60,941 nucleotides of DNA from a virus (IMGVR_UViG_3300025012_000095:1-60941); one strand, 5' to 3'; shown: positions 1 through 60,941, counted from the stretch's first letter. The notes: generated by a model from the letters alone, not told the origin. A program made the numbers and translations.

Positions 1-3
1 TCT

Positions 4-129
4 GTGTTGGCGTGCGGATGCGTAGCAGACTCGATTGGTGGGCTCTGGGCGCCGTGCGCCGAAGTGGCAGAGGTGCACGCTCTCGCGTGTGAGCTGGCGG
101 GCCAGGGGCTTCTGTTAGATTCCGAGAGA
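4..129. repeat. 126-bp direct terminal overlap, copy 1 (circular assembly)
   Basis: 4..129 is identical to 60816..60941; an ORF starting at ATG 60750 reads in frame across the join. Confidence 0.95.
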
Positions 130-285
130 CGCCGGCGGCGGGGGTTCACGGGGTGGAACCTGCCCACACTGCCAGAGGATCAACAACACTTTGACGATCT
201 GATAGACACGTTGCGGAACCACGTCGCCAATCAGAAACGGAAGGAAACGAACAGGACAAAGCAGCGCCCTATCCAGGGTTTGTAA
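4..285 (+). CDS. Hypothetical protein, 3' part; the gene begins at ATG 60750 and spans the circular junction
   Basis: MKRSTERLVAVPDTVVVGPVLK continues in frame into VLACGCVADS... Confidence 0.7.
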   Translation: MLACGCVADSIGGLWAPCAEVAEVHALACELAGQGLLLDSERRRRRGFTGWNLPTLPEDQQHFDDLIDTLRNHVANQKRKETNRTKQRPIQGL

Positions 286-294
286 CGTGCAACC

Positions 295-323
295 TTGACA
301 GCCGCCAAGTACTAGGTTATACT
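295..323 (+). promoter_or_regulatory. Sigma70-type promoter
   Basis: TTGACA-17 nt-TATACT upstream of the AAA ATPase gene. Confidence 0.8.
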
Positions 324-386
324 TCTGATCGACGCAGCAGAGGATCAACTCGAGGCACTCACAATGGAGGAACGAGAGACACTATC

Positions 387-1481
387 ATGGGAGACCTAAC
401 GTTCATACCAGCCAAGCGGGAGCAGGGCAAGGCGCGGATTGCCCTTGTTGGACCCTCGGGGTCGGGCAAGACTTGGACCGCTCTCTCGATTGCCAGTGGA
501 TTAGCGCCCACTGGCAGGATCGCGGTCATTGACACCGAGCACGGCAGCGCTTCGAAGTATGCCGGCTTGTGGGAATTCGACGTTCTGTGCCTAGACACCT
601 TCGCTCCCGAGCGGTACATCGCAGCCATCAAGGCCGCGGAGGCAGCAGGCTATGATGTCGTTGTGATTGACAGCCTATCGCACGAGTGGGTTGGACCTGG
701 CGGGGCGTTGGAGATGGTAGACGCCGAAACCATCCGCTCGAAGTCCACCAACAGCTATACGGCTTGGCGCAAGGTGACGCCGGAGCACAACCGGCTGTTC
801 GACACCATCATCCGCTGTAACTCGCATGTCGTAGCGACGTTGCGAACAAAGACGGAGTACGTGATAGAGAAGGATGACAGGGGGAAGGCCGTCCCCAGGA
901 AGATCGGGCTGGCGCCCATCACCAGGGAGGGCGCGGATTATGAGTTTGACGTGGTGGCAGAGATGGACCTGGATCACCTCTTGATCGTCACCAAAACTCG
1001 CTGTCCCGACCTCGACGGGCTGGCGGTTAGGAAGCCTGACAAATCGTTCGGGGAGCAGGTAAGAGCCTGGCTGTCCGATGCCCCTCCCCGTGCGCCAGTC
1101 GAAGCATTCACTCCCTCCATTGTGTCGCCCGAGCAGTCTAAAGCCCCGACCGGACAGGCTGCAATTACGGGGAATGTCGCCGCCGAGGTTGTAGGGGCCG
1201 TCAAGCGGGGCGTGAAGGGGGCCATAGAGGATGCTGGTGAAGACACCGACCAGCTACTTGCCGTACTGCGGAAGATCGCGGCAATGGGGGACACGGACAA
1301 CAGAGCGGCGGCCTTGAAGCTCTGGGAGGAACACGTCATTGCGGTTGGTGGGCCGGACACCATGTACCAAGCCATCGAGGAATTGGAGGGGTGGTTGCAG
1401 ACCACCGAGCGAGACGGGCTAATAGCATCGTTGCAAAAGTCGAAAGACCTGCTCGTCTACCGGGCTAGAGCAGTGCCATGA
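387..1481 (+). CDS. AAA_24 / Sak4-like phage ATPase
   Basis: Walker A GPSGSGKT, IAVIDTE, VVVIDSLSHEW, EGADYEFD motifs typical of phage AAA_24 proteins. Confidence 0.85.
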   Translation: MGDLTFIPAKREQGKARIALVGPSGSGKTWTALSIASGLAPTGRIAVIDTEHGSASKYAGLWEFDVLCLDTFAPERYIAAIKAAEAAGYDVVVIDSLSHEWVGPGGALEMVDAETIRSKSTNSYTAWRKVTPEHNRLFDTIIRCNSHVVATLRTKTEYVIEKDDRGKAVPRKIGLAPITREGADYEFDVVAEMDLDHLLIVTKTRCPDLDGLAVRKPDKSFGEQVRAWLSDAPPRAPVEAFTPSIVSPEQSKAPTGQAAITGNVAAEVVGAVKRGVKGAIEDAGEDTDQLLAVLRKIAAMGDTDNRAAALKLWEEHVIAVGGPDTMYQAIEELEGWLQTTERDGLIASLQKSKDLLVYRARAVP

Positions 1482-1705
1482 CAAACAACCCGCCGGACAC
1501 AAGCGACCTGCTAACCATTGCTGGCGCGGCAACCCTCTTGGGGATTTCTCGCCAAGCGGTGCATCAAAAGATTCAGCGATGGCGACGCACTAAGGGGAGA
1601 AAGGGCCTGGCGTCGGCGCTGATAAACGACCGCATTGTCGTATCCCGAAAAGCCGTAGAGGCTCTGCGAGTGGCTAAGAAGATCCCCCCTCCGTGCGAGG
1701 AGTAA
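1478..1705 (+). CDS. Helix-turn-helix (excisionase-like) DNA-binding protein
   Basis: LLTIAGAATLLGISRQAVHQKI HTH pattern. Confidence 0.7.
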   Translation: MTNNPPDTSDLLTIAGAATLLGISRQAVHQKIQRWRRTKGRKGLASALINDRIVVSRKAVEALRVAKKIPPPCEE

Positions 1706-1965
1706 CGGCAGCCGAGAAGCTTCACCTTGCGCGTGTAGTGAGGATGGGCTGCTGTATCTGCGGGCGAGCGGCTGAGGTTCATCACATTCGAAGGGACGAA
1801 GGGAGAAATCACATGCGTGTGTTACCGCTTTGCCCTCCGCATCACAGGACGGGCGGGCTTGGGGTGGCTATACACGATGGACGAGAGACGTGGGAGAAGC
1901 GCTACGGCTCAGAGGAGTCGTTGCTAGGGTGGGTAGAGACCCATTTGGGCGGCAGTGATGGCTGA
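1693..1965 (+). CDS. Ref-family / DUF968-like HNH nuclease
   Basis: GCCICG..EVHHIR..VLPLCPPHHR..IHDGRETWEKRYGSE. Confidence 0.75.
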   Translation: MRGVTAAEKLHLARVVRMGCCICGRAAEVHHIRRDEGRNHMRVLPLCPPHHRTGGLGVAIHDGRETWEKRYGSEESLLGWVETHLGGSDG

Positions 1966-3241
1966 ACCAAGTGTTGTGAAATGGAAGAAAGTGCAGGACT
2001 ACTTAGGGCGGCCTGGCATGGCAACCCGACGAGGGGAGTTGGAGGCTTGCATATGGGAGCCGGATCCCGAAGATGATCCACCCAAGAGGTACTTTTGGCA
2101 AGTAGGCCGCTACGCCAATGGCGGGGATTGGGAATTGCAATCCCAGGGGGAAGCCAAACGGCGACGCACCGCAGTAGAGCAGGCTTTGATGGCACTCAAG
2201 CACGTAGAGGAGCGCGCCAATGCCAAGGGGTAATCGTTTTAGGGCAGTCCTGGTCAGCACTGGCAGTTTGCGCCATTACGTGAAGGTGTGGGGTGATGGT
2301 GTTCCTTGCTCCGCCACGCTCTGTAACAGAGATTGGCTCTGCGATGATGAGGAGCCATCACTTGCGGATGGGCTGTGCAAGTGCTGCGTGGCGAGACTGT
2401 CTGCGGAGGTGGACGGTGGTGACTGACGCGGAACACTACTACGTCCTACCAAGCCTGTACGATTGGGGCGATTTCTTGACGGAGATGGGCCCGTTGGCGG
2501 GTGTGCCGGGGACGTGCGGCGTGTTGCTATGCTACGCCACTGCCGATGCGGCGTTGGCGGCGATGGAAGAGGCGGGGTTGCCGCCGGGGACGCTGCCGAT
2601 AATGATACGACGAGCGTCGGGGGCCCCGTGATAACTGACACGGAACACCTACACGACCTGGCCGCCGCTCGGGTCGCGCCGCATGGCGGGATTGCGCCTG
2701 GGGCCGACGCCTGGGGCTTCCTGGCGCGGTATTGGCACAGCATGGCGGACTTGCTGCAATTCCTCATGCTACGCGAGCGCGCCAGGGCCGCGAGACCGAG
2801 GGGCATTGCGCCTGGGGCCGACGCCTGGCACATGATCGCAGAGGAAAGGGCGGGCGCGTGTCGAAAGTTGGCCGCTGAATGCCAGGAGTGGCGGGATCGG
2901 TACAACGCGCTGAGGCAGGAGCGAGACGGCATAAAGGAGAGGGCGTTGTGACTAGGCCGCTGGAGTGTTGTGTGCAATGCGGTGCCTTAACGGACCGCGC
3001 GGGTGCTGGGGACGGTAGCCTGTATCTCAATGACGATGGGCCGTACTGCGAGGGTTGCTACTACGATACGCTGATCACGAAGTACGAGGAGGCATTAGTC
3101 AGGATAGGGCACTTGGGGCAGGTGCTAACCGAGGCGCTGGAAATGCTCGATCGGGCGGAGAAGCGGCACATAGCGGAGTTGGTTGAGTTGGCGAGACTGA
3201 GAGCGGGCCGCTCACTGGCTATGCTGGAGGGTGGACTGTGA
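1955..3241 (+). other. Run of five overlapping small hypothetical genes (1955-2233, 2220-2426, 2419-2631, 2628-2951, 2948-3241)
   Basis: Overlapping start/stop codons with GGAG-like RBS; no recognisable family. Confidence 0.55.
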
Positions 3242-3304
3242 CCGTCGTGACGGCTGACGTGATCGATGGGCGGCGTCGAAATGGGGATGAGCCGGAGGAC
3301 AACC

Positions 3305-4189
3305 GTGATTTTTTACGTCGGCCTTCACATGCCAAGTCATGCCCGGCATTTCGACAATTGCATGATTAGTGTGAATCGCCTTTGCAAGCGCCGCAGCCCT
3401 TTCGTAGTGCGAAATTGGATTATGGACAGTGGCGCATTCACCACTGTCTATCGCGATGGTGGATACCGGACTCCTCCCGATGCTTATGTGGCTGAGGTTC
3501 GGCGGTGGTCTTCAAACGGCAATCTGGTTGCCGCCGTGTCACAGGACTGGATGTGTGAGCCCGTTGTGCTGGAGAAGACCGGACTGTCCATAGCGGACCA
3601 CCAACGGTTGACGATCGAACGCTATTGTCAGCTCGCACCCCTCATCGACATGACATACCTGATGCCGGTGCTCCAGGGTTATGCGCCGGCCGAGTATGCC
3701 CTACACGTGCGACAATACGGTGAGTTGCTGGCGCCGAGTGCGTGGGTTGGCGTTGGGTCTGTTTGTAAAAGGAACGCTTCGCCTGGGCGGGTGGAGGCGG
3801 TGTTACGGGAGATTTTGACGGTGCGGCCCGACCTGTGGTTGCATGGGTTTGGCCTGAAGACGACAGCTCTAGCAGACGGGCGAGTGCGGGCTATGCTGTC
3901 GTCAGCCGATAGCATGGCGTGGTCCTATGCAGCGCGTTGGGAGGGCCGAGACGCAAACGACTGGAGGGAGGCGGCCCGATTTGTGACGCGAATCGTGTCA
4001 AGGCCGCACCAACTACCATTGTGGCTATCGTCCCACTGTCTAGAGGTGTCGGCGGAGACAGGTGTCGGCGACAATCAGCCTCCGCTTTGTGCGGGGATGG
4101 GCGCGGGGATGAGGATGTGGACTCGCGGCCGAGCAGTCGGTCCCGCCGCGACGTCAACCGAGCAGCCGGCCCTGCCGGGCCTGGCGTAG
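3305..4189 (+). CDS. dpdA: DpdA-like / DUF7221 tRNA-guanine-transglycosylase-fold protein (candidate 7-deazaguanine DNA insertase)
   Basis: TGT-fold motifs DSGAFT, QDWMCEP, PVLQG, VGVGSVC, LHGFGLK, SADSMAWS; RBS GGAGG before GTG 3305. Confidence 0.8.
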   Translation: MIFYVGLHMPSHARHFDNCMISVNRLCKRRSPFVVRNWIMDSGAFTTVYRDGGYRTPPDAYVAEVRRWSSNGNLVAAVSQDWMCEPVVLEKTGLSIADHQRLTIERYCQLAPLIDMTYLMPVLQGYAPAEYALHVRQYGELLAPSAWVGVGSVCKRNASPGRVEAVLREILTVRPDLWLHGFGLKTTALADGRVRAMLSSADSMAWSYAARWEGRDANDWREAARFVTRIVSRPHQLPLWLSSHCLEVSAETGVGDNQPPLCAGMGAGMRMWTRGRAVGPAATSTEQPALPGLA

Positions 4190-4201
4190 TCAATCAATCG
4201 G
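4172..4201. repeat. 30-bp exact direct repeat, copy 1 (copy 2 at 6301..6330)
   Basis: ctgccgggcctggcgtagtcaatcaatcgg at both sites, each just before an RBS and start codon. Confidence 0.9.
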
Positions 4202-4210
4202 GAGAATAAC

Positions 4211-4999
4211 ATGATCGACGCCATACTGGACCGCATGATCGACGCCATACTGGACCGATGGACGCTGGTTGGCGACAGATGGTACGCCTTCCGTTGTCCC
4301 GCCGGAAATGGGCCCCGGACTTGGCGGTGTCCGAGCGTCTGCCCGTGCTGTGAGGGCGAGTGCGGGTTTACGGAACACGTGGACGAATGGGGCGGCCCAC
4401 ACTATCCCTGTGGATATTGCGACAGCAGTGGCGTTGTGTCGCTGCGCGCGCGGATGTTGTGGTGGTCCTATGGGTCCCGCGTAGGTAAGTGGTTCTGGCG
4501 GCTCTTCGAACGCCTAGAAGAAAGGCGGCAGGTGAATGACATGACCAAGGACACGCTACGTTGGATCGTCGCGTTGGCCGCGCTTGTGGCGGCGCTGACG
4601 CTGGTTGGGTGCCGTGGCAATGCGACGGCTGGCCCCATCGGTTCCGCCTGGCCGACCGAGGACCTGACCGCCGCTGGCTGGCAGGCTACGGGCATGTGCG
4701 CGCCGGCGGTGGTTACGCCGGCCATGCTGGCGGTGTGGTTCGCCTCGGTTGACGGTACGATCCGTGTAGAGGTCGGCGCCAGTACGGTATCGTTCGGGCA
4801 TTACGTCGTTTCGGTGGATGTTGCCCAGCGATCCGTGTCGGTGGTAGGGCCGCCGGGTGCCGATGTGCTAGAGCGGGACATAGCGGCGTGTGTCGGCTCG
4901 GGGCCGATGCCGGACGACCGCGCCGGGCGCTGGATAGACGGCATGTACACGGATGAGGCTATCGAGCCGACTGCGCCAGCCGGCGAGCCACAAGCCTGA
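4211..4999 (+). CDS. Hypothetical protein; probably a Zn-finger ORF fused to a lipoprotein that begins at ATG 4541
   Basis: CPCC/CGYC motifs, then MTKDTLRWIVALAALVAALTLVGC (signal peptide with lipobox); 24-bp tandem duplication at the 5' end. Confidence 0.55.
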   Translation: MIDAILDRMIDAILDRWTLVGDRWYAFRCPAGNGPRTWRCPSVCPCCEGECGFTEHVDEWGGPHYPCGYCDSSGVVSLRARMLWWSYGSRVGKWFWRLFERLEERRQVNDMTKDTLRWIVALAALVAALTLVGCRGNATAGPIGSAWPTEDLTAAGWQATGMCAPAVVTPAMLAVWFASVDGTIRVEVGASTVSFGHYVVSVDVAQRSVSVVGPPGADVLERDIAACVGSGPMPDDRAGRWIDGMYTDEAIEPTAPAGEPQA

Positions 5000-5023
5000 C
5001 CGGGATTATGAGGGAGCCGTGAC

Positions 5024-5118
5024 GTGAACTTTAATAAGTGCCCCTTCCCGTGGTTTGGCGGAAAGAGTCAAGCCGCCCCGGTTGTGTGGGCTGCGTTAGG
5101 GGATTGCGTGCATTACAT
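5024..5118 (+). pseudogene. N-terminal fragment of a Dam-like DNA adenine methyltransferase
   Basis: PFPWFGGKSQAAPVVWAALGD, similarity lost where YVEPFxGS is expected. Confidence 0.75.
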
Positions 5119-5147
5119 AGTCAACCGTGCGATAGACAAAGAGAGAG

Positions 5148-5849
5148 GTGAGAGTGAAATACTCCAAGTGGTTCCTGATCGTCGCCGCCTTCTTCATCAC
5201 AGCCTTATTGACCGCGAACATAATCGCCGTAAAGTTGATCGACGTCTTCGGGCTGATTATGCCGGCGGGGGTGATCATCTTCCCCGTCAGCTACATCTTC
5301 GGCGACGTGCTCACCGAGGTCTACGGTTACGCTAGAGCGCGCACGGTCATCTGGCTCGGCTTCCTGTGCAACCTGCTCGCCGTGATCGCCATCACCGTCG
5401 CCCAAATCCTGCCCGCAGCCGCCTTCTGGCAGGGCCAAGGTGCCTACGAGACGATTCTCGGCTATGCCCCCCGCCTGCTGTTGGCCTCCTTCACGGCGTA
5501 CGTCGTCGGCGAATTCGCCAACTCGTACGTCCTCGCCAAGATGAAGATCGCCACCCGCGGCCGCTGGCTGTGGACCCGGACCATTGGCTCCACACTCGTC
5601 GGCCAGGGCCTGGACTCTCTACTCTTCATCCTGATCGCCTTCGCCGGCACCATCCCCACGGCTGGTCTGCTGAGTGCCATCATCACGCAGTGGCTCGTCA
5701 AGTCCGCCTACGAAGCCTTGGCCACACCGATCACCTACGCCGTGACTAGCTTCCTCAAGCGCGAGGAGGGCATCGACGTATTTGACTATGACACGAGCTT
5801 CAACCCGATCTCGACGCCGCATCCTCGTGCCATTCGCCGGATCGGGTAG
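5148..5849 (+). CDS. yhhQ: YhhQ/VUT-family queuosine-precursor (preQ0/preQ1) transporter
   Basis: ANIIAVK, FPVSYIFGDVLTEVYG, WLWTRTIGSTLVGQGLDS; multiple TM segments. Confidence 0.92.
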   Translation: MRVKYSKWFLIVAAFFITALLTANIIAVKLIDVFGLIMPAGVIIFPVSYIFGDVLTEVYGYARARTVIWLGFLCNLLAVIAITVAQILPAAAFWQGQGAYETILGYAPRLLLASFTAYVVGEFANSYVLAKMKIATRGRWLWTRTIGSTLVGQGLDSLLFILIAFAGTIPTAGLLSAIITQWLVKSAYEALATPITYAVTSFLKREEGIDVFDYDTSFNPISTPHPRAIRRIG

Positions 5850-5970
5850 CGCGGTCTGCGGCGCGATGCTGGTGGGCTGGGAGGATGTACTGGCGATCGA
5901 ACGCGAGCTAGAGTACGCCGACATTGCGCTGGAGAGCCACAAACGTGAAGCCGCCTTGCGTGTGGTATGA
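5812..5970 (+). pseudogene. C-terminal fragment of an N6/N4 DNA methyltransferase
   Basis: RRILVPFAGSGS..GAMLVGWEDVLAIERELEYADIA (SAM-binding motif I region); no N-terminal catalytic part. Confidence 0.75.
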
Positions 5971-6609
5971 GACCCTTGACGGTTGGTACGAGACCGAGTG
6001 CGGGCACGCGTTCATCGTCGACCACGGCACGCCGGCGGAGAATGGCATGGGGTTTTGCTGCTACTGCGGGGCAACGCTAACGGCGGTCCGGGCGCAGTCA
6101 CACAACGATGACGATCAAGAGGAGGTGTGATGTGATGAACCGTTCGTGGCGCGGCAGCAGAATCTATGAATGGCGTGGATGGGTAGTGCTGTTAGTTGGG
6201 AATTACAAAGTCTCGTTCAAGTGGCGCCCTGGCGGTGCGATTGGCCGATGGGGGCGCTGGAGCATTCTGCCGCGGGTGGGGCCGGAGGATGTGTGGCAAG
6301 CTGCCGGGCCTGGCGTAGTCAATCAATCGGAGGAATGACGTGATTTGCAGACTGGGGATACATCAGTGGGCGTGGTTCGGCCCGATCTATGGCGGGCAGT
6401 TTATGAACCGGGTTTGCAAGCGGTGTAGGGAGCACCAGGTCTACTCCTTGGCTCAGGGTGACTATCGCTCCGACTGGCATCGTGTTGGCGCCGAGGATTG
6501 GCTGACATATAACCCCGCGCCGCCGGTACTGTCGAAGGAAACGATGGACGTTATTGGTCGGTTGCGCGAAGCTCCTGTTGACACCGTGGCCGGTGGCGCC
6601 GTAACTTGA
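5945..6609 (+). other. Three small hypothetical genes (5945-6130 Zn-ribbon, ~6135-6338, 6340-6609)
   Basis: RBS-preceded ORFs; ETECG..FCCYCG and MICRLGIHQW..CKRC Cys motifs. Confidence 0.55.
6301..6330. repeat. 30-bp exact direct repeat, copy 2
   Basis: Identical to 4172..4201. Confidence 0.9.
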
Positions 6610-6634
6610 CGGCGCGCCCCGGCTGTGGTAGACT
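6606..6634 (+). promoter_or_regulatory. Sigma70-type promoter with extended -10
   Basis: TTGACG-17 nt-TAGACT preceded by TGG. Confidence 0.75.
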
Positions 6635-6639
6635 ACCCG

Positions 6640-7080
6640 CGTACCGCGAGAGCGGCGAAAGGACCGATCATGAGGCCGTCACGGGCCGAAACACGAGGTG
6701 CATACGCGTTACTCACCAGCCCTCCTGGGCGCGGTGCCGGTGCTGGAAGCCTACCCGTGGGCAACTGTGACCCGTCACCGACGCCGCGCCCAGGAGGGCT
6801 GGTTCTGTTAACAACTCACAGGCCCAGCGGACTTGCGGAAAAGCCGACACGGCATCCTGACAGCCGAGGTACGTAGTGGCTAACGGCGCTTTGTAGCGCC
6901 ACTGGTGTCGGGGAATTGAGAGGGTGTCAAGGCCCGCCGAGGTTGCAACACCTTGGGCGGGACGGATTGGTAACAGCCCAGTCGAACCTCAGGTGCGCCT
7001 GTGAGAAGAGCCCTACTCCTTTGCCGCCCCTCCGTAGTGGGGGTAGGGGGGCGAGCATTACTCTAAATTCCCCACCAAAA
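6640..7080 (+). ncRNA. Candidate structured leader RNA upstream of the primase-helicase gene
   Basis: 28-bp stem 6715-6742/6776-6803; 9-bp long-range helix 6815-6823/6997-7005; helix 6844-6850/6905-6911; further hairpins. Confidence 0.5.
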
Positions 7081-7090
7081 GGGGGTTCGT

Positions 7091-9130
7091 ATGGGTTTTC
7101 CGCCCACAGAGTCCGATCTATTCCGATCCGCTCTCTCATACATCGCGCATGGTTGGAGTGTCATCCCCATTCGCCCAAGCGACAAACGGCCGTTGGTGAA
7201 ATGGGAAGAGTACCAAACTCGCCTGCCGACAAAACTTGAGTGGGCCGAGTGGTCTAAGACGCCCAATCTCAACATCGCTCTTGTAACAGGCAAGGTAAGT
7301 GACATCACGGTTGTAGATGTGGACGGCGAGGAAGGAATGGAGTCTATCAAAGCCTGCGGACGCCCATTGCCAAAGACACTCCTTCAGAAAAGCCCGCACG
7401 GCTGGCACATGTTCTTCAGGTATTGCGAGAACCTCCGCAACAAGGCAGGGCTGCTTTCAGGCGTTGACGTGAGGGGGGAAGGTGGCTACGTACTCATAGC
7501 GCCTTCCCATCTGTCTGACGGCAGCTACACATGGCGACGCCAATGCACACCACAACCCTTCCCCGAATGGCTGATTCCCGCCTCGGAAGGTGGGCCACAA
7601 AGGCCAGCCCATGAAAAACCTCGTTGGGTGTCGTTTGCGCTTACCAATGGCGCAGAGGCGGGCCAGCGTAACGCGATGGCCACTCGGCTTGCTGGCTATC
7701 TCTTTGGCCGAGGACTGCCAGAAGATGTTGTTCGGGCAACGTTGGAGCCATATCGCCTGGCTTGCAAGCCCGAACTTTCCCCCACCGAACTAAACACCAC
7801 GATCCGAAGTGTCTCCCGCTACCGGAAGTTTGCATCAGCAGCCGGAGTAATGGATCCCCCGACAGTCCAGAAGACGGCGGCGGGTGAGCGCTATCTGTGG
7901 GATGATCTTGCGGTGGAGGTCAGAACAGTAAGCCGAAATAAGACAGCGCTCCTTGCGGAGCTAGGCGTCACTTTGGCACTTCCCGGCTTATCTGAGACCG
8001 TTCGAGCGCCAAGGGTGGTCAATCTGCTGAGCCAGAGAGACTGCGACAGCTTTGCCGAAAGCTTGCGTCGTGTGGTACCGGAGGTGCAATGGAGTAGCCG
8101 GATAGATGTTCTGTGCAGGCTGGTACTAGAGAGCTATCGGCGGGGGGATCCCGCTGTGCTACTCAAGGATTGCCGTAGGGCCAACGGTGTGCAGTATGCC
8201 TTGGAGCCGCTGCTACTGAGTGATAGCCCGACAGTCTGGTTCGCATCGGGCGGGGTGGGTAAATCACTATTGGCGTTAGCAGCTGCGAGCGCTTTGGCTG
8301 GTCATGATGTCTTTGCTGGAATGAGGGCGAAGCGGCCAATGAGAGTACTCTATCTGGATTGGGAATGGGAGGACTGGCAACACGCCGAACGCCTTCGCCT
8401 ACTCCTGGGAGACGATACAGACGTTGCCGACCTCCTCTACCGTAGGTGCTATGGCGCATTGCCGGACGAGATAGAGGCTATCCGGCAGATAGTGGCGGAT
8501 GAGGAGATCGGCTATGTCGTGATAGACAGCCTGGGGGCGGCGTGTGGGGGTGACTTGAATGATGCCGACACAGCCATCCGGTTCAACGGGTTGATCCGCT
8601 CCCTGAATGTTGGTAGCCTGTGGATTACCCACGTAACCAAGAATAACGAGGCGGACGTCGATCGACCCTTCGGCAGCATCTACTTCCACAACATGGCGAG
8701 GTTGGTCTGGCGGGTGAAGCGCCAGACAGAAGTCGATTCGGACGAGATAGCGGTTGGCTTCTATTGTACAAAATCAAACGCCACGCGTCTTCACAAGCCG
8801 GTCGGGCTAACCGTTAGGTTTGGCGAGCGCATCAGCATAACGCCTGCCGACCTGTTGTCGCACTCCACATTGGCGGCGGGGCTCCCGATTCGTGACCGCA
8901 TCCTCCGAGCACTGACACTGGAGCCAACGAGCGAGGTCGGCCTAGCCGAAGAACTGGGTACAACCAGGAGTACGATCCACAAGAAGCTGGAGGCACTACA
9001 AAAGGCGGGCACGATTGAGGCAGAAAACGGGCATTGGAAGCTTGCGCCCACCTCCGAAGTGCTGTTCGTGCAGTCTGATGCGCCAGCGTGGATGGAGTGT
9101 ATTCCGTTCGACTCGCTGTCAGGTGATTAG
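7091..9130 (+). CDS. Bifunctional primase-polymerase (Prim-Pol) + PriCT + AAA_25 helicase + C-terminal wHTH
   Basis: GWSVIP..KRPLVKW, VVDVDG, GWHMFF, GVDVRGEGGYVLIAPS, GQRNAM, GGVGKS, VVIDSL. Confidence 0.9.
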   Translation: MGFPPTESDLFRSALSYIAHGWSVIPIRPSDKRPLVKWEEYQTRLPTKLEWAEWSKTPNLNIALVTGKVSDITVVDVDGEEGMESIKACGRPLPKTLLQKSPHGWHMFFRYCENLRNKAGLLSGVDVRGEGGYVLIAPSHLSDGSYTWRRQCTPQPFPEWLIPASEGGPQRPAHEKPRWVSFALTNGAEAGQRNAMATRLAGYLFGRGLPEDVVRATLEPYRLACKPELSPTELNTTIRSVSRYRKFASAAGVMDPPTVQKTAAGERYLWDDLAVEVRTVSRNKTALLAELGVTLALPGLSETVRAPRVVNLLSQRDCDSFAESLRRVVPEVQWSSRIDVLCRLVLESYRRGDPAVLLKDCRRANGVQYALEPLLLSDSPTVWFASGGVGKSLLALAAASALAGHDVFAGMRAKRPMRVLYLDWEWEDWQHAERLRLLLGDDTDVADLLYRRCYGALPDEIEAIRQIVADEEIGYVVIDSLGAACGGDLNDADTAIRFNGLIRSLNVGSLWITHVTKNNEADVDRPFGSIYFHNMARLVWRVKRQTEVDSDEIAVGFYCTKSNATRLHKPVGLTVRFGERISITPADLLSHSTLAAGLPIRDRILRALTLEPTSEVGLAEELGTTRSTIHKKLEALQKAGTIEAENGHWKLAPTSEVLFVQSDAPAWMECIPFDSLSGD

Positions 9131-9138
9131 GAGGGCGG

Positions 9139-9465
9139 GTGCCAAGAGAAAGCACGTTGGGAAGAGCGGTGGATGGGGCGTTGGTGGATTACCTCTGCTG
9201 TATAGACACAGAGGATGAGTTAGCAGATCGGCTAAGAGCAGCACTTGTGCTACATCAAGAAAGAGAGGCGACAATGGATGGCAAAGCTCAAGGGGATTGG
9301 CAACTCGGGCCGAGTGTTCTGGGGGCACTACAAGCCTTCAACGGCAGCAACCAGAGTGCCAGTGACGAAAGGCAGTTGGCAAACAGACTGGAGGCCACGT
9401 TGGAGGAGTTTCACAGGGAGCTTATGAGACGCATACATTCACACAGAGAACAGGACGGCATGTGA
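9139..9465 (+). CDS. Hypothetical protein
   Basis: GGAGG RBS before GTG; internal repeat (ELADRLRAAL / QLANRLEATL). Confidence 0.55.
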   Translation: MPRESTLGRAVDGALVDYLCCIDTEDELADRLRAALVLHQEREATMDGKAQGDWQLGPSVLGALQAFNGSNQSASDERQLANRLEATLEEFHRELMRRIHSHREQDGM

Positions 9466-9481
9466 TTCGTGGCTCCAAAAG

Positions 9482-9519
9482 CGCAAGGCCCGCCGGCTAA
9501 AGGGCTGGCGGGCCTTGCG
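9482..9519 (+). terminator. Strong hairpin, probable terminator
   Basis: cgcaaggcccgccggc...gctggcgggccttgcg inverted repeat. Confidence 0.65.
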
Positions 9520-9594
9520 GTGGAGGTCCTCAGTAAGTATACCCGAAGCAACTCCTTTGACCAAATTACAAGAGGATGCTCTCAGTGAGAACAC

Positions 9595-9623
9595 TTGACG
9601 CCCTAAAGTTGTTGTGGTAGAAT
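9595..9623 (+). promoter_or_regulatory. Sigma70-type promoter with extended -10
   Basis: TTGACG-17 nt-TAGAAT preceded by TGG. Confidence 0.75.
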
Positions 9624-9642
9624 GAGCAGACAAGGAGGGGAT

Positions 9643-10464
9643 ATGGATGATCTGGCGCGGGTAGAAACTGAATACATCCTGGTGGAGGGTAGGCGAGAGC
9701 GGTACGAGCTAGCTCCGACCGACACCCCGAGGGACTGGATGCTGCTACTGGTAGCAGCGACGACTGATCGGGATGTATTGAACTGGGATATTGCAGACCT
9801 GATAGTCGATGGCGAGCGCTTCATAGGCGTTCCCGGCATTGACACTGAGACGGGGGAGCCGTGTTGGGACGAGGATGCGATCTTTGACGATGCGAATCCT
9901 CGCTACGCTGGCTTCGACTACTTTGATACGTTGGCGAAACTAGAGGTTCACGTTCCGCGTTCGGAGCAGGCGAGGCTGAGTGCGGCGGGCAAGAAGTTCC
10001 TGCGGGATCCCGAAAGCGAGTGGTATAGGTATCGCCCTGAATGGCAGGGAGCGAAGATGGCGCATTTCATTGCCCTGCGTTACCAGGACTTGCCCTGGGA
10101 GTTAGTGAACCGCTGCCTTTCAGGCGGCTACTCGGTGGCAGCTTGCAATCGAGAAAGGAGCCAGTGGTACGAACAAACCTCGCCGGCCACCGTGGCGGAA
10201 GAAGAGGTCGAGGAGGAGAAGCCAGCGGACAAGGAAGAGGTCTTCGTAGGTTTGAATTACCATCAGACCAGGGGACGTCATGTTGACAGCATAGCCAGTT
10301 GGTTGGTACAGAATGTTGACAGCCTGACGAGGGTAACGTCGTTCTCGTGTGCCGAGGCGGTTGTATGGTGGATATATCACGCCGCCCCAAAGAGCGTGCT
10401 GAACGGCGCTCTGGTGAACGAGGAGTTCGTTCCGTGGCCCCCCGAGGAGGAGGATTATGAGTAA
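9643..10464 (+). CDS. Hypothetical acidic protein
   Basis: Long ORF with AAGGAGG RBS downstream of the promoter. Confidence 0.75.
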   Translation: MDDLARVETEYILVEGRRERYELAPTDTPRDWMLLLVAATTDRDVLNWDIADLIVDGERFIGVPGIDTETGEPCWDEDAIFDDANPRYAGFDYFDTLAKLEVHVPRSEQARLSAAGKKFLRDPESEWYRYRPEWQGAKMAHFIALRYQDLPWELVNRCLSGGYSVAACNRERSQWYEQTSPATVAEEEVEEEKPADKEEVFVGLNYHQTRGRHVDSIASWLVQNVDSLTRVTSFSCAEAVVWWIYHAAPKSVLNGALVNEEFVPWPPEEEDYE

Positions 10465-12930
10465 CCCAAAAGACACCGAGGTGACGCCGTTGAAAGCCAA
10501 GATCACGATTGAGACCGAGGATGGTTGGACCTACCAGTGTGATGCCGTGGAGTGGGACCTAAACCTGGAAGCGGGTTTGAGGGAGACGACTTACGATCAC
10601 GCCCCTAATTTTGTACCGATGAGGCCCACACACGAATATAACCCGCCGGACGACCGTTGGGAGTTGACGGCAAGCGGGTTCGGGTTGCCCTGGCGGAGCC
10701 AAGAGAAAGCGACGGGAGCAGAGTGACGGGGCTATTGATGTGGCTGTTCGACAAGTTGGTCGCGTCGTGGTGGTTCCCATTGCTCGAATGGCTGGGAAGG
10801 CCAAGGCAATGAAGAGAGAAGAGGGGATGGTGGAACACTGTGAAAACTGCTGGTGGTTTTCCGCTCCGCCCAGGCCGGCAGCTCTTGGGGATTGCCAACT
10901 GGCCGGGTCTTACCTCGGTGCCCCCGACAACCCCGACTCACCGATGGTTGCTCAGGACTACGAGGGGTATGCGGCAAGCCTTACAGTACGGCCAACATTC
11001 GGTTGCGTAGCGTGGAGGGCAAAATGAGTGATTTCTCCTACGATAAGGAGCAGTGGGATTGGCCGCACGGCACAGATCCTGGGGTGCTGGCGCTGGACGT
11101 TTGCACGTTGGCCAAGTCCGGCGGCATCACGCTGCCACAGGCAGTTATGCTGCTGGAGTACCACTGTGGTTGGGAGCACGTGGACGCCGTGTGGGCAATG
11201 CGCGGGGAGATTGGAGGACTTGGGAAAGCGATTCGGGCTACGGTGCCGCTAATGGAGGAGGAGGAGGAGGAGTACGAGTATAACCCGCCGGACGACCGTG
11301 AGGAGGTGACGCAATGACGACGATGGTCGTATGCCCGAATGCCGGCCACCCTGGATGGTGTGATGGGTGCTTCCACAACCAGCCGCACGAGCGTAAGCTC
11401 GAATGCACGGAGATTGAAAAATTCCTCGCCCCATGTGATGCTCCGTGTGTGGCAGTGGCGGAGGAGGAGGTGGAGAATGAGTGACTGGAGGCGGTGGTCC
11501 GTCGTTCACGGCCTAGCCAGTTGGGCGTATCGGCTGGGCGTTATCGCGGGGTATGGGGTGCGTGGGACGGTGACCGGTTGGCGGTTGGATAGCGTGCGGT
11601 GGCGAGGCCGCCGCGTGTACCTTCTGGGCTGGCCAACAATGAAGTGGGAGTGCCTGCTCCTGCGGCACCATTGGCCGTACTGGCCGGAGGACCGCCCCGT
11701 ATTCATGGGGCTGTGCGGCCGGTGCCTGCCGTGGCCGTGCTGTGGGTCGATTGAGCATGACCATGTGTCGGGTTGCTCGGCAGAAAGTGAGCACGAGGAA
11801 TAAGGATGACTAGGACGGTCGTTCTTTCCAGTGTGGTCATGGAAGGGCTGGCGTTCAACAACGCCGGTGGCTTATATGAATCGCGGGCGGGTTGGGCTAT
11901 AAGGTGGCGGCGAGGAGAACTTTCGGAAGTCTACTGTCCGGGCTGTCGTAGGTGGCGACAGTTGGCCGAGTCGTTTTCCATCGAGGTTCCGTTGTGTGAC
12001 GGATGCTTGGGGACTTTCCTGGAGCTGTTCGATGAATGAGCTTGTAGCGGTGGTGGAGGAGACTGGCGAGGTCGTGCCGGTTCGCGAATCCCTGTCGATG
12101 GGGCGCCTGCTGGCGCACGCTGATGAGACCGATCGCCTGACGGTCTTGCGGTTGGAGATCGAGGAGCGCATCCGGTTCCTGTGCATCGAGGACATGCCGC
12201 TTGAGAAGTTCAGGTGCGAGGAACGCGATCTCGTGCGGCGCCTTGCGACCGACAAGGAGGCGCTGGCTCAGGCGTTCGCCCCGGAGGTGCGGAAGTCGCT
12301 CGGGGGCGCGATCACGATCGACCTGGGGCGGATTCGGTTCACCTGGCCGAAGCCGACGGAGCGGTGGGTGCAGCGGATCAAGCCGGCCCTGATCTTCAAG
12401 CGGAGGCCGGATCTGGCGGAGGAGCTCGGGATCGAACTCGTGATGGACGAGCCACGGGCGCCGATTGTAACGGTTCGTCCGCCGCGGGAGCTCACAAGTT
12501 GACGCATTACTAGGAGGAGGGGCAAGTGGGGACTAACTACTACTGGGAGACTCCCGCGTCGGAGAAGTGTTCTCTGTGCGGCAGAAGCGACGCGGGGGAA
12601 TACCTCCACATTGGCAAGTCTAGTGGCGGGTGGTGCTTCCTCCTTCACGTCTACCCCGACGAGGGGATAAACGACCTGGAGGATTGGGCTTACAAATGGC
12701 AGGGCTGCGGCTACATCCGCGACGAATATGGCCGCACAATGTCTCCCCCCGAGATGCGCGGAGTGATAACAGATCGTCGTCACCTCGGCCCTCCCTGGAG
12801 CGAGGGGACTTTGGCGCTGAACCATGCAGTGCAAGGCCCGAACGGGTTGGCGCGATGTGAGATTGACGGGGGGCATTGCATCGGCCACGGGGAGGGGGCC
12901 TGGGATTTTATCGTGGGGGAATTCTCGTGA
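10457..12930 (+). other. Cluster of small hypothetical genes (10457-10726, 10809-11027, 11024-11317, 11314-11484, 11477-11803, 11806-12039, 12032-12502, 12526-12930)
   Basis: Coupled start/stop overlaps and RBSs; several are Cys-rich; the 12526 ORF has the phage-type MGTNYY..HIGKSSGGWCF pattern. Confidence 0.6.
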
Positions 12931-13178
12931 AGAGGCACAGGGAGGAGATACTCGAAGCCATCGAGCGGTATTATGCAGAGGTGGGGATTGGCCCTAGTAT
13001 GCGGTGCATCATGACAATGACGGGGATCTCCTCGACCTCAATTGTGAGTTACAATCTCCGCTTGTTGGAGAAGGACGGGGACGTGCGAATCATCATGGAT
13101 GGCTCCGGGCGCCGCATGGTTGCGGGCGGTGTGGTGCCGTCTCAGAAACGCCGCATAGAGATAGCAATGTATGGCTGA
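12927..13178 (+). CDS. LexA N-terminal DNA-binding-domain-only protein
   Basis: EILEAIERYYAEVGIGPSMRCIMTMTGISSTSIVSYNLRLLEKDG resembles the LexA wHTH; no S24 peptidase domain. Confidence 0.75.
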   Translation: MKRHREEILEAIERYYAEVGIGPSMRCIMTMTGISSTSIVSYNLRLLEKDGDVRIIMDGSGRRMVAGGVVPSQKRRIEIAMYG

Positions 13179-13515
13179 GTCTGAACTAGAGCGCACTTTC
13201 GATTTCTACTGGACGGCGCTGGGGGGTGGGGCTCTGGACATGCTGGTGAAGTTGTTTCCCCCTCGGAAATGGGAGTATGACCGTGTGGATCGACAGGCAA
13301 AGGTTATAGTCGAATGTGAAGGACAGGGGGGGAGGCATCAAACGTTCATGGGATTCGAGAACGATGCCGAAAAGTACAACAAGGCCGTCGCGGAAGGCTA
13401 CGCGCTTTTTCGGGTCACTAGCAAGATGTTGCGAGACGACCCCGCAGGGGTTTTGACGCCCATTATGGAAACCATCGAGAGGAACAGACGTGAGCGAGAC
13501 GATAACGCTGGCTGA
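13171..13515 (+). CDS. DUF559/Vsr-like PD-(D/E)xK endonuclease
   Basis: RKWEYD..KVIVECEG..GRHQ..GFENDAEKYNKA..GY..FRVT. Confidence 0.7.
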   Translation: MAESELERTFDFYWTALGGGALDMLVKLFPPRKWEYDRVDRQAKVIVECEGQGGRHQTFMGFENDAEKYNKAVAEGYALFRVTSKMLRDDPAGVLTPIMETIERNRRERDDNAG

Positions 13516-13753
13516 GGCTGCCGAGTTAGCGGGGATTACGCAAGCGGGGGTACACTATTGGATCAAAAAAGGCTGGATAACCCCCGCCCCTGATACCATT
13601 ATGGACAGGGGGCGAGTACTAAAGCTCAAGGTGAGCAAGAGGGAGCTACAGGACTTCCTAGCTCTTCGCGGGAAGCTGATGTTGTTAGGGCGGAGGCTGC
13701 CAAAGGGGGCGCAGATTCAAAAGCGGAGGACATCTGATGCCGCAGATATGTAA
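13490..13753 (+). CDS. MerR/excisionase-like HTH protein
   Basis: ITLAEAAELAGITQAGVHYWIKKGWI. Confidence 0.7.
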   Translation: MSETITLAEAAELAGITQAGVHYWIKKGWITPAPDTIMDRGRVLKLKVSKRELQDFLALRGKLMLLGRRLPKGAQIQKRRTSDAADM

Positions 13754-14444
13754 CGCAACCTCAAAGCACACTGGCGTGCAGTGCAAAATGAGGGCCGAGC
13801 CGGGAAGATCCAAATGCCGGTTTCACGGTGGGCGGTCTCCCAGGGGGACCGCCCACTGGAATTACCAGGGGAAAGGCCGGTCTAAAGACCTCCCCCTCCG
13901 GCTGGCGGATAGGGTAAGGGCGGGACTGCTCGATCCAGAACTGATGTCCCTCCGAAAAGACGTGGCAAGGGAAGAGGCGTTTGTTCAGGAGAAGTGGGAG
14001 CGGTTGGCAGGAGAGCCAAGTGCGGAGCTGGCCAAGAAGTTGTTGAAGACTTGGGAGAGGGTGGCCAAGATAAGGGAGAGGGGGGAAGACGAAGATCTCG
14101 TTGAAGCCCTAAACGAGCACCACGAACAGATGCGACGCGTTGGGGAGTGGCAGGACACTTACCGCCTGATGACAGAGATAGGCGGCCATACCAAGACCAA
14201 GGCAAAGCTAGTCAAGGCGGAGGCGAGCCGCGCGGTGGCGCTTGGCATGATGCTAACCGTTGAGCAGCAAGTACTCCAGGTTGGGTTGTTGCAGCAAATC
14301 CTTGCCGAGCAAATTGCGGACAAACGGGTTCTGGCAAGAATCGGGAAGGAAATAGAGACACGGATTCTCTCGTTTGGCCGGCCGGATGATGTTATAGATG
14401 GAGTGGGGAGGTCTAGCGAATGGGAGGAAGACGTGATAGAATAG
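13737..14444 (+). CDS. HGGxSTG-domain protein, probable terminase small subunit
   Basis: CNATSKHTGVQC..KCRFHGGRSPRG followed by a helical region. Confidence 0.65.
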   Translation: MPQICNATSKHTGVQCKMRAEPGRSKCRFHGGRSPRGTAHWNYQGKGRSKDLPLRLADRVRAGLLDPELMSLRKDVAREEAFVQEKWERLAGEPSAELAKKLLKTWERVAKIRERGEDEDLVEALNEHHEQMRRVGEWQDTYRLMTEIGGHTKTKAKLVKAEASRAVALGMMLTVEQQVLQVGLLQQILAEQIADKRVLARIGKEIETRILSFGRPDDVIDGVGRSSEWEEDVIE

Positions 14445-14585
14445 CATCGGGTGGTGACGTTCAGGCCGAGCGCTGCGCTCAAGCGGGCACTACACAAGTG
14501 AGGCGGTGCAAGTAAGCCGGTATTTGTCCCTGGTTTTGTCAAGCACACGGCGTCCGAACGGATGCTTTGTCAAGTGAGGTGTGAC

Positions 14586-15424
14586 ATGCAGGTGAAATGT
14601 GATCATGCGGAGCGGTACGCTGTATGCGGGACGTGCCGGCATATGCTGGCGCACGAGCCCGTGCAAGCGATAGACACGGTGGCTCCTGGTCGGAAGCGGA
14701 CGTGCCGAAGCTCGGGCGCCTGCGTGTTGGAGGTGTTCACGGGCCGCCGGTTGGACAGGGAGTGCGTCGTGAAGGCCCGGTGCCGAAAGGTGTGATGCTG
14801 TACGACCCGCCGCCGATCATGGCTGCGTATGACTGGGCACGCGGGCTGGCGCTCGGGCTCGGGTGGCTGCTCGGCTGCGGCGCGAGGCTGGGGCGATGTG
14901 TGAAAGGAGAGTGTGAAATATGAGTAGCTGCCGCCCACGTGATCTACCGGCTGACTGGGTACAGAACGCCCACGGCAACTGGGTTTGCCCCGTCTGCCAG
15001 TACGAGGCGTATTGTTTGTGTGACCCGCCGCCGACGCCGGACGAGGCACGGCGAATTGTGGGCGCGCCGTCGGCGCATGTCATTGTGATTCCGATGGCCC
15101 ACTCGCACCCGCCGACACTAAACACACCGGGAGGCCGGGTAGGGGGTGTGACTTGAAAGTGCTCTGCTCGATGATCTGGCGTTTGTCGGAATGGTCCGGC
15201 GTGGGGCTGGGCGTGCTGGCGCCGTGGGTGTTTGGTGGGACGATTGGCCGCCGACCCCGTAGGGTAGCGTGATGCTTTACGAACCGCCGCCGATGATCAT
15301 GGCCGCGTACGACTGGGCGCGCGTGGGCGGCTGGTTGCTCGGCTACGCCGCATGGGCGGTGTGGGTCTGGTTGCTCGGCTGCGGCGCGTGGGCGGTGTGG
15401 GTGTGGATACGACGAGCGCGCTAG
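14586..15424 (+). other. Small ORFs (14586-14795 Cys/His-rich, 14795-14923, 14920-15156, 15272-15424)
   Basis: Coupled starts; the 14795 and 15272 ORFs are paralogous (MLY[DE]PPP..MAAYDWAR). Confidence 0.5.
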
Positions 15425-15446
15425 AAACCATCCGGGAGGTAGGCAA

Positions 15447-15848
15447 GTGGATATCTATGCGCTATGGGCTGAGCTACAATCCACGATCTATGCTGGCAAG
15501 TCCGATGCTGAGGCCGCGGATCTGCTGAATTCCAAGAAGATAATTGTAGCCCGTGACACGGCAACCGCATCGGAGGTGTTCGAGTGCATCGTCCCCGCTG
15601 AGTGGGCGGCGGCGACCGCGCAGGAAAAACAACGCGTGAGCATGGTGCTTGGCATGGGCTCGGTGGCTCTTCGTGGTATCAATACACGCGCGGCCCTGGC
15701 AGCCGCGTTCGGCGTGAGCTCGGCGACGCGAGCGAATATTCTGGCGTTGCTCACAATAAAAATCAGTCGAGCGAATGAGCTGGGCCTTGGCACTGTCGAT
15801 CCCGTTCACGTCTGGCAGGCGCGCCGTGAGTTTGGAGGTGTGAGTTGA
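15447..15848 (+). CDS. Hypothetical protein (putative virion module)
   Basis: GGAGGT RBS; first gene of a coupled operon. Confidence 0.7.
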   Translation: MDIYALWAELQSTIYAGKSDAEAADLLNSKKIIVARDTATASEVFECIVPAEWAAATAQEKQRVSMVLGMGSVALRGINTRAALAAAFGVSSATRANILALLTIKISRANELGLGTVDPVHVWQARREFGGVS

Positions 15849-16291
15849 CGACTTATACGGCCCAATGGGAGACGCTGCCGGCTCTTACGTCCTATCTAAC
15901 AACGGCACTCAATAGCCTTGCCAACAACGGGCTCGTAATTGGTGCCGCGATCGACGTCGATAACGAGATGTGGATGAATGTGGAGCTGAATCTCGCCGCC
16001 CAGGGTAGTGCGCGCTCGGCCGGGGCCTATGTAGCCATCTACGGAGTGCGTGCAGTTGACGGCGGGACTAACTACGGCTACGGCTCCGCCTCGCTTGCCC
16101 CGGGTGCCCATACGCTACTGTGCGCGCTGCCGCTTGACGCGGCGACGACGGCCCGGATTGTCAATGCGCTGGTGTTCATCCCGGCCTGTACGGATATGAT
16201 GTTGATTGTCGAGAACAAGACCGGGCAAGCCTTCGCCGCGTCGGCAACCACACTGTCCTATGGCTTCGTGAGTGAGCAGGTGGTCGGCTGA
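15845..16291 (+). CDS. Hypothetical beta-rich virion-like protein
   Basis: Ala/Thr/Gly-rich, coupled to its neighbours. Confidence 0.7.
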   Translation: MTTYTAQWETLPALTSYLTTALNSLANNGLVIGAAIDVDNEMWMNVELNLAAQGSARSAGAYVAIYGVRAVDGGTNYGYGSASLAPGAHTLLCALPLDAATTARIVNALVFIPACTDMMLIVENKTGQAFAASATTLSYGFVSEQVVG

Positions 16292-17097
16292 TGGGTGGCT
16301 TTCGGGGTTGGGGATGGTCTGGGCCGGGGCCGCCGGTTGGTGAGCCGTTCGGGCTGAATACTCAGAGCCCACAGGCACGAGGGCTGCTGGCGTGGTATGC
16401 TCCAGCGGCGACACCGGGGACGGGGGTACTACACAACCGCTTCCGGCAGACACTCATCGCGTCTCGCATCGCGGCGTGGTCGCGTGATATCGGCCCTCTG
16501 ATTACTGCCGTAGCCACGGATGTCCTAGCCACAACCGCAATCATCAATTTTAGCATGGTTGCGTGGCTGGATTGGGATGGGGTGGATCAGAGCCGCACTG
16601 TGACGTACAACGGCGACCCCGGGGCAAATGGATACGGATTCCGAATAGGCGATCTGACAGGCGGGCCTGGTCCAAAGCTTGGCGTTATGCTCGGCGGGCA
16701 GAGCTGGAACGCGTGTTTGCCGGGCATAACGTTGGCGCCCGGTGCCAATCACGTAGTGGCTACGCGCGGCGCCACATTGTGGACAACGTACCTGTCTGCC
16801 ACGGTGGTAGGCACGGGGTCTCTGACGCCAGGCGTGCCAAGTTACGGCAGCATTTCCCTGCCCTCTAACGCATTCTCTAGAGGGCTGGGAGACTGGCGCA
16901 TTTACAACCGAGCCCTGGCCCCCGCCGAGGTCTGGCAGCTGTACGACCCGGCGACCCGCTGGGATCTCTACCGCCCGCTGACGCGGCGACTGTGGGCAGT
17001 GACGGCACCGATCGTCGCGGGGGCCGTTGGCATATGGGGCCGCCGCGCTGAGTTGGCATTGCCGGGCGGCGTGACGATCGGCCCGGTGGGAGGTTAG
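16291..17097 (+). CDS. LamG/concanavalin-A-like jelly-roll protein (possible receptor binding)
   Basis: FSMVAW, NHVVATR, DWRIYNRALAPAEVWQLY are typical LamG_3 motifs. Confidence 0.75.
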   Translation: MGGFRGWGWSGPGPPVGEPFGLNTQSPQARGLLAWYAPAATPGTGVLHNRFRQTLIASRIAAWSRDIGPLITAVATDVLATTAIINFSMVAWLDWDGVDQSRTVTYNGDPGANGYGFRIGDLTGGPGPKLGVMLGGQSWNACLPGITLAPGANHVVATRGATLWTTYLSATVVGTGSLTPGVPSYGSISLPSNAFSRGLGDWRIYNRALAPAEVWQLYDPATRWDLYRPLTRRLWAVTAPIVAGAVGIWGRRAELALPGGVTIGPVGG

Positions 17098-17098
17098 T

Positions 17099-18019
17099 AT
17101 GGGCGTCAAGTCTGGGCAGGTATGGACGGGCGTCTTTCCGTGCCGGGATGCGACGGGGGCATTGGCGACACCTTCCGTTGGGCCGGTTGGCTCGCTATAT
17201 GTAGCCGGTGCCGCGAATGGCGCATCGGTGACGATTGGTGGATCAAACCCCTACACATTCTCGGTCACGCTCCCTGTGTTGACTGCTGGCCAAACGGTGA
17301 GCCTCTACGTCACGGCCACGATTGCGGGTATCGCGACGGCATCGGTCATAGCGGAGGAGGTGGCAGACACCTATATCGCCAGTGATGTCTACAGCCGCTT
17401 GACCGGTACGGTGGAGCCGCTGGTAGCGGCGCAGGCGATCCGCGATACGCTGAAGCTGGCACCGACCGCCGGCACTGCGGCCGAGGGGTCGATTGACGAC
17501 CAGCTGGCCGACATCGAGGCGCAGACGGATGACATCGGCGCGGCGGGCGCGGGCCTGACGGCGCTTGGCGATACGCGGCTGGCGAATCTCGATGTGACGG
17601 TGAGCAGTCGCTCGGTCTACGCGGGGGCCGACACGGTTGGCACGACCACGTTGCTCTCCCGGCTTAGCGCGACACGGGCCGGCTATCTCGACAACCTGTC
17701 CGCGGGAGCCGTGGCGCTGGAGGCCACGCTATCCACCCTGGTCGCGAGCATTTGGACGGGCATCACAGGGACGGCCGCGAATCTGATTGCGGATCACGTT
17801 CTGCGGCGCACGACGGCCAATGTCGAGGCTTCTGCGAACGGTGACCTTCTGTCGGCGCGGTCGCTGTATGGGGCAGTGGCGCGGCTGGTGCACAAGGTGA
17901 GCGTGAGCGGGTCCACCATGACGTCTTACCGGGCAGACGACAGCACTTCGCTTACGACAGCGGCGCTAACCACAGATTCTTCCGCGGCCCCGACCATCGG
18001 AATCGACCCCGCCGCATGA
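17099..18019 (+). CDS. Putative fibre-like structural protein
   Basis: Ala/Thr-rich; RLANLDVTVSSR / RAGYLDNL repeats. Confidence 0.6.
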   Translation: MGVKSGQVWTGVFPCRDATGALATPSVGPVGSLYVAGAANGASVTIGGSNPYTFSVTLPVLTAGQTVSLYVTATIAGIATASVIAEEVADTYIASDVYSRLTGTVEPLVAAQAIRDTLKLAPTAGTAAEGSIDDQLADIEAQTDDIGAAGAGLTALGDTRLANLDVTVSSRSVYAGADTVGTTTLLSRLSATRAGYLDNLSAGAVALEATLSTLVASIWTGITGTAANLIADHVLRRTTANVEASANGDLLSARSLYGAVARLVHKVSVSGSTMTSYRADDSTSLTTAALTTDSSAAPTIGIDPAA

Positions 18020-18816
18020 CCCATCTCGTGGCGTGTACTCAGTGTGCCGAGCCCTTCGAGCGGTCCCCGGAGTTCTTCGCTGTTGACAAGAGGCGAAGTG
18101 ACGGCTTGGGATCGTGGTGCAGGGCGTGCCGTCGGGCCAAGTGCGCCGAATTCACTCGCGGCTACAGGAGCCGAATGGCACCTGGCGAGTTGAGGGCGCA
18201 GGACAGGCGTCGCGTGGAGTCCTATGCCGATCTTGAGCCCCCGGCCGAGAAGCGGTGCCCCGCGTGTGCGGAGACAAAGGCGGTTGGTGAGTTTGGGGTA
18301 GATCGGAAAAGGAAGGACCGGCTAACGGCCTATTGTCGCCCATGCACGGCGGCGAAGAGCCATGCAAGCTACATGAGGCATCGGGAAGCCAGGCTCGAGC
18401 AGTCCAAGGCCTACCGGTCTGGGGTGAGGCCAGCGCGGCAAGCGCGAGCAAGGGAGTATTACAAGGAGAACAAGGCGGAGATAGACGCAAAGCACCGTGA
18501 GTATTACCGCGATGACGCCAACCGCGACGCCTTTCGGGACAGGGTGGCTCGGCGGCGCGTTCGCCAGGCCGGCGCCCCTGCCGAGAAGATCGATCGTGTG
18601 GGCGTTTACGATCGCGACGGCGGCCGGTGCCATATCTGCGGGCGTCGTTGCCGAAGGGACTCATGGCACATGGACCATATCGTTCCAGTGGCCGCCGGCG
18701 GGGCACATGTCTACGAGAACGTGGCCGTCTCTTGTCCGACGTGCAATCGCGCCAAGGCGCACACGGGGCCGGGACAAATGCTGCTGCCAGTGGTTGCGCG
18801 CATGGTTGCCACATGA
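18016..18816 (+). CDS. HNH endonuclease with Zn-ribbon repeats
   Basis: RDGGRCHICG..HMDHIVP..GGAH..ENVAVSCPTCNRAK. Confidence 0.9.
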   Translation: MTHLVACTQCAEPFERSPEFFAVDKRRSDGLGSWCRACRRAKCAEFTRGYRSRMAPGELRAQDRRRVESYADLEPPAEKRCPACAETKAVGEFGVDRKRKDRLTAYCRPCTAAKSHASYMRHREARLEQSKAYRSGVRPARQARAREYYKENKAEIDAKHREYYRDDANRDAFRDRVARRRVRQAGAPAEKIDRVGVYDRDGGRCHICGRRCRRDSWHMDHIVPVAAGGAHVYENVAVSCPTCNRAKAHTGPGQMLLPVVARMVAT

Positions 18817-19001
18817 GCGGTTGGCGCGGCTTGCTGGAGTGGCTGGGTATCTTCTGGCCAGGTGTGCCAGTTAGGGCTTGCGTCACGCTGGCTGACGCGG
18901 CGGTTACCGCCGTGGCCTTGGCTGACTCTGCGACTACGGCAGTGACGCTGGCCGACTCAGCGTTGGCAACGGTCGCGTTGTCCGACGCTCGATGTGGATA
19001 G
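18813..19001 (+). CDS. Small protein with 10-aa repeats
   Basis: (T/A)V(T/A)LAD(S/A)A-like unit repeated about four times. Confidence 0.55.
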   Translation: MSGWRGLLEWLGIFWPGVPVRACVTLADAAVTAVALADSATTAVTLADSALATVALSDARCG

Positions 19002-19010
19002 GGGGACTGA

Positions 19011-19316
19011 ATGGCCCACGGCGGGGATTATCTCGAGGGCTCAACGGTTCGTGTCCAAGTGACGTTCGTGGTCGGAGGGGTGAACACCGATCCGACTACG
19101 GTCACGCTCAAGGTCAAGAGTCCGGCGGGCGTGACGACGACCTACACCTATGCGTTGAGCCAGGTGTCGAAGTCGGCGACCGGGGTCTACTCCAAGGATC
19201 TGGGGCCGTCTATCATTGACGCGCCGGGGGCATGGTGGTACAGGTGGATCGGAACTGGCACCGCTGCGGGAGTCGCCGAAACATCGATCACGATCCTCGC
19301 GAGCCAGATAGACTGA
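19011..19316 (+). CDS. Small Ig-like / baseplate-associated virion protein
   Basis: TDPTTVTLKVKSP..TGVY..PGAWWYRWIGTG. Confidence 0.6.
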   Translation: MAHGGDYLEGSTVRVQVTFVVGGVNTDPTTVTLKVKSPAGVTTTYTYALSQVSKSATGVYSKDLGPSIIDAPGAWWYRWIGTGTAAGVAETSITILASQID

Positions 19317-19345
19317 GGCTATATGATCACGGAAAGGGAGCAAAA

Positions 19346-21199
19346 ATGACCGTAGCGGCGAATCCCTGGACAAGCCTAGCCGCATGGTGCCAGGGCGATG
19401 CGTTGGCCACTTCGGCTGTAAAGACTGACGATGAGTTGTGGGAGTGGGTGGCCGACACCCTCGGTGTTGTTATCCCGCGAAAAGCTTGTTTTGACGGGCA
19501 CACGGCCCCATTCGATGCGTTTGCGGAAGCGTTCTTTGCGAAAACCCCGATCTCGGTGTGGATTGGATCTAGAGGATTCTCGGGGAAGTCGTATCTGCTG
19601 GCAGTGTTGGGGATAACGGAGGCGCTGCTACTTGGGGCGGATGTGAGAATCTTGGGAGGGTCCACGGACCAGTCGGAGAACGTAGTTCGGTACACGGAAT
19701 CCTTTATGGGCCGCCCGAAGTTCCCCCCCGGCATGATTCTGTCTGGGAGGCAGCCAGGAGTAACCAAGACTCGAATCAGTCTTGTAAACGGAGGGGGGAT
19801 GATAGCTCTTCCTGCGTCCATGACCGCTGTTAGAGGTCCCCACCCGTCTCGTCTTAGGGTGGACGAGTGCTTTATCGCCGGCACACGAGTTGCCGTGCCA
19901 GAAGGGGTGAAAGTAATCGAGAGCTTTGCCCCTGGCGACAGGGTTCTTTCTTGGAAGGACGGGAAGATAGTTGAGGGGGAGGTTCTTCGTACCTGGGATC
20001 GGGGGAGACGTGAGACTATCAAGTTGACGGTGCGGACGGGCAGCAACTTGGTTTGCACGCCCGAGCACAAGATCCTTGATGGTGTCGAGGACAAGTGGGT
20101 ACAGGCTTCCATCTCAACCTTTGTCCGTACAGCGTCGTTCGTTGAAAAGTGGGAGACGGGGGTAGGGAAGATCGTTGATCGTGTGGCTTTTGGGAGAAGC
20201 CGTGTTTATGACATTGCTACAACTCACGGTAACTACATAGTAGAGGGTGTGATAGTTCACAACTGCGACGAGTTGGACTGGAAGGTGCTTCAGGCTGCGC
20301 TGGGGCAGACGATGGCTGCTGGGGCGGTCCAAGCCCAGACGGTGGTGTCAAGCACTCACCACCACGCTGACGGGACCATGACGCAGGTGCTCAAATTGGC
20401 TGAGGAGCGGGGGTGGGCCACCCACAGGTGGTGTTTCAATTGTACGTCAAAGACGGTTGAGAACCCGACTGGCTGGCTGGCCCCCTCTGAGGTTGCCCGC
20501 AAGCGGCAAGAGGTTCCGGCCGCAATGTTTGAAGTTGAGTATAATCTCTCTGAGCCCAGCCCTGAATCCCGAGCAATCATGCCACAATCCGTCGAGGATA
20601 TGTTTCAGGAGGGGTTGGGTCGTTTTGACGGCAAGCCGGGGGAGTATATAGAGATTGAGGCTCCCGTCCAGGGGGCGCGGTACTCTACGGGGGCAGACTG
20701 GGCCAAGGACGTTAACTGGACAGACATTGTAACGCTCCGGTACGACGTGACCCCGGTTAAGGTGGTGGCCTGGGAACGGCGGGGGCGCGAGCCCTACCCC
20801 ATAATGGCGGGATGCTTAGACAAGCGAGCTACCCGATACCCTGGGAGGGTGTTTCACGACCAAACCGGTGTTGGCAACGGGCTTCACGACTTTTTGAATT
20901 GCAACGCTACCGGTGTGGTGTTGGTGGGGAGGAGGAGAACCGACCTGCTTTCTAGCTACATCACCGCTATAGAGGGAGGGCGGATAGTCGCCCCTCGGAT
21001 TGCACATGTTCACGGTGAGCATCGTTATTGCGCGAGTGACGACCTTTGGGGGGATGGGCATCTCCCCGACTCAGTGTGTTCACACGCATTGGCGTGGTCA
21101 GGAGTAAGTCAGGGCGGGCTAGGTCAACCTGATACTGGCCCCGAGTACAACTTGCTAGATCACACCGAGCTTGGCGGTTGGGATCGACTAGAGCTTTAG
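19346..21199 (+). CDS. terL: Terminase large subunit containing a mini-intein
   Basis: GSRGFSGKS Walker A, RGPHPSRLRVDE Walker B, GADWAK and DQTGVG nuclease motifs, HLPDSVCS. Confidence 0.9.
   Translation: MTVAANPWTSLAAWCQGDALATSAVKTDDELWEWVADTLGVVIPRKACFDGHTAPFDAFAEAFFAKTPISVWIGSRGFSGKSYLLAVLGITEALLLGADVRILGGSTDQSENVVRYTESFMGRPKFPPGMILSGRQPGVTKTRISLVNGGGMIALPASMTAVRGPHPSRLRVDECFIAGTRVAVPEGVKVIESFAPGDRVLSWKDGKIVEGEVLRTWDRGRRETIKLTVRTGSNLVCTPEHKILDGVEDKWVQASISTFVRTASFVEKWETGVGKIVDRVAFGRSRVYDIATTHGNYIVEGVIVHNCDELDWKVLQAALGQTMAAGAVQAQTVVSSTHHHADGTMTQVLKLAEERGWATHRWCFNCTSKTVENPTGWLAPSEVARKRQEVPAAMFEVEYNLSEPSPESRAIMPQSVEDMFQEGLGRFDGKPGEYIEIEAPVQGARYSTGADWAKDVNWTDIVTLRYDVTPVKVVAWERRGREPYPIMAGCLDKRATRYPGRVFHDQTGVGNGLHDFLNCNATGVVLVGRRRTDLLSSYITAIEGGRIVAPRIAHVHGEHRYCASDDLWGDGHLPDSVCSHALAWSGVSQGGLGQPDTGPEYNLLDHTELGGWDRLEL
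19868..20263 (+). mobile_element. Mini-intein (132 aa, no homing endonuclease)
   Basis: Begins CFIAGTRV, block B CTPEHK, ends VYDI..NYIVEGVIVHN followed by a Cys +1 residue. Confidence 0.92.
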
Positions 21200-21202
21200 G
21201 AG

Positions 21203-23365
21203 GTGAATATGGCTGTCTGGGAAATGCAACAGGCAACACAGCGGGCGGAACAAGCGCTTGCAAAGGTGCGGGTTTCGCGGCAACAGGCAGCTGGCACCAC
21301 AAAAGAGAAGGGGACTTCGGGGCGTTCTACCTGGCGAGGAGAACGCATCTTCGACGAGTTGGACGATCCTAACGCTTTGTGGCTTCCCCCGACCCGTTGG
21401 GAGACCGTTAGGGAGATGCTGATTGACCCTGACGTTTGCGCCTCTCTGGATGCAACGGTGTTGCCCTTGCTTGGCCGAAAACTGATCGTGCAGCCCGGTG
21501 CTCCCACTGCACTGGGAAAGGATGTGGCGGCGTTCGTCGAGAACGACCTCAAACACATGTCTGCGGAGTGGCAGGATATTCGGGGTGCTGCCCTGCTGGG
21601 CATGTTGGCAGAGGGGGTTGCGCCTTTTCACACGGTCTACTCGTTCTCGGGGGACACAAAGCGCTATCACTTGCGAAAGTTGGCTTATCGGCCCCCGTCA
21701 TCCATTAGCATTTGGCACGAGGACGAGCATGGGGGGCCGGATGGGCTAACCCAGGTAGTAACGAATGAGCACGGGTTATCGGAGGAAGTCCATTTTGAGA
21801 TGGACGAACTCCTGCTATTCGTGCGGAACCAGACGCGGGCAGGGATCACCGGGGAGCCGATTACGCGCCGCATGTATGGTCCTTACAAGCTCAAGACGGT
21901 GTTGGCGAAGGTTGGTGGCGCTGCGGTTGAGCGGCACGGCATGGGTATACCGACGGTGCTCTACAAGGGGAACAATGAGGCCACTCATGCACGCATCCAG
22001 CGGATACTGATGGGGTTGCGGGCAGGAGCCAAGCAGTTTGCTCTTTGGACCGACCTGGAGTCTATGCAGGACTTCAAGATTGCTGGAGTTGAGGGGCAGA
22101 TTATAGACCCGTTGGGGCAACTGGAGTTCCACCGCCGAGCCATCTACTTTGCCACATTCACTCAATGGTTGCCACTGGGATCGGATGGGACGGGCGCTAG
22201 GGCACTGGGGGATTCCCACCTCGATGCGTTCCTGATGATGCTTGGGGCGCTTTCCGAGATGGAGGAGGCAACCTACAATCGGTATCTGATTCCCAAATGG
22301 GTGGGGTATAACTGGGGGGACGAGATTCCCGAAAGTGAGTTGCCAAAGGTTATAGCTCCTCGTATCGACTCGCGGAACGTCAAGGAGTGGATGGAAGCGT
22401 TGAACTCCGCGGTACTGGCGGGGGTCTCCTTTGACGAGCGAGTGGTCAAGGAAGCGGCATATCAACTGCTCGACCTGAGTTTGCCGGAGGAGACATCTAC
22501 AGTGTTGCCCCCGCAGACCTCGGGGGTTACTGAGGTACCACAAGACACTGAGGGAGAGCCGCCCGACGAGAGCGGAGATCTCCCCACCACTCAGGCGGCC
22601 CAGGGCGAACCGCTGAAGTCGGATCTCGTCCTTCAAGAGAGTGGGGTAATAGTCAACTTCGACTTGATGGAAGGAAAGATGGATGCGGCCGTGCGGCGAT
22701 TGTTGGAGAAACTGACGCGCCTTCAAGAAAAGCAGGCGCGTCGCGTTAGTTCCATAGTACGCAAGGCCATAAGCCGTGGGGATTACGCCATGCTGGAGAC
22801 ACTAGAAATCCCTTCTACCGAAGAAGCGAAGGCCCTGCGCGATGAAATGATTATCTTGGCGCTGATGGGGGTTACGCAAGTCGCAGAAGAGGTGCAGGTG
22901 CCAGATGCCCGCCCCAACGAACTTTTGCCGTCGCTGGATCTCGCCGTAGACACGATGGCTAACGAGGGAGCCAGGTCGTTAGCTGATCGTATGCGGACAG
23001 CGGCCGGGGCCGCTGCGTCACTGGCGCTGGTGGCGGGGGTAACGGGGGCGGGGGGTCAGATAGAAGGGATTATAACAGGGGCGAGCGCAAAGTTCCTCAG
23101 CGATTTGACGGAGCGCTTGGTCTCTGGGGCACTCCATCTAGGGCGGCGGGTTGTGACCGGGTATCTGGACTTGACGAAGGGGGATTTTCTCTACTCCGCG
23201 AGGATGGACCGGAATACCTGTAAAGGGTGTTGGGAGGAGGATGGCAACTCTTGGCCCGCGGGGTCATCCGAGGTGGTTTGGCCTCCGGCGGCTTGTTTGG
23301 GCGGCATGAAGTGTCGTTGTATTCTTATAGCCATGAATACAGGTGAAGTTGTGTGGCCAAAGTAG
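21203..23365 (+). CDS. Portal protein (DUF935 / Mu gp29-like) with a fused C-terminal MuF-like domain
   Basis: Follows TerL; ERHGMGIP and GARALGDSH motifs; C-terminal YSARMDRNTCKGC..CLGGMKCRC. Confidence 0.8.
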   Translation: MNMAVWEMQQATQRAEQALAKVRVSRQQAAGTTKEKGTSGRSTWRGERIFDELDDPNALWLPPTRWETVREMLIDPDVCASLDATVLPLLGRKLIVQPGAPTALGKDVAAFVENDLKHMSAEWQDIRGAALLGMLAEGVAPFHTVYSFSGDTKRYHLRKLAYRPPSSISIWHEDEHGGPDGLTQVVTNEHGLSEEVHFEMDELLLFVRNQTRAGITGEPITRRMYGPYKLKTVLAKVGGAAVERHGMGIPTVLYKGNNEATHARIQRILMGLRAGAKQFALWTDLESMQDFKIAGVEGQIIDPLGQLEFHRRAIYFATFTQWLPLGSDGTGARALGDSHLDAFLMMLGALSEMEEATYNRYLIPKWVGYNWGDEIPESELPKVIAPRIDSRNVKEWMEALNSAVLAGVSFDERVVKEAAYQLLDLSLPEETSTVLPPQTSGVTEVPQDTEGEPPDESGDLPTTQAAQGEPLKSDLVLQESGVIVNFDLMEGKMDAAVRRLLEKLTRLQEKQARRVSSIVRKAISRGDYAMLETLEIPSTEEAKALRDEMIILALMGVTQVAEEVQVPDARPNELLPSLDLAVDTMANEGARSLADRMRTAAGAAASLALVAGVTGAGGQIEGIITGASAKFLSDLTERLVSGALHLGRRVVTGYLDLTKGDFLYSARMDRNTCKGCWEEDGNSWPAGSSEVVWPPAACLGGMKCRCILIAMNTGEVVWPK

Positions 23366-23375
23366 GAGGAGAAAG

Positions 23376-23805
23376 ATGAACCGGGATGCTGCGTGTGGTG
23401 CGTGGACGTTTGCAACGGCCGTGTTGGTTGTGGCAACAGTCTTTCGATTCGGTATATGGGAAGGGACGCTTGCGCTTGCCCTGTGTACTGCCTTGGGGAT
23501 AGTAGGGGCTGCGGTTTTGCCGGGGCGTATTCTAGCTCCCCGCGACGGCGGAGTAGAAGGAGAGTCCTCCGGCAAGTGGGCAATACTTAAGGGGGATCGT
23601 GGCAAGCCTTGACATCTCGGCGCTTGTTTTGGCCAAGGTGCAGCGAGGAGAGTTGCCCGTTGCCGAGGCGGATGCTTTTCTGGTCCAGCTTCGGCGGGCT
23701 AAGTTGCAGGAAGCCGAAGCGCTCGTTGAGCTTAGGCGAGCTAGGTTGAGTGAGGCTCACGCGCTAGCCTGTCTGCGTGAGGCGTTGACATCTGGCGAAA
23801 CATGA
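23376..23805 (+). other. Two small genes (23376-23612 membrane protein; 23599-23805)
   Basis: RBS; two hydrophobic segments in the first. Confidence 0.5.
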
Positions 23806-23813
23806 TGTAGGAT
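23785..23813 (+). promoter_or_regulatory. Sigma70-type promoter for the head operon
   Basis: TTGACA-17 nt-TAGGAT. Confidence 0.7.
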
Positions 23814-23922
23814 AACCACAGAAGTCGCGCGAAGAGCGCTCCTTTTGTGAACTTGGTCCGCCGAAAGGCTCGCCGTACTCGGTGGGCCCTTCTCTTTGTA
23901 AGAAACGATACCAGGGAGCAGC

Positions 23923-25680
23923 ATGGGCGCAAGCATCAAGGGCGTAGAGATTCTGAGGGTTGGAACCTGGAAGGGCTATCGAGGTGAGATAGAGGTCGCC
24001 CAGGAAGACCTGGAGGAATACGTCGCTGCTTATGACGCCGCCACTGCTGCCGGGATGAAGGCAGTAAAGGTGTCGGTGGGGAGTAAGGTGGAAAACGTTC
24101 CGCTGAACCGCACGACACTAGGGCACAACGAGTTGGATCGTAGGGGGCTGACCATCCGCGAGGCTCCCATGATTGGAGTGCTCGGCAATCTGCGGGTGAA
24201 GGGCGAAGCATTACTGGCAGACATTCTCGACGTGCCGGAGAGACTGGCGAAGGTGATCGAGAAGGCATATCCCGACCGGAGCTTTGAGGGCATCACGGTC
24301 AAGAGCGGGAGTGGTATCCAGATCGGTAAGCGGACATTCAAGCGCATGGTCACCGGGCTGGCGCTGTTGGGAGAGTCTCTGCCAGCCGTGACAACGCTGG
24401 CGGATTTGCCAAAGGTGCTGGCTGCGGAGGTTGAGGGCGAGTGGATTCTGTTTGCTGAACCGATCCCCGACCCGGTGTCGGAGGAAGACTATGTGACCGA
24501 GGATCTCCCCACGAGCCCGCTGGAGCGGGGGTATGAGTTCATCAATCAGGCAATCCGCAAGGCCGCTCAGGCGATGTGGAAGATCAAGCCCGATGCGATG
24601 GACGGGCCATACGTGACCGACATCTTTGATGCCGAAGCGATCATGTGCTACCAGAACGCTTTGTGGTCAGTGCCGTATACCGTCGATGAGCTGGGCGAGG
24701 CGACATTGGGTACGCCCGTGAAGGTTAGAGCCGAGTACGTTCCGGTTCAGGCTGCGAGGCAGTCGGATACGGGGCGGGAGTTGGAAGATATCTTAGACCA
24801 GTTGGACAGAATGGCCGCGCGCGTAGAAGTGTTGACGAAAGGCCGAAAGGGCAACCCTATTATCCGCGCTCGGTTTCGCGCTCTGAAGGAGCGGATTGCG
24901 GGCACGGTCAGACTCACCACGAAGGAGAAGACAATGGATGTGGCGGAAATCCGCTCACTGTTGAAGCTCGATGAGAATGCCAGCACTCCGATGGTAGTGC
25001 GGGCGCTCGTTGAGGCTGCGAAGGTCGCTCCACAGGAGGGCGAGGCCCATCTGCTTGCGGCCGTGGTCGATCTAGCCGAGGGAATGGTGTTTGACAACGT
25101 GGAGCAGTTTGTAGCGTGGCTTGCGGGGAAGCTCGATGTCTCCCCTGGCGATCTGGCTGCGATTGCCTCTGCGGTTGCGGAAGCGATGGGGTTTGATAGC
25201 ACCCCGACCGACGCTCCCGCACCTGACGCAGCTCCCCCGCCTGCCGGTGATATGCCGGCAGCCAGCGAACCGCAAGGAGAAGGCAAGATGGACGTGACAG
25301 CACTCCAGGCCGCGCTAGGGGAGCAGAGCGCCAAGGTAACAGAGCTGCTGACCTGGCGTGCGACACAGGAAGGGCAGCAGGCAAAGCTCCAGGCCGCGGC
25401 CGAGGTGGACCGGCACATTGCGGCTGGGAAGTTCCTACCGGCTCAGCGTGAAACTCTCGTTACGCTGGCAAACCATGACCTCCAGGCTTTTTCGCAGTTG
25501 GCTTCTGGCCAGCCTGTCGTGAAGCGGCTGGGGCAGCGTGGTTCCAGTGCAGAGCAACCAATTAGTGTGGCCGAGACCGACGTCCAGGCGATGGTGTCGA
25601 TGGGGTATTCTCGCGAGGATGCCCTGAAGGCTCTTGAGCTCGTGGCGAAGGAAGACGGCCGCCTCGAAGAGGAGGACTGA
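23923..25680 (+). CDS. Mu-like prohead protease/scaffold protein
   Basis: VEILRVGTW, YPDRSFE, GLALLGESLPAV; C-terminal AGKFLPAQRE scaffold. Confidence 0.75.
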   Translation: MGASIKGVEILRVGTWKGYRGEIEVAQEDLEEYVAAYDAATAAGMKAVKVSVGSKVENVPLNRTTLGHNELDRRGLTIREAPMIGVLGNLRVKGEALLADILDVPERLAKVIEKAYPDRSFEGITVKSGSGIQIGKRTFKRMVTGLALLGESLPAVTTLADLPKVLAAEVEGEWILFAEPIPDPVSEEDYVTEDLPTSPLERGYEFINQAIRKAAQAMWKIKPDAMDGPYVTDIFDAEAIMCYQNALWSVPYTVDELGEATLGTPVKVRAEYVPVQAARQSDTGRELEDILDQLDRMAARVEVLTKGRKGNPIIRARFRALKERIAGTVRLTTKEKTMDVAEIRSLLKLDENASTPMVVRALVEAAKVAPQEGEAHLLAAVVDLAEGMVFDNVEQFVAWLAGKLDVSPGDLAAIASAVAEAMGFDSTPTDAPAPDAAPPPAGDMPAASEPQGEGKMDVTALQAALGEQSAKVTELLTWRATQEGQQAKLQAAAEVDRHIAAGKFLPAQRETLVTLANHDLQAFSQLASGQPVVKRLGQRGSSAEQPISVAETDVQAMVSMGYSREDALKALELVAKEDGRLEEED

Positions 25681-26006
25681 TGGCACCCGAACTAACCGCT
25701 GCCGATCTCTCGGCGGCTATTGTAGAGGCTCAGCGGCTTGCCGCTATGTATCCGCTCGGCATCCCCACGAAAGGACCGACGGCGCGAATGAAGTTGTGCG
25801 CCGAGTTGATCTTGAAGGGAAAAGCCGTGGATGTTGCGATGAGGAAGGCTGGGTACGGTAGAAAGTTCATCGCAGGAAACGCCGACAAGTTTGTCGATCT
25901 ATTGGCCAGCGAGGGGTTGCTAAAGCCAAAGGAAGCAGCCGCCGCAGTGGGTGACCAGGCTGCCGCCAAGGCTTTGAAGCCCGCCAAGAAGGAGGTAGGG
26001 GCATGA
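25680..26006 (+). CDS. Hypothetical head-region protein
   Basis: Coupled ORF. Confidence 0.6.
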   Translation: MAPELTAADLSAAIVEAQRLAAMYPLGIPTKGPTARMKLCAELILKGKAVDVAMRKAGYGRKFIAGNADKFVDLLASEGLLKPKEAAAAVGDQAAAKALKPAKKEVGA

Positions 26007-26455
26007 CCGCCAAAACCGCCACGACCGCAGGGCCGCGTCAGACAAAGGGAGACCAGAACGCGGTCTACACCGAGTACCCCGTAGAGGCAGGCGAGATTAT
26101 CTATGAGGGTGGGCTGGTGATGATTGACGCCGACGGCTACGCTCTTCCGGCGGCCGACACGGCCGCTCAGTTTGTCGTTGGGTGGGCCGACGAGACCGTG
26201 ATTGCCACGGGACTCGCAGATGGGGCATTGAACGTGAGAGTGGTGTCGAACATTGCTTGTCGAATGGCAGCATCCAGCATTACGCGGGCGATGATTAACA
26301 CCAACCCTCTGATGTACGTGATTGATGACAATACGGTGGATGAGACTCAGCCGGGGCAGAGCTTGAAGGCCGGGATCCTGGTGCATCCGTATATTTCCAC
26401 GGCCGAGGGCTGGGTCTTCATTCCGGCTTACGGCGTGCGCCTCTACGCACTGTAA
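26003..26455 (+). CDS. Capsid decoration/cement protein
   Basis: IYEGGLVMIDADGYALPAADTA..VGWA; lies just before the MCP. Confidence 0.7.
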   Translation: MTAKTATTAGPRQTKGDQNAVYTEYPVEAGEIIYEGGLVMIDADGYALPAADTAAQFVVGWADETVIATGLADGALNVRVVSNIACRMAASSITRAMINTNPLMYVIDDNTVDETQPGQSLKAGILVHPYISTAEGWVFIPAYGVRLYAL

Positions 26456-26470
26456 AGGAGAGGAAACACA

Positions 26471-27415
26471 ATGGCTGGTTCTATCAAGGCGTCCAGCGTA
26501 TCGGCTCTCACCAATGCGGTGCGCGCAGCGTGGCTCACGAGCTTCAACGCGGCTCAGGACAATCTTCCGTGGCGCGATCTCGTTACCGACATGGGTAAGT
26601 CAAATCACGCCACCCAGAACATCGACTGGCTGGGCGAAACCCCAGAAATGCAGGATGCGACACGGGAAGACCTGCACATTGGGGCGCTGAACCGCTACAG
26701 CTATTCGATCACCCACAAGGTCTACAAGGCCGCGCTCAAGGTGAGACTGGCAGACTTGGAGACTGACAATCAGAACCAGATCCCGCCACGCGTGGCGGGG
26801 CTGGCAAAGCGCGCGGCAGGACACCCTGGCCGGTTGTCGTTCGATCAGCTCGAGGCGAATCCGACTGCCTTCGACGCGACAGCGCTGTTTGCCAACACCC
26901 GCGCCTACGGCGCGGCGGCGAACACCGACAACCTTCTCGCGGGGACAGGGACGACCGCGGCGAACATTGAGACTGACATCCAGACGCTCCGCACGACCAT
27001 GATGAGGTTTCAGGATGACACGGGCGAGGAGATGGAGCTGTCTCCAAACGTGCTCATTATCCCGCCAGACCTGGGACTGAAGTTCTCGAAGGTGCTTGGC
27101 GGCACGCGCGATCCTGGGGGCACGACGCTCCAGACCGGCGTCATTCCGCCAACAATGGGGAACAAGTGGAGCGCGGGTGGTTACACGGTCTACGAACTCG
27201 CGCGACTCTCTGATACGGACAATTGGTACGGGTTGCACACCGGAGAGGAACTCAATCCGTTTATCTACAGCTGGATAGCGCAGCCGGCGATTATGAATCG
27301 CCCGTCCGTGGATGACGCATCGGCTGTTGAGAGTGACATGCTGATCTATGCCGTCAGGGGCCACTACAACGTGGGTGTCTCCCTGCCGATGTACTTCTGC
27401 TCTGTGGTCAACTAA
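26471..27415 (+). CDS. Major capsid protein (Mu gpT-like)
   Basis: WLGETPEM, LAKRAAGHP, PNVLIIPPDL, DNWY. Confidence 0.85.
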   Translation: MAGSIKASSVSALTNAVRAAWLTSFNAAQDNLPWRDLVTDMGKSNHATQNIDWLGETPEMQDATREDLHIGALNRYSYSITHKVYKAALKVRLADLETDNQNQIPPRVAGLAKRAAGHPGRLSFDQLEANPTAFDATALFANTRAYGAAANTDNLLAGTGTTAANIETDIQTLRTTMMRFQDDTGEEMELSPNVLIIPPDLGLKFSKVLGGTRDPGGTTLQTGVIPPTMGNKWSAGGYTVYELARLSDTDNWYGLHTGEELNPFIYSWIAQPAIMNRPSVDDASAVESDMLIYAVRGHYNVGVSLPMYFCSVVN

Positions 27416-27427
27416 GGGGGGTGGAGT

Positions 27428-28651
27428 ATGAATGGACAACGAGCCACCACGGCTCTACTCGTGGCGTTTGCAGCGTTGCTGGTTGGATCAACTGCTTTGG
27501 GGTTGGTTCTGACGCAGCCTGTGATCGTGCAACTCCCACCAGCGGTGAATCCTGGGGGGCCGTCGGCGGCTGGTATGGATGTTCCACTGTTCCCGGCCCC
27601 CCTGGAGATTCAGACCACTTACACAGGTGACGCGTTGAAGATCCGCCAGGACGGCACCGGTGACGGCCTGACGGTGTTCGATGGCTCGACGGTGGAGGCA
27701 ACCTTTGGGGCGAGCACCTTCACGTTCGCGAACCCGCTGGACATGAGTGCGGCGATCATCTCGAACATCGGGAACGCCGGCACCGACTTCACATCTGCCG
27801 GGGGCCTCTCGCTGACCGATGATCTCGATATGACTGCCGACCCGATTCTAAACATCGGCAACGCGGGGACCGACTTCTTGACTAATGGTGGCCTGACCCT
27901 GGCGAATGCCGAGATCATCACTACCGGTGGTCTCACGGTGACGAACGGTGGAATCATCGTCACCGAGGATGGCGTGGACACGAATGGCACACCGCTGTAC
28001 TTGGGCGCCGATCGCGGCGCCTACCTAGACGAGTCGTCTGACGATATCATTCAGACGATCCTGGCAACCGGGTCGGGACTGTTCCGAATCATCACGGGCA
28101 ATCTGAGTGTGGGCAATGGCACGCCGACTCAGGCGCAAAATGGCGAGGACGCCTACGTTGAGGGCAAGCTGGAGATCGACGAATTGGCCTACCTTGACGG
28201 TGGAGCGCAAACGCCAGCCGGCACGGCTCAAGGGATCGGCTTTGAGTCTTGGGTTCCGGCAACCGTTATAACATCCACCAACGGCGCGCTGTGGACCATT
28301 CCTGGGAGCCAGAAGTGGCTCATCAAGGGAGTGTTCTGCAACGTCACGACCAACTTCGATTGCACCGGCGATGACTGCCAGTTGATCATAGGGGATGATA
28401 CGGATACGGACGGTTACCTGGTATTGGCAGACGCAACGCTGCAAGCTGCCGATACCGAAGGAACCGGCTGGCCGGCTGGCTGGCAGGGATTCGCAGCGGC
28501 CACTATCGGGGCGTTCCTCGACGGTATCACGACGGGGTTCCCGCAGGTGGCCGCCCAGACCATCGACATCGACATTCGGGACGTGTCGGCGGGTACCGAT
28601 CCGACGGCTGGAGCGGCAACCTGTTATCTGAGGTATACTCGCTTCGAGTAG
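27428..28651 (+). CDS. Hypothetical beta-rich protein with an N-terminal hydrophobic helix
   Basis: N-terminal TM/signal segment; NIGNAGTDF repeated twice. Confidence 0.7.
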   Translation: MNGQRATTALLVAFAALLVGSTALGLVLTQPVIVQLPPAVNPGGPSAAGMDVPLFPAPLEIQTTYTGDALKIRQDGTGDGLTVFDGSTVEATFGASTFTFANPLDMSAAIISNIGNAGTDFTSAGGLSLTDDLDMTADPILNIGNAGTDFLTNGGLTLANAEIITTGGLTVTNGGIIVTEDGVDTNGTPLYLGADRGAYLDESSDDIIQTILATGSGLFRIITGNLSVGNGTPTQAQNGEDAYVEGKLEIDELAYLDGGAQTPAGTAQGIGFESWVPATVITSTNGALWTIPGSQKWLIKGVFCNVTTNFDCTGDDCQLIIGDDTDTDGYLVLADATLQAADTEGTGWPAGWQGFAAATIGAFLDGITTGFPQVAAQTIDIDIRDVSAGTDPTAGAATCYLRYTRFE

Positions 28652-28660
28652 GGGTGGAGG

Positions 28661-29101
28661 GTGGCGTATACCACTTTAGCTCATGTGGAGGGCCGGTTAC
28701 GGGGACCGGCCCTCACCGAGACCTCGGTGCCAACGATCAACGAGGTCCAATCATTAATTAACGATATCGCCGCCGAGGAAAACGCGGCCTTGGCGTCGCA
28801 TGGCTTGAGCGTTCCCGCAACGGAGCCAGCCGAGTTTGTAGCGTGGCTGGGGCACGTCAACGCAACGGGGGTCTGCGCGCTCCTTGGAGACAATCGCGGG
28901 CAGTTGAAGGAAACAGCAAAGTGGTTTCGGGATCAGTACGACAAACAGATAGCATCCATGTGGGATGGGACAGCGTTTTCGTCAGGGGCGAGCCTGGTAT
29001 CGGGGGCTTTACCGACGAGTTGGACTGTTGAGTACCCAGACGAGGACGTTGACCTGGGGACCATTGGAGAGCCTGTTTTTAACGAGGCCTGGAAAATGTA
29101 A
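28661..29101 (+). CDS. Head-tail adaptor (gp36-like)
   Basis: MAYTTLAHV N-terminus and position. Confidence 0.6.
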   Translation: MAYTTLAHVEGRLRGPALTETSVPTINEVQSLINDIAAEENAALASHGLSVPATEPAEFVAWLGHVNATGVCALLGDNRGQLKETAKWFRDQYDKQIASMWDGTAFSSGASLVSGALPTSWTVEYPDEDVDLGTIGEPVFNEAWKM

Positions 29102-29577
29102 TGCTGACACTAGCCATTACGGGTGGAGTGCAGGAAGTCCTGAAGGGACTACAGGAGTTAGAGAGGCACACGAGAGACTGGCGTCCCTTCTTTGAACGAT
29201 ACGGGACGGATCATCTCAGACCGAAATGGCGTGCTTGGATGGACTCAGAGGGGAGTGGGCAGTGGGCACCGTTATCCCCTCGGTATGCGGCTTACAAAGC
29301 ACAGCGCTATCCCGGCAAGAAGATCTTGCAGCGGGAGGGAACGCTTCGGCAGAGTTTTGAAGAAAGCGGTGCGTATGGCATCACGCGACTCGAGGAGCGG
29401 CAAGCGGAGTATGGGACTTCCGCCCCAAGCGCAATATTCCATCAGTGTGGAACGAGAACGATGCCGCAACGACAAGTAGTCGTCTTTGACGCCGAGGACA
29501 AAAAGGCTCTGATACAGATGGCGGCTGCGTACATGGCGGAGATGGCGAGAGAGGTTGGGGTAGGGGGCCGCAAATGA
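29101..29577 (+). CDS. Phage virion morphogenesis protein (Mu gpG / tail S-like)
   Basis: WAPLSPRY, KILQREGTLRQS, FHQCGTRTMPQR. Confidence 0.8.
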   Translation: MLTLAITGGVQEVLKGLQELERHTRDWRPFFERYGTDHLRPKWRAWMDSEGSGQWAPLSPRYAAYKAQRYPGKKILQREGTLRQSFEESGAYGITRLEERQAEYGTSAPSAIFHQCGTRTMPQRQVVVFDAEDKKALIQMAAAYMAEMAREVGVGGRK

Positions 29578-30095
29578 GTTGGGCATTTGCGGAGGCGACT
29601 GCTGAGGCGGCCATCACGTATATCGAGGCCAACGGAGCCGCCAAGCTGACCTCCGTGGCTGCCAGGTACAGTGATGGGATTCCCCTACCAGCCATAGCGG
29701 CGTTGCGGTTATCCGACCCCTGGCTAGGGGCCGAGTCAGAGTTTCCGGTGGTGTACTTTGTCCCTGAGGAATCGAGGCGAGTGCCATCGGCAATGGGAAT
29801 GAAACAAGGGGGGTTGTGGGCGCACAGGTTTTTGGTTGCGATTGTTGCCGAGTTATCCATAGATCAGGGCAGGGCAATAACGTCAGCGGAGACCATACGG
29901 CGGATGATGATGCGGTATGTAGTGGCAATACTTGAGATGCTGGCTGAGGGGTACGCTTCGATGGGGCATGAGTGGGGCGTGGGTGGCCCCACGGAGGTTT
30001 ACTACGATGCAACAATAACCGACAAGGAACGGAATGCGTATCTTGGAGACGCCCGCATCGTAATCTGGAGTACCGGGAAGGAGACATCACTATGA
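29574..30095 (+). CDS. Putative tail terminator
   Basis: Position; FPVVYFVP. Confidence 0.5.
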   Translation: MSWAFAEATAEAAITYIEANGAAKLTSVAARYSDGIPLPAIAALRLSDPWLGAESEFPVVYFVPEESRRVPSAMGMKQGGLWAHRFLVAIVAELSIDQGRAITSAETIRRMMMRYVVAILEMLAEGYASMGHEWGVGGPTEVYYDATITDKERNAYLGDARIVIWSTGKETSL

Positions 30096-30526
30096 GTGAA
30101 CTACGAGATCCCCGCACGTTCCGTGTGGCTTTGCGGACTGGGTGGGGGCCAGGGGACGGTATCCACTTCCCCAGAATTGACGATGATCTTGCCCGCCGGG
30201 TGGCGGGGGAAAACTTCGAGATAGCCGAAGACGACCTAGAGCACTACTCCCCCGGCGATGTCGTGGAGGGGCGCATCCCCATCAGCTCGGTGAGCGTGCT
30301 TCTGGGGCGCGGCCTGATTGAAGAGGTGGAGGCAACATCCACCATAGGCGCCATTGCGAGGAACAAGCCGAACGCCACACAAGCGGCGGTCGAGCGAGCG
30401 GCGGAGGTGGGGCTGGACCTTTTGACTGTCTGGGGCACGGGCCACGGCGGGCGGGTTACGCTGGCCGATGTCGAGGGTGTGCTGATTGAGAACGCCGATG
30501 AGGACGAGGACGAGGAGGTCGAATGA
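30092..30526 (+). CDS. E3-binding (peripheral subunit-binding) domain protein
   Basis: ATQAAVERAAEVGLDLLTVWGTGHGGRVTLADV matches the PSBD consensus. Confidence 0.75.
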   Translation: MSELRDPRTFRVALRTGWGPGDGIHFPRIDDDLARRVAGENFEIAEDDLEHYSPGDVVEGRIPISSVSVLLGRGLIEEVEATSTIGAIARNKPNATQAAVERAAEVGLDLLTVWGTGHGGRVTLADVEGVLIENADEDEDEEVE

Positions 30527-31524
30527 CCACCGTAACCATTAGTGGGCGTTGGCTGTACTTCCAGGGAGTCATCCTCTCGGCGTCTGGCCTGACAGGATCG
30601 TTCACCCCGCCAGCGGCAAAGCCCAAGACGCAGGAGAGGACGGGGCCGTTCGATTTGGCGCCGGTCCGCTCGCAGACGGGCTACGTTGACGTTGACGACA
30701 TGTCGTTTTCTATGTGGTTCGACACCGACTACACGACTCTAGTCTCGTTACTCCATCTGGTTGATGCCACGGGGAGAGTATGCGCTTGGGGTTACAACGG
30801 CGACACGTTGGGCAACAAGTTTGAGGGCGTGCAGGTCCACAAGGCTACATTCACGCCAACGAGCGAGGCGGCGGAGTTGACGCCGTACGAGGTGACATTC
30901 CAGGTAACGCCCAACGGGCTGGAGCACGGGCAGATCGTCCACGTTCTCAGCGAGCAGACGATTGCTGGAAACACCGAAGCGGCTGCGGCCAATCACGGGA
31001 CGATGGCAACGGCGGTCGCCATCACGTCGTCGTCAGTGGCGAACCCCAGCGTTATCACGTCAACGGCGCACGGACTGGTGACGGGTGACACGGTTCTGAT
31101 TGCGGGTCATACCGGATCAACTCCTACCATCAACGGCTCCCACGTTGTAACAAAAACGGGGGCCAACACCTACACGATCCCGGTGAACGTCACCGTGGGG
31201 GGAACGGGTGGGACGGGCACGCGGACGAGCAGCCGTAATGGCGGAGCCGGGTATCTCCACGTGACGGCGCTGAACCTCGACAGCGGGACGGGCATCGTTT
31301 TCAAGTTGCGGGACTCGGCGGACAACGTGACCTTCGTGGACCTCGGCACCTTCACAACTATCACGGTGGAATACGCCGACTCGGATGTTGACACAGGGAC
31401 AGCGGAGCGCATCGCAATCGCGGGAAACATCGACCGATATGTCGCCTGCTCCTGGGCCTACGGTGGTGCACCGGGCGGGAGCCAGGACACTACTTTCTGG
31501 ATGGGATTAACTCGCAAAGAATAG
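30523..31524 (+). CDS. Tail protein with an inserted E1-FCCH-like beta domain
   Basis: ITSSSVANPSVITSTAHGLVTGDTVLIAG..INGSHVVTK..NTYTI. Confidence 0.65.
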   Translation: MTTVTISGRWLYFQGVILSASGLTGSFTPPAAKPKTQERTGPFDLAPVRSQTGYVDVDDMSFSMWFDTDYTTLVSLLHLVDATGRVCAWGYNGDTLGNKFEGVQVHKATFTPTSEAAELTPYEVTFQVTPNGLEHGQIVHVLSEQTIAGNTEAAAANHGTMATAVAITSSSVANPSVITSTAHGLVTGDTVLIAGHTGSTPTINGSHVVTKTGANTYTIPVNVTVGGTGGTGTRTSSRNGGAGYLHVTALNLDSGTGIVFKLRDSADNVTFVDLGTFTTITVEYADSDVDTGTAERIAIAGNIDRYVACSWAYGGAPGGSQDTTFWMGLTRKE

Positions 31525-31534
31525 GAGTCTTACG

Positions 31535-31975
31535 ATGGCAATGCCGATCATTTCCGAGCGTGTGGTAAACATTGACAACAAGTCGGGGAGCCCCACAGCC
31601 TACACGGCCCTGTTGGTGGGGGGGATGGACAAGCTGGGTGAGATGACTTATCCCGCCCAGGATGTTACGGGTGCGGCCGACGTAGCCCCCGTGCGGAAGG
31701 CGACGGGGTTCAAGGTTCCGTCGAACTTCACTCTCCAGTTTGAGGCAGATGTGGGTGGGACGCCGGATCCGGTAGACGACTTCGTGGAGAACGCCACGGC
31801 AAATAACCCTCGAACAGTCTTGGCAACGTTCAACACTACCACGTTGTCGTGGACAGCCACCGGTGAGGCGAACATCATTCGCAGCACCGTCATTGCCGAG
31901 CCTGGCGAGAACGGCGTGACGCTGGTCGAGGTTGAGTTTGAGCCCACGGGGGTCTGGACTCCCTCGCTCTCCTAG
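31535..31975 (+). CDS. Tail tube protein
   Basis: Size, composition and position before the chaperone and TMP. Confidence 0.6.
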   Translation: MAMPIISERVVNIDNKSGSPTAYTALLVGGMDKLGEMTYPAQDVTGAADVAPVRKATGFKVPSNFTLQFEADVGGTPDPVDDFVENATANNPRTVLATFNTTTLSWTATGEANIIRSTVIAEPGENGVTLVEVEFEPTGVWTPSLS

Positions 31976-32092
31976 CAGGCTGTATGACTGCGCCATGTCC
32001 GCAGTTGTCCGGCTTGGAATCAACGGGGGCCGTATCGGCCAGGGGGGCATGGCTCTCTGGTGCTGGCGGCCCCGTAGATTAGGAGGAGTGCG

Positions 32093-32617
32093 ATGGGGAC
32101 GGTACGGTGGACCGTAAGTGCGACTGACACGGTGCCCTTGAGGTTTGACGACCCTGGTTTTGTCAGGGTGTGTCAGACAGTAGGGACCGATCTGTACGAG
32201 ACCCTGAGCAAGTTGTTGGGGTGCGAGCCGAACGATGTTGATTGGACGCCCTATGTGCGGGAGGGTGTTCGGATAGACGCCAGGACGGGCATCACACAAA
32301 ACGAGGACGACCAGATCGCCAACAAGGGGCAACAGACCAACGCCAAGGAGGGCATTCGGGTTGACATCGTAGAGATCAACCGTCTGACCTTTGCGACGTG
32401 GGTGAAGGGGGTCAGTGCGGATGACGGAGATGCGGCCAAGATTTGGCAGCAACTTTCTTCTCCCAGGAAGTCGGACAGGGCAGAGGCGTTTTCATCTCTG
32501 CCACTGGAGACTGCGACGGCGCTGCTGGCTAGGTTGAGGGTACACATCGAAGAGGCTTCCAAGCCGGCGATGAGAGACCCAAAACTATCCCAAGCCACGG
32601 ACGAGGAGGAAGCCTAA
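32093..32617 (+). CDS. Tail assembly chaperone (G-like)
   Basis: Directly upstream of the TMP; slippery heptamer near the 3' end. Confidence 0.75.
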   Translation: MGTVRWTVSATDTVPLRFDDPGFVRVCQTVGTDLYETLSKLLGCEPNDVDWTPYVREGVRIDARTGITQNEDDQIANKGQQTNAKEGIRVDIVEINRLTFATWVKGVSADDGDAAKIWQQLSSPRKSDRAEAFSSLPLETATALLARLRVHIEEASKPAMRDPKLSQATDEEEA

Positions 32618-32871
32618 CTTGGGCGATCTGCGCGTGCAAAGGCGAGCGTAAACCAGGGTGCGAGCAGCACGCGGGGGATTATTGTGAGCCCTGGGTGGCG
32701 AGGTTCTTCAGGATGTTGGACCTCGCCGCCCATTTCGGTTCTCGGAAGGTAGCGTCAAAGCCAATCGACCCAGATCAACTCTCGCTGGTGGAGCTGGGGG
32801 TGCTGGACGATTGGTTCAAGTTATACGATGCCCGTGTGGCGAAAGCCTATAAGGACGCACAGAAGAAATGA
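32578..32871 (+). CDS. -1 frameshift extension of the tail chaperone (GT-like)
   Basis: C CCA AAA at 32578-32584; the -1 frame is open to TGA 32869-32871, overlapping the TMP ATG. Confidence 0.8.
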   Translation, partial: PKTIPSHGRGGSLTWAICACKGERKPGCEQHAGDYCEPWVARFFRMLDLAAHFGSRKVASKPIDPDQLSLVELGVLDDWFKLYDARVAKAYKDAQKK

Positions 32872-35800
32872 CCGAGGCTGAAGTCCTCCTAAAACTCCGG
32901 TCAACGGCCGAGACGGGTGGCTTTCAAAAAGTCACTGCTGCGGCTACTGCCCTTATGGAGAAGTTTGCCAGCGCGACGAAGGAGATACTGAAGTTTAGCG
33001 GCGCGGCCAAGCTGGCTGCCGCCGCTGTGGTTTTGTTGGGGCAGGGGGGTTTTCAACAGGTACTTGCTGGGGCCACTGCCTTCACCGACAAGCTCACTCT
33101 TGTTGTGAGGGAGATCCAGAGGTTTCGTGCCGAGTTAAGGCAGACATGGGCTGGCATGATTCAACTTGGGCAGAGTGGCTTTCAAGAGATTATTGCTGCG
33201 GCCGCTTCTTTTACTGGGAAGATTTCCCTCGTTGTGAAAGAGATCCAGAAGTTTCGCGTAGGGGTCAGGCAAGTTGCAGCGAGCATGATTCAACTTGGCC
33301 AGGACGGTTTTCAGGAAGTGAACGGGGCGATAACCTCCTTTACGGGGAAACTCGCTAGCGTGGGGCAAGAGATAAGGAAGTTTGGGGAAGGGATCAAGCA
33401 GGCCGCAACTGGTATGCTCAAGCTGGCCCAGGGCGGCTTTCAACAGGTTATTGCTGCGACAACCTCCCTGGTGGGGGAGATCACTGGCATTGCGAAGGAG
33501 ATAATGGCGTTCATCGAGAGAATCAAGCAAGCCGCAACCAGTTTGGTTGAGCTTGGGCAGAAAATACTCTCGGTCGCGGAGACGGCGTTGAAGCTTGCCG
33601 ACCGTTTCGGGTTGACGGGGATTATCGCAAAGACTCTTGTAAAGCAACTTGTCCCCGTTGGCTTGGAGATGGTGGGGATGGACAAAAGCGCGAACAAGGC
33701 CGCGACGGCAATTGGATTCGTTGCGGGAAAGATGAAGGGGACATCGCTTGCCTCGACGGAGCTAGGGGGGAGGCTCCAGCAGGTTTCGGGGGGTTTACAG
33801 TCCTTGGGCTTGGGGGCACAGGGGTTTGCCGGGAAGCTTCAATTGCTTTCGATGGCCGCAGGTCTTGTCCTTCTCCCACTCACAATACTAGGGGGTGTGG
33901 CGGGGATCGCCACAAAAGTGGTCACGGGTCTTGCGATGGGAGTGGTGCACCTGGGCGCAGGTTTTCTCAAGGCAACGTCAGGTGCTGTTGGATTCGTCAG
34001 CAGGGTGGTTATGCTTGCGAATAGCCTAATTAGCTTCTCCGCTGCCATAAAGGCAGCCGGGGGAGCCGGCCCCTTGATAGCCGATGTAGGGAAGCAATTT
34101 GCTACTTTTGGCCCTGTCATTACATCGCTTGGCGCAAGCCTTCAGGGGGTGTTCGGGGAAAAGATGAGGGGGTTGTTTGCGAGCCTTGCCATATCCATCC
34201 AAGGTGCGGGGACAGCACTCAAGTCAATGCTGGGGCTGGGGAAAGCAGCACAGGGCATTGCGATGGGGTTCAACGGTGCGGCTTCCTCTGCTGCGGGGTT
34301 ACGGGATCGTATTGCGGGGGTGTCACAAGCGCTAAAGGCGACTAAAGGCGAGGTGGGGGTCGAGAAGATAGCCGACGCTTTTGATAAGGCGGTGGCCGCA
34401 GGCGGGAAACTAAAAGACCAGGTGGTGTCGCTGTCGAGTGGGTTGGGGGGGTTGAAGAGCGGATTCACGGGGGCGGCGGCATCAGCCTTGGGGTTGGGGA
34501 AGGGGATAGATGGTACGAAGGCTTCGATAACCCCCCTGAAGGGGGAGATCAAGCAAGTCAACACTGACATTACAACGATGTCTATAACCATCAAGTCGAT
34601 GAAGAAAGCTTTGGCTAGTGATGAGGGCTCGGTGGGAATCGAGCGGATTTCCGATGCCTTCGATAAGGTGTCAGCCAAAGTAAAGGGCTTCGTAGCAACC
34701 CTAAAGACAATGGCGAGTGCGAACCTTGCCAAGTTTTCCACCCCGCTGGTGGCTGGATTGCGGTCGATTTCAGATCACTCGATCAACGCAATGATGGCGA
34801 TGTATAAAGCGGGGAACGGGGCACAGGACACCGCCAAGAAATTCGGCGAGGTGTCGGTGAGGGTCGGGGGGCTCGGGACGATCTTCTCGACGCTAAGCAA
34901 GGCGTTGGAGCACTTAGGTAGCCAGGCGACGATTTTTGGTGGGGTCTGGAGCGTGGCTACTCAAAAAGCGGGGGTGTTCCGAGGCGCCCTAACGAGTCTT
35001 GCCGGGATGGTCGGGGGAGTGAGCAAGGCTTTTCAGGGCGTCTCCGCAAACGCCGGGGCCGTGGGGACCGTTTTCAAAACCCTGGGCATAGAGAATGCAG
35101 CCAAGAAGTTCGGAGAGTTTGCGGTAAAGGTTGGAGGAGTTGGGGGGGGGCTCTCGGGGCTAGGCAAGGCATTGGGGCACCTGAGTAGCCAAGCGTCAGT
35201 TTTTGGCTCGGTGTGGAGTGGGGCAACCGCTAAGGCTGGTTTTTTCCGGGGTGTCGTCTTGGGGCTTGCTGGGGCGGCTGGTACGGCAGGCAAGGCTTTG
35301 CAGGGCCTCTCCGCTAACGCAGGGGCAGTAGGGACTGCGCTGAGATCCTCAAGTGAACTGGCTGGCAAAACCGCTGTTGGTTTCGGCCAGCTTGCGAACC
35401 AGTTTTACAAGCTGGAGAAAAAGTTGCCCCAAACGTCGAATGCTGCGAGAGCAACGGGGATTGCTTTAGGCGCAATGGGTGACGCCGCGAAGATGGCGGG
35501 GACTCAGTTAGGCAATCTCTCGGAAGGAACGGGGGCAGTAACCACGGGGCTGTGGCTAGCCAAGGGGGCTGGTGGCGGTTTTTTGAGTATGCTCATAAAG
35601 TTTGTCGGGGGGCTTAGTGCAACAACAGTAGGGGTTGGCCTCTTCGTGATTGCCTTGGCGGCCGTGTCGGTGGCGCTAATCAAGGTGGGGCAGCAGTTCG
35701 AGAAGCAGTTTCGGATCATAGCTCAGAAGACCGGTGAGGTTGGGCCGAAACTGGAGGAGCTGAAGGCGGATTTCTTGGCGGTAGGGGCAGAGGCCACGGT

Positions 35801-38800
35801 TCCGCTGGGGAGGGTGGCGGAAGCGGTTTCGGCTTTGCATCAGAGGCTGGACATTACGGGGGAGCCTCTTCGGGCACTGACTACCCAATTGATGCAACTT
35901 GAGCAGATGGGCGTTACAGTTAGTGTTGCCTCACTAACCAGGGCTTTTGGGGACTGGAGCATTGCGACAGAGGCCCAGTCTGGCGCGCTAGACAGATTCT
36001 TTGCCATTCAGCAGCAGTCCGGCATTGAGATGGAGAGGATGACACAACTCGTAACCCAGTATGGTGGTCCCATGCGGCAACTGGGGTTCTCGTTTGAGAC
36101 GGCGACAGCCCTTCTGGCCAGGTTCGAGAACGAGGGCGTCAACACCGAGTTGGTGATGGGGTCGCTCAGGATCTCGTTGACCGCCTACGCCAAGGCGGGC
36201 TTGCCGGCCGAGGAAGCGATGGCTACGGTTATCGCCAAGATCAAAGAGATGGGCTTCTCTTATGAGGCCACCACCCTGGCGGGTAAGGTTTTTGGAGCGC
36301 AAGCAGGCCCCGATATGGCAGCCGCGATTATCGAGGGACGCTTCGAGATTGATGACTACACAGCCGCACTGAAAAATGCGGACGGCCAGATCGCCAAGAC
36401 GGCGGAATCGACGTTGACTTTTGGCCAACGGGTGCAGGAGGCGAAGAACAAGATCGCCGTTTCTCTGCAACCGGTTGGAAGCCTGTTCCAGAAGGTGTGG
36501 TCCGACTCCAAGAAGTACTTACTCGACGGGGTGGTGGCGATATTGCTGAAGTTCTGCAATTGGTTTACATTCGTGGTCCTGTGGTTGGACGCAAAGACCC
36601 GCAACATGCGGCTGATTATAGGTGCTTGGGTAACGCTCTTTATGATTCCCGTGAAGATCATTTGGAAGATACTCAAGAACTTTGCCTACATTGTTTGGAA
36701 CATAATCAAGTGGATGTTGCGGACGGTTTTTGGGACAATGGAATCGGGCACCTCCTCCTGGGTAGATGCCATGATGCGAGGGACCGTCGCGATTCTACGC
36801 GGCTGGGCGATAGGGATGCGGAAGTTGATTGAGCTTACTCGCCGGGCAGTCCACGCTATTTTGGTCTTGCTTAACGGTTTTTTCCAGGCGCTCCCAGAGA
36901 AGATGCGCGCTTATATCGGCGTGGGGGTTCAGAATATAGGCAACGCCATTATTGGAGGGTTGGACGATATTGCGGCGGGGCTGGATGAGGCGGCGGCGGG
37001 GCTGGAGGCGGCGTTCAACAAGGCGAAGGGCGCAATGGATGAGCTCGAAAGTACGGGAGAGATTGAGCTTCCCGAGATTGATATAAGCGGCTTGACGGAT
37101 GGCGCAGAAAAAGCTGAGAAGGTTGCGAAAGACAAAGGGGAGAAGATTGGGGATGCTCTGGGCGAGGGGATGGTTCAGAACTTTGATGCTGCTCTTAAGA
37201 GGCTAGAGCTAGAGTTGCTGAAGGCCGAGTTTCTGCCGACCGGGGATCTCCCCGCTGACATGGTGCAGGCCATCCAGCGAACAGCCGAGATGATAGGCGC
37301 GAAGTTACAGAGCGAGTGGGACTTGATAGATGCCAACCTGACGGTTCCGCAACTCGACTTCGGCGACGCCCGTGGCGTCGAAGAGAAAATGGCCGTATAC
37401 CAAGAGTGGGTTGAGGAGCAGAAGATAGCCGAGGAGGATCGTTTCCGCCGCCGCATGGCGAACATGGCAATCGAGGCAAACGAGCTAAAGAGCGATGAGG
37501 CGAAGGCCAAGGTTGTTGAGCAGATGGATGCCGAGCAGCAACGGCACGACCTCATGATGGGCTACTTCGATGATGAGGGCAAGGCATTGATGGCGATGTA
37601 TGCCGTCTGGCAAGCCGCGATGGCGGAGCAGAAGGCGAACATCGCTGCGCGCCAGAAGGAAGCCGAGAGGTGGGAGACAGACGTTGCGAACAAGGCCAAG
37701 GAAGGTATAGATTCGCTTGCCAAGGCAGAAGAGGCTCGCCATAAGAAGGTGGTTGAGTACACCACCTTTCTGACCACACGGGAGAAGATTCGACACGACG
37801 CGGCGATGAAGGCGATCACCGACGAGGGGGATGCCATCAAGGGCTACCTCGATGACTGGAAGGAGCGTATAGACGACCTCAAGTTGGGGCTCGATACGCT
37901 GACCATTGATTTGGACATCCCGCGAGAGACGGCTCTGCTCGATGGATTGAAGGCGCAACTGGATGCGATCAAGGCGGTCACAGACACGCTGGTAGTGTTT
38001 GGTGGAGAGGACCGCCAGAAGGCGATGGAGAAGGAGAAGGAGCGGATAGCTCTGACGACGGAGGGGCAGAAGCAGATGCTTGAGGCCGGCAAGGACTTAT
38101 TGACCGGCGACCTGGCGCGCGCTGCCGAGCTGCTACTTGCGGGATATAGCCAGAAGGCTGATGTGGTGCGGGAAATCTTCGCCAAGCTCTCGAAGGACAT
38201 GGAGAATCAAGTCAACGCTCAGCAGGCAATTATTGATGGAAAGAACGCCGAGATCCTAGTGGTGCAGCAACGGATCAACCAGGAAGAGTACTTATTGAAG
38301 TTGGCCACCGACCAATCCGAGGATCTTCTAAAAGCGATTGAAGACCGCAACGTAGCCGAAACAGCTCGTTACGATGCCGAGACAACTCGAATTGCGTCGT
38401 TGGTTGCCGCGGAGGAAGAGAAGTTCAACAAGACGAAGGAAAGCATCGCTACACTGCGGGAGATAGAGGACGGGCGTCATACGGCCAGAATGGTAGCCAT
38501 TACAGAAGAGTATGCCTTGGAGTTGGCGAGGCTCGACCACACTCAGGCCGAAATAGACCAGATGATGGCTGACGCGATTCAGCGGTCGATAGATGTTGGC
38601 AAGGCTGCGGGCCAAGTAATCGAGGAGGCACAGCGCCAAGCTGCGGCCGTGGCGACTACGGGAGCCTTCGAGGTCGGGGATGCCTGGGCTACCTCGGCCA
38701 CGATGGCTTCGCAGGCGTGGGTGAGCGGGATGGCCGTGATGGGCGCCGCGGTCCAGCGTTTTGCGCACGTGGTTGCAATTGCCATGAAGCCGGTGTGGGC

Positions 38801-39974
38801 AGCCATCACAGGCACCCCGCCTGGAGACGAGGGTGGGGAGGACTCCTCCGACGCACAGAGGAAGTGGAAGAGGTCCAAGGGCTTCGCTGGCAAATATGGG
38901 TTCCTGGCGGGGACGGGAACGTTCGATAAGTGGTACGAGAAGTGGTACGGGAAGAAGGGGCCCAAGGGAGATACAGCTTCGGGGAGGGGTGCGGCTGGAA
39001 TGAAGGGGCCGTTTGACAAAGTGGCTGACGACGCCTTGGACGCGGCGGGTAAGATTCAGTTGGGATTCTTTGTTCCGATGGAGAATGGATTCCATAAGTT
39101 GATAGCCCTGGTGACTGACCTTGGCGAGCAGTTGATTGACCTTGTTAAGCAGTCCAGGCTACTTCCTGGGTTGCTGCCCCCGCCGCCAGGGGCAGGGCCA
39201 AACGAGATGGGCAAGGGTGGGAGCAGGCCGGTAGACCCCACCGAGATGGGTAAGGGTGGAAGCAGGCCAGTAGACCCCACCGAGATGGGCTTCGAGTACT
39301 ACTTTGCGGCGCTGAAATCGTGGAACAAACAGGCCATGACGGTAATCGCGTCGGCGGCGGGTTTGGTTGCTACGGAAGTCGCGAGCAATCGTAAGGGGAT
39401 ATGCAAGCTGCTTGCAGACGATGAGCCGAACGATCTCGGCTTCGAGTACTACTTTGCGGCGCTGGGCAAGTGGAGTGCGCAGGCCATGACGGTAATCGCG
39501 TCGGCGGCGGGTTTGGTTGCTACGGAAGTCGCGGGTAGGCGTAAAAACATCAGCGACTTGCTGGGAGAATGGGGGCCAAATGACCTCGGCTTCGAGCACT
39601 ACTTCGCTGCATTGAAATCGTGGAGTGCGCAGGCCGAGACGGTCTTGGCGTCGGCCGCAGGACTGGACTTTTCACACATCGAGGATGTCAGGAAGAGACT
39701 AACAGACCTCTTATTGAGCAGTGGCGGGGCGTTCCTGGGCAGTACGGGCGAGGGTGGGGGCGGGCCTACCTTAACGGTATACGCATCAACGGCAAACGTC
39801 GCGGAAATCAACTTCGGCGGGTTGTACTTTGACACAACGGTAGTCACGGAGATGGATGGGCAAGAGATTGCCACCAAGGTGGTGAAGGTACTGGTTAACG
39901 ATACGCGATTGCTAGATGATCTCGGTAAGAGCCTAGCCACTCGCGGCGCACAGACGGGGACATACGGACCATGA
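32868..39974 (+). CDS. Tape measure protein (2368 aa)
   Basis: Very long Ala/Gly-rich helical ORF with a TP901-like core (FGAQAGPDMAAAI). Confidence 0.92.
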   Translation: MTEAEVLLKLRSTAETGGFQKVTAAATALMEKFASATKEILKFSGAAKLAAAAVVLLGQGGFQQVLAGATAFTDKLTLVVREIQRFRAELRQTWAGMIQLGQSGFQEIIAAAASFTGKISLVVKEIQKFRVGVRQVAASMIQLGQDGFQEVNGAITSFTGKLASVGQEIRKFGEGIKQAATGMLKLAQGGFQQVIAATTSLVGEITGIAKEIMAFIERIKQAATSLVELGQKILSVAETALKLADRFGLTGIIAKTLVKQLVPVGLEMVGMDKSANKAATAIGFVAGKMKGTSLASTELGGRLQQVSGGLQSLGLGAQGFAGKLQLLSMAAGLVLLPLTILGGVAGIATKVVTGLAMGVVHLGAGFLKATSGAVGFVSRVVMLANSLISFSAAIKAAGGAGPLIADVGKQFATFGPVITSLGASLQGVFGEKMRGLFASLAISIQGAGTALKSMLGLGKAAQGIAMGFNGAASSAAGLRDRIAGVSQALKATKGEVGVEKIADAFDKAVAAGGKLKDQVVSLSSGLGGLKSGFTGAAASALGLGKGIDGTKASITPLKGEIKQVNTDITTMSITIKSMKKALASDEGSVGIERISDAFDKVSAKVKGFVATLKTMASANLAKFSTPLVAGLRSISDHSINAMMAMYKAGNGAQDTAKKFGEVSVRVGGLGTIFSTLSKALEHLGSQATIFGGVWSVATQKAGVFRGALTSLAGMVGGVSKAFQGVSANAGAVGTVFKTLGIENAAKKFGEFAVKVGGVGGGLSGLGKALGHLSSQASVFGSVWSGATAKAGFFRGVVLGLAGAAGTAGKALQGLSANAGAVGTALRSSSELAGKTAVGFGQLANQFYKLEKKLPQTSNAARATGIALGAMGDAAKMAGTQLGNLSEGTGAVTTGLWLAKGAGGGFLSMLIKFVGGLSATTVGVGLFVIALAAVSVALIKVGQQFEKQFRIIAQKTGEVGPKLEELKADFLAVGAEATVPLGRVAEAVSALHQRLDITGEPLRALTTQLMQLEQMGVTVSVASLTRAFGDWSIATEAQSGALDRFFAIQQQSGIEMERMTQLVTQYGGPMRQLGFSFETATALLARFENEGVNTELVMGSLRISLTAYAKAGLPAEEAMATVIAKIKEMGFSYEATTLAGKVFGAQAGPDMAAAIIEGRFEIDDYTAALKNADGQIAKTAESTLTFGQRVQEAKNKIAVSLQPVGSLFQKVWSDSKKYLLDGVVAILLKFCNWFTFVVLWLDAKTRNMRLIIGAWVTLFMIPVKIIWKILKNFAYIVWNIIKWMLRTVFGTMESGTSSWVDAMMRGTVAILRGWAIGMRKLIELTRRAVHAILVLLNGFFQALPEKMRAYIGVGVQNIGNAIIGGLDDIAAGLDEAAAGLEAAFNKAKGAMDELESTGEIELPEIDISGLTDGAEKAEKVAKDKGEKIGDALGEGMVQNFDAALKRLELELLKAEFLPTGDLPADMVQAIQRTAEMIGAKLQSEWDLIDANLTVPQLDFGDARGVEEKMAVYQEWVEEQKIAEEDRFRRRMANMAIEANELKSDEAKAKVVEQMDAEQQRHDLMMGYFDDEGKALMAMYAVWQAAMAEQKANIAARQKEAERWETDVANKAKEGIDSLAKAEEARHKKVVEYTTFLTTREKIRHDAAMKAITDEGDAIKGYLDDWKERIDDLKLGLDTLTIDLDIPRETALLDGLKAQLDAIKAVTDTLVVFGGEDRQKAMEKEKERIALTTEGQKQMLEAGKDLLTGDLARAAELLLAGYSQKADVVREIFAKLSKDMENQVNAQQAIIDGKNAEILVVQQRINQEEYLLKLATDQSEDLLKAIEDRNVAETARYDAETTRIASLVAAEEEKFNKTKESIATLREIEDGRHTARMVAITEEYALELARLDHTQAEIDQMMADAIQRSIDVGKAAGQVIEEAQRQAAAVATTGAFEVGDAWATSATMASQAWVSGMAVMGAAVQRFAHVVAIAMKPVWAAITGTPPGDEGGEDSSDAQRKWKRSKGFAGKYGFLAGTGTFDKWYEKWYGKKGPKGDTASGRGAAGMKGPFDKVADDALDAAGKIQLGFFVPMENGFHKLIALVTDLGEQLIDLVKQSRLLPGLLPPPPGAGPNEMGKGGSRPVDPTEMGKGGSRPVDPTEMGFEYYFAALKSWNKQAMTVIASAAGLVATEVASNRKGICKLLADDEPNDLGFEYYFAALGKWSAQAMTVIASAAGLVATEVAGRRKNISDLLGEWGPNDLGFEHYFAALKSWSAQAETVLASAAGLDFSHIEDVRKRLTDLLLSSGGAFLGSTGEGGGGPTLTVYASTANVAEINFGGLYFDTTVVTEMDGQEIATKVVKVLVNDTRLLDDLGKSLATRGAQTGTYGP

Positions 39975-40885
39975 GTCTAGTATCGCCGAGCGCGTACTGG
40001 GGGGTCGTAGCGGCTGGGACGGGTGGCACGCAGCTTGACGCGACCGTCGGCGAGTGGGTACGCGCGTTCGAGATCAAGGACAGCGGGGCTGTTGAATGGG
40101 TCAGGGCCGGCACGCAGCAGCGTGCCACCCGGTCCGGGATTGCCAGAGACGTAGAGAGTTATCCGACCGGCTGCGAGCGGGAGTTTGCCATCGTCGCCAC
40201 GACCACCACTCAGGCTCCTGGCACACAGGCAATGATGAACGCCATGTTCTCCGAATGGCGGCGGCTGCAAGTGCTCCTGAGCCCCGATGCGGGTCAGGTC
40301 TACATGAAGATCACGCGAACGGCTGACGACGACGCGGCCACGATCTCGAACATGCTCCTCTGTGAAGCGATGGAGCTTCCGGCAATGCCTTTCCCCAAGG
40401 GCGGCGACCCCGAGACGATCTACGGCGGCGTACTCCGGTATCCGCTGAAGGTGTGGTGTGGCTTCCCGTTCTTCTGGACTCTGACCGCCGAGACGGTGGA
40501 TACCACATCCATCACCGGGACACCAGGCACGGCCACAGCTACGAACACGGGAAGCGTCTACTGCGGGGCGAAGTTCGTGGTGGGGAGTGTCAGCGGGACA
40601 ATCACAAAGCTCGTGTTCTCGAACACTACGACTGGAGATGAGTTCAGCGTCAGTAGTGCTGGGTTTGTGAACGGCGACACTATCGACATGGGCTACACCG
40701 ACAAGCAGTGGACAGGGGATAGGCTGAGTGGGACCGGGGCGCCGGTGTTTGCGCTCAATGGTTCGTCCCTGGCGAAGTGCTCGATGCTCCTCAAGCCGGG
40801 CGCGAACTCCCTATCGGTTGCCAAGACTGGCGGAACGTCATGTATGGTGACGGTCTCCTGGCAGCCCTGTCACGGCAGTATCTAA
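39971..40885 (+). CDS. Distal tail (Dit-like) protein
   Basis: Follows the TMP; PFFW, TNTGSV, LKPGANSL. Confidence 0.7.
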   Translation: MSLVSPSAYWGVVAAGTGGTQLDATVGEWVRAFEIKDSGAVEWVRAGTQQRATRSGIARDVESYPTGCEREFAIVATTTTQAPGTQAMMNAMFSEWRRLQVLLSPDAGQVYMKITRTADDDAATISNMLLCEAMELPAMPFPKGGDPETIYGGVLRYPLKVWCGFPFFWTLTAETVDTTSITGTPGTATATNTGSVYCGAKFVVGSVSGTITKLVFSNTTTGDEFSVSSAGFVNGDTIDMGYTDKQWTGDRLSGTGAPVFALNGSSLAKCSMLLKPGANSLSVAKTGGTSCMVTVSWQPCHGSI

Positions 40886-42096
40886 TGATCGACCGCGCTG
40901 ACCTCCAGTTCGTCATTTGGGATAACGACATGAGCGCCATGTCGCCCGTGTTCGATCCGATCTCGGCATCGGTAACTCGCGGGCGACAGCCGACAGGCCT
41001 GATGACATTGGCGCTGCGTAGGAATGACCCCGCCCTGGCAGAGAGCGGAATACTTATTCCTCCCGCCGGGCCGGGAGCTTTGTACCTCTTGGCGTGCTAC
41101 TTCCGCGACTTCTCCGCACCGTTTCAGATAGTGCGTTGCCAGGTTGCGGAGATGGGGGATTACTTCCTGCTGTCTGGGGAAGCGCTATTCAGTGAGATCC
41201 TACGCAGCCGCCTGGTGATGGCATCTGGGACGACGGTGAGCGATTCGTATACTGGCAAGGCCGACAATGTGGCGAGGGCCTATCTCAGGGCAAACTTCGT
41301 TACACCGACGGCTATTATTCCAACAAACTATCCCAGGGCCACGCGCGACGAGTTCGGGGGGATAGTGGTGGCGGTAGAAGCGGACACGACTGCTCACCCC
41401 ACTACAATCACCTATGATGTTTCGGTGGGGCAGAACGCGGTTGAGTGGGCGGAAGAGTTTGCTTTGAAGTGGAACCTTCGGTGGACGCTATCTCTTGCGG
41501 CGGCGACGGCGACCTTCGGGTTGGTGTATCCATATCAAAAGGCGGACAAGTCAATCACGGGTGGGTTTCTTCTTACGCCCAGCCTCGGCACCCTGGAGAG
41601 TTGGAAGGAGATTATGGACTATACTGCCATCCGCAACACATGGCTGTTGGTGGATGGCACTAACAGGACATGGCGCACTGACAACACGTCGGTGGCGGCT
41701 TACGGAAACAAAGAAGCTGAGATCAAGATGGAGGTTGGTGGGGCGGTCCCATCCGTTGCGATGCGGGGGTACGAATCCGATGACCTGCTAGCCAAGGGGA
41801 AAGACCCCGACCAGCGGATTGAGATAGCACCGCGCGATGCCTCGTGGTTTGAGTTCATCACACACTACGGGGTGGGTGATTTGGTAACGGCTGCCGACTA
41901 CTATGGCTGGGACCGCGAGGTTGATCTGCAAATCGTAGATGCGACGATTGATCTCCCACAAGGCGGGGGTGGTGCGACGGTAAAGTTGGGCATTGGCATC
42001 GGACCCCGCGACAGATTCGGGGAGGGCTGGCGTCTGCTGGGGCCGAAAGGCGGCCGGGAGATGGGTAGCCGATTCGCACTGGGGACGGGTGGATGA
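40885..42096 (+). CDS. Baseplate hub / Gp37-like tail protein
   Basis: Position; SVAAYGNKE, HYGVGDLVT. Confidence 0.65.
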   Translation: MIDRADLQFVIWDNDMSAMSPVFDPISASVTRGRQPTGLMTLALRRNDPALAESGILIPPAGPGALYLLACYFRDFSAPFQIVRCQVAEMGDYFLLSGEALFSEILRSRLVMASGTTVSDSYTGKADNVARAYLRANFVTPTAIIPTNYPRATRDEFGGIVVAVEADTTAHPTTITYDVSVGQNAVEWAEEFALKWNLRWTLSLAAATATFGLVYPYQKADKSITGGFLLTPSLGTLESWKEIMDYTAIRNTWLLVDGTNRTWRTDNTSVAAYGNKEAEIKMEVGGAVPSVAMRGYESDDLLAKGKDPDQRIEIAPRDASWFEFITHYGVGDLVTAADYYGWDREVDLQIVDATIDLPQGGGGATVKLGIGIGPRDRFGEGWRLLGPKGGREMGSRFALGTGG

Positions 42097-43181
42097 CCCC
42101 CTTCCGCTTGTGGTTTGCTCGGGTAGTATTCCTGGCCGCCCTTGTCGTGCTAGCATGGGGCTCTAGCGTGGCTTCCGGCACGTCCAGGCGCGCCCTAAGC
42201 GATTTTGATGCGGGGGTGGCTATAGTGGTACCCCCTGGTCAAACATGCGCCACATGGACCCCCCAGGCGGTTCCGTCAATTATTCCCACGGCTGCGGGTA
42301 TGCCGGGGCCAACGGTTACTCCTCCACCGTTGGCCCCGGCGGTGTGGGCCGGGGTGCAGTTCTTGGGGCAGGAAGCGGAGAGCGATTGGCAAGCACTTGC
42401 GGCTGCGGGATTTGGAACGGCGCGAGTGCGGGTGATCCAGTCGGGATCGGAGGTGCCTCACGCGTGGATCGGCAGAGAGGTGGCTCGCGCCGAACGGTAT
42501 GGGACGCGGGTCCTCCTCACGTTCTGGGTACAGGGGGCAGGAAAGATTGACGTGGACTGCTCGACCGCATCGGTTGCAGCCTATACTGTGGCGGTGAGGG
42601 AGATAGCCCGCGTCTACAAAGGGCGCATCTGGGCATACCAGATTGATAGCGAGCCCGATCTTTGCAAGGCATCCGCCGCAAGTTACTCTGCCCGACTGAT
42701 AGCTGCGTGGCAAGCCATCAAAGCCGAAGACCCCAAGGCTCTCGTTGTAATGGGTGGGCTGGCTTACGAGACCTACGCTGCACCGTTGACCTGGTTGGAT
42801 GATGCACTACGTACATTGTACGGCAGTCGGTGCTGGCCCTGCATGGATGCAATTGCGGTTCACTCGTATGCGGACGACTGGGGACGGTGGCCCGGTGGGT
42901 TGGAGGGCAAGCTGGCTGCCGTGCGGAAGAGGATGAAGCTGTGGGGCCTCACACTTCCCGTATGGGTATCGGAGGGAGGGGCTTCGAGCGGGCCGTCGAA
43001 TCAGTGGCATGAGCGGACCCCCGCGACTCAGGCGAAGCTCGTGGCCGACTACCTGATGCGATGTCGGACCTTGCCCCTCTGTGTGGTTTTCCGCGCAACC
43101 GACGGCCTCGAGGTTGACCAGTACGGCATCATCGGCAAGCCCGCGATGGATGCCGCAAGGAAGGTCTTGGGTGATCGGTGA
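42093..43181 (+). CDS. Secreted or membrane-anchored GH-A-clan-like glycoside hydrolase
   Basis: Signal/TM segment, Pro/Thr linker, YQIDSEPD, AIKAEDPKALVVMGGL, DAIAVHSY, PVWVSEGG. Confidence 0.75.
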   Translation: MTPFRLWFARVVFLAALVVLAWGSSVASGTSRRALSDFDAGVAIVVPPGQTCATWTPQAVPSIIPTAAGMPGPTVTPPPLAPAVWAGVQFLGQEAESDWQALAAAGFGTARVRVIQSGSEVPHAWIGREVARAERYGTRVLLTFWVQGAGKIDVDCSTASVAAYTVAVREIARVYKGRIWAYQIDSEPDLCKASAASYSARLIAAWQAIKAEDPKALVVMGGLAYETYAAPLTWLDDALRTLYGSRCWPCMDAIAVHSYADDWGRWPGGLEGKLAAVRKRMKLWGLTLPVWVSEGGASSGPSNQWHERTPATQAKLVADYLMRCRTLPLCVVFRATDGLEVDQYGIIGKPAMDAARKVLGDR

Positions 43182-43469
43182 CATCGGGGGGCGCAACGAG
43201 CTTACGGCTGATGAGATTCGGGCATTGACTCCCGCCGAGTATCGGTGTGCGGTTTGTGGAAAAACGGCTATACTGCTGGCGTGCGAGCCGCTGCCGCGGG
43301 GGTGGGGAGTTCGCGTGGTAGTGCGCGACGGGATGGTGATGCGAGGTGGAGCCGCCTATTACTGCGAAGACTGCAACATGGGCCGGGTTGCCGAAAGGAT
43401 TGTCTCATGGCCGATAGCACCGTACTCCAGGCGGATGCGGTCACGCTCTGCGCCGGTAGGGGGTGAGTA

Positions 43470-43814
43470 ATGGAAGCCGTCTTCATACGAGCACTCGAGA
43501 ATGGCGGGCCGCTATTGTCAATGGCGGTATTGACGATCTACACACTGGTTACGGTCTGGAACCGGCGGAGTAACGGCAACGTGACCTCGCTCCTGACAGC
43601 GCTTGAGACGAGAATAGGGGTGAAGATTGACGCGTTAGCGTGTGAGACGACAGCGAATAAGCTGGCGCTCCAGAATCTACAGTTGGCTCTTGGCCCGATT
43701 GAACGCGAGCGTGCGGCTATCGACCAAAGGCGAGTCATTACCGAGGCGGTGAGGGCGGTGCTGGCGGAGGTGGCTCCGGCTGGTGTACCGCGCCGAAAGA
43801 AGGAAAGCCCATAA
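43470..43814 (+). CDS. Single-TM coiled-coil protein (holin-like/accessory)
   Basis: One hydrophobic helix followed by a coiled coil. Confidence 0.5.
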   Translation: MEAVFIRALENGGPLLSMAVLTIYTLVTVWNRRSNGNVTSLLTALETRIGVKIDALACETTANKLALQNLQLALGPIERERAAIDQRRVITEAVRAVLAEVAPAGVPRRKKESP

Positions 43815-43857
43815 GCCAATCCACCACGGGGGCCGAGGACCACCGAGGAGGTGCGGC

Positions 43858-45177
43858 ATGGACGAAGAACTCTCTCACATTCTGGCACTACAATCCCAGG
43901 GCTACTCGTATACCGAGATTGGTGAGTGCCTTGGGAAGACCAAGAGCGCCGTTGAGAGCAAGATAAGGCGAGCAAGGAAGGCAGGGAAGCTCGCGGATCT
44001 TGCCGTCGGCCAGAATCCACCCTCGACTACCGGCCAACTCACCGTCAGCAGCGATGCTGACGCGATGGTGCTGGAGTCCCCCCGATCTGCGACAATCATG
44101 ACGCTGGACCAACTCCTTACGGCCTGCGAAGTTGATCTGAGTACGTGGGAGGTCGAGCGGTACGTCGTCAACAAGTGGGACCAGAAGCCGGACGAGCCGC
44201 TATTTCAGGTGAAGGCATGGCTGCGGCCGTTGAAGGCTTTGGTGAACTTGAAGGTGGCGGTGGCCCAACTGTTGCAAGACATGCAACAGCACGCACCGGT
44301 CTACGCTCAACTCCGCTATGAGAAGCCGGCCCTCTCCGAGCGGCACATGCTAGAGGTCTGCCTGATGGATTTGCACTCTGGAATGTACGCATGGGGAGAG
44401 GAAACAGGGGCAGATTATGACTCAGATATAGCATGTGATCTGGCACGGCGTAGTGTAAAAGCGTTGCTGGCTCATGCGTGGACGTTCTCTCTCGAGCGGA
44501 TACTACTGCCGTTGGGGAACGACCTGGCACATAGCGACCGGACTAACCAAGGGGCTGGTGGTATGACGCAGAAGGGGACGTCCGTTGACGTGGATGGGAG
44601 GCGGGCAAGGCTACTGCGGATGATTCGTATGATTGCAGTAGAGTCCATCGACACACTACGGATGGCTGCGCCGGTTGACGTGGTAATGATCCAGGGGAAC
44701 CACGATGAAGAGACGGTCATGGCGCTGGGGGAGATAGTGTCGGCGTGGTACAGGAACGATCAGTCGGTGACGGTGGACATGAGCCCAAAGCCACGCAAGT
44801 ACGTTCGATACGGAGCGACACTTCTGGGGTTCACGCACGGGCACAAAGGCAAGGCACAAGATCTGCCGCTTATCATGGCGTCGGAGACTCCGGCAGACTG
44901 GGCGGGAACGACATGGAGGGAGTGGCACTTAGGACATCTTCATCGGAAAGGCGAGATCGTCGAGGAGCACGCGGGGGTCAGGGTTAGGACCATGCCAAGC
45001 CTGGCGGCTCTGGACGCATGGTCGGCGGGGCAGGGATATAACCACAAGAGAGCGGCGGAGGCCTATCTCTGGCATCACGACACGGCTTACGTGGGGCACT
45101 TCTCGGTCGCACTTCCCGGTGAATTGGATAGGCAAGGAGAGAGTGTGAGGCTAAGAGAAACTCTTGACAGCGTATAG
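43858..45177 (+). CDS. HTH + calcineurin-like metallophosphoesterase
   Basis: GYSYTEIGECLGKT HTH; DLHSG, GND, GNHD, FTHGH, GHLH. Confidence 0.85.
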   Translation: MDEELSHILALQSQGYSYTEIGECLGKTKSAVESKIRRARKAGKLADLAVGQNPPSTTGQLTVSSDADAMVLESPRSATIMTLDQLLTACEVDLSTWEVERYVVNKWDQKPDEPLFQVKAWLRPLKALVNLKVAVAQLLQDMQQHAPVYAQLRYEKPALSERHMLEVCLMDLHSGMYAWGEETGADYDSDIACDLARRSVKALLAHAWTFSLERILLPLGNDLAHSDRTNQGAGGMTQKGTSVDVDGRRARLLRMIRMIAVESIDTLRMAAPVDVVMIQGNHDEETVMALGEIVSAWYRNDQSVTVDMSPKPRKYVRYGATLLGFTHGHKGKAQDLPLIMASETPADWAGTTWREWHLGHLHRKGEIVEEHAGVRVRTMPSLAALDAWSAGQGYNHKRAAEAYLWHHDTAYVGHFSVALPGELDRQGESVRLRETLDSV

Positions 45178-45192
45178 TTGTTATGGTAGACT
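45164..45192 (+). promoter_or_regulatory. Sigma70-type promoter with extended -10
   Basis: TTGACA-17 nt-TAGACT preceded by TGG. Confidence 0.8.
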
Positions 45193-45235
45193 TAGTGCCG
45201 AGGGGCCAAAGCGAAGAGGACGAGCGGGTACAAGT

Positions 45236-46132
45236 ATGGGACAGATTCACCCGCTCGATCAACGTAAAGGGGCGAGAAATTTGAATCAGGATACCGAGAC
45301 AATCAGAGTCGAGCGTGGCTACGCGGCAATGCGGGCAGCCGCTCGTCGGCACCACGAGCAGCGCGTGGCGACGATAGCCTTTACGATCTTCGCACTTGGC
45401 ACGGCGTTTGGGTGGTGGCTGAAGCCGGTGGTTGTCCCCCAGGTGGCTAGGGCGCAGGTGATTATCCAGGAAAACTCGGCGGCGGCTGTTGAATCTTCAA
45501 CGTTAGCCTCGCTCCAATTGGGCTACAAACCCCCTGCGATTGATGACGCGGTTGGCGATTCAACCACCAATGGTGTTAGCGATTCAGCTAGTATGCCAAC
45601 CGGTATTAGCGAATCCACGATTCCGTGGATGCCGGAGACGGTTACAAGGTGGTTGCCTGAAATTACGGGGGCGGCTACGGCACATGGCATTGACCCCGAA
45701 CTTGTGGCAATCGTGATGTTGGTGGAGTCAGGGGGCGGAGACGATGCCACCAGCCGGAGTGGGGCAACGTCGCTCATGCAGGTAATGCCGGCTACCGGGG
45801 CGGGCATCGCAGCAGAGCGGGGCATAGAAAAGTACGATCTCTATGATCCGGCAACCTCAATCGACTTTGGAGCCTATTATCTCGCTCAGCAGATGGCGGC
45901 TTTCGGCAAGGTTGACGATCCCGATTGGCAAGCCTCGGTGGAATTGGCTGCCGCCGCCTACAACGGCGGGCCTGGCTCCGTGATTCGTGGCCGGCTGTCG
46001 TCGGAGACGATACGATATAGGCGCTGGATGGGGGGTTTTTGGCGCGAGAGACATGATTCGGCTTCGCCAACGTTTGAGGAATGGAAAGTGGCTGGGGGTT
46101 CTCGGCTTATCCAGAATGCGGAGGAGCATTGA
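45236..46132 (+). CDS. Membrane-anchored lytic transglycosylase (SLT); start uncertain
   Basis: IDPELVAIVMLVESGG, SLMQVMPAT, AAAAYNGGPG; N-terminal TM segment. Confidence 0.88.
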   Translation: MGQIHPLDQRKGARNLNQDTETIRVERGYAAMRAAARRHHEQRVATIAFTIFALGTAFGWWLKPVVVPQVARAQVIIQENSAAAVESSTLASLQLGYKPPAIDDAVGDSTTNGVSDSASMPTGISESTIPWMPETVTRWLPEITGAATAHGIDPELVAIVMLVESGGGDDATSRSGATSLMQVMPATGAGIAAERGIEKYDLYDPATSIDFGAYYLAQQMAAFGKVDDPDWQASVELAAAAYNGGPGSVIRGRLSSETIRYRRWMGGFWRERHDSASPTFEEWKVAGGSRLIQNAEEH

Positions 46133-47496
46133 ACAAGGATCAACAGCAACGACTAGCGCTGACAGCGGCAATAGGCGTCCCGCTTCTGGTTATCTACTCG
46201 TTGGCCACGGGGTCGATGGCCCCACGCTGTGCGGTGGGTGAGCGGTGCATCATCGGCTACGACTCCGAGGTAGGGATACCGGCGGGCCTGACGGTAGTGG
46301 AGCACATTCCAGCTCTGAACGCCGTGGTGGTAGAAGAGACTGCTCAGGTACGGGTCTTCTCTCGCGCTGAGGGGGTGCGATACACCGAGACAGACGGAGA
46401 GATGCGTCTGATTGAGCCGGTGGCATACACTTTACTGGCTTCGGTTGACCCCCTCGTGGCACAATGGCACCTTGCGGCTATTGATGCGGTTGGGGCGTGG
46501 ACGAGAACGAAGGGCAAGGGGCAGACAGTTGCCGTGGTAGACACGGGGACGGACTGCGCCCACCCCGATTTGGCGGGGATCTGCAAGGCGGGCAAGAACT
46601 TCACCAGCTCAACACCCTGCGGTCCCGGCTCTAACTGCGATGGGCACGGGCACGGCACGCACGTTGCGGGGATCGTAGCGGCAGTGGGGCGAGTGTTAGG
46701 TGTGTCGCCGGAAGCCAAGGTGATTCCGGTCAAGGTGCTGACTGACCAGGGGGGCGGCTTGTGGTCCGATGTAGCGATGGGGATAGTCTGGGCAGCAGAT
46801 CAAGCTCCGGTCGCCATCAACATGAGCCTCGGCAGCCCTGGTGCATCGCAAGTCGTGCAGGACGCGGTGAACTACGCGCTTGGCAAGGGAATCACAGTTG
46901 TGGTGGCCAGGGGCAATAACGGGAGCGCCGCGCCGGACTATCCAGCCTGTTACCCTGGCGTCATAAACGTGACGGCAACGGGAGTGGGCGGAGCACGCGC
47001 GGCCTGGTCCAGCTTTGGCAATTGTGGGGAGCGGCTTCAGATCGCGGCTCCCGGCGAGAGCATAGCGTCAACGGTTCCCGGTGGGGGACTGGAGGCGTGG
47101 AGTGGCACGAGTATGGCGGCTCCGGTAGTGAGTGGCGTGGTGGCATTGGTGAGGAGTGTCGGTGTACCAGCCTCATTCGTGCCTGACGTGTTGGCCAAGA
47201 CAGCAGGCACTCTCAGTAATGCCAAGGGGGAGGTGGGCATCGTCCACGCGGGGCGTGCAGTTTCCGCGCCTTCCCCCACTGCGGGGCCGTCACCAACGCG
47301 GATGCAAACGCCGGCCCTATCAACGCAGACCAGGACGCCAGTGGGCTATCCTGCCCCTGCGACTGCCACCCCACCAATTGTCCCTCCCACAAGGACACCT
47401 CCGCCTGGATGTCTCCTTGTGCGAAGGACAATGTTGGTGTTCGACGGTGCACCGGTACTGATGCCGGTCTGGGTATACGACTGCAAGGAGGATTGA
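46129..47496 (+). CDS. S8 subtilisin-family serine protease
   Basis: Catalytic triad motifs VAVVDTG / HGTHVAG / SGTSMAAP; N-terminal TM segment and prodomain; Pro/Thr tail. Confidence 0.92.
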   Translation: MNKDQQQRLALTAAIGVPLLVIYSLATGSMAPRCAVGERCIIGYDSEVGIPAGLTVVEHIPALNAVVVEETAQVRVFSRAEGVRYTETDGEMRLIEPVAYTLLASVDPLVAQWHLAAIDAVGAWTRTKGKGQTVAVVDTGTDCAHPDLAGICKAGKNFTSSTPCGPGSNCDGHGHGTHVAGIVAAVGRVLGVSPEAKVIPVKVLTDQGGGLWSDVAMGIVWAADQAPVAINMSLGSPGASQVVQDAVNYALGKGITVVVARGNNGSAAPDYPACYPGVINVTATGVGGARAAWSSFGNCGERLQIAAPGESIASTVPGGGLEAWSGTSMAAPVVSGVVALVRSVGVPASFVPDVLAKTAGTLSNAKGEVGIVHAGRAVSAPSPTAGPSPTRMQTPALSTQTRTPVGYPAPATATPPIVPPTRTPPPGCLLVRRTMLVFDGAPVLMPVWVYDCKED

Positions 47497-48215
47497 GTGG
47501 GGGACGGACAGGTTGCTGTGGCGAAATCTTCCCCGCGAGACAACCAGGTGTTGCTAGCACTGGCGCGGGTACGTGTTATTTGGGGAGGAATAGTCTATGG
47601 TGAGAACCCTATCTCGAGCGCAAGTGTTTTCGAGATGCGGGTGGCGCTAGATGATCTGGCGAACATCATCATGCAGAGAACGTGGGGGCAGGGTTTTGCA
47701 TTCGAGGCGGCGTGCCGCGCACTACGAAGGGAAGCGAGTGATCCTGGGACAGCTTGGCCTGCCGAGATAGACGATTGGGCAGACGCCTATGATGAATGGA
47801 TGACGACGCAGTGACAGCCGTTCCGTGTGGATCTAGAGTGGAGGAGGGAAAGTGAAAGGACAAAGACGATTGTTCGTGGATGGCGTAGATATGGGCGGCG
47901 TGCAATGGACATTCAACCCGCAGGCGGATGTGCAACAGCAGTGGTTCGAGGATTCCATCGAAGATGACGCAGTGCCCACGGGATACGAGGAGATGGTGGA
48001 GGTTGCAAGGAGGGCGTGGGGTGACTAACGATGTGGTGATGACTGATGCATGGCTTGCCTCCAATATCATCGTCAAGGCGTGTATTGCCAGAGAGCGGTA
48101 TGCTCGCTACTGCCTCGACGAGAACCAGCACGACGACTACGTAGCCGCTCTCATGAGGCTATTCGAGGCAGTCGATCTGTGGACAGAAGTGGGTCAAGAG
48201 CGGAAGGAAAAATAG
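47497..48215 (+). other. Three small hypothetical genes (47497-47814, 47852-48028, ~48021-48215)
   Basis: RBS-preceded short ORFs. Confidence 0.45.
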
Positions 48216-50321
48216 GTGATGGGAACAAAGCTCAGCCTGCATGTCCAGTCGCACCTGGCGCATGACATGGTGATCGACTACTGCAAGCGCACACAGCCAA
48301 CCGTTGTGAAGTTCCTGGACGATCCGCGCCGCGACACAATCGAGGCGATCAAATCCGTGAGCCCCGCGACAAAAGTGATCTATCGGATGTTCTGGGGTGA
48401 GCAAACCGATGCGGTAAGCTATAAGGCGTTTCGGACAAAGGCCGTCAAGCGAGCCGAGGAGCTAAAAGGGCTCGTAAATTTCATGGAAGGGTGGAACGAG
48501 TTCGGCTTGTCAGATCTATCCCGCCTGGCGTCGTTCGTCCAGTGGGAGATTGGTCTCGGCAAGGCCCTGAATGATGCAGGAATGGGGGCCTGCCTGGGCC
48601 AGGTCTCAACCGGAGCGTTCGATGCTGGAGGGTACCTGATACAGACCGACGATGGTTCGATGCCGCTCGCTAAGGCGGGGCGACGGGTGAGCGATGCCCA
48701 ACGCAGTGCGATTCGACTGCCCTACAAGGAGGGCCGAGGCGGGCGGATCCGGATGACGGACGCTCTCACGTCGTCCAAGGCATTCGATGTGATGCGCCCA
48801 TTGTTCGAGTTCCTACACGCTACGGGGCCTGACAACATCTGGGGTTCCCATGAGTACACGAGCCCCTACATCACCTATGGCTGGCGAACACCTGACGGCT
48901 TGAACCAGTGGGACCATGCAAGGGACGCGTACAAGGGCTACTCGGTAACTGGTATCTGGAGTCCCACGATTGACGGCTGGTGGACATTACGCTATCGGAT
49001 GCTCTGGCGAGTACTCCAGATGGAGAAGCTGACTAACGTGTCAATGGCTTTCACGGAGACCGGCATAGATGACATCCAGCCCCGCCCCGGCCCTCAAGGT
49101 AAGGGATGGCGAGACTTTAGACATACCGAGTGGGCAAGACTCCCCGGCCTTGGTCCGTGGTCAAAGCAGGCGGGCATCTACGCAAGGCAACTGGAGTACG
49201 ACCCCTATGTACTAGGAGCCGTGACATACGGATTCGGGACCGTGGATAAGGCGTGGCTCTCGTTCGATGATAGTGTAAATCGCGTGCTGTTCGAGGACTT
49301 CATCAAGGAACAGAAAGAGACTAGTTCTCCAATACCAGAAGATCCACCAGACCCGCCAGTAGATCCACCCCCGCCCCCGCCCCCGCCCCCAGTTCTTGAC
49401 CTTGGCCTCGATGCAGTGCTGAGAACCGACGCTGATGCTAAACTCGTCCTCTCGGCAGTCCAAGCAGAACACGGACGGGTAGGGGTGGGCTTGAACAAGA
49501 AAGCCTCTATATGGAAAGCCGCAAGAGCTAGAGGAGACGCCTATCACCCTACAACCAATGAGATTACCATTTCTGGCAGTAAGGGAAGATACGTCTGCCA
49601 ACGCTGGGAAAGACCCATAGACACCACGGTCGCCGCCCTCTTCTGCGAAGTCAACAAGTGGGATGTGGTCTACGCCGCTCTTGCGGGAGAGCCAGCCCCC
49701 GCACCCTTGCCACCCTCGGGGTTGGGTGTTGACGTGAGCCACCATCAGCAGCTAATTAACTGGGGGAAGATGAGAGCTCAGTTTGTGGAGTGGTGCTACA
49801 TCAAGGCCAGCGAAGGCACGACTTTCATCGACCCCCGCTTCTCCGAAAACTGGAGCGGCGCAAGAGCCGTAAGGATGAGCCGGGGCGCCTACCACTTCTA
49901 CTCGCCGACACTGAGCGCAGAGAAGCAGGCGGCCTTGCTAGCTAGACTACTCAAGAATGACTCAGGTGAATTGCCCCCTGCCCTAGATGTTGAAGTCTTC
50001 GGGATCTCACCTCCCCATCTCCATGCTTGCCTCCTTGCTATCGAAAGCCTCTGTGGACGTAGACCCATTATCTACAGCTCGGCCAATTACCTCAATCCCC
50101 TCGGCCGCCTCGCCTGGACCAAGGACTACCAACTGTGGGTCGCTTCGTGGACAGCAAAAGTAGCCCCTACCCTACCCGCTGCTTGGAGTACCTACGCCTT
50201 CTGGCAGTTCGGCCAAACAAAGGACGTCGCTAGATTCGGGTGCCCCGCCGCTCAAGCACTCGACCTGAACCGCGTAGGGCCAGGGTACACCTCGAGCGGG
50301 TCACATACAACGGAGGACTGA
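48216..50321 (+). CDS. Multi-domain endolysin: N-terminal GH-like TIM barrel, poly-Pro linker, putative binding domain, C-terminal GH25 muramidase
   Basis: GVDVSHHQ, YIKASEG, GAYHFY, PPALDVE (GH25); EGWNE and FTETG in the N-terminal domain. Confidence 0.88.
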   Translation: MMGTKLSLHVQSHLAHDMVIDYCKRTQPTVVKFLDDPRRDTIEAIKSVSPATKVIYRMFWGEQTDAVSYKAFRTKAVKRAEELKGLVNFMEGWNEFGLSDLSRLASFVQWEIGLGKALNDAGMGACLGQVSTGAFDAGGYLIQTDDGSMPLAKAGRRVSDAQRSAIRLPYKEGRGGRIRMTDALTSSKAFDVMRPLFEFLHATGPDNIWGSHEYTSPYITYGWRTPDGLNQWDHARDAYKGYSVTGIWSPTIDGWWTLRYRMLWRVLQMEKLTNVSMAFTETGIDDIQPRPGPQGKGWRDFRHTEWARLPGLGPWSKQAGIYARQLEYDPYVLGAVTYGFGTVDKAWLSFDDSVNRVLFEDFIKEQKETSSPIPEDPPDPPVDPPPPPPPPPVLDLGLDAVLRTDADAKLVLSAVQAEHGRVGVGLNKKASIWKAARARGDAYHPTTNEITISGSKGRYVCQRWERPIDTTVAALFCEVNKWDVVYAALAGEPAPAPLPPSGLGVDVSHHQQLINWGKMRAQFVEWCYIKASEGTTFIDPRFSENWSGARAVRMSRGAYHFYSPTLSAEKQAALLARLLKNDSGELPPALDVEVFGISPPHLHACLLAIESLCGRRPIIYSSANYLNPLGRLAWTKDYQLWVASWTAKVAPTLPAAWSTYAFWQFGQTKDVARFGCPAAQALDLNRVGPGYTSSGSHTTED

Positions 50322-50322
50322 C

Positions 50323-50649
50323 GTGGATATCATTTCGTGGCTCGATGCCTTGCAGACGTTGCTCGTGCCTATCTTGGCAGTTATCGGTATCACCGGTGGC
50401 CTCAAGGGCTTCTTCGGGAAGGCGCCTGACTGGCACCTCGGTAACCTCGTTATCCCAGGTGGCCTCTGGCTATCCTGGGTAGTTGCCCTTGGCGTCAGGC
50501 TTTTCGAGTATGCCACCGGCCATATCGTTATCCCACCCAATACCGACATCGCCCTCTTCCTCGCCGCCCAGTGGGCTGCCCTTGCCACTGCTGCCAACGT
50601 CATCCGTAATTGGATCATGCCCTCCGGTACTACCATCGACATAGAATAA
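50323..50649 (+). CDS. Holin
   Basis: Three hydrophobic segments; directly after the endolysin. Confidence 0.7.
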   Translation: MDIISWLDALQTLLVPILAVIGITGGLKGFFGKAPDWHLGNLVIPGGLWLSWVVALGVRLFEYATGHIVIPPNTDIALFLAAQWAALATAANVIRNWIMPSGTTIDIE

Positions 50650-50661
50650 CCCGCACCCCCA

Positions 50662-50712
50662 CTAGGGAGCGCTGCCGACTAACCTCCCAGCGCTCCCTAG
50701 CTTTCTCCCTTC
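50662..50712 (+). terminator. Rho-independent terminator ending the late operon
   Basis: ctagggagcgctg...cagcgctccctag followed by a pyrimidine tail. Confidence 0.75.
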
Positions 50713-50716
50713 TCGC

Positions 50717-50865
50717 TTACCCCCCTCCCCCACCCTTGCTCCCTTTTCCACCCCCTTGCATACCCTGTCCCCCACCCACCCCCACTATACCCCCTCCCAC
50801 CCCACGCGCCGCCGCCCCTTTCACCCCGCAAAACCACTTCCCCCACGCCCACCCCCACGCTTCCC
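50717..50865. repeat. Low-complexity C-run tract (G-runs on the minus strand)
   Basis: More than a dozen C3-C6 runs and almost no G. Confidence 0.85.
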
Positions 50866-50982
50866 TAAGGAGGAGGGGGTTAGGAGGGACGTGTTTGAGA
50901 GCCGGCCGATCCTTAAGTAGTCTCACCTAAAAAACTGTTTTTCCCCAACAAACAATAACCATAACCACGCATAACTTACAAG

Positions 50983-51041
50983 TTAGCCTTGCCTAACGCC
51001 AACCATTAGGCCGAACTAACTTATTATTTAGGCTAGGCTAA
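50983..51041. promoter_or_regulatory. Array of three TTAG-N6-CTAA palindromes
   Basis: Start at 50983, 51006 and 51028 (23- and 22-bp spacing). Confidence 0.75.
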
Positions 51042-51114
51042 AAAAGGGGCGAGTTGGCGGCGGCTGGGACGCCAAACGCCGGCTGGCAGGGGCAGAGTGG
51101 GGCGGGGCGGAGTA

Positions 51115-51195
51115 GAACCCCTGTTCATAGGCCATTGTGCCTATGCCAGTATAGGCCATATGGCCGATGCGGAGTGTCAAGGGCCATGGTAGACT
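51115..51195 (+). promoter_or_regulatory. Promoter cassette copy 1: SOS-like box + two operators + extended -10
   Basis: GAACccctGTTC 51115; ATAGGC-N6-GCC(T/G)AT at 51127 and 51151; TGG-TAGACT 51190. Confidence 0.75.
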
Positions 51196-51255
51196 CTATA
51201 CCAGATCGACGCTCGATACGCCAAGCGACACTCACTAAGGAGGCTACGCACGACA

Positions 51256-52978
51256 ATGACGACAGGGACAAGCCGCATCATGGCGGGGTTGGCGAAAGTG
51301 GCGAAAGTAAGGGACGCAATTGGCATCGATGTGCCTGTGTACACGTCGATCCGGACCACGGAGCGTAAGCCGGAGAGTATGCTGGACGCGATCTTTGGTC
51401 CACCCACGGAGACGACGATCACAACGTACTATGTGTCGATGCACAATGGGCAGCTCGCGCAGCATGAGACAACCCAGACACTCCAGACACTATAACGACA
51501 GGTACCACAGCCTCACCATTCTGGTGGGGCTGTATCTTGCCAGGAGGGATCGACGATGGTTAGCAAAGAAAGAGCTCGGCGTGACTCGGCCTTGCGCGTC
51601 GCCACTACGTACGCGCAATCAGGAGACGTGGACGGGGTGCTGACCTGGTTGCACGTTGCTGGCCAGCATATGAAAGTGGAGGGAACGAGCCATCGACGAT
51701 TGTGGCATATGCTGGCCAACGCAAACAACTCCGGGCGACACGCACGGATCGAGGCCATGTTTCTCGAACACCAAGCGCGCATACGCGCAAGAGGAGAGTG
51801 TAACAATGGTTATTAGGGTTTCGGCCGATACCATGACGGAGATCATGGCGTTGCTCGCGCAAGATGAACTCGTAGGTCTGTGCCGAGCCTGTGGCGAAAT
51901 TGCGTACGACGTGGACTCGGATGCGTTTGGCGACGAATGCGAAATGTGCGGCCAGCGCGCAGTTGACGGCGCCGAGGGGCTTTTGCTGGGCATTTCGCTA
52001 TGAACCTGCCCAACACGTGCCGCATCGTGATCCTTCCGCATACTGATGTGGGCGCCGTAACGGTCAACCAGTGGCGCAAGATCACGTGGTTGGCAACCAG
52101 ACCGATGGACTGCGCTCGGCCGGACCTGGCTACGCTACAGTTGTATGGTTCTAACGATTGCGGTCCGGGCTGGCTGGCATTCGAGATGAACTTTGGCAAC
52201 GGTGGCCATTCGCTCTGTGGTGGCATTGCGCCGAATGGCGATAGTCACACGTAACCCTGCCATAGCAGGCGCCTAGCGTGCGACGGTGACCACGCTAGGC
52301 GTCTGCTATGGCCGTGCTACGACCTGGCGGGCCTATATAGGGGCAACGGAGGGACAAATGGGAACACGGCATTGGAGTAACGGGCAGCTCGACCTAGCGC
52401 TCGTCAAAAGAGCGCTGGCGACCAGTGTCGGGCGCGCACAGCCCGACAGACTCATAATCGAGCCGGACGTCGGTGGTGGTGGTGGTGCCTGGTATGCGAA
52501 CGGCTTCTGTGCATACCGCATCTACGATGCAACCATGCAACTACAGTTGACCGCTTTTTTCACGGCCAAGTCAGGCTGTCGCGTCATTACTGACGGGGCC
52601 CCAACGGCCACGCGGCTTGCATCGTTGCATTATCCCGTTGACGCGACGGAGGCAAATCTACTACCGTGGTCGTCCTGGACGCACGATGGGAGGATCCATG
52701 GTGGTTCGACGGTGCGTGTGTTCACGCGGCCAGACGGCCAGCTAGTGGCCTTCAATGATGCGTTCGTACGGCCGATGCAAGAGCTTGGCTGGTTGCTGTA
52801 CCTGGCCAGCAATCGCCACCCACTGCTCGCTGTTGCGGGAGAGCAGGTTATGGCGCTGGCTATGCCGATGGTCTGGGACCACGACAGCCTGTCGCCATTG
52901 CCAGGCGTAGTGGTACCATCGGCAGTGCCCAGCGAAGCGGCGCCTGTGCACGCTGTGCACGCTGGGCACAACGCCTAG
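51256..52978 (+). other. Early gene cluster 1 (51256-51495, 51556-51816, 51806-52003, 52000-52254, 52358-52978)
   Basis: RBS-preceded small ORFs; long hairpin at 52260-52311. Confidence 0.6.
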
Positions 52979-53014
52979 TGGCACACGGCCCAACTGAGAC
53001 GCTAGGCGATCGTT

Positions 53015-53062
53015 GGGAGCGCAACCCCTGGAGAGGTCTCCGGGGGTTGCGCTCCCTTTCGT
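53015..53062 (+). terminator. Rho-independent terminator
   Basis: gggagcgcaacccctggaga...tctccgggggttgcgctccc then tttcgtt. Confidence 0.8.
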
Positions 53063-53212
53063 TGTGTGCCAGGCAAGGCACGAGCATAGGCGTTGGCGCC
53101 TATGCTCCTAGCGCGAATCCTGGCACGTTGTGAGGCAGTCTACGCGGCGGGTTTGGCGCTGGGCACGCTACCACGCGCGCTAAGGGCCGTCGCTGGCCAG
53201 GCTGTACGCAAC

Positions 53213-53382
53213 TAACGCATGTTCCATAGCGTGCGTGGTAGCGGTTTGTAGGGGACGACAGGCCTAGGGACAAGCCGGACGGGGATCCCGAGCTGACGGT
53301 CAGCGGGCAGGGAACGCATGTTCCATAGAACACATATTCTATGATGCGGCCGCAGAACATGCGAGCCATAGAACAGGCGTGC
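53213..53382. promoter_or_regulatory. Cluster of GAAC-N4-GTTC-like (LexA/Cheo) boxes
   Basis: TAACgcatGTTC 53213, GAACgcatGTTC 53312, GAACacatATTC 53328, GAACatgcGAGC 53355, GAACaggcGTGC 53371. Confidence 0.65.
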
Positions 53383-53390
53383 TTTCATAG

Positions 53391-53426
53391 TTAGGCCAGG
53401 CTAACAACAAGTTTAGGCCAGGCTAA
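53391..53426. promoter_or_regulatory. Two TTAGGCCAGGCTAA sites
   Basis: Exact copies at 53391 and 53413 (22-bp spacing). Confidence 0.8.
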
Positions 53427-53532
53427 AAATAACCAGGGCTGGCCCGGTGCTCAAAAAGGCCGTTTTTGCCTTAATAATCGCCTTAATGAGGGCTTCCCCA
53501 AAAAAACGTTTCTTATGCTACTCGATTATCTA

Positions 53533-53562
53533 TTGACAGGCGACAAGCCGTTATGGTAGACT
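53533..53562 (+). promoter_or_regulatory. Sigma70-type promoter with extended -10 and upstream A-tracts
   Basis: TTGACA-18 nt-TAGACT preceded by TGG. Confidence 0.8.
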
Positions 53563-53598
53563 CGTGTCAAGTTCTTAGCACATAGAAAGGGGCGGCCG

Positions 53599-56044
53599 AT
53601 GGTACGAATGGAATCAGCGTTAAGAGTGCGGGGAGCAACGGCTATCGAGTATCCTTCGGGTCGTTGGGGATTTGCGGGGGCAGTTCCGGGCCGTTTGGCG
53701 TTCGTGCGCCAGGATGGAACAGAGCCGACGGCCGAAGAGATCGACGGCGCGCGGCAGTTTGGAGCGAGCATTGTCGGGCTACGCTTGCGGACCTGGGCGA
53801 CGGAAGCGGAGGCTAAGGAGGCGGAGATCCTCGAACGGGCACCGATTGAAGCGGACTACTACCGGGCCAGCGGTGACAACCAATGAGCGACAGTGAGGGA
53901 GGGCGGCGAGCACGGACTACGGCGGAGTGGGCGGCCATAAGTCACTGGCTTATGTTCGGGGCCTTGACTTATGTAAGGCAATCCGGGGACAAGTGGCTAG
54001 CTGAGTACCCGACTGCCCTAGGAGAACCAACCACGGAGTGGTGGACGGAAGCGGGGGCAGAAGCAGAGGTAAGGCGGTTCCTGAAGCAACTTGCGCGCGA
54101 CACACTCTAAGGGGGTGAACCATGAGGCATCTATCGCTGGTCAAGGCACTCACGAGGGCTGGCATTGAAGTCAAGGAACACCAGCTGTGTGGGCCGAATG
54201 GCGAACCGCGCGGATCACAATACTCCGCCGCGGGGGGCGGGTATATCGCCCGGTGGTACGTTCAGGGAGTCAGGGGTAAGCCGGGCACCTTTGACGCCAT
54301 AGCGGTGAGTGTGGGCCGCGACGGGCCGGGCTATTCCGAGTCCTACACGCGCCGGCTAGCGTCCGTTGTGGGCGCACTGGCAGGAAAGTAATGGACGTCA
54401 AGCCGACAGCGCTGCACGCGTATGAGGTGACGTATAACGACGGGGGGGACGGGGATAGAACAGCTATCCGGTTCGGTGAGACGGCGTGGCACGCGGCCAA
54501 GGGGCTCACAGCGGGGGGTGGCGGGTATCCTTTTCCCCTGACGATAATAGACGTGCGGCGCCTTAGCGCTGCTGAGCGGGGCGGGCTGACGAGTTGGGAT
54601 ATAACATCATGAGTGAGCGCATGACGGATCGTCGAGGCTTCGAGGTGGCGACGTGTTCCCGGTGCGCCGGCACCGGGAGGCATAGTTACTGTCAGCAGTA
54701 TGGAGACACCTGCTTCAAGTGCGGCGGGACGGGCCGCACTCACACAAAGCGAGGGGAGGCCGCGCTTCTCTACTTTCGGGATAGCCGGCGGGTACCCGTG
54801 TGCAGTCTGAAGGAGGGTGACAAGTGGTTCCGCAAGGGGGTACCGGGTTACACAAGCGGCAAGTGGGCTACGGTAACGATTGACGACGTGATAGAATTTG
54901 CGAGCAACGTCGGCCGCGTGGTGAAGATCGAAGGGCCGACACTATATCAACAGCGGCTTGCGGCGGCACTGGCATATCAAGAGACGCTAACTATGGCCGG
55001 GACGGTCCGAAAGCGGGTGAGGGCGTGAGGCATTACTGCATATTCACGAGCGCGAACGCGGGGCCTCCCGACGAGATGGGGCGGGAGGCCGACGTATGGA
55101 AATGCATCTTTGACGGGACGGCAAGGGTGGTGGACGTACGGCGAGCTGCACGCACCATGGCAGCTTGCGGGCTACGGGTACGGGCTTTCGTGGAGAGAAG
55201 CGATCAGGGGTACATGGTCCTAGACCTATGACTCACTTCTATGCAGGCACCAGCTATCCCACACGACGAGCGATGATACTCGCGCAGGTTGACGATTGGT
55301 TGACGGGCGACGGATGGCATAACGAGGGGTTTATCCTCAGCTACCTGGGGGAGTGTACAGATCGGGAGATCGACGCTCACATGCTTACGGCACGGTGGGC
55401 TATAGGGAGACGGAACGAGAGTGGTTACGATGGGTCCGAAGGGGAGAGACGGGAGGCTATTGCGGTACTTAGAGCCGGGTATACCGGCGGGAAGGGGGTA
55501 ACATGGAGGATGTAGTGGGGGCGGCGCCATTGGTTCACGGGAACGGTACGTCACTAGACACTCTCACGGAGCAGCTACGGGGGGCCATCGACGCGGGAAG
55601 GGCGGCTCTCGAGGCGCTACACAACACGCACCCCAACGGCCGGGACTACTACCCCGAACCGGGCCGGTGGAATCGGGCAGTGGGGCTATACGAGGAACGC
55701 GCGGCGGCGCTGACGGGAGTTCTCGACTCTCTCATGGCGGAGTGGGAATACCTGGAGGACACCTACCGATGAGCGGGGCCAAAGCTCGCGTATGGTGGCT
55801 TCACTATCCCGGCCTGGGCTACGCGATAACGTTCCACTTCTCTAAGCCCGTTGGGGAGCGGGAGGTGCGCGCCGATGCTCGTGGCTACTTCCGCGTCAGG
55901 AAACTTCCCAATGAGACGGCGGTCGGGGAAGTGGTAGCAGCGGAAGAGATCGAGGCATCGGCGGCGAGGCTAGCGCGCGCCTGGGCGACGGGGAGCCTAA
56001 GGCGATTGGGGTGTTACACGTACACAATCGAGAGACTGCCATAG
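53599..56044 (+). other. Early gene cluster 2 (53599-53886, 53883-54110, 54122-54391, 54391-54612, 54609-55028 Zn-finger, 55025-55231, 55228-55515, 55503-55772, 55769-56044)
   Basis: Coupled small ORFs; the 54609 ORF has a CSRCAGTG..CFKCGGTG DnaJ-type Zn finger. Confidence 0.6.
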
Positions 56045-56101
56045 AACATACGTACATAGGCCAAATGGCCGATGCGTGGAGTCAAGCGAGTCTGATATCA
56101 T
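56044..56101 (+). promoter_or_regulatory. Promoter cassette copy 2
   Basis: GAACatacGTAC 56044, ATAGGCcaaatgGCCGAT 56056, TG-a-TATCAT 56096. Confidence 0.7.
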
Positions 56102-56157
56102 GAGGGTCGATCAGCAGCCACGCAGGAGAGCGCTAAGGCGCTCGGGAAGGGGGAAAC

Positions 56158-56712
56158 ATGGGAACACGAGCTGACTTCTACGTTGGGGTGGGCGAGGGCG
56201 CGGAGTGGCTGGGCAGTGTCGCATGGGATGGATACCAGTGGGCCGAAAGCCCAGACGGCGGGCTAATGGCTACCCGATCTGTAGAGGAGTGGCGGCAGGT
56301 CGTCTCGAGACTCCTCGAACGAGACGACGCCTGCACTCCCGCTCTCGGTTGGCCGTGGCCGTGGAATGATAGCACCGGGACCGACTACGCCTACGCCTGG
56401 CACAACGGCAAGCCGCTAGCGGTACAGTGGGGGGAGGGTTACGAGTGGCCAGATATGTCAGGGGTGCGGGAAGTGGCATTTGACGGTCGGTCGGGGCTTA
56501 CTTTGACAACCAGCGATGGAAATCTGCCCTCCGAGGTTGAACATGCGAGTACTCGGCTGGATCGTGCAATGGCTGCCAAGCGCAACTACGAACGCGAGCT
56601 CGATTATGCCGGCTGGGGAGACCCACATTACTGCACGCGGATGGATGCACTACTCCGCGAGATTCGGGCGGCGCGTAAGGCGCTGACGGCTGCCCTCTAC
56701 GAAGCACAGTAG
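56158..56712 (+). CDS. Conserved-looking phage hypothetical protein
   Basis: MGTRADFYVG..EWLGSVAWDGY..GWPWPWNDS..TDYAY. Confidence 0.7.
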   Translation: MGTRADFYVGVGEGAEWLGSVAWDGYQWAESPDGGLMATRSVEEWRQVVSRLLERDDACTPALGWPWPWNDSTGTDYAYAWHNGKPLAVQWGEGYEWPDMSGVREVAFDGRSGLTLTTSDGNLPSEVEHASTRLDRAMAAKRNYERELDYAGWGDPHYCTRMDALLREIRAARKALTAALYEAQ

Positions 56713-56800
56713 CGGACAGCCGTACCGGCCCGGACCCACGTCCGAGCCGGCGGGCTGGGCGATACTCGCACAGCACCGCGAGAGGGAGGGAAGGCAGACG

Positions 56801-57151
56801 ATGGATGAGATGGCAGTGCGAAAGGCGATGGACACCCTGCGGCTAGGTTGGCTTTCACGGAACTCCGACTACTGCCGCGACTGCGCGGGCGTCGGGATAG
56901 TAACGTCTCGCGAGAATCAGGCGCCGCTCGGTAGCGGGTTGAACTGGGCGGAGACGTCTGTCGAGCCATGCGAGGAATGCGTTGGCGGGGGGAAGTGCCC
57001 GACGTGTGGAAACCCGCTTTTGACCGACCCCGCCGGCCAACCGATCGAGGGCTTCAAAGGCGACGGTCGCATCAGCTGTATAGTGGGTCACGTGTCGATA
57101 GATGGTTGGGCATTCGCGGGCTGCCCGCCGACATACGAAGAGCTCTACTAG
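56801..57151 (+). CDS. Zn-finger hypothetical protein
   Basis: CRDCAG, CEECVG, CPTCG. Confidence 0.6.
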   Translation: MDEMAVRKAMDTLRLGWLSRNSDYCRDCAGVGIVTSRENQAPLGSGLNWAETSVEPCEECVGGGKCPTCGNPLLTDPAGQPIEGFKGDGRISCIVGHVSIDGWAFAGCPPTYEELY

Positions 57152-57159
57152 GGGGAATC

Positions 57160-57786
57160 ATGACAACGAGAGAACGCAAGGAACGCAAGGCAGAGCGCCG
57201 CCGCGCGTGGGCCGAGAGCCGTCGTCGGCAGGCGGCAGTTGCCCGCGCGGGTGCGTCAGCGATCGCAGACGGGATCCCATTCGGGCAGCCGATCCTGGTC
57301 GGCCACCACTCCGAAGCCCACGCACGGCGGGACCAGGATCGCATACATGCGGGCTTCCGCGCGGGACACGAGCACGACCAGATGGCCCAACATCACGAGG
57401 ATCAGGCAGTCGGGATCGAGCAGCAGCTTGATAGCTCGATCTACTCAGATGATGTCGACGCGCACGAGCGGTTGCGGGAGCGCATTGCACGGCTCGAGGC
57501 CGAGCGGGATCGCGTCAAGGCGTACAACGCTTCGTGCCGGAAGGGCGCGAGGGATCTGTCGGTGCTGGACGAGGGGCAGCAGGGCAATCTGCTAAGCGTT
57601 GCACGGCACTGTCCCTACCAGCTAGGGAAGCGCGGCGAGTTTCCCGGCTACCACCTGACCAATCTGGGCGCCCGCATTCGCACGGACAAGAAGCGCCTGG
57701 CCGCGCTAGGCGAGGCGCGCACCTCAGCGGAGCGGACCTCGGCGGAGCGGGCCTACGCGAGGCGTACCTGTACGGGGCGGACATGA
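57160..57786 (+). CDS. DUF3560-domain protein
   Basis: GIPFGQPILVGHHSE..RRD..SIYSDD..YHLTNLGARIR. Confidence 0.85.
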   Translation: MTTRERKERKAERRRAWAESRRRQAAVARAGASAIADGIPFGQPILVGHHSEAHARRDQDRIHAGFRAGHEHDQMAQHHEDQAVGIEQQLDSSIYSDDVDAHERLRERIARLEAERDRVKAYNASCRKGARDLSVLDEGQQGNLLSVARHCPYQLGKRGEFPGYHLTNLGARIRTDKKRLAALGEARTSAERTSAERAYARRTCTGRT

Positions 57787-58029
57787 TCTGGGGCTGGGTG
57801 GGAAGGCGGTTTCTCCCCGAGCGACACGGACAGGCGTGCCGAGTCCTTGTCAGAGGAAGACCGCCTCGCCAGCGACACGTGCTGGTCGAATTCGGTGATG
57901 GGTATTGTACCCGCACAATGCAGGGGTGCCTGAGGAGGCGCAAGATGTTGAATGATGGCGATGGCGATAGTCCCAACGTTCGCCCGTCATGCCCGAGAGG
58001 AGCGGCCGGCACACACGAGGAGGCAGGCG

Positions 58030-58713
58030 ATGATGCGAGATGAGTGTCTGACGATCATTGAGGCGGCTCGGGCTGCCGGGGAACAGCCGGACCTCGGCTG
58101 GGTGAACCTCGGCGGCGCGGACCTACGCGGGGCGGACCTGACCGGCGCGGACCTCGGCGGGGCGAACCTCCGCGGGGCGAACCTCGGCGGGGCGAACCTA
58201 CGCGTGGCGTACCTACGCGGGGCGTACCTACGCGAGGCCAACCTACGCGAGGCCAACCTACGCGGGGCGAACCTCGGCGGGGCTTACCTATGCGGGGCGG
58301 ACCTAACCGGCGCGGACCTACGCGAGGCGAACCTACGTGGGGCGTATCTACGTGGGGCGTATCTACGCTGGGTGTACCTACGCGAGGCCAACCTACGCGG
58401 GGCGAACCTGGCCGGGGCGGACCTACGCGAGGCGGACCTACGCGGGGCGGACCTGTACGGAGCGGACTTACGCGGAGTGAACCTACGCGGCGCGGACCTG
58501 TACGAGTCGGACCTGACCGACGCGGACCTGCGCAAGGGGAACCTCAGTTGGGCGAACCTACGCGAGGCGTACCTACGCGAGGCCAACCTACGCGAGGCAT
58601 ACCTACGCTGGGCGGACCTGCGCGGGGCTGACCTCGGCGGGGCGGACCTGACCGGGGCGATCCTGGACGGGGCGATCCTGGACGGAGAGGAGGCAGGCGA
58701 TGACACGAGATGA
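58030..58713 (+). CDS. Pentapeptide-repeat protein 1
   Basis: About 40 A(D/N/Y)Lxx repeats. Confidence 0.92.
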   Translation: MMRDECLTIIEAARAAGEQPDLGWVNLGGADLRGADLTGADLGGANLRGANLGGANLRVAYLRGAYLREANLREANLRGANLGGAYLCGADLTGADLREANLRGAYLRGAYLRWVYLREANLRGANLAGADLREADLRGADLYGADLRGVNLRGADLYESDLTDADLRKGNLSWANLREAYLREANLREAYLRWADLRGADLGGADLTGAILDGAILDGEEAGDDTR

Positions 58714-59113
58714 GTGTCTGGCAATCGTGGCAGCGGCTTGGGCTGTCGGGGAGCAGCCGGACCTATGCGGAGCCGACCTCGGCTGGGCGAACCTCATCGG
58801 GGCGGACCTCAGTTGGGCGGACCTGCGCGGGGCGAACCTGACCGGGGCGGACCTGACCGGGGCGAACCTGACCGAGGCGGACCTACGCGGGGCCGACCTC
58901 GGCTGGGCGAAGCTGACCGGGGCGGACCTGACCGGGGCGAACCTCAGCGGGGCGAGCCTGACCGGGGCGAACCTAGGCTGGGCGAACCTCATCGAGGCGG
59001 ACCTCAGTTGGGCGGACCTGTGCGGGGCGGACCTGCGCGGGGCAATCGGGTTAGGTACGCCAGCCGAGTTGCTGGTGCGGCTGGACATCAATTACGTAGA
59101 ACCCCTGTCCTAG
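58700..59113 (+). CDS. Pentapeptide-repeat protein 2
   Basis: About 19 A(D/N)Lxx repeats; N-terminus paralogous to protein 1. Confidence 0.92.
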   Translation: MTRDECLAIVAAAWAVGEQPDLCGADLGWANLIGADLSWADLRGANLTGADLTGANLTEADLRGADLGWAKLTGADLTGANLSGASLTGANLGWANLIEADLSWADLCGADLRGAIGLGTPAELLVRLDINYVEPLS

Positions 59114-59177
59114 ACCATTATGCTTATGCCGTATAGGCCATATGGCTGATGCGGGAAGACAAGGGCCGTGGTAGAGT
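59099..59177 (+). promoter_or_regulatory. Promoter cassette copy 3
   Basis: GAACccctGTCC 59099, degenerate operator 59110, ATAGGCcatatgGCTGAT 59133, TGG-TAGAGT 59172; about 90 bp similar to 51112-51204. Confidence 0.75.
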
Positions 59178-59234
59178 CTATACCAGCCACCAGGGCCAGC
59201 AATCGGGGCGACCCATCACGCAAAGGAGCGAGAC

Positions 59235-60753
59235 GTGAGAACCATTGAGGTACGAGTTTTCAGTCACAATGTGGACAACGACCTGGACGAGTGGGATCTG
59301 GACGATTGGCTCTGTGAGCTGGACTGCGTAACAGCACGAGCCACGAGTCTGTTTGACGCACTCAACACCAACGCAAATGATTCTCGCCACTGCCTCATCC
59401 AGAGCATCGGCGGCGATCGGTGGGGCGTGTTCGGCCTGATCGAGCCGGGCGAGCTGTACGCGGTCGAGGTGGCACAGTGAGCCGCCGCCTGCTGGGACTG
59501 CCGTCCACCGTGCTCGAGCTGGCCGACCGGAACCACGACGACCGGGGCGAGCATGCCCATCAATGGCGGTTTGGCACGTGCGCTTGCGGGCGGACGTTCG
59601 CAGACCTATCACACGGTGGCATCCGCTGGGAGTGCCGCGAGTGCGAGCTGCGGCGCTATCCGCCGCTAGGAGGTGCACAATGAGCGATATAATGGACCTG
59701 CTACTCCTGTATCTGGCGCTGAGTGGTGCGTTCGCACTGGGGATGTTCTTAATGGCCGCCCTGGTGGCGGCGGGAAAGGGAAGGGGGCAATCAGATGAGT
59801 GACAAGCCGAGGGGAGAAAAGGAAATCCGCCGCTGGGCGATGGCGAGGGTCTATGTTGCACCGTCCGACGGTCCGCTGACCTACACCTACGCGCAAGCCA
59901 TTGATCACGTAACGGTGGAGTTGCCATACGGCAGGATCATCGAACGCGACGAGGCAAGATTGCCGGTTTACGCAGCCAGGAATGCTGAGTTCGCCGCCTG
60001 GTGTACAGCATTCCTGCACGCTGAGATGATGGTAAGGCGGTGGCTTACCCGCGCCTACGAGGAAGGATGGGCGGGGAGTCTAGAGCCAGACTGCGAGGAG
60101 CTCGAATGAAGATGCTTTGCGAGAACGTCGGTCCATGCTGTAGCCACTGTAAGCACTCAAAGCCGCACGAGGCACGGGATCATTCGGACTGCGATGGCGG
60201 CGTTTGTGGTGGATTGCCAACGCGTTGTCGTCCAACATCGGAGGGGGAGGGGGAGAAAAATGAAGGTCCGGATTGAAGTGGATATTGCCCCGTGGTGGAG
60301 GGCGGAGGAGTACGACAACGACATGGCGACAGGCGAGCTGCCGATGGACGACCGCGATGCCAATCTAATCGAGATGTTCGGCGAGGACATCTCCGCGCTG
60401 CTCGACGGTGCGGCGTGGACTATCGTACGGGAGGCAGACAATGAGGGCTGAGCGCTATGCGTTGTGGCAGGCATGGCTTGATATGCTCGTGGATGAGGTG
60501 GAGCTCGCTGACAAACAGCTCACCGGCGTGCCCAGGCATGACACGGACGAACGCACCTGGATGGGAGCGCGCACCTTCTGGGCTGGAAAGGCGCTGGCGC
60601 TGGACAGAATCAGGAGTCAGTTGGATAACATTCGCGGCGTGGTTAAGGCCGCCTACGGACCAGGGGAGCCGGACAATGGGTGAGCGTGATGTCCAACGGT
60701 GGATCGCGGCTCTGCTGGCATTCCTGATACTGATAGCGGCGGGGTGGAGATGA
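59235..60753 (+). other. Early gene cluster 4 (59235-59480, 59477-59683, 59680-59802, 59795-60109, 60106-60276, 60260-60451, 60441-60683, 60676-60753)
   Basis: Coupled small ORFs with RBSs. Confidence 0.55.
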
Positions 60754-60815
60754 AGCGATCCACCGAACGACTAGTGGCCGTCCCCGACACCGTGGTTGTA
60801 GGCCCCGTGTTGAAG

Positions 60816-60941
60816 GTGTTGGCGTGCGGATGCGTAGCAGACTCGATTGGTGGGCTCTGGGCGCCGTGCGCCGAAGTGGCAGAGGTGCACGCTCTCGCGT
60901 GTGAGCTGGCGGGCCAGGGGCTTCTGTTAGATTCCGAGAGA
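60816..60941. repeat. 126-bp direct terminal overlap, copy 2
   Basis: Identical to 4..129. Confidence 0.95.

Follow-up and report, generated by a model that had tools for sequence, protein, structure and literature searches.

A putative regulatory cassette of an 18-bp palindrome and an extended -10 element in the early region of an uncultured groundwater phage recurs in phages without detectably shared proteins

How are the early genes of a phage transcribed from promoters that lack a -35 hexamer? The question is raised by a cassette present in three copies, at 51.1, 56.0 and 59.1 kb, in a sequence from an uncultured groundwater phage (the whole analysed stretch of 60,941 nt is referred to as the window). 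Its core is an 18-bp palindrome, ATAGGCC-N4-GGCC[G/T]AT, followed after 21-22 nt by an extended -10 element, TGnTAnnnT, with TTGACA absent; a GAAC-N4-GTnC box adjoins the upstream-most palindrome of each copy. All coordinates that the initial annotation had given for boxes, palindromes, -10 elements and a lone further palindrome were borne out when the sequence was re-read.

The features of the three promoters, named P1-P3, are on the plus strand, and their centres are counted from a putative start 7 nt downstream of the -10 hexamer. P1 begins with the box GAACCCCTGTTC (51115-51126, within TAGAACCCCTGTTCAT, 51113..51128; centre about -81.5), which abuts a distal palindrome, ATAGGCCATTGTGCCTAT (51127..51144, centre about -66.5). 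The proximal palindrome, ATAGGCCATATGGCCGAT (51151..51168, centre about -42.5), overlaps by 2 bp a vestigial -35 hexamer (ATGCGG, 51167-51172) and ends 21 nt before the extended -10 TGG-TAGACT (51187..51195, hexamer 51190-51195); the start is predicted near 51202 and the first gene begins at ATG 51256. P2 carries the box GAACATACGTAC (56044-56055, within TAGAACATACGTACAT, 56042..56057; centre about -58.5) and a single palindrome, ATAGGCCAAATGGCCGAT (56056..56073, centre about -43.5), with 22 nt separating the latter from TGA-TATCAT (56093..56101, hexamer 56096-56101) and the first gene starting at 56158. The P3 box, GAACCCCTGTCC (59099-59110, within TAGAACCCCTGTCCTA, 59097..59112; centre about -79.5), lies within the last bases of ORF 58700-59113. 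It is followed by a distal degenerate palindrome, CTAGACCATTATGCTTAT (59110..59127, three mismatches to ATAGGC-N6-GCCKAT, centre about -65.5), and a proximal one, ATAGGCCATATGGCTGAT (59133..59150, one mismatch, centre about -42.5), 21 nt ahead of TGG-TAGAGT (59169..59177, hexamer 59172-59177); the first gene begins at GTG 59235. The three proximal centres agree with the position of about -42 proposed initially. Exact ATAGGC-N6-GCCKAT has six strand matches (four sites) in the whole window against 0.01 expected, and allowing up to two mismatches raises the count to 20 versus 7.16 +/- 2.99; neither count was reached in any of 100 shuffles.

The hexamer 17 nt upstream of the -10 of P1-P3 is ATGCGG or ATGCGT, which agrees with TTGACA at two of six positions. 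The six ordinary promoters recognized earlier, TTGACR (GTGACA in one) separated by 17 or 18 nt from TAnnnT, were also recovered, near 295, 6603, 9592, 45162, 47811 and 53533, and it is in contrast to these that P1-P3 have a weak or absent -35 beside a competent -10. Indeed, the -10 element TGGTAGAST is common to P1, P3 and four of the six ordinary promoters, while P2 has TGATATCAT. The contrast is illustrated by the ordinary promoter P4 (TTGACA-18-TGG-TAGACT, 53533..53562, plus strand), which has kept its -35 and possesses the same G[TA]CAAG spacer element as P1-P3.

The geometry proposed initially withstands comparison with other phages: the cassette occurs with the same spacing in three further lineages, which add six promoters and bring the set to nine promoters in four lineages (three in the window, three in G609, two in G611 and one in G612). 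G609 (65,186 nt, with direct terminal repeats) is complete, G612 (64,402 nt) is 75% complete, and G611, 18% complete, is identical to the metagenome contig L190 save a few base differences. The 18-bp site is 21 nt from TAnnnT, or 22 nt in P2 and in G612, and TGn precedes the -10 in seven of the eight tabulated promoters as well as in G612. The half-sites are conserved, whereas the central spacers (for example AAAT versus CCCT) and the inter-site spacers (for example ATGAAT versus GCCGT) differ. In all eight tabulated promoters the terminal letters of the proximal site are ...GAT and those of the distal sites ...TAT or ...TAG, which is a systematic difference at the edge facing the polymerase.

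What is new is this recurrence in three lineages that have no proteins detectable by BLASTP in common with the window phage. Comparison of the window ORFs with those of G609 and G611 gave just two weak BLASTP matches, tblastn gave none against L190 and the other loci tested, and the GC content of the compared phages is 60% versus 47%. In the window as in G609, the early gene arm is headed by the cassettes. BLASTP is insensitive, as it missed the link between the AAA_24 proteins that both phages encode, so that a small diverged phage regulator common to all lineages may exist. The sequence comparisons argue that the cassette is a real, conserved regulatory module.

Several bacterial-looking contigs also contain the proximal 21-mer, with the same spacing to TAnnnT. 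Among 25 distinct non-coding-type contexts, TAnnnT follows at exactly 21 or 22 nt in nine, with no other offset occurring more than twice; the same spacing is seen in 0 of 48 coding-type matches. The search pattern required GATGCG, and the asymmetry of the bacterial matches is therefore selected for rather than observed. The 21-mer is rare among the sampled genomes: one of 301 Chloroflexota genomes carries the exact site followed after 21 nt by TG-TAGCGT, a tolerance of one mismatch yields 30 matches in these genomes versus 11 in the control with the geometry in only one, and the exact 21-mer is absent from 301 Actinobacteriota genomes. In GC-rich metagenome contigs it adjoins genes for HD_5-GerE (LuxR-family) regulators; only one of 30 further HD_5-GerE loci has even a partial motif, which makes this link a lead and not a finding. 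We know of no named motif that matches the half-site TAGGC(C).

Since the cassette occurs in phages without detectable shared proteins and its 21-mer in bacterial promoters, a conserved transcription factor of the host, rather than a phage protein, is the most likely reader of the palindrome. We tentatively regard P1-P3 as activator-dependent promoters of class II type that serve the early region, a reading that we hold with somewhat less than even confidence. The main RNA polymerase of the host would read the extended -10 TGnTAnnnT, and the missing -35 contact would be made good by a DNA-binding protein bound as a dimer to the 18-bp palindrome at about -42.5; palindromes located 23-24 bp upstream may provide cooperative loading, and the GAAC-N4-GT box could be a second, auxiliary site that modulates loading, host LexA being its most obvious candidate binder. 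Counted from the predicted start, the site falls in the class II range of -41.5 to -43.5, with the same spacing in nine promoters of four lineages. In lux-box promoters of the LuxR type and in class II promoters of CRP, FNR and NtcA, the palindromic site, 16-20 bp long, is likewise centred at -41.5 to -42.5, with the -35 absent and a fixed spacing to a TAnnnT -10. Of the LexA-plus-activator gating proposed in the initial annotation, the activator-type geometry is supported, with its site centred at about -42.5, its extended -10 and no -35, and the LexA part is weakened. A point against the activator reading is that the 23-24 bp between tandem sites puts them out of helical phase, which is not so for CRP-type tandem sites.

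Promoters with an extended -10 can dispense with a -35, and a repressor in conflict with sigma region 4 is therefore an equally possible occupant of the site. The palindromes would then be operators of a host or phage repressor (for immunity, early shut-off or LexA-like control) that keeps the early promoters silent, as at lambda OR/OL. Lambda operators are of similar size and have the same 23-24 bp spacing, and the sites of the window overlap the -35 position; however, none covers the -10 or the start, the site centres being at -42, -66 and -89. Extended -10 promoters need no activator and all early-arm promoters without a -35 carry cassettes, but the spacing to the -10 varies by no more than 1 nt among nine promoters and in the bacterial contexts, a precision that repression by steric hindrance does not demand, and the loss of the -35 is itself conserved. 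A lone palindrome at 53086, behind a terminator, would suit an operator. The initial annotation had seen no repressor or integrase, and indeed neither an integrase nor a CI-type repressor was detected among 93 ORFs with Pfam or 63 ORFs with PHROGs; no CI-like or Cro-like gene was found in the window, nor the lambda-type immunity arrangement of operators over both -10 and -35 with an adjoining repressor gene. At lambda PRM, cI binds cooperatively and activates through contact with sigma region 4. The cassette resembles PRM, with cI at OR2/OR1, in having a 17-18 bp operator at about -42 that touches a poor -35, and operators 23-24 bp apart; unlike PRM, it has no divergent promoter under the same sites and no cI-like gene was found in the window, and its sites are found at three promoters as well as in phages that are unrelated. 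We consider repression unlikely and infer activation.

Another candidate reader is encoded by the phage itself. The HTH protein noted initially at 12927 (12927..13178, plus strand) is a truncated LexA homologue of 83 aa, reduced to the DNA-binding domain, which could bind the GAAC-type boxes or the palindromes. It matches Pfam LexA_DNA_bind with E = 1e-7 (32.1 bits, cut-off 23.7), as do 51 of 51 aligned relatives, nine of which are full-length with Peptidase_S24. Its AlphaFold2 model (pLDDT 83.6) has LexA structures 3jso and 1lea as top Foldseek matches, with an r.m.s. deviation of about 2 Å but weak E-values (2e-3). Expressed from the ordinary 9.6-kb promoter, this protein would activate P1-P3 at the -42.5 palindromes, with host LexA on the GAAC boxes, in a circuit like that of phage GIL01. 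There, gp6, a LexA homologue of the same kind, acts as a class II activator of transcription by binding to a palindrome with its centre at -43.5, in overlap with the -35 (PMC6182141). The likeness to GIL01 P3, where host LexA and gp6 act, extends to the lack of a dedicated repressor, a palindrome at about -43 overlapping the -35 (a class II activator site in GIL01 and a putative one in the window), LexA-type boxes in the same promoter and a phage LexA homologue with the DNA-binding domain only (PMC6182141). GIL01 differs in its LexA boxes, which are placed within the core promoter, downstream of the -35, and not upstream at -58 to -81, and in its palindrome, GaCACAC GTGTGaC versus ATAGGCC-N4-GGCCKAT (PMC6182141); the tandem palindromes, the three promoter copies and a cassette that in the other phages travels without the LexA homologue set the window phage and its cassette apart.

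The geometry ATAG-xxC-N4-Gxx-CTAT is common to the palindrome and the GAAC box, as expected of two related binders. Nevertheless, no LexA_DNA_bind protein was found with the operator in the other cassette-bearing records G609 (complete), G610, G611 (18% complete) and G612 (75% complete). The family profile has no match at E <= 10 among the ORFs of G609 and G611, and the alignment of the LexA-homologue family with the sole winged-helix protein that G609 encodes has a probability of 0.9%. A near-identical operator, as seen here across phages with unrelated proteins, is also unusual for phage-encoded specificity. That the 12927 protein was not detected in the other cassette-bearing phages makes it the weaker candidate and a host-encoded activator more likely, and we judge a GIL01-like circuit to be distinctly improbable.

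The Gram-positive-type LexA (SOS) box is the palindrome GAAC-N4-GTTC. The P1 box fits it perfectly and those of P2 and P3 with one mismatch each, and they would be candidate sites of this kind if the LexA of the host recognizes the motif. The LexA reading is weakened by the position, -58 to -81, and by the right half, which reads GTTC, GTAC, GTCC, GTCA or GTAT over seven box-bearing cassettes and leaves only GAAC (AAAC in one)-N4-GT as the kept part. The genome-wide count of GAAC-N4-GTNC is not enriched (12 versus 7.8; 13 of 100 shuffles reach 12). The placement of the box is non-random: of the five AGAAC-N4-GTTCT sites with at most one mismatch, four fall in non-coding sequence, which by our gene tiling makes up 6.6% of the genome, and the fifth at the very end of the ORF ahead of P3. 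With centres at -81.5, -58.5 and -79.5, no P1-P3 box covers the core promoter, and LexA bound there would leave RNA polymerase unobstructed. CTX-phi PrstA, coliphage 186 tum and N15 antC are phage promoters under host LexA and similarly have a host SOS repressor site in a phage control region; LexA binding is demonstrated for these, whereas the window phage has a degenerate box only. A search for the host returned distant portal matches (24-29% identity) and YhhQ homologues spread across several phyla. Host LexA is a plausible reader of the box, and the SOS-conditional expression of the early clusters proposed initially is purely inferential.

Better GAAC-type palindromes than the P1-P3 boxes occur at 53312 and 53326. 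They belong to a cluster of GAAC-type boxes (53208..53385, plus strand) inside a 620-nt non-coding region, which includes GAACGCATGTTC (53312) and a near-perfect 18-bp palindrome, ATAGAACACATATTCTAT (53325-53342), followed by GATGCGG. The lone perfect palindrome, ATAGGCGTTGGCGCCTAT (53086..53103, with no strand assigned), lies 30 nt after a terminator hairpin (53015-53056), and no -10 was found 21-22 nt downstream of it. No minus-strand genes were found, the minus-strand ORFs at 53.1-53.4 kb giving implausible translations. One further account has unrelated phages of a single uncultured host group, devoid of repressor and integrase, share a cassette read by host proteins alone and so leave early transcription to host physiology and DNA damage instead of a regulator of their own, with a conserved class II activator on the palindromes, LexA on the GAAC box and a non-cleavable LexA mimic adding a layer at 53.2-53.4 kb; taken as a whole, this seems to us doubtful, on a par with the GIL01-like circuit. 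It is very improbable that the repeats are packaging or recombination sites, or origin iterons for the prim-pol/helicase (7091-9130): this replication protein carries a C-terminal DNA-binding winged helix and the GAAC-box cluster with AT-rich repeats at 53.2-53.5 kb looks origin-like, but G609 combines the same cassette with another type of replication module (Pol A, SNF2 helicase), and the sites lie at a constant distance from the -10, in every case directed towards a gene start.

The usual picture of a phage early promoter is a strong, self-sufficient one of host type; regulation, if there is any, usually comes from a phage-encoded protein acting on operators of the phage itself, and both change rapidly from phage to phage. 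The cassette, by contrast, retains its operator sequence and geometry across unrelated proteomes of different GC content, and its site is found at that position in bacterial promoters too. If the reader is a host factor, as we favour, the cassette would be a host-range and host-state marker for a group of uncultured groundwater phages and would allow phages to be linked to hosts through genomes with a matching regulon, and the 18-bp site would serve as a concrete bait for pull-down of the factor. It would also be an example of phages handing the start of infection to host regulators, possibly including LexA.

The window promoters P1, P2 and P3, all on the + strand, head successive gene clusters of the 51–60.9 kb part of the genome, after the lysis module. 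P1 reads as a GAAC-type box, GAACCCCTGTTC (51115), abutting the first of two 18-bp palindromes, ATAGGCCATTGTGCCTAT (51127) and ATAGGCCATATGGCCGAT (51151), followed by 21 nt and the extended −10 TGG-TAGACT. P2 is composed of the box GAACATACGTAC (56044), a single palindrome, ATAGGCCAAATGGCCGAT (56056), 22 nt and TGA-TATCAT, and P3 of the box GAACCCCTGTCC (59099), a degenerate palindrome, CTAGACCATTATGCTTAT (59110), the palindrome ATAGGCCATATGGCTGAT (59133), 21 nt and TGG-TAGAGT. The predicted starts of P1, P2 and P3 lie at about 51202, 56108 and 59184. Every coordinate given for boxes, palindromes and −10 elements in the initial annotation was confirmed by sequence reading. The exact palindrome pattern occurs at four sites in the window, making six strand matches, where 0.01 is expected by chance. 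A sigma-28-type reading of GCCGAT was dropped, as no TAAA is present 15 nt upstream.

At the −35 position P1–P3 carry ATGCGG or ATGCGT and, as originally described, no TTGACA, unlike six ordinary promoters of the same genome (near 295, 6603, 9592, 45162, 47811 and 53533), which consist of TTGACR (GTGACA at 47811), 17–18 nt and TAnnnT. Four of these six carry the very same −10 string, TGGTAGAMT, and a spacer element, G[TA]CAAG, located at about −27 to −21, is common to P1 (51176–51181), P2 (56081–56086), P3 (59158–59163) and P4, the ordinary promoter at 53533 (53542–53547). Given the shared −10 and G[TA]CAAG, P1–P3 resemble the ordinary promoters of the host in all but the −35. A further repeat, TTAGGC...AGGCTAAAAA (family D20), is found at 51006–51044 and 53391–53429, about 105–125 nt upstream of P1 and of P4; presumably it resembles a DtxR/IdeR iron box.

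In this 60,941-nt IMG/VR virus record, bases 4–129 and 60816–60941 are identical (100% over 126 nt), so the genome is closed or terminally redundant and complete, at about 60.8 kb; IMG/VR classes the record as "linear" despite the identical ends. The plausible genes all lie on the + strand and, from Pfam (93 ORFs) and PHROGs (63 ORFs) scans, are arranged in a replication/recombination module (0–19 kb: AAA_24/Sak4-like protein, DpdA, YhhQ, a prim-pol/helicase with a C-terminal winged helix, HNH nuclease), a structural module (19–45 kb: Mu-like portal, gpT-like head protein, a tape measure protein of 2,368 aa), a lysis module (45–50.9 kb: SLT, S8 peptidase, GH25) and a last part (51–60.9 kb) with small genes of no assigned function, a DUF3560 protein and two pentapeptide-repeat proteins. 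The phage had been described as having no visible repressor or integrase, and neither an integrase nor a CI-type repressor was detected by these same scans; minus-strand ORFs at 53.1–53.4 kb were ruled out as a hidden repressor on account of their implausible translations. A tRNA search of the window found no gene.

Several features lie apart from the promoters. The DpdA homologue (3266–4189) and the YhhQ/Vut_1 transporter (5148–5849) together suggest 7-deazaguanine modification of the DNA; the transporter has a GC3 of 0.85 and is 57–74% identical to bacterial homologues, which are scattered over Desulfobacterota, Rubrobacteraceae, Chloroflexota and others. The product of 7091–9130 is a 679-aa fusion of a prim-pol, an AAA_25 helicase-type ATPase and a C-terminal winged helix, a layout that we take to resemble the phage P4 alpha protein. 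Upstream of the portal, a 655-aa ORF (19232–21199) with Hint/intein signals, all under the Pfam cut-offs, may encode an intein-bearing terminase. The two pentapeptide-repeat genes (57952–58713 and 58700–59113) are adjacent, show a 15-nt periodicity and are the sole part of the region where public-run contigs differ or break. DNA contigs of four sequencing runs equal the window sequence except in these repeats, and therefore offer no natural variation for a test of conservation. The sequencing runs listed for this phage include no RNA run.

Although no close relative of the window phage turned up in the collections, its promoter cassette was found elsewhere by pattern scans. The DNA of the region matched nothing in the phage collection, searches of IMG/VR with the portal, gp52286 and gp12876 gave no close relative, and gp52286 had none in metagenomes; the portal had two distant matches in 301 Chloroflexota genomes and two in 301 Actinobacteriota genomes. 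The palindrome was seen at none of 18 loci carrying distant gp56158 homologues. The first cassette outside the window came from L190, a 2.1-kb metagenome contig. In IMG/VR, a scan for tandem palindromes returned seven stretches, five real and two coding false positives, and a scan for box plus palindrome returned three, all real. Two other patterns yielded less: ATAGGCCANNTGGCCNAT gave 40 matches, most apparently chance or coding sequence, with similar spacing at L016, L035 and L023/L024, while TAGGCCANNTGGNNGATG gave at least 119 matches, with the cassette in none of the 80 loci fetched.

The cassette bearers in IMG/VR are G609 (65,186 nt, direct terminal repeats, GC 47%); G610, a 15.6-kb fragment with the same promoter modules as G609; G611 (11.9 kb), which contains L190, the same sequence bar a few base differences; and G612 (64,402 nt), in which the surroundings of the cassette have no BLASTN similarity to G609. 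As in the window, three copies head the early arm of G609. All eight promoters compiled, including those of the window, have an 18-bp proximal site (the palindrome nearest the −10), 21 nt (22 in P2) and TAnnnT, preceded by TGn in seven; they bear zero to two extra palindromes, spaced 23–24 bp centre to centre. All eight proximal sites end in ...GAT, and every distal site in ...TAT or ...TAG. A ninth promoter, in G612, is made up of a box, one palindrome, 22 nt and TGC-TACAAT. Six of the eight and the G612 promoter have a GAAC-type box directly against their upstream-most palindrome, and in the two boxless promoters a third palindrome stands where the box would be. Compared with the window, the other phages keep the half-sites and differ in the central N4/N6 and the inter-site spacers, a pattern that would be expected of protein contact sites. 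The initial annotation had held that loss of this geometry in relatives would speak against its reading; the geometry is kept in G609–G612, an outcome that favours function.

The box is less well defined than the palindrome it adjoins. Its count in the window is not over-represented; its placement is non-random, as four of the five AGAAC-N4-GTTCT sites with at most one mismatch fall in the non-coding 6.6% of the genome and the fifth falls within the last bases of the ORF before P3. Across phages only GAAC-N4-GT is kept, at −58 to −81 from the predicted start. GAAC-type site sequences include ATAGAACACATATTCTAT and GAACGCATGTTC, and better GAAC-type palindromes form a separate cluster at 53208–53385, in a 620-nt non-coding stretch upstream of P4. 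There, the near-perfect palindrome ATAGAACACATATTCTAT runs into GATGCGG (53325–53349), a tail that P1 and P3 also have at their proximal sites; the stretch resembles a GAAC-type cassette, with no good −10 at 21 nt. Box and palindrome follow one common layout, ATAG-xxC-N4-Gxx-CTAT; related proteins may recognise the two, or the palindrome's reader may also use the box as a weak variant of its own site.

Firmicutes, Actinobacteria and Dehalococcoides have GAAC-N4-GTTC as their LexA motif, and binding of host LexA to the box would be plausible in a host with a Gram-positive-type SOS motif. The window itself encodes an 83-aa truncated LexA homologue (12927–13178), with a Pfam LexA_DNA_bind match above the cut-off (E = 1e-7) and 130 relatives at E ≤ 0.001. 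The LexA_DNA_bind domain is present in all 51 relatives aligned, nine of which also have Peptidase_S24, and the family consensus of the recognition helix is SSTSVVxYNL. The model of the protein has a pLDDT of 83.6, and its top fold matches are LexA structures, with weak E-values. An identical protein, P0004, occurs on 36 contigs, the longest of which (107,166 nt) exceeds the window genome and may be a prophage, a concatemer or a larger relative. The 12927–13178 product is the same kind of protein as gp6 of phage GIL01, also a truncated LexA homologue, which activates a LexA-controlled phage promoter (PMC6182141). The parallel is striking, but gp12927 had no tblastn match in the phage collection and is not detectable in G609, G610, G611 or G612, and judged by this distribution it can hardly be what reads the cassette in general.

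A phage-encoded specificity is hard to reconcile with a near-identical operator across such diverged proteomes. Only two weak BLASTP matches link the window phage to G609 and G611, tblastn found no protein shared with the window in L190 and the other loci tested, and GC (60% against 47%) and replication modules also differ. The DNA polymerase of G609 is only 26–27% identical to known phage polymerases. A distant common ancestry of the cassette-bearing phages is conceivable, BLASTP being insensitive: it left unlinked the AAA_24 proteins of both the window phage and G609.

Metagenomes were scanned for the proximal 21-mer with a pattern that itself required GATGCG; 80 of the 95 stretches returned were fetched. 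One conserved coding context accounted for 48 of them, and the other 32 formed 25 distinct contexts. TAnnnT lies exactly 21 or 22 nt past the site in nine of the 25 and at any other offset in at most two; the coding stretches gave 0 of 48. The nine make up about five independent groups. In one, the site follows HD_5-GerE (LuxR-family) regulator genes and immediately precedes a leaderless SnoaL-like gene; in two others it precedes DUF4331 genes or a hydrolase gene; the rest are contig L223 and the phage contig L190. In three further contigs the site is flanked by a divergent HD_5-GerE gene on one side and the neighbouring gene on the other. The GC-rich contigs in which the 21-mer adjoins HD_5-GerE genes are L152, L163, L205, L179, L210, L187, L213, L186 and L206; in several of them a TAnnnT lies 22 nt past the 21-mer, immediately in front of a leaderless SnoaL-like gene.

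Among the bacterial genomes sampled the motif is rare. An exact search found the 21-mer in none of 301 Actinobacteriota genomes; in 301 Chloroflexota genomes, 30 matches with at most one mismatch compared with 11 control matches, and only one of the 30 (L432) had the full geometry. HD_5-GerE homologues occur in 59 of 251 Actinobacteriota genomes; at 30 further HD_5-GerE loci the 21-mer was found twice, with 3–4 mismatches, and only L392 is plausible. Five of these 30 loci come from genomes flagged unpublished (G453, G323, G479, G393 and G544) and bear only on the negative count. The near-identical operator in diverged proteomes and the metagenome spacing indicate that the palindrome is most likely read by a conserved factor outside the phages, a host transcription factor, for which a LuxR-type regulator is a lead only.

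How this factor would act is suggested by the geometry. Comparable class II cases are lambda cI at OR2, the lux box and NtcA. With its start predicted, the cassette has the same geometry as known class II systems, among them GIL01 gp6, which acts at −43.5 (PMC6182141). Site and −10 keep their distance to within 1 nt across the nine phage promoters and the bacterial contexts, no cassette promoter has a −35 while other window promoters keep theirs, and the promoter-proximal half-site is systematically altered, which argues for a stereospecific contact with RNA polymerase over simple occlusion. These same features weigh against a repressor on the palindrome, as does the fact that no palindromic site overlaps the −10 or the predicted start; we regard a repressor as unlikely but not negligible, since an extended −10 can suffice for firing where no −35 is present. 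In the most likely reading, a conserved dimeric factor, probably encoded by the host, binds the palindrome and acts as a class II activator, with the GAAC-type box as an auxiliary site.

The promoter cassette is thus real, statistically solid and evolutionarily conserved, while its putative SOS control is something that we infer from the motif. In logic its control would be close to that of GIL01 P3 and lambda PRM; unlike these, the cassette is shared across unrelated phages.
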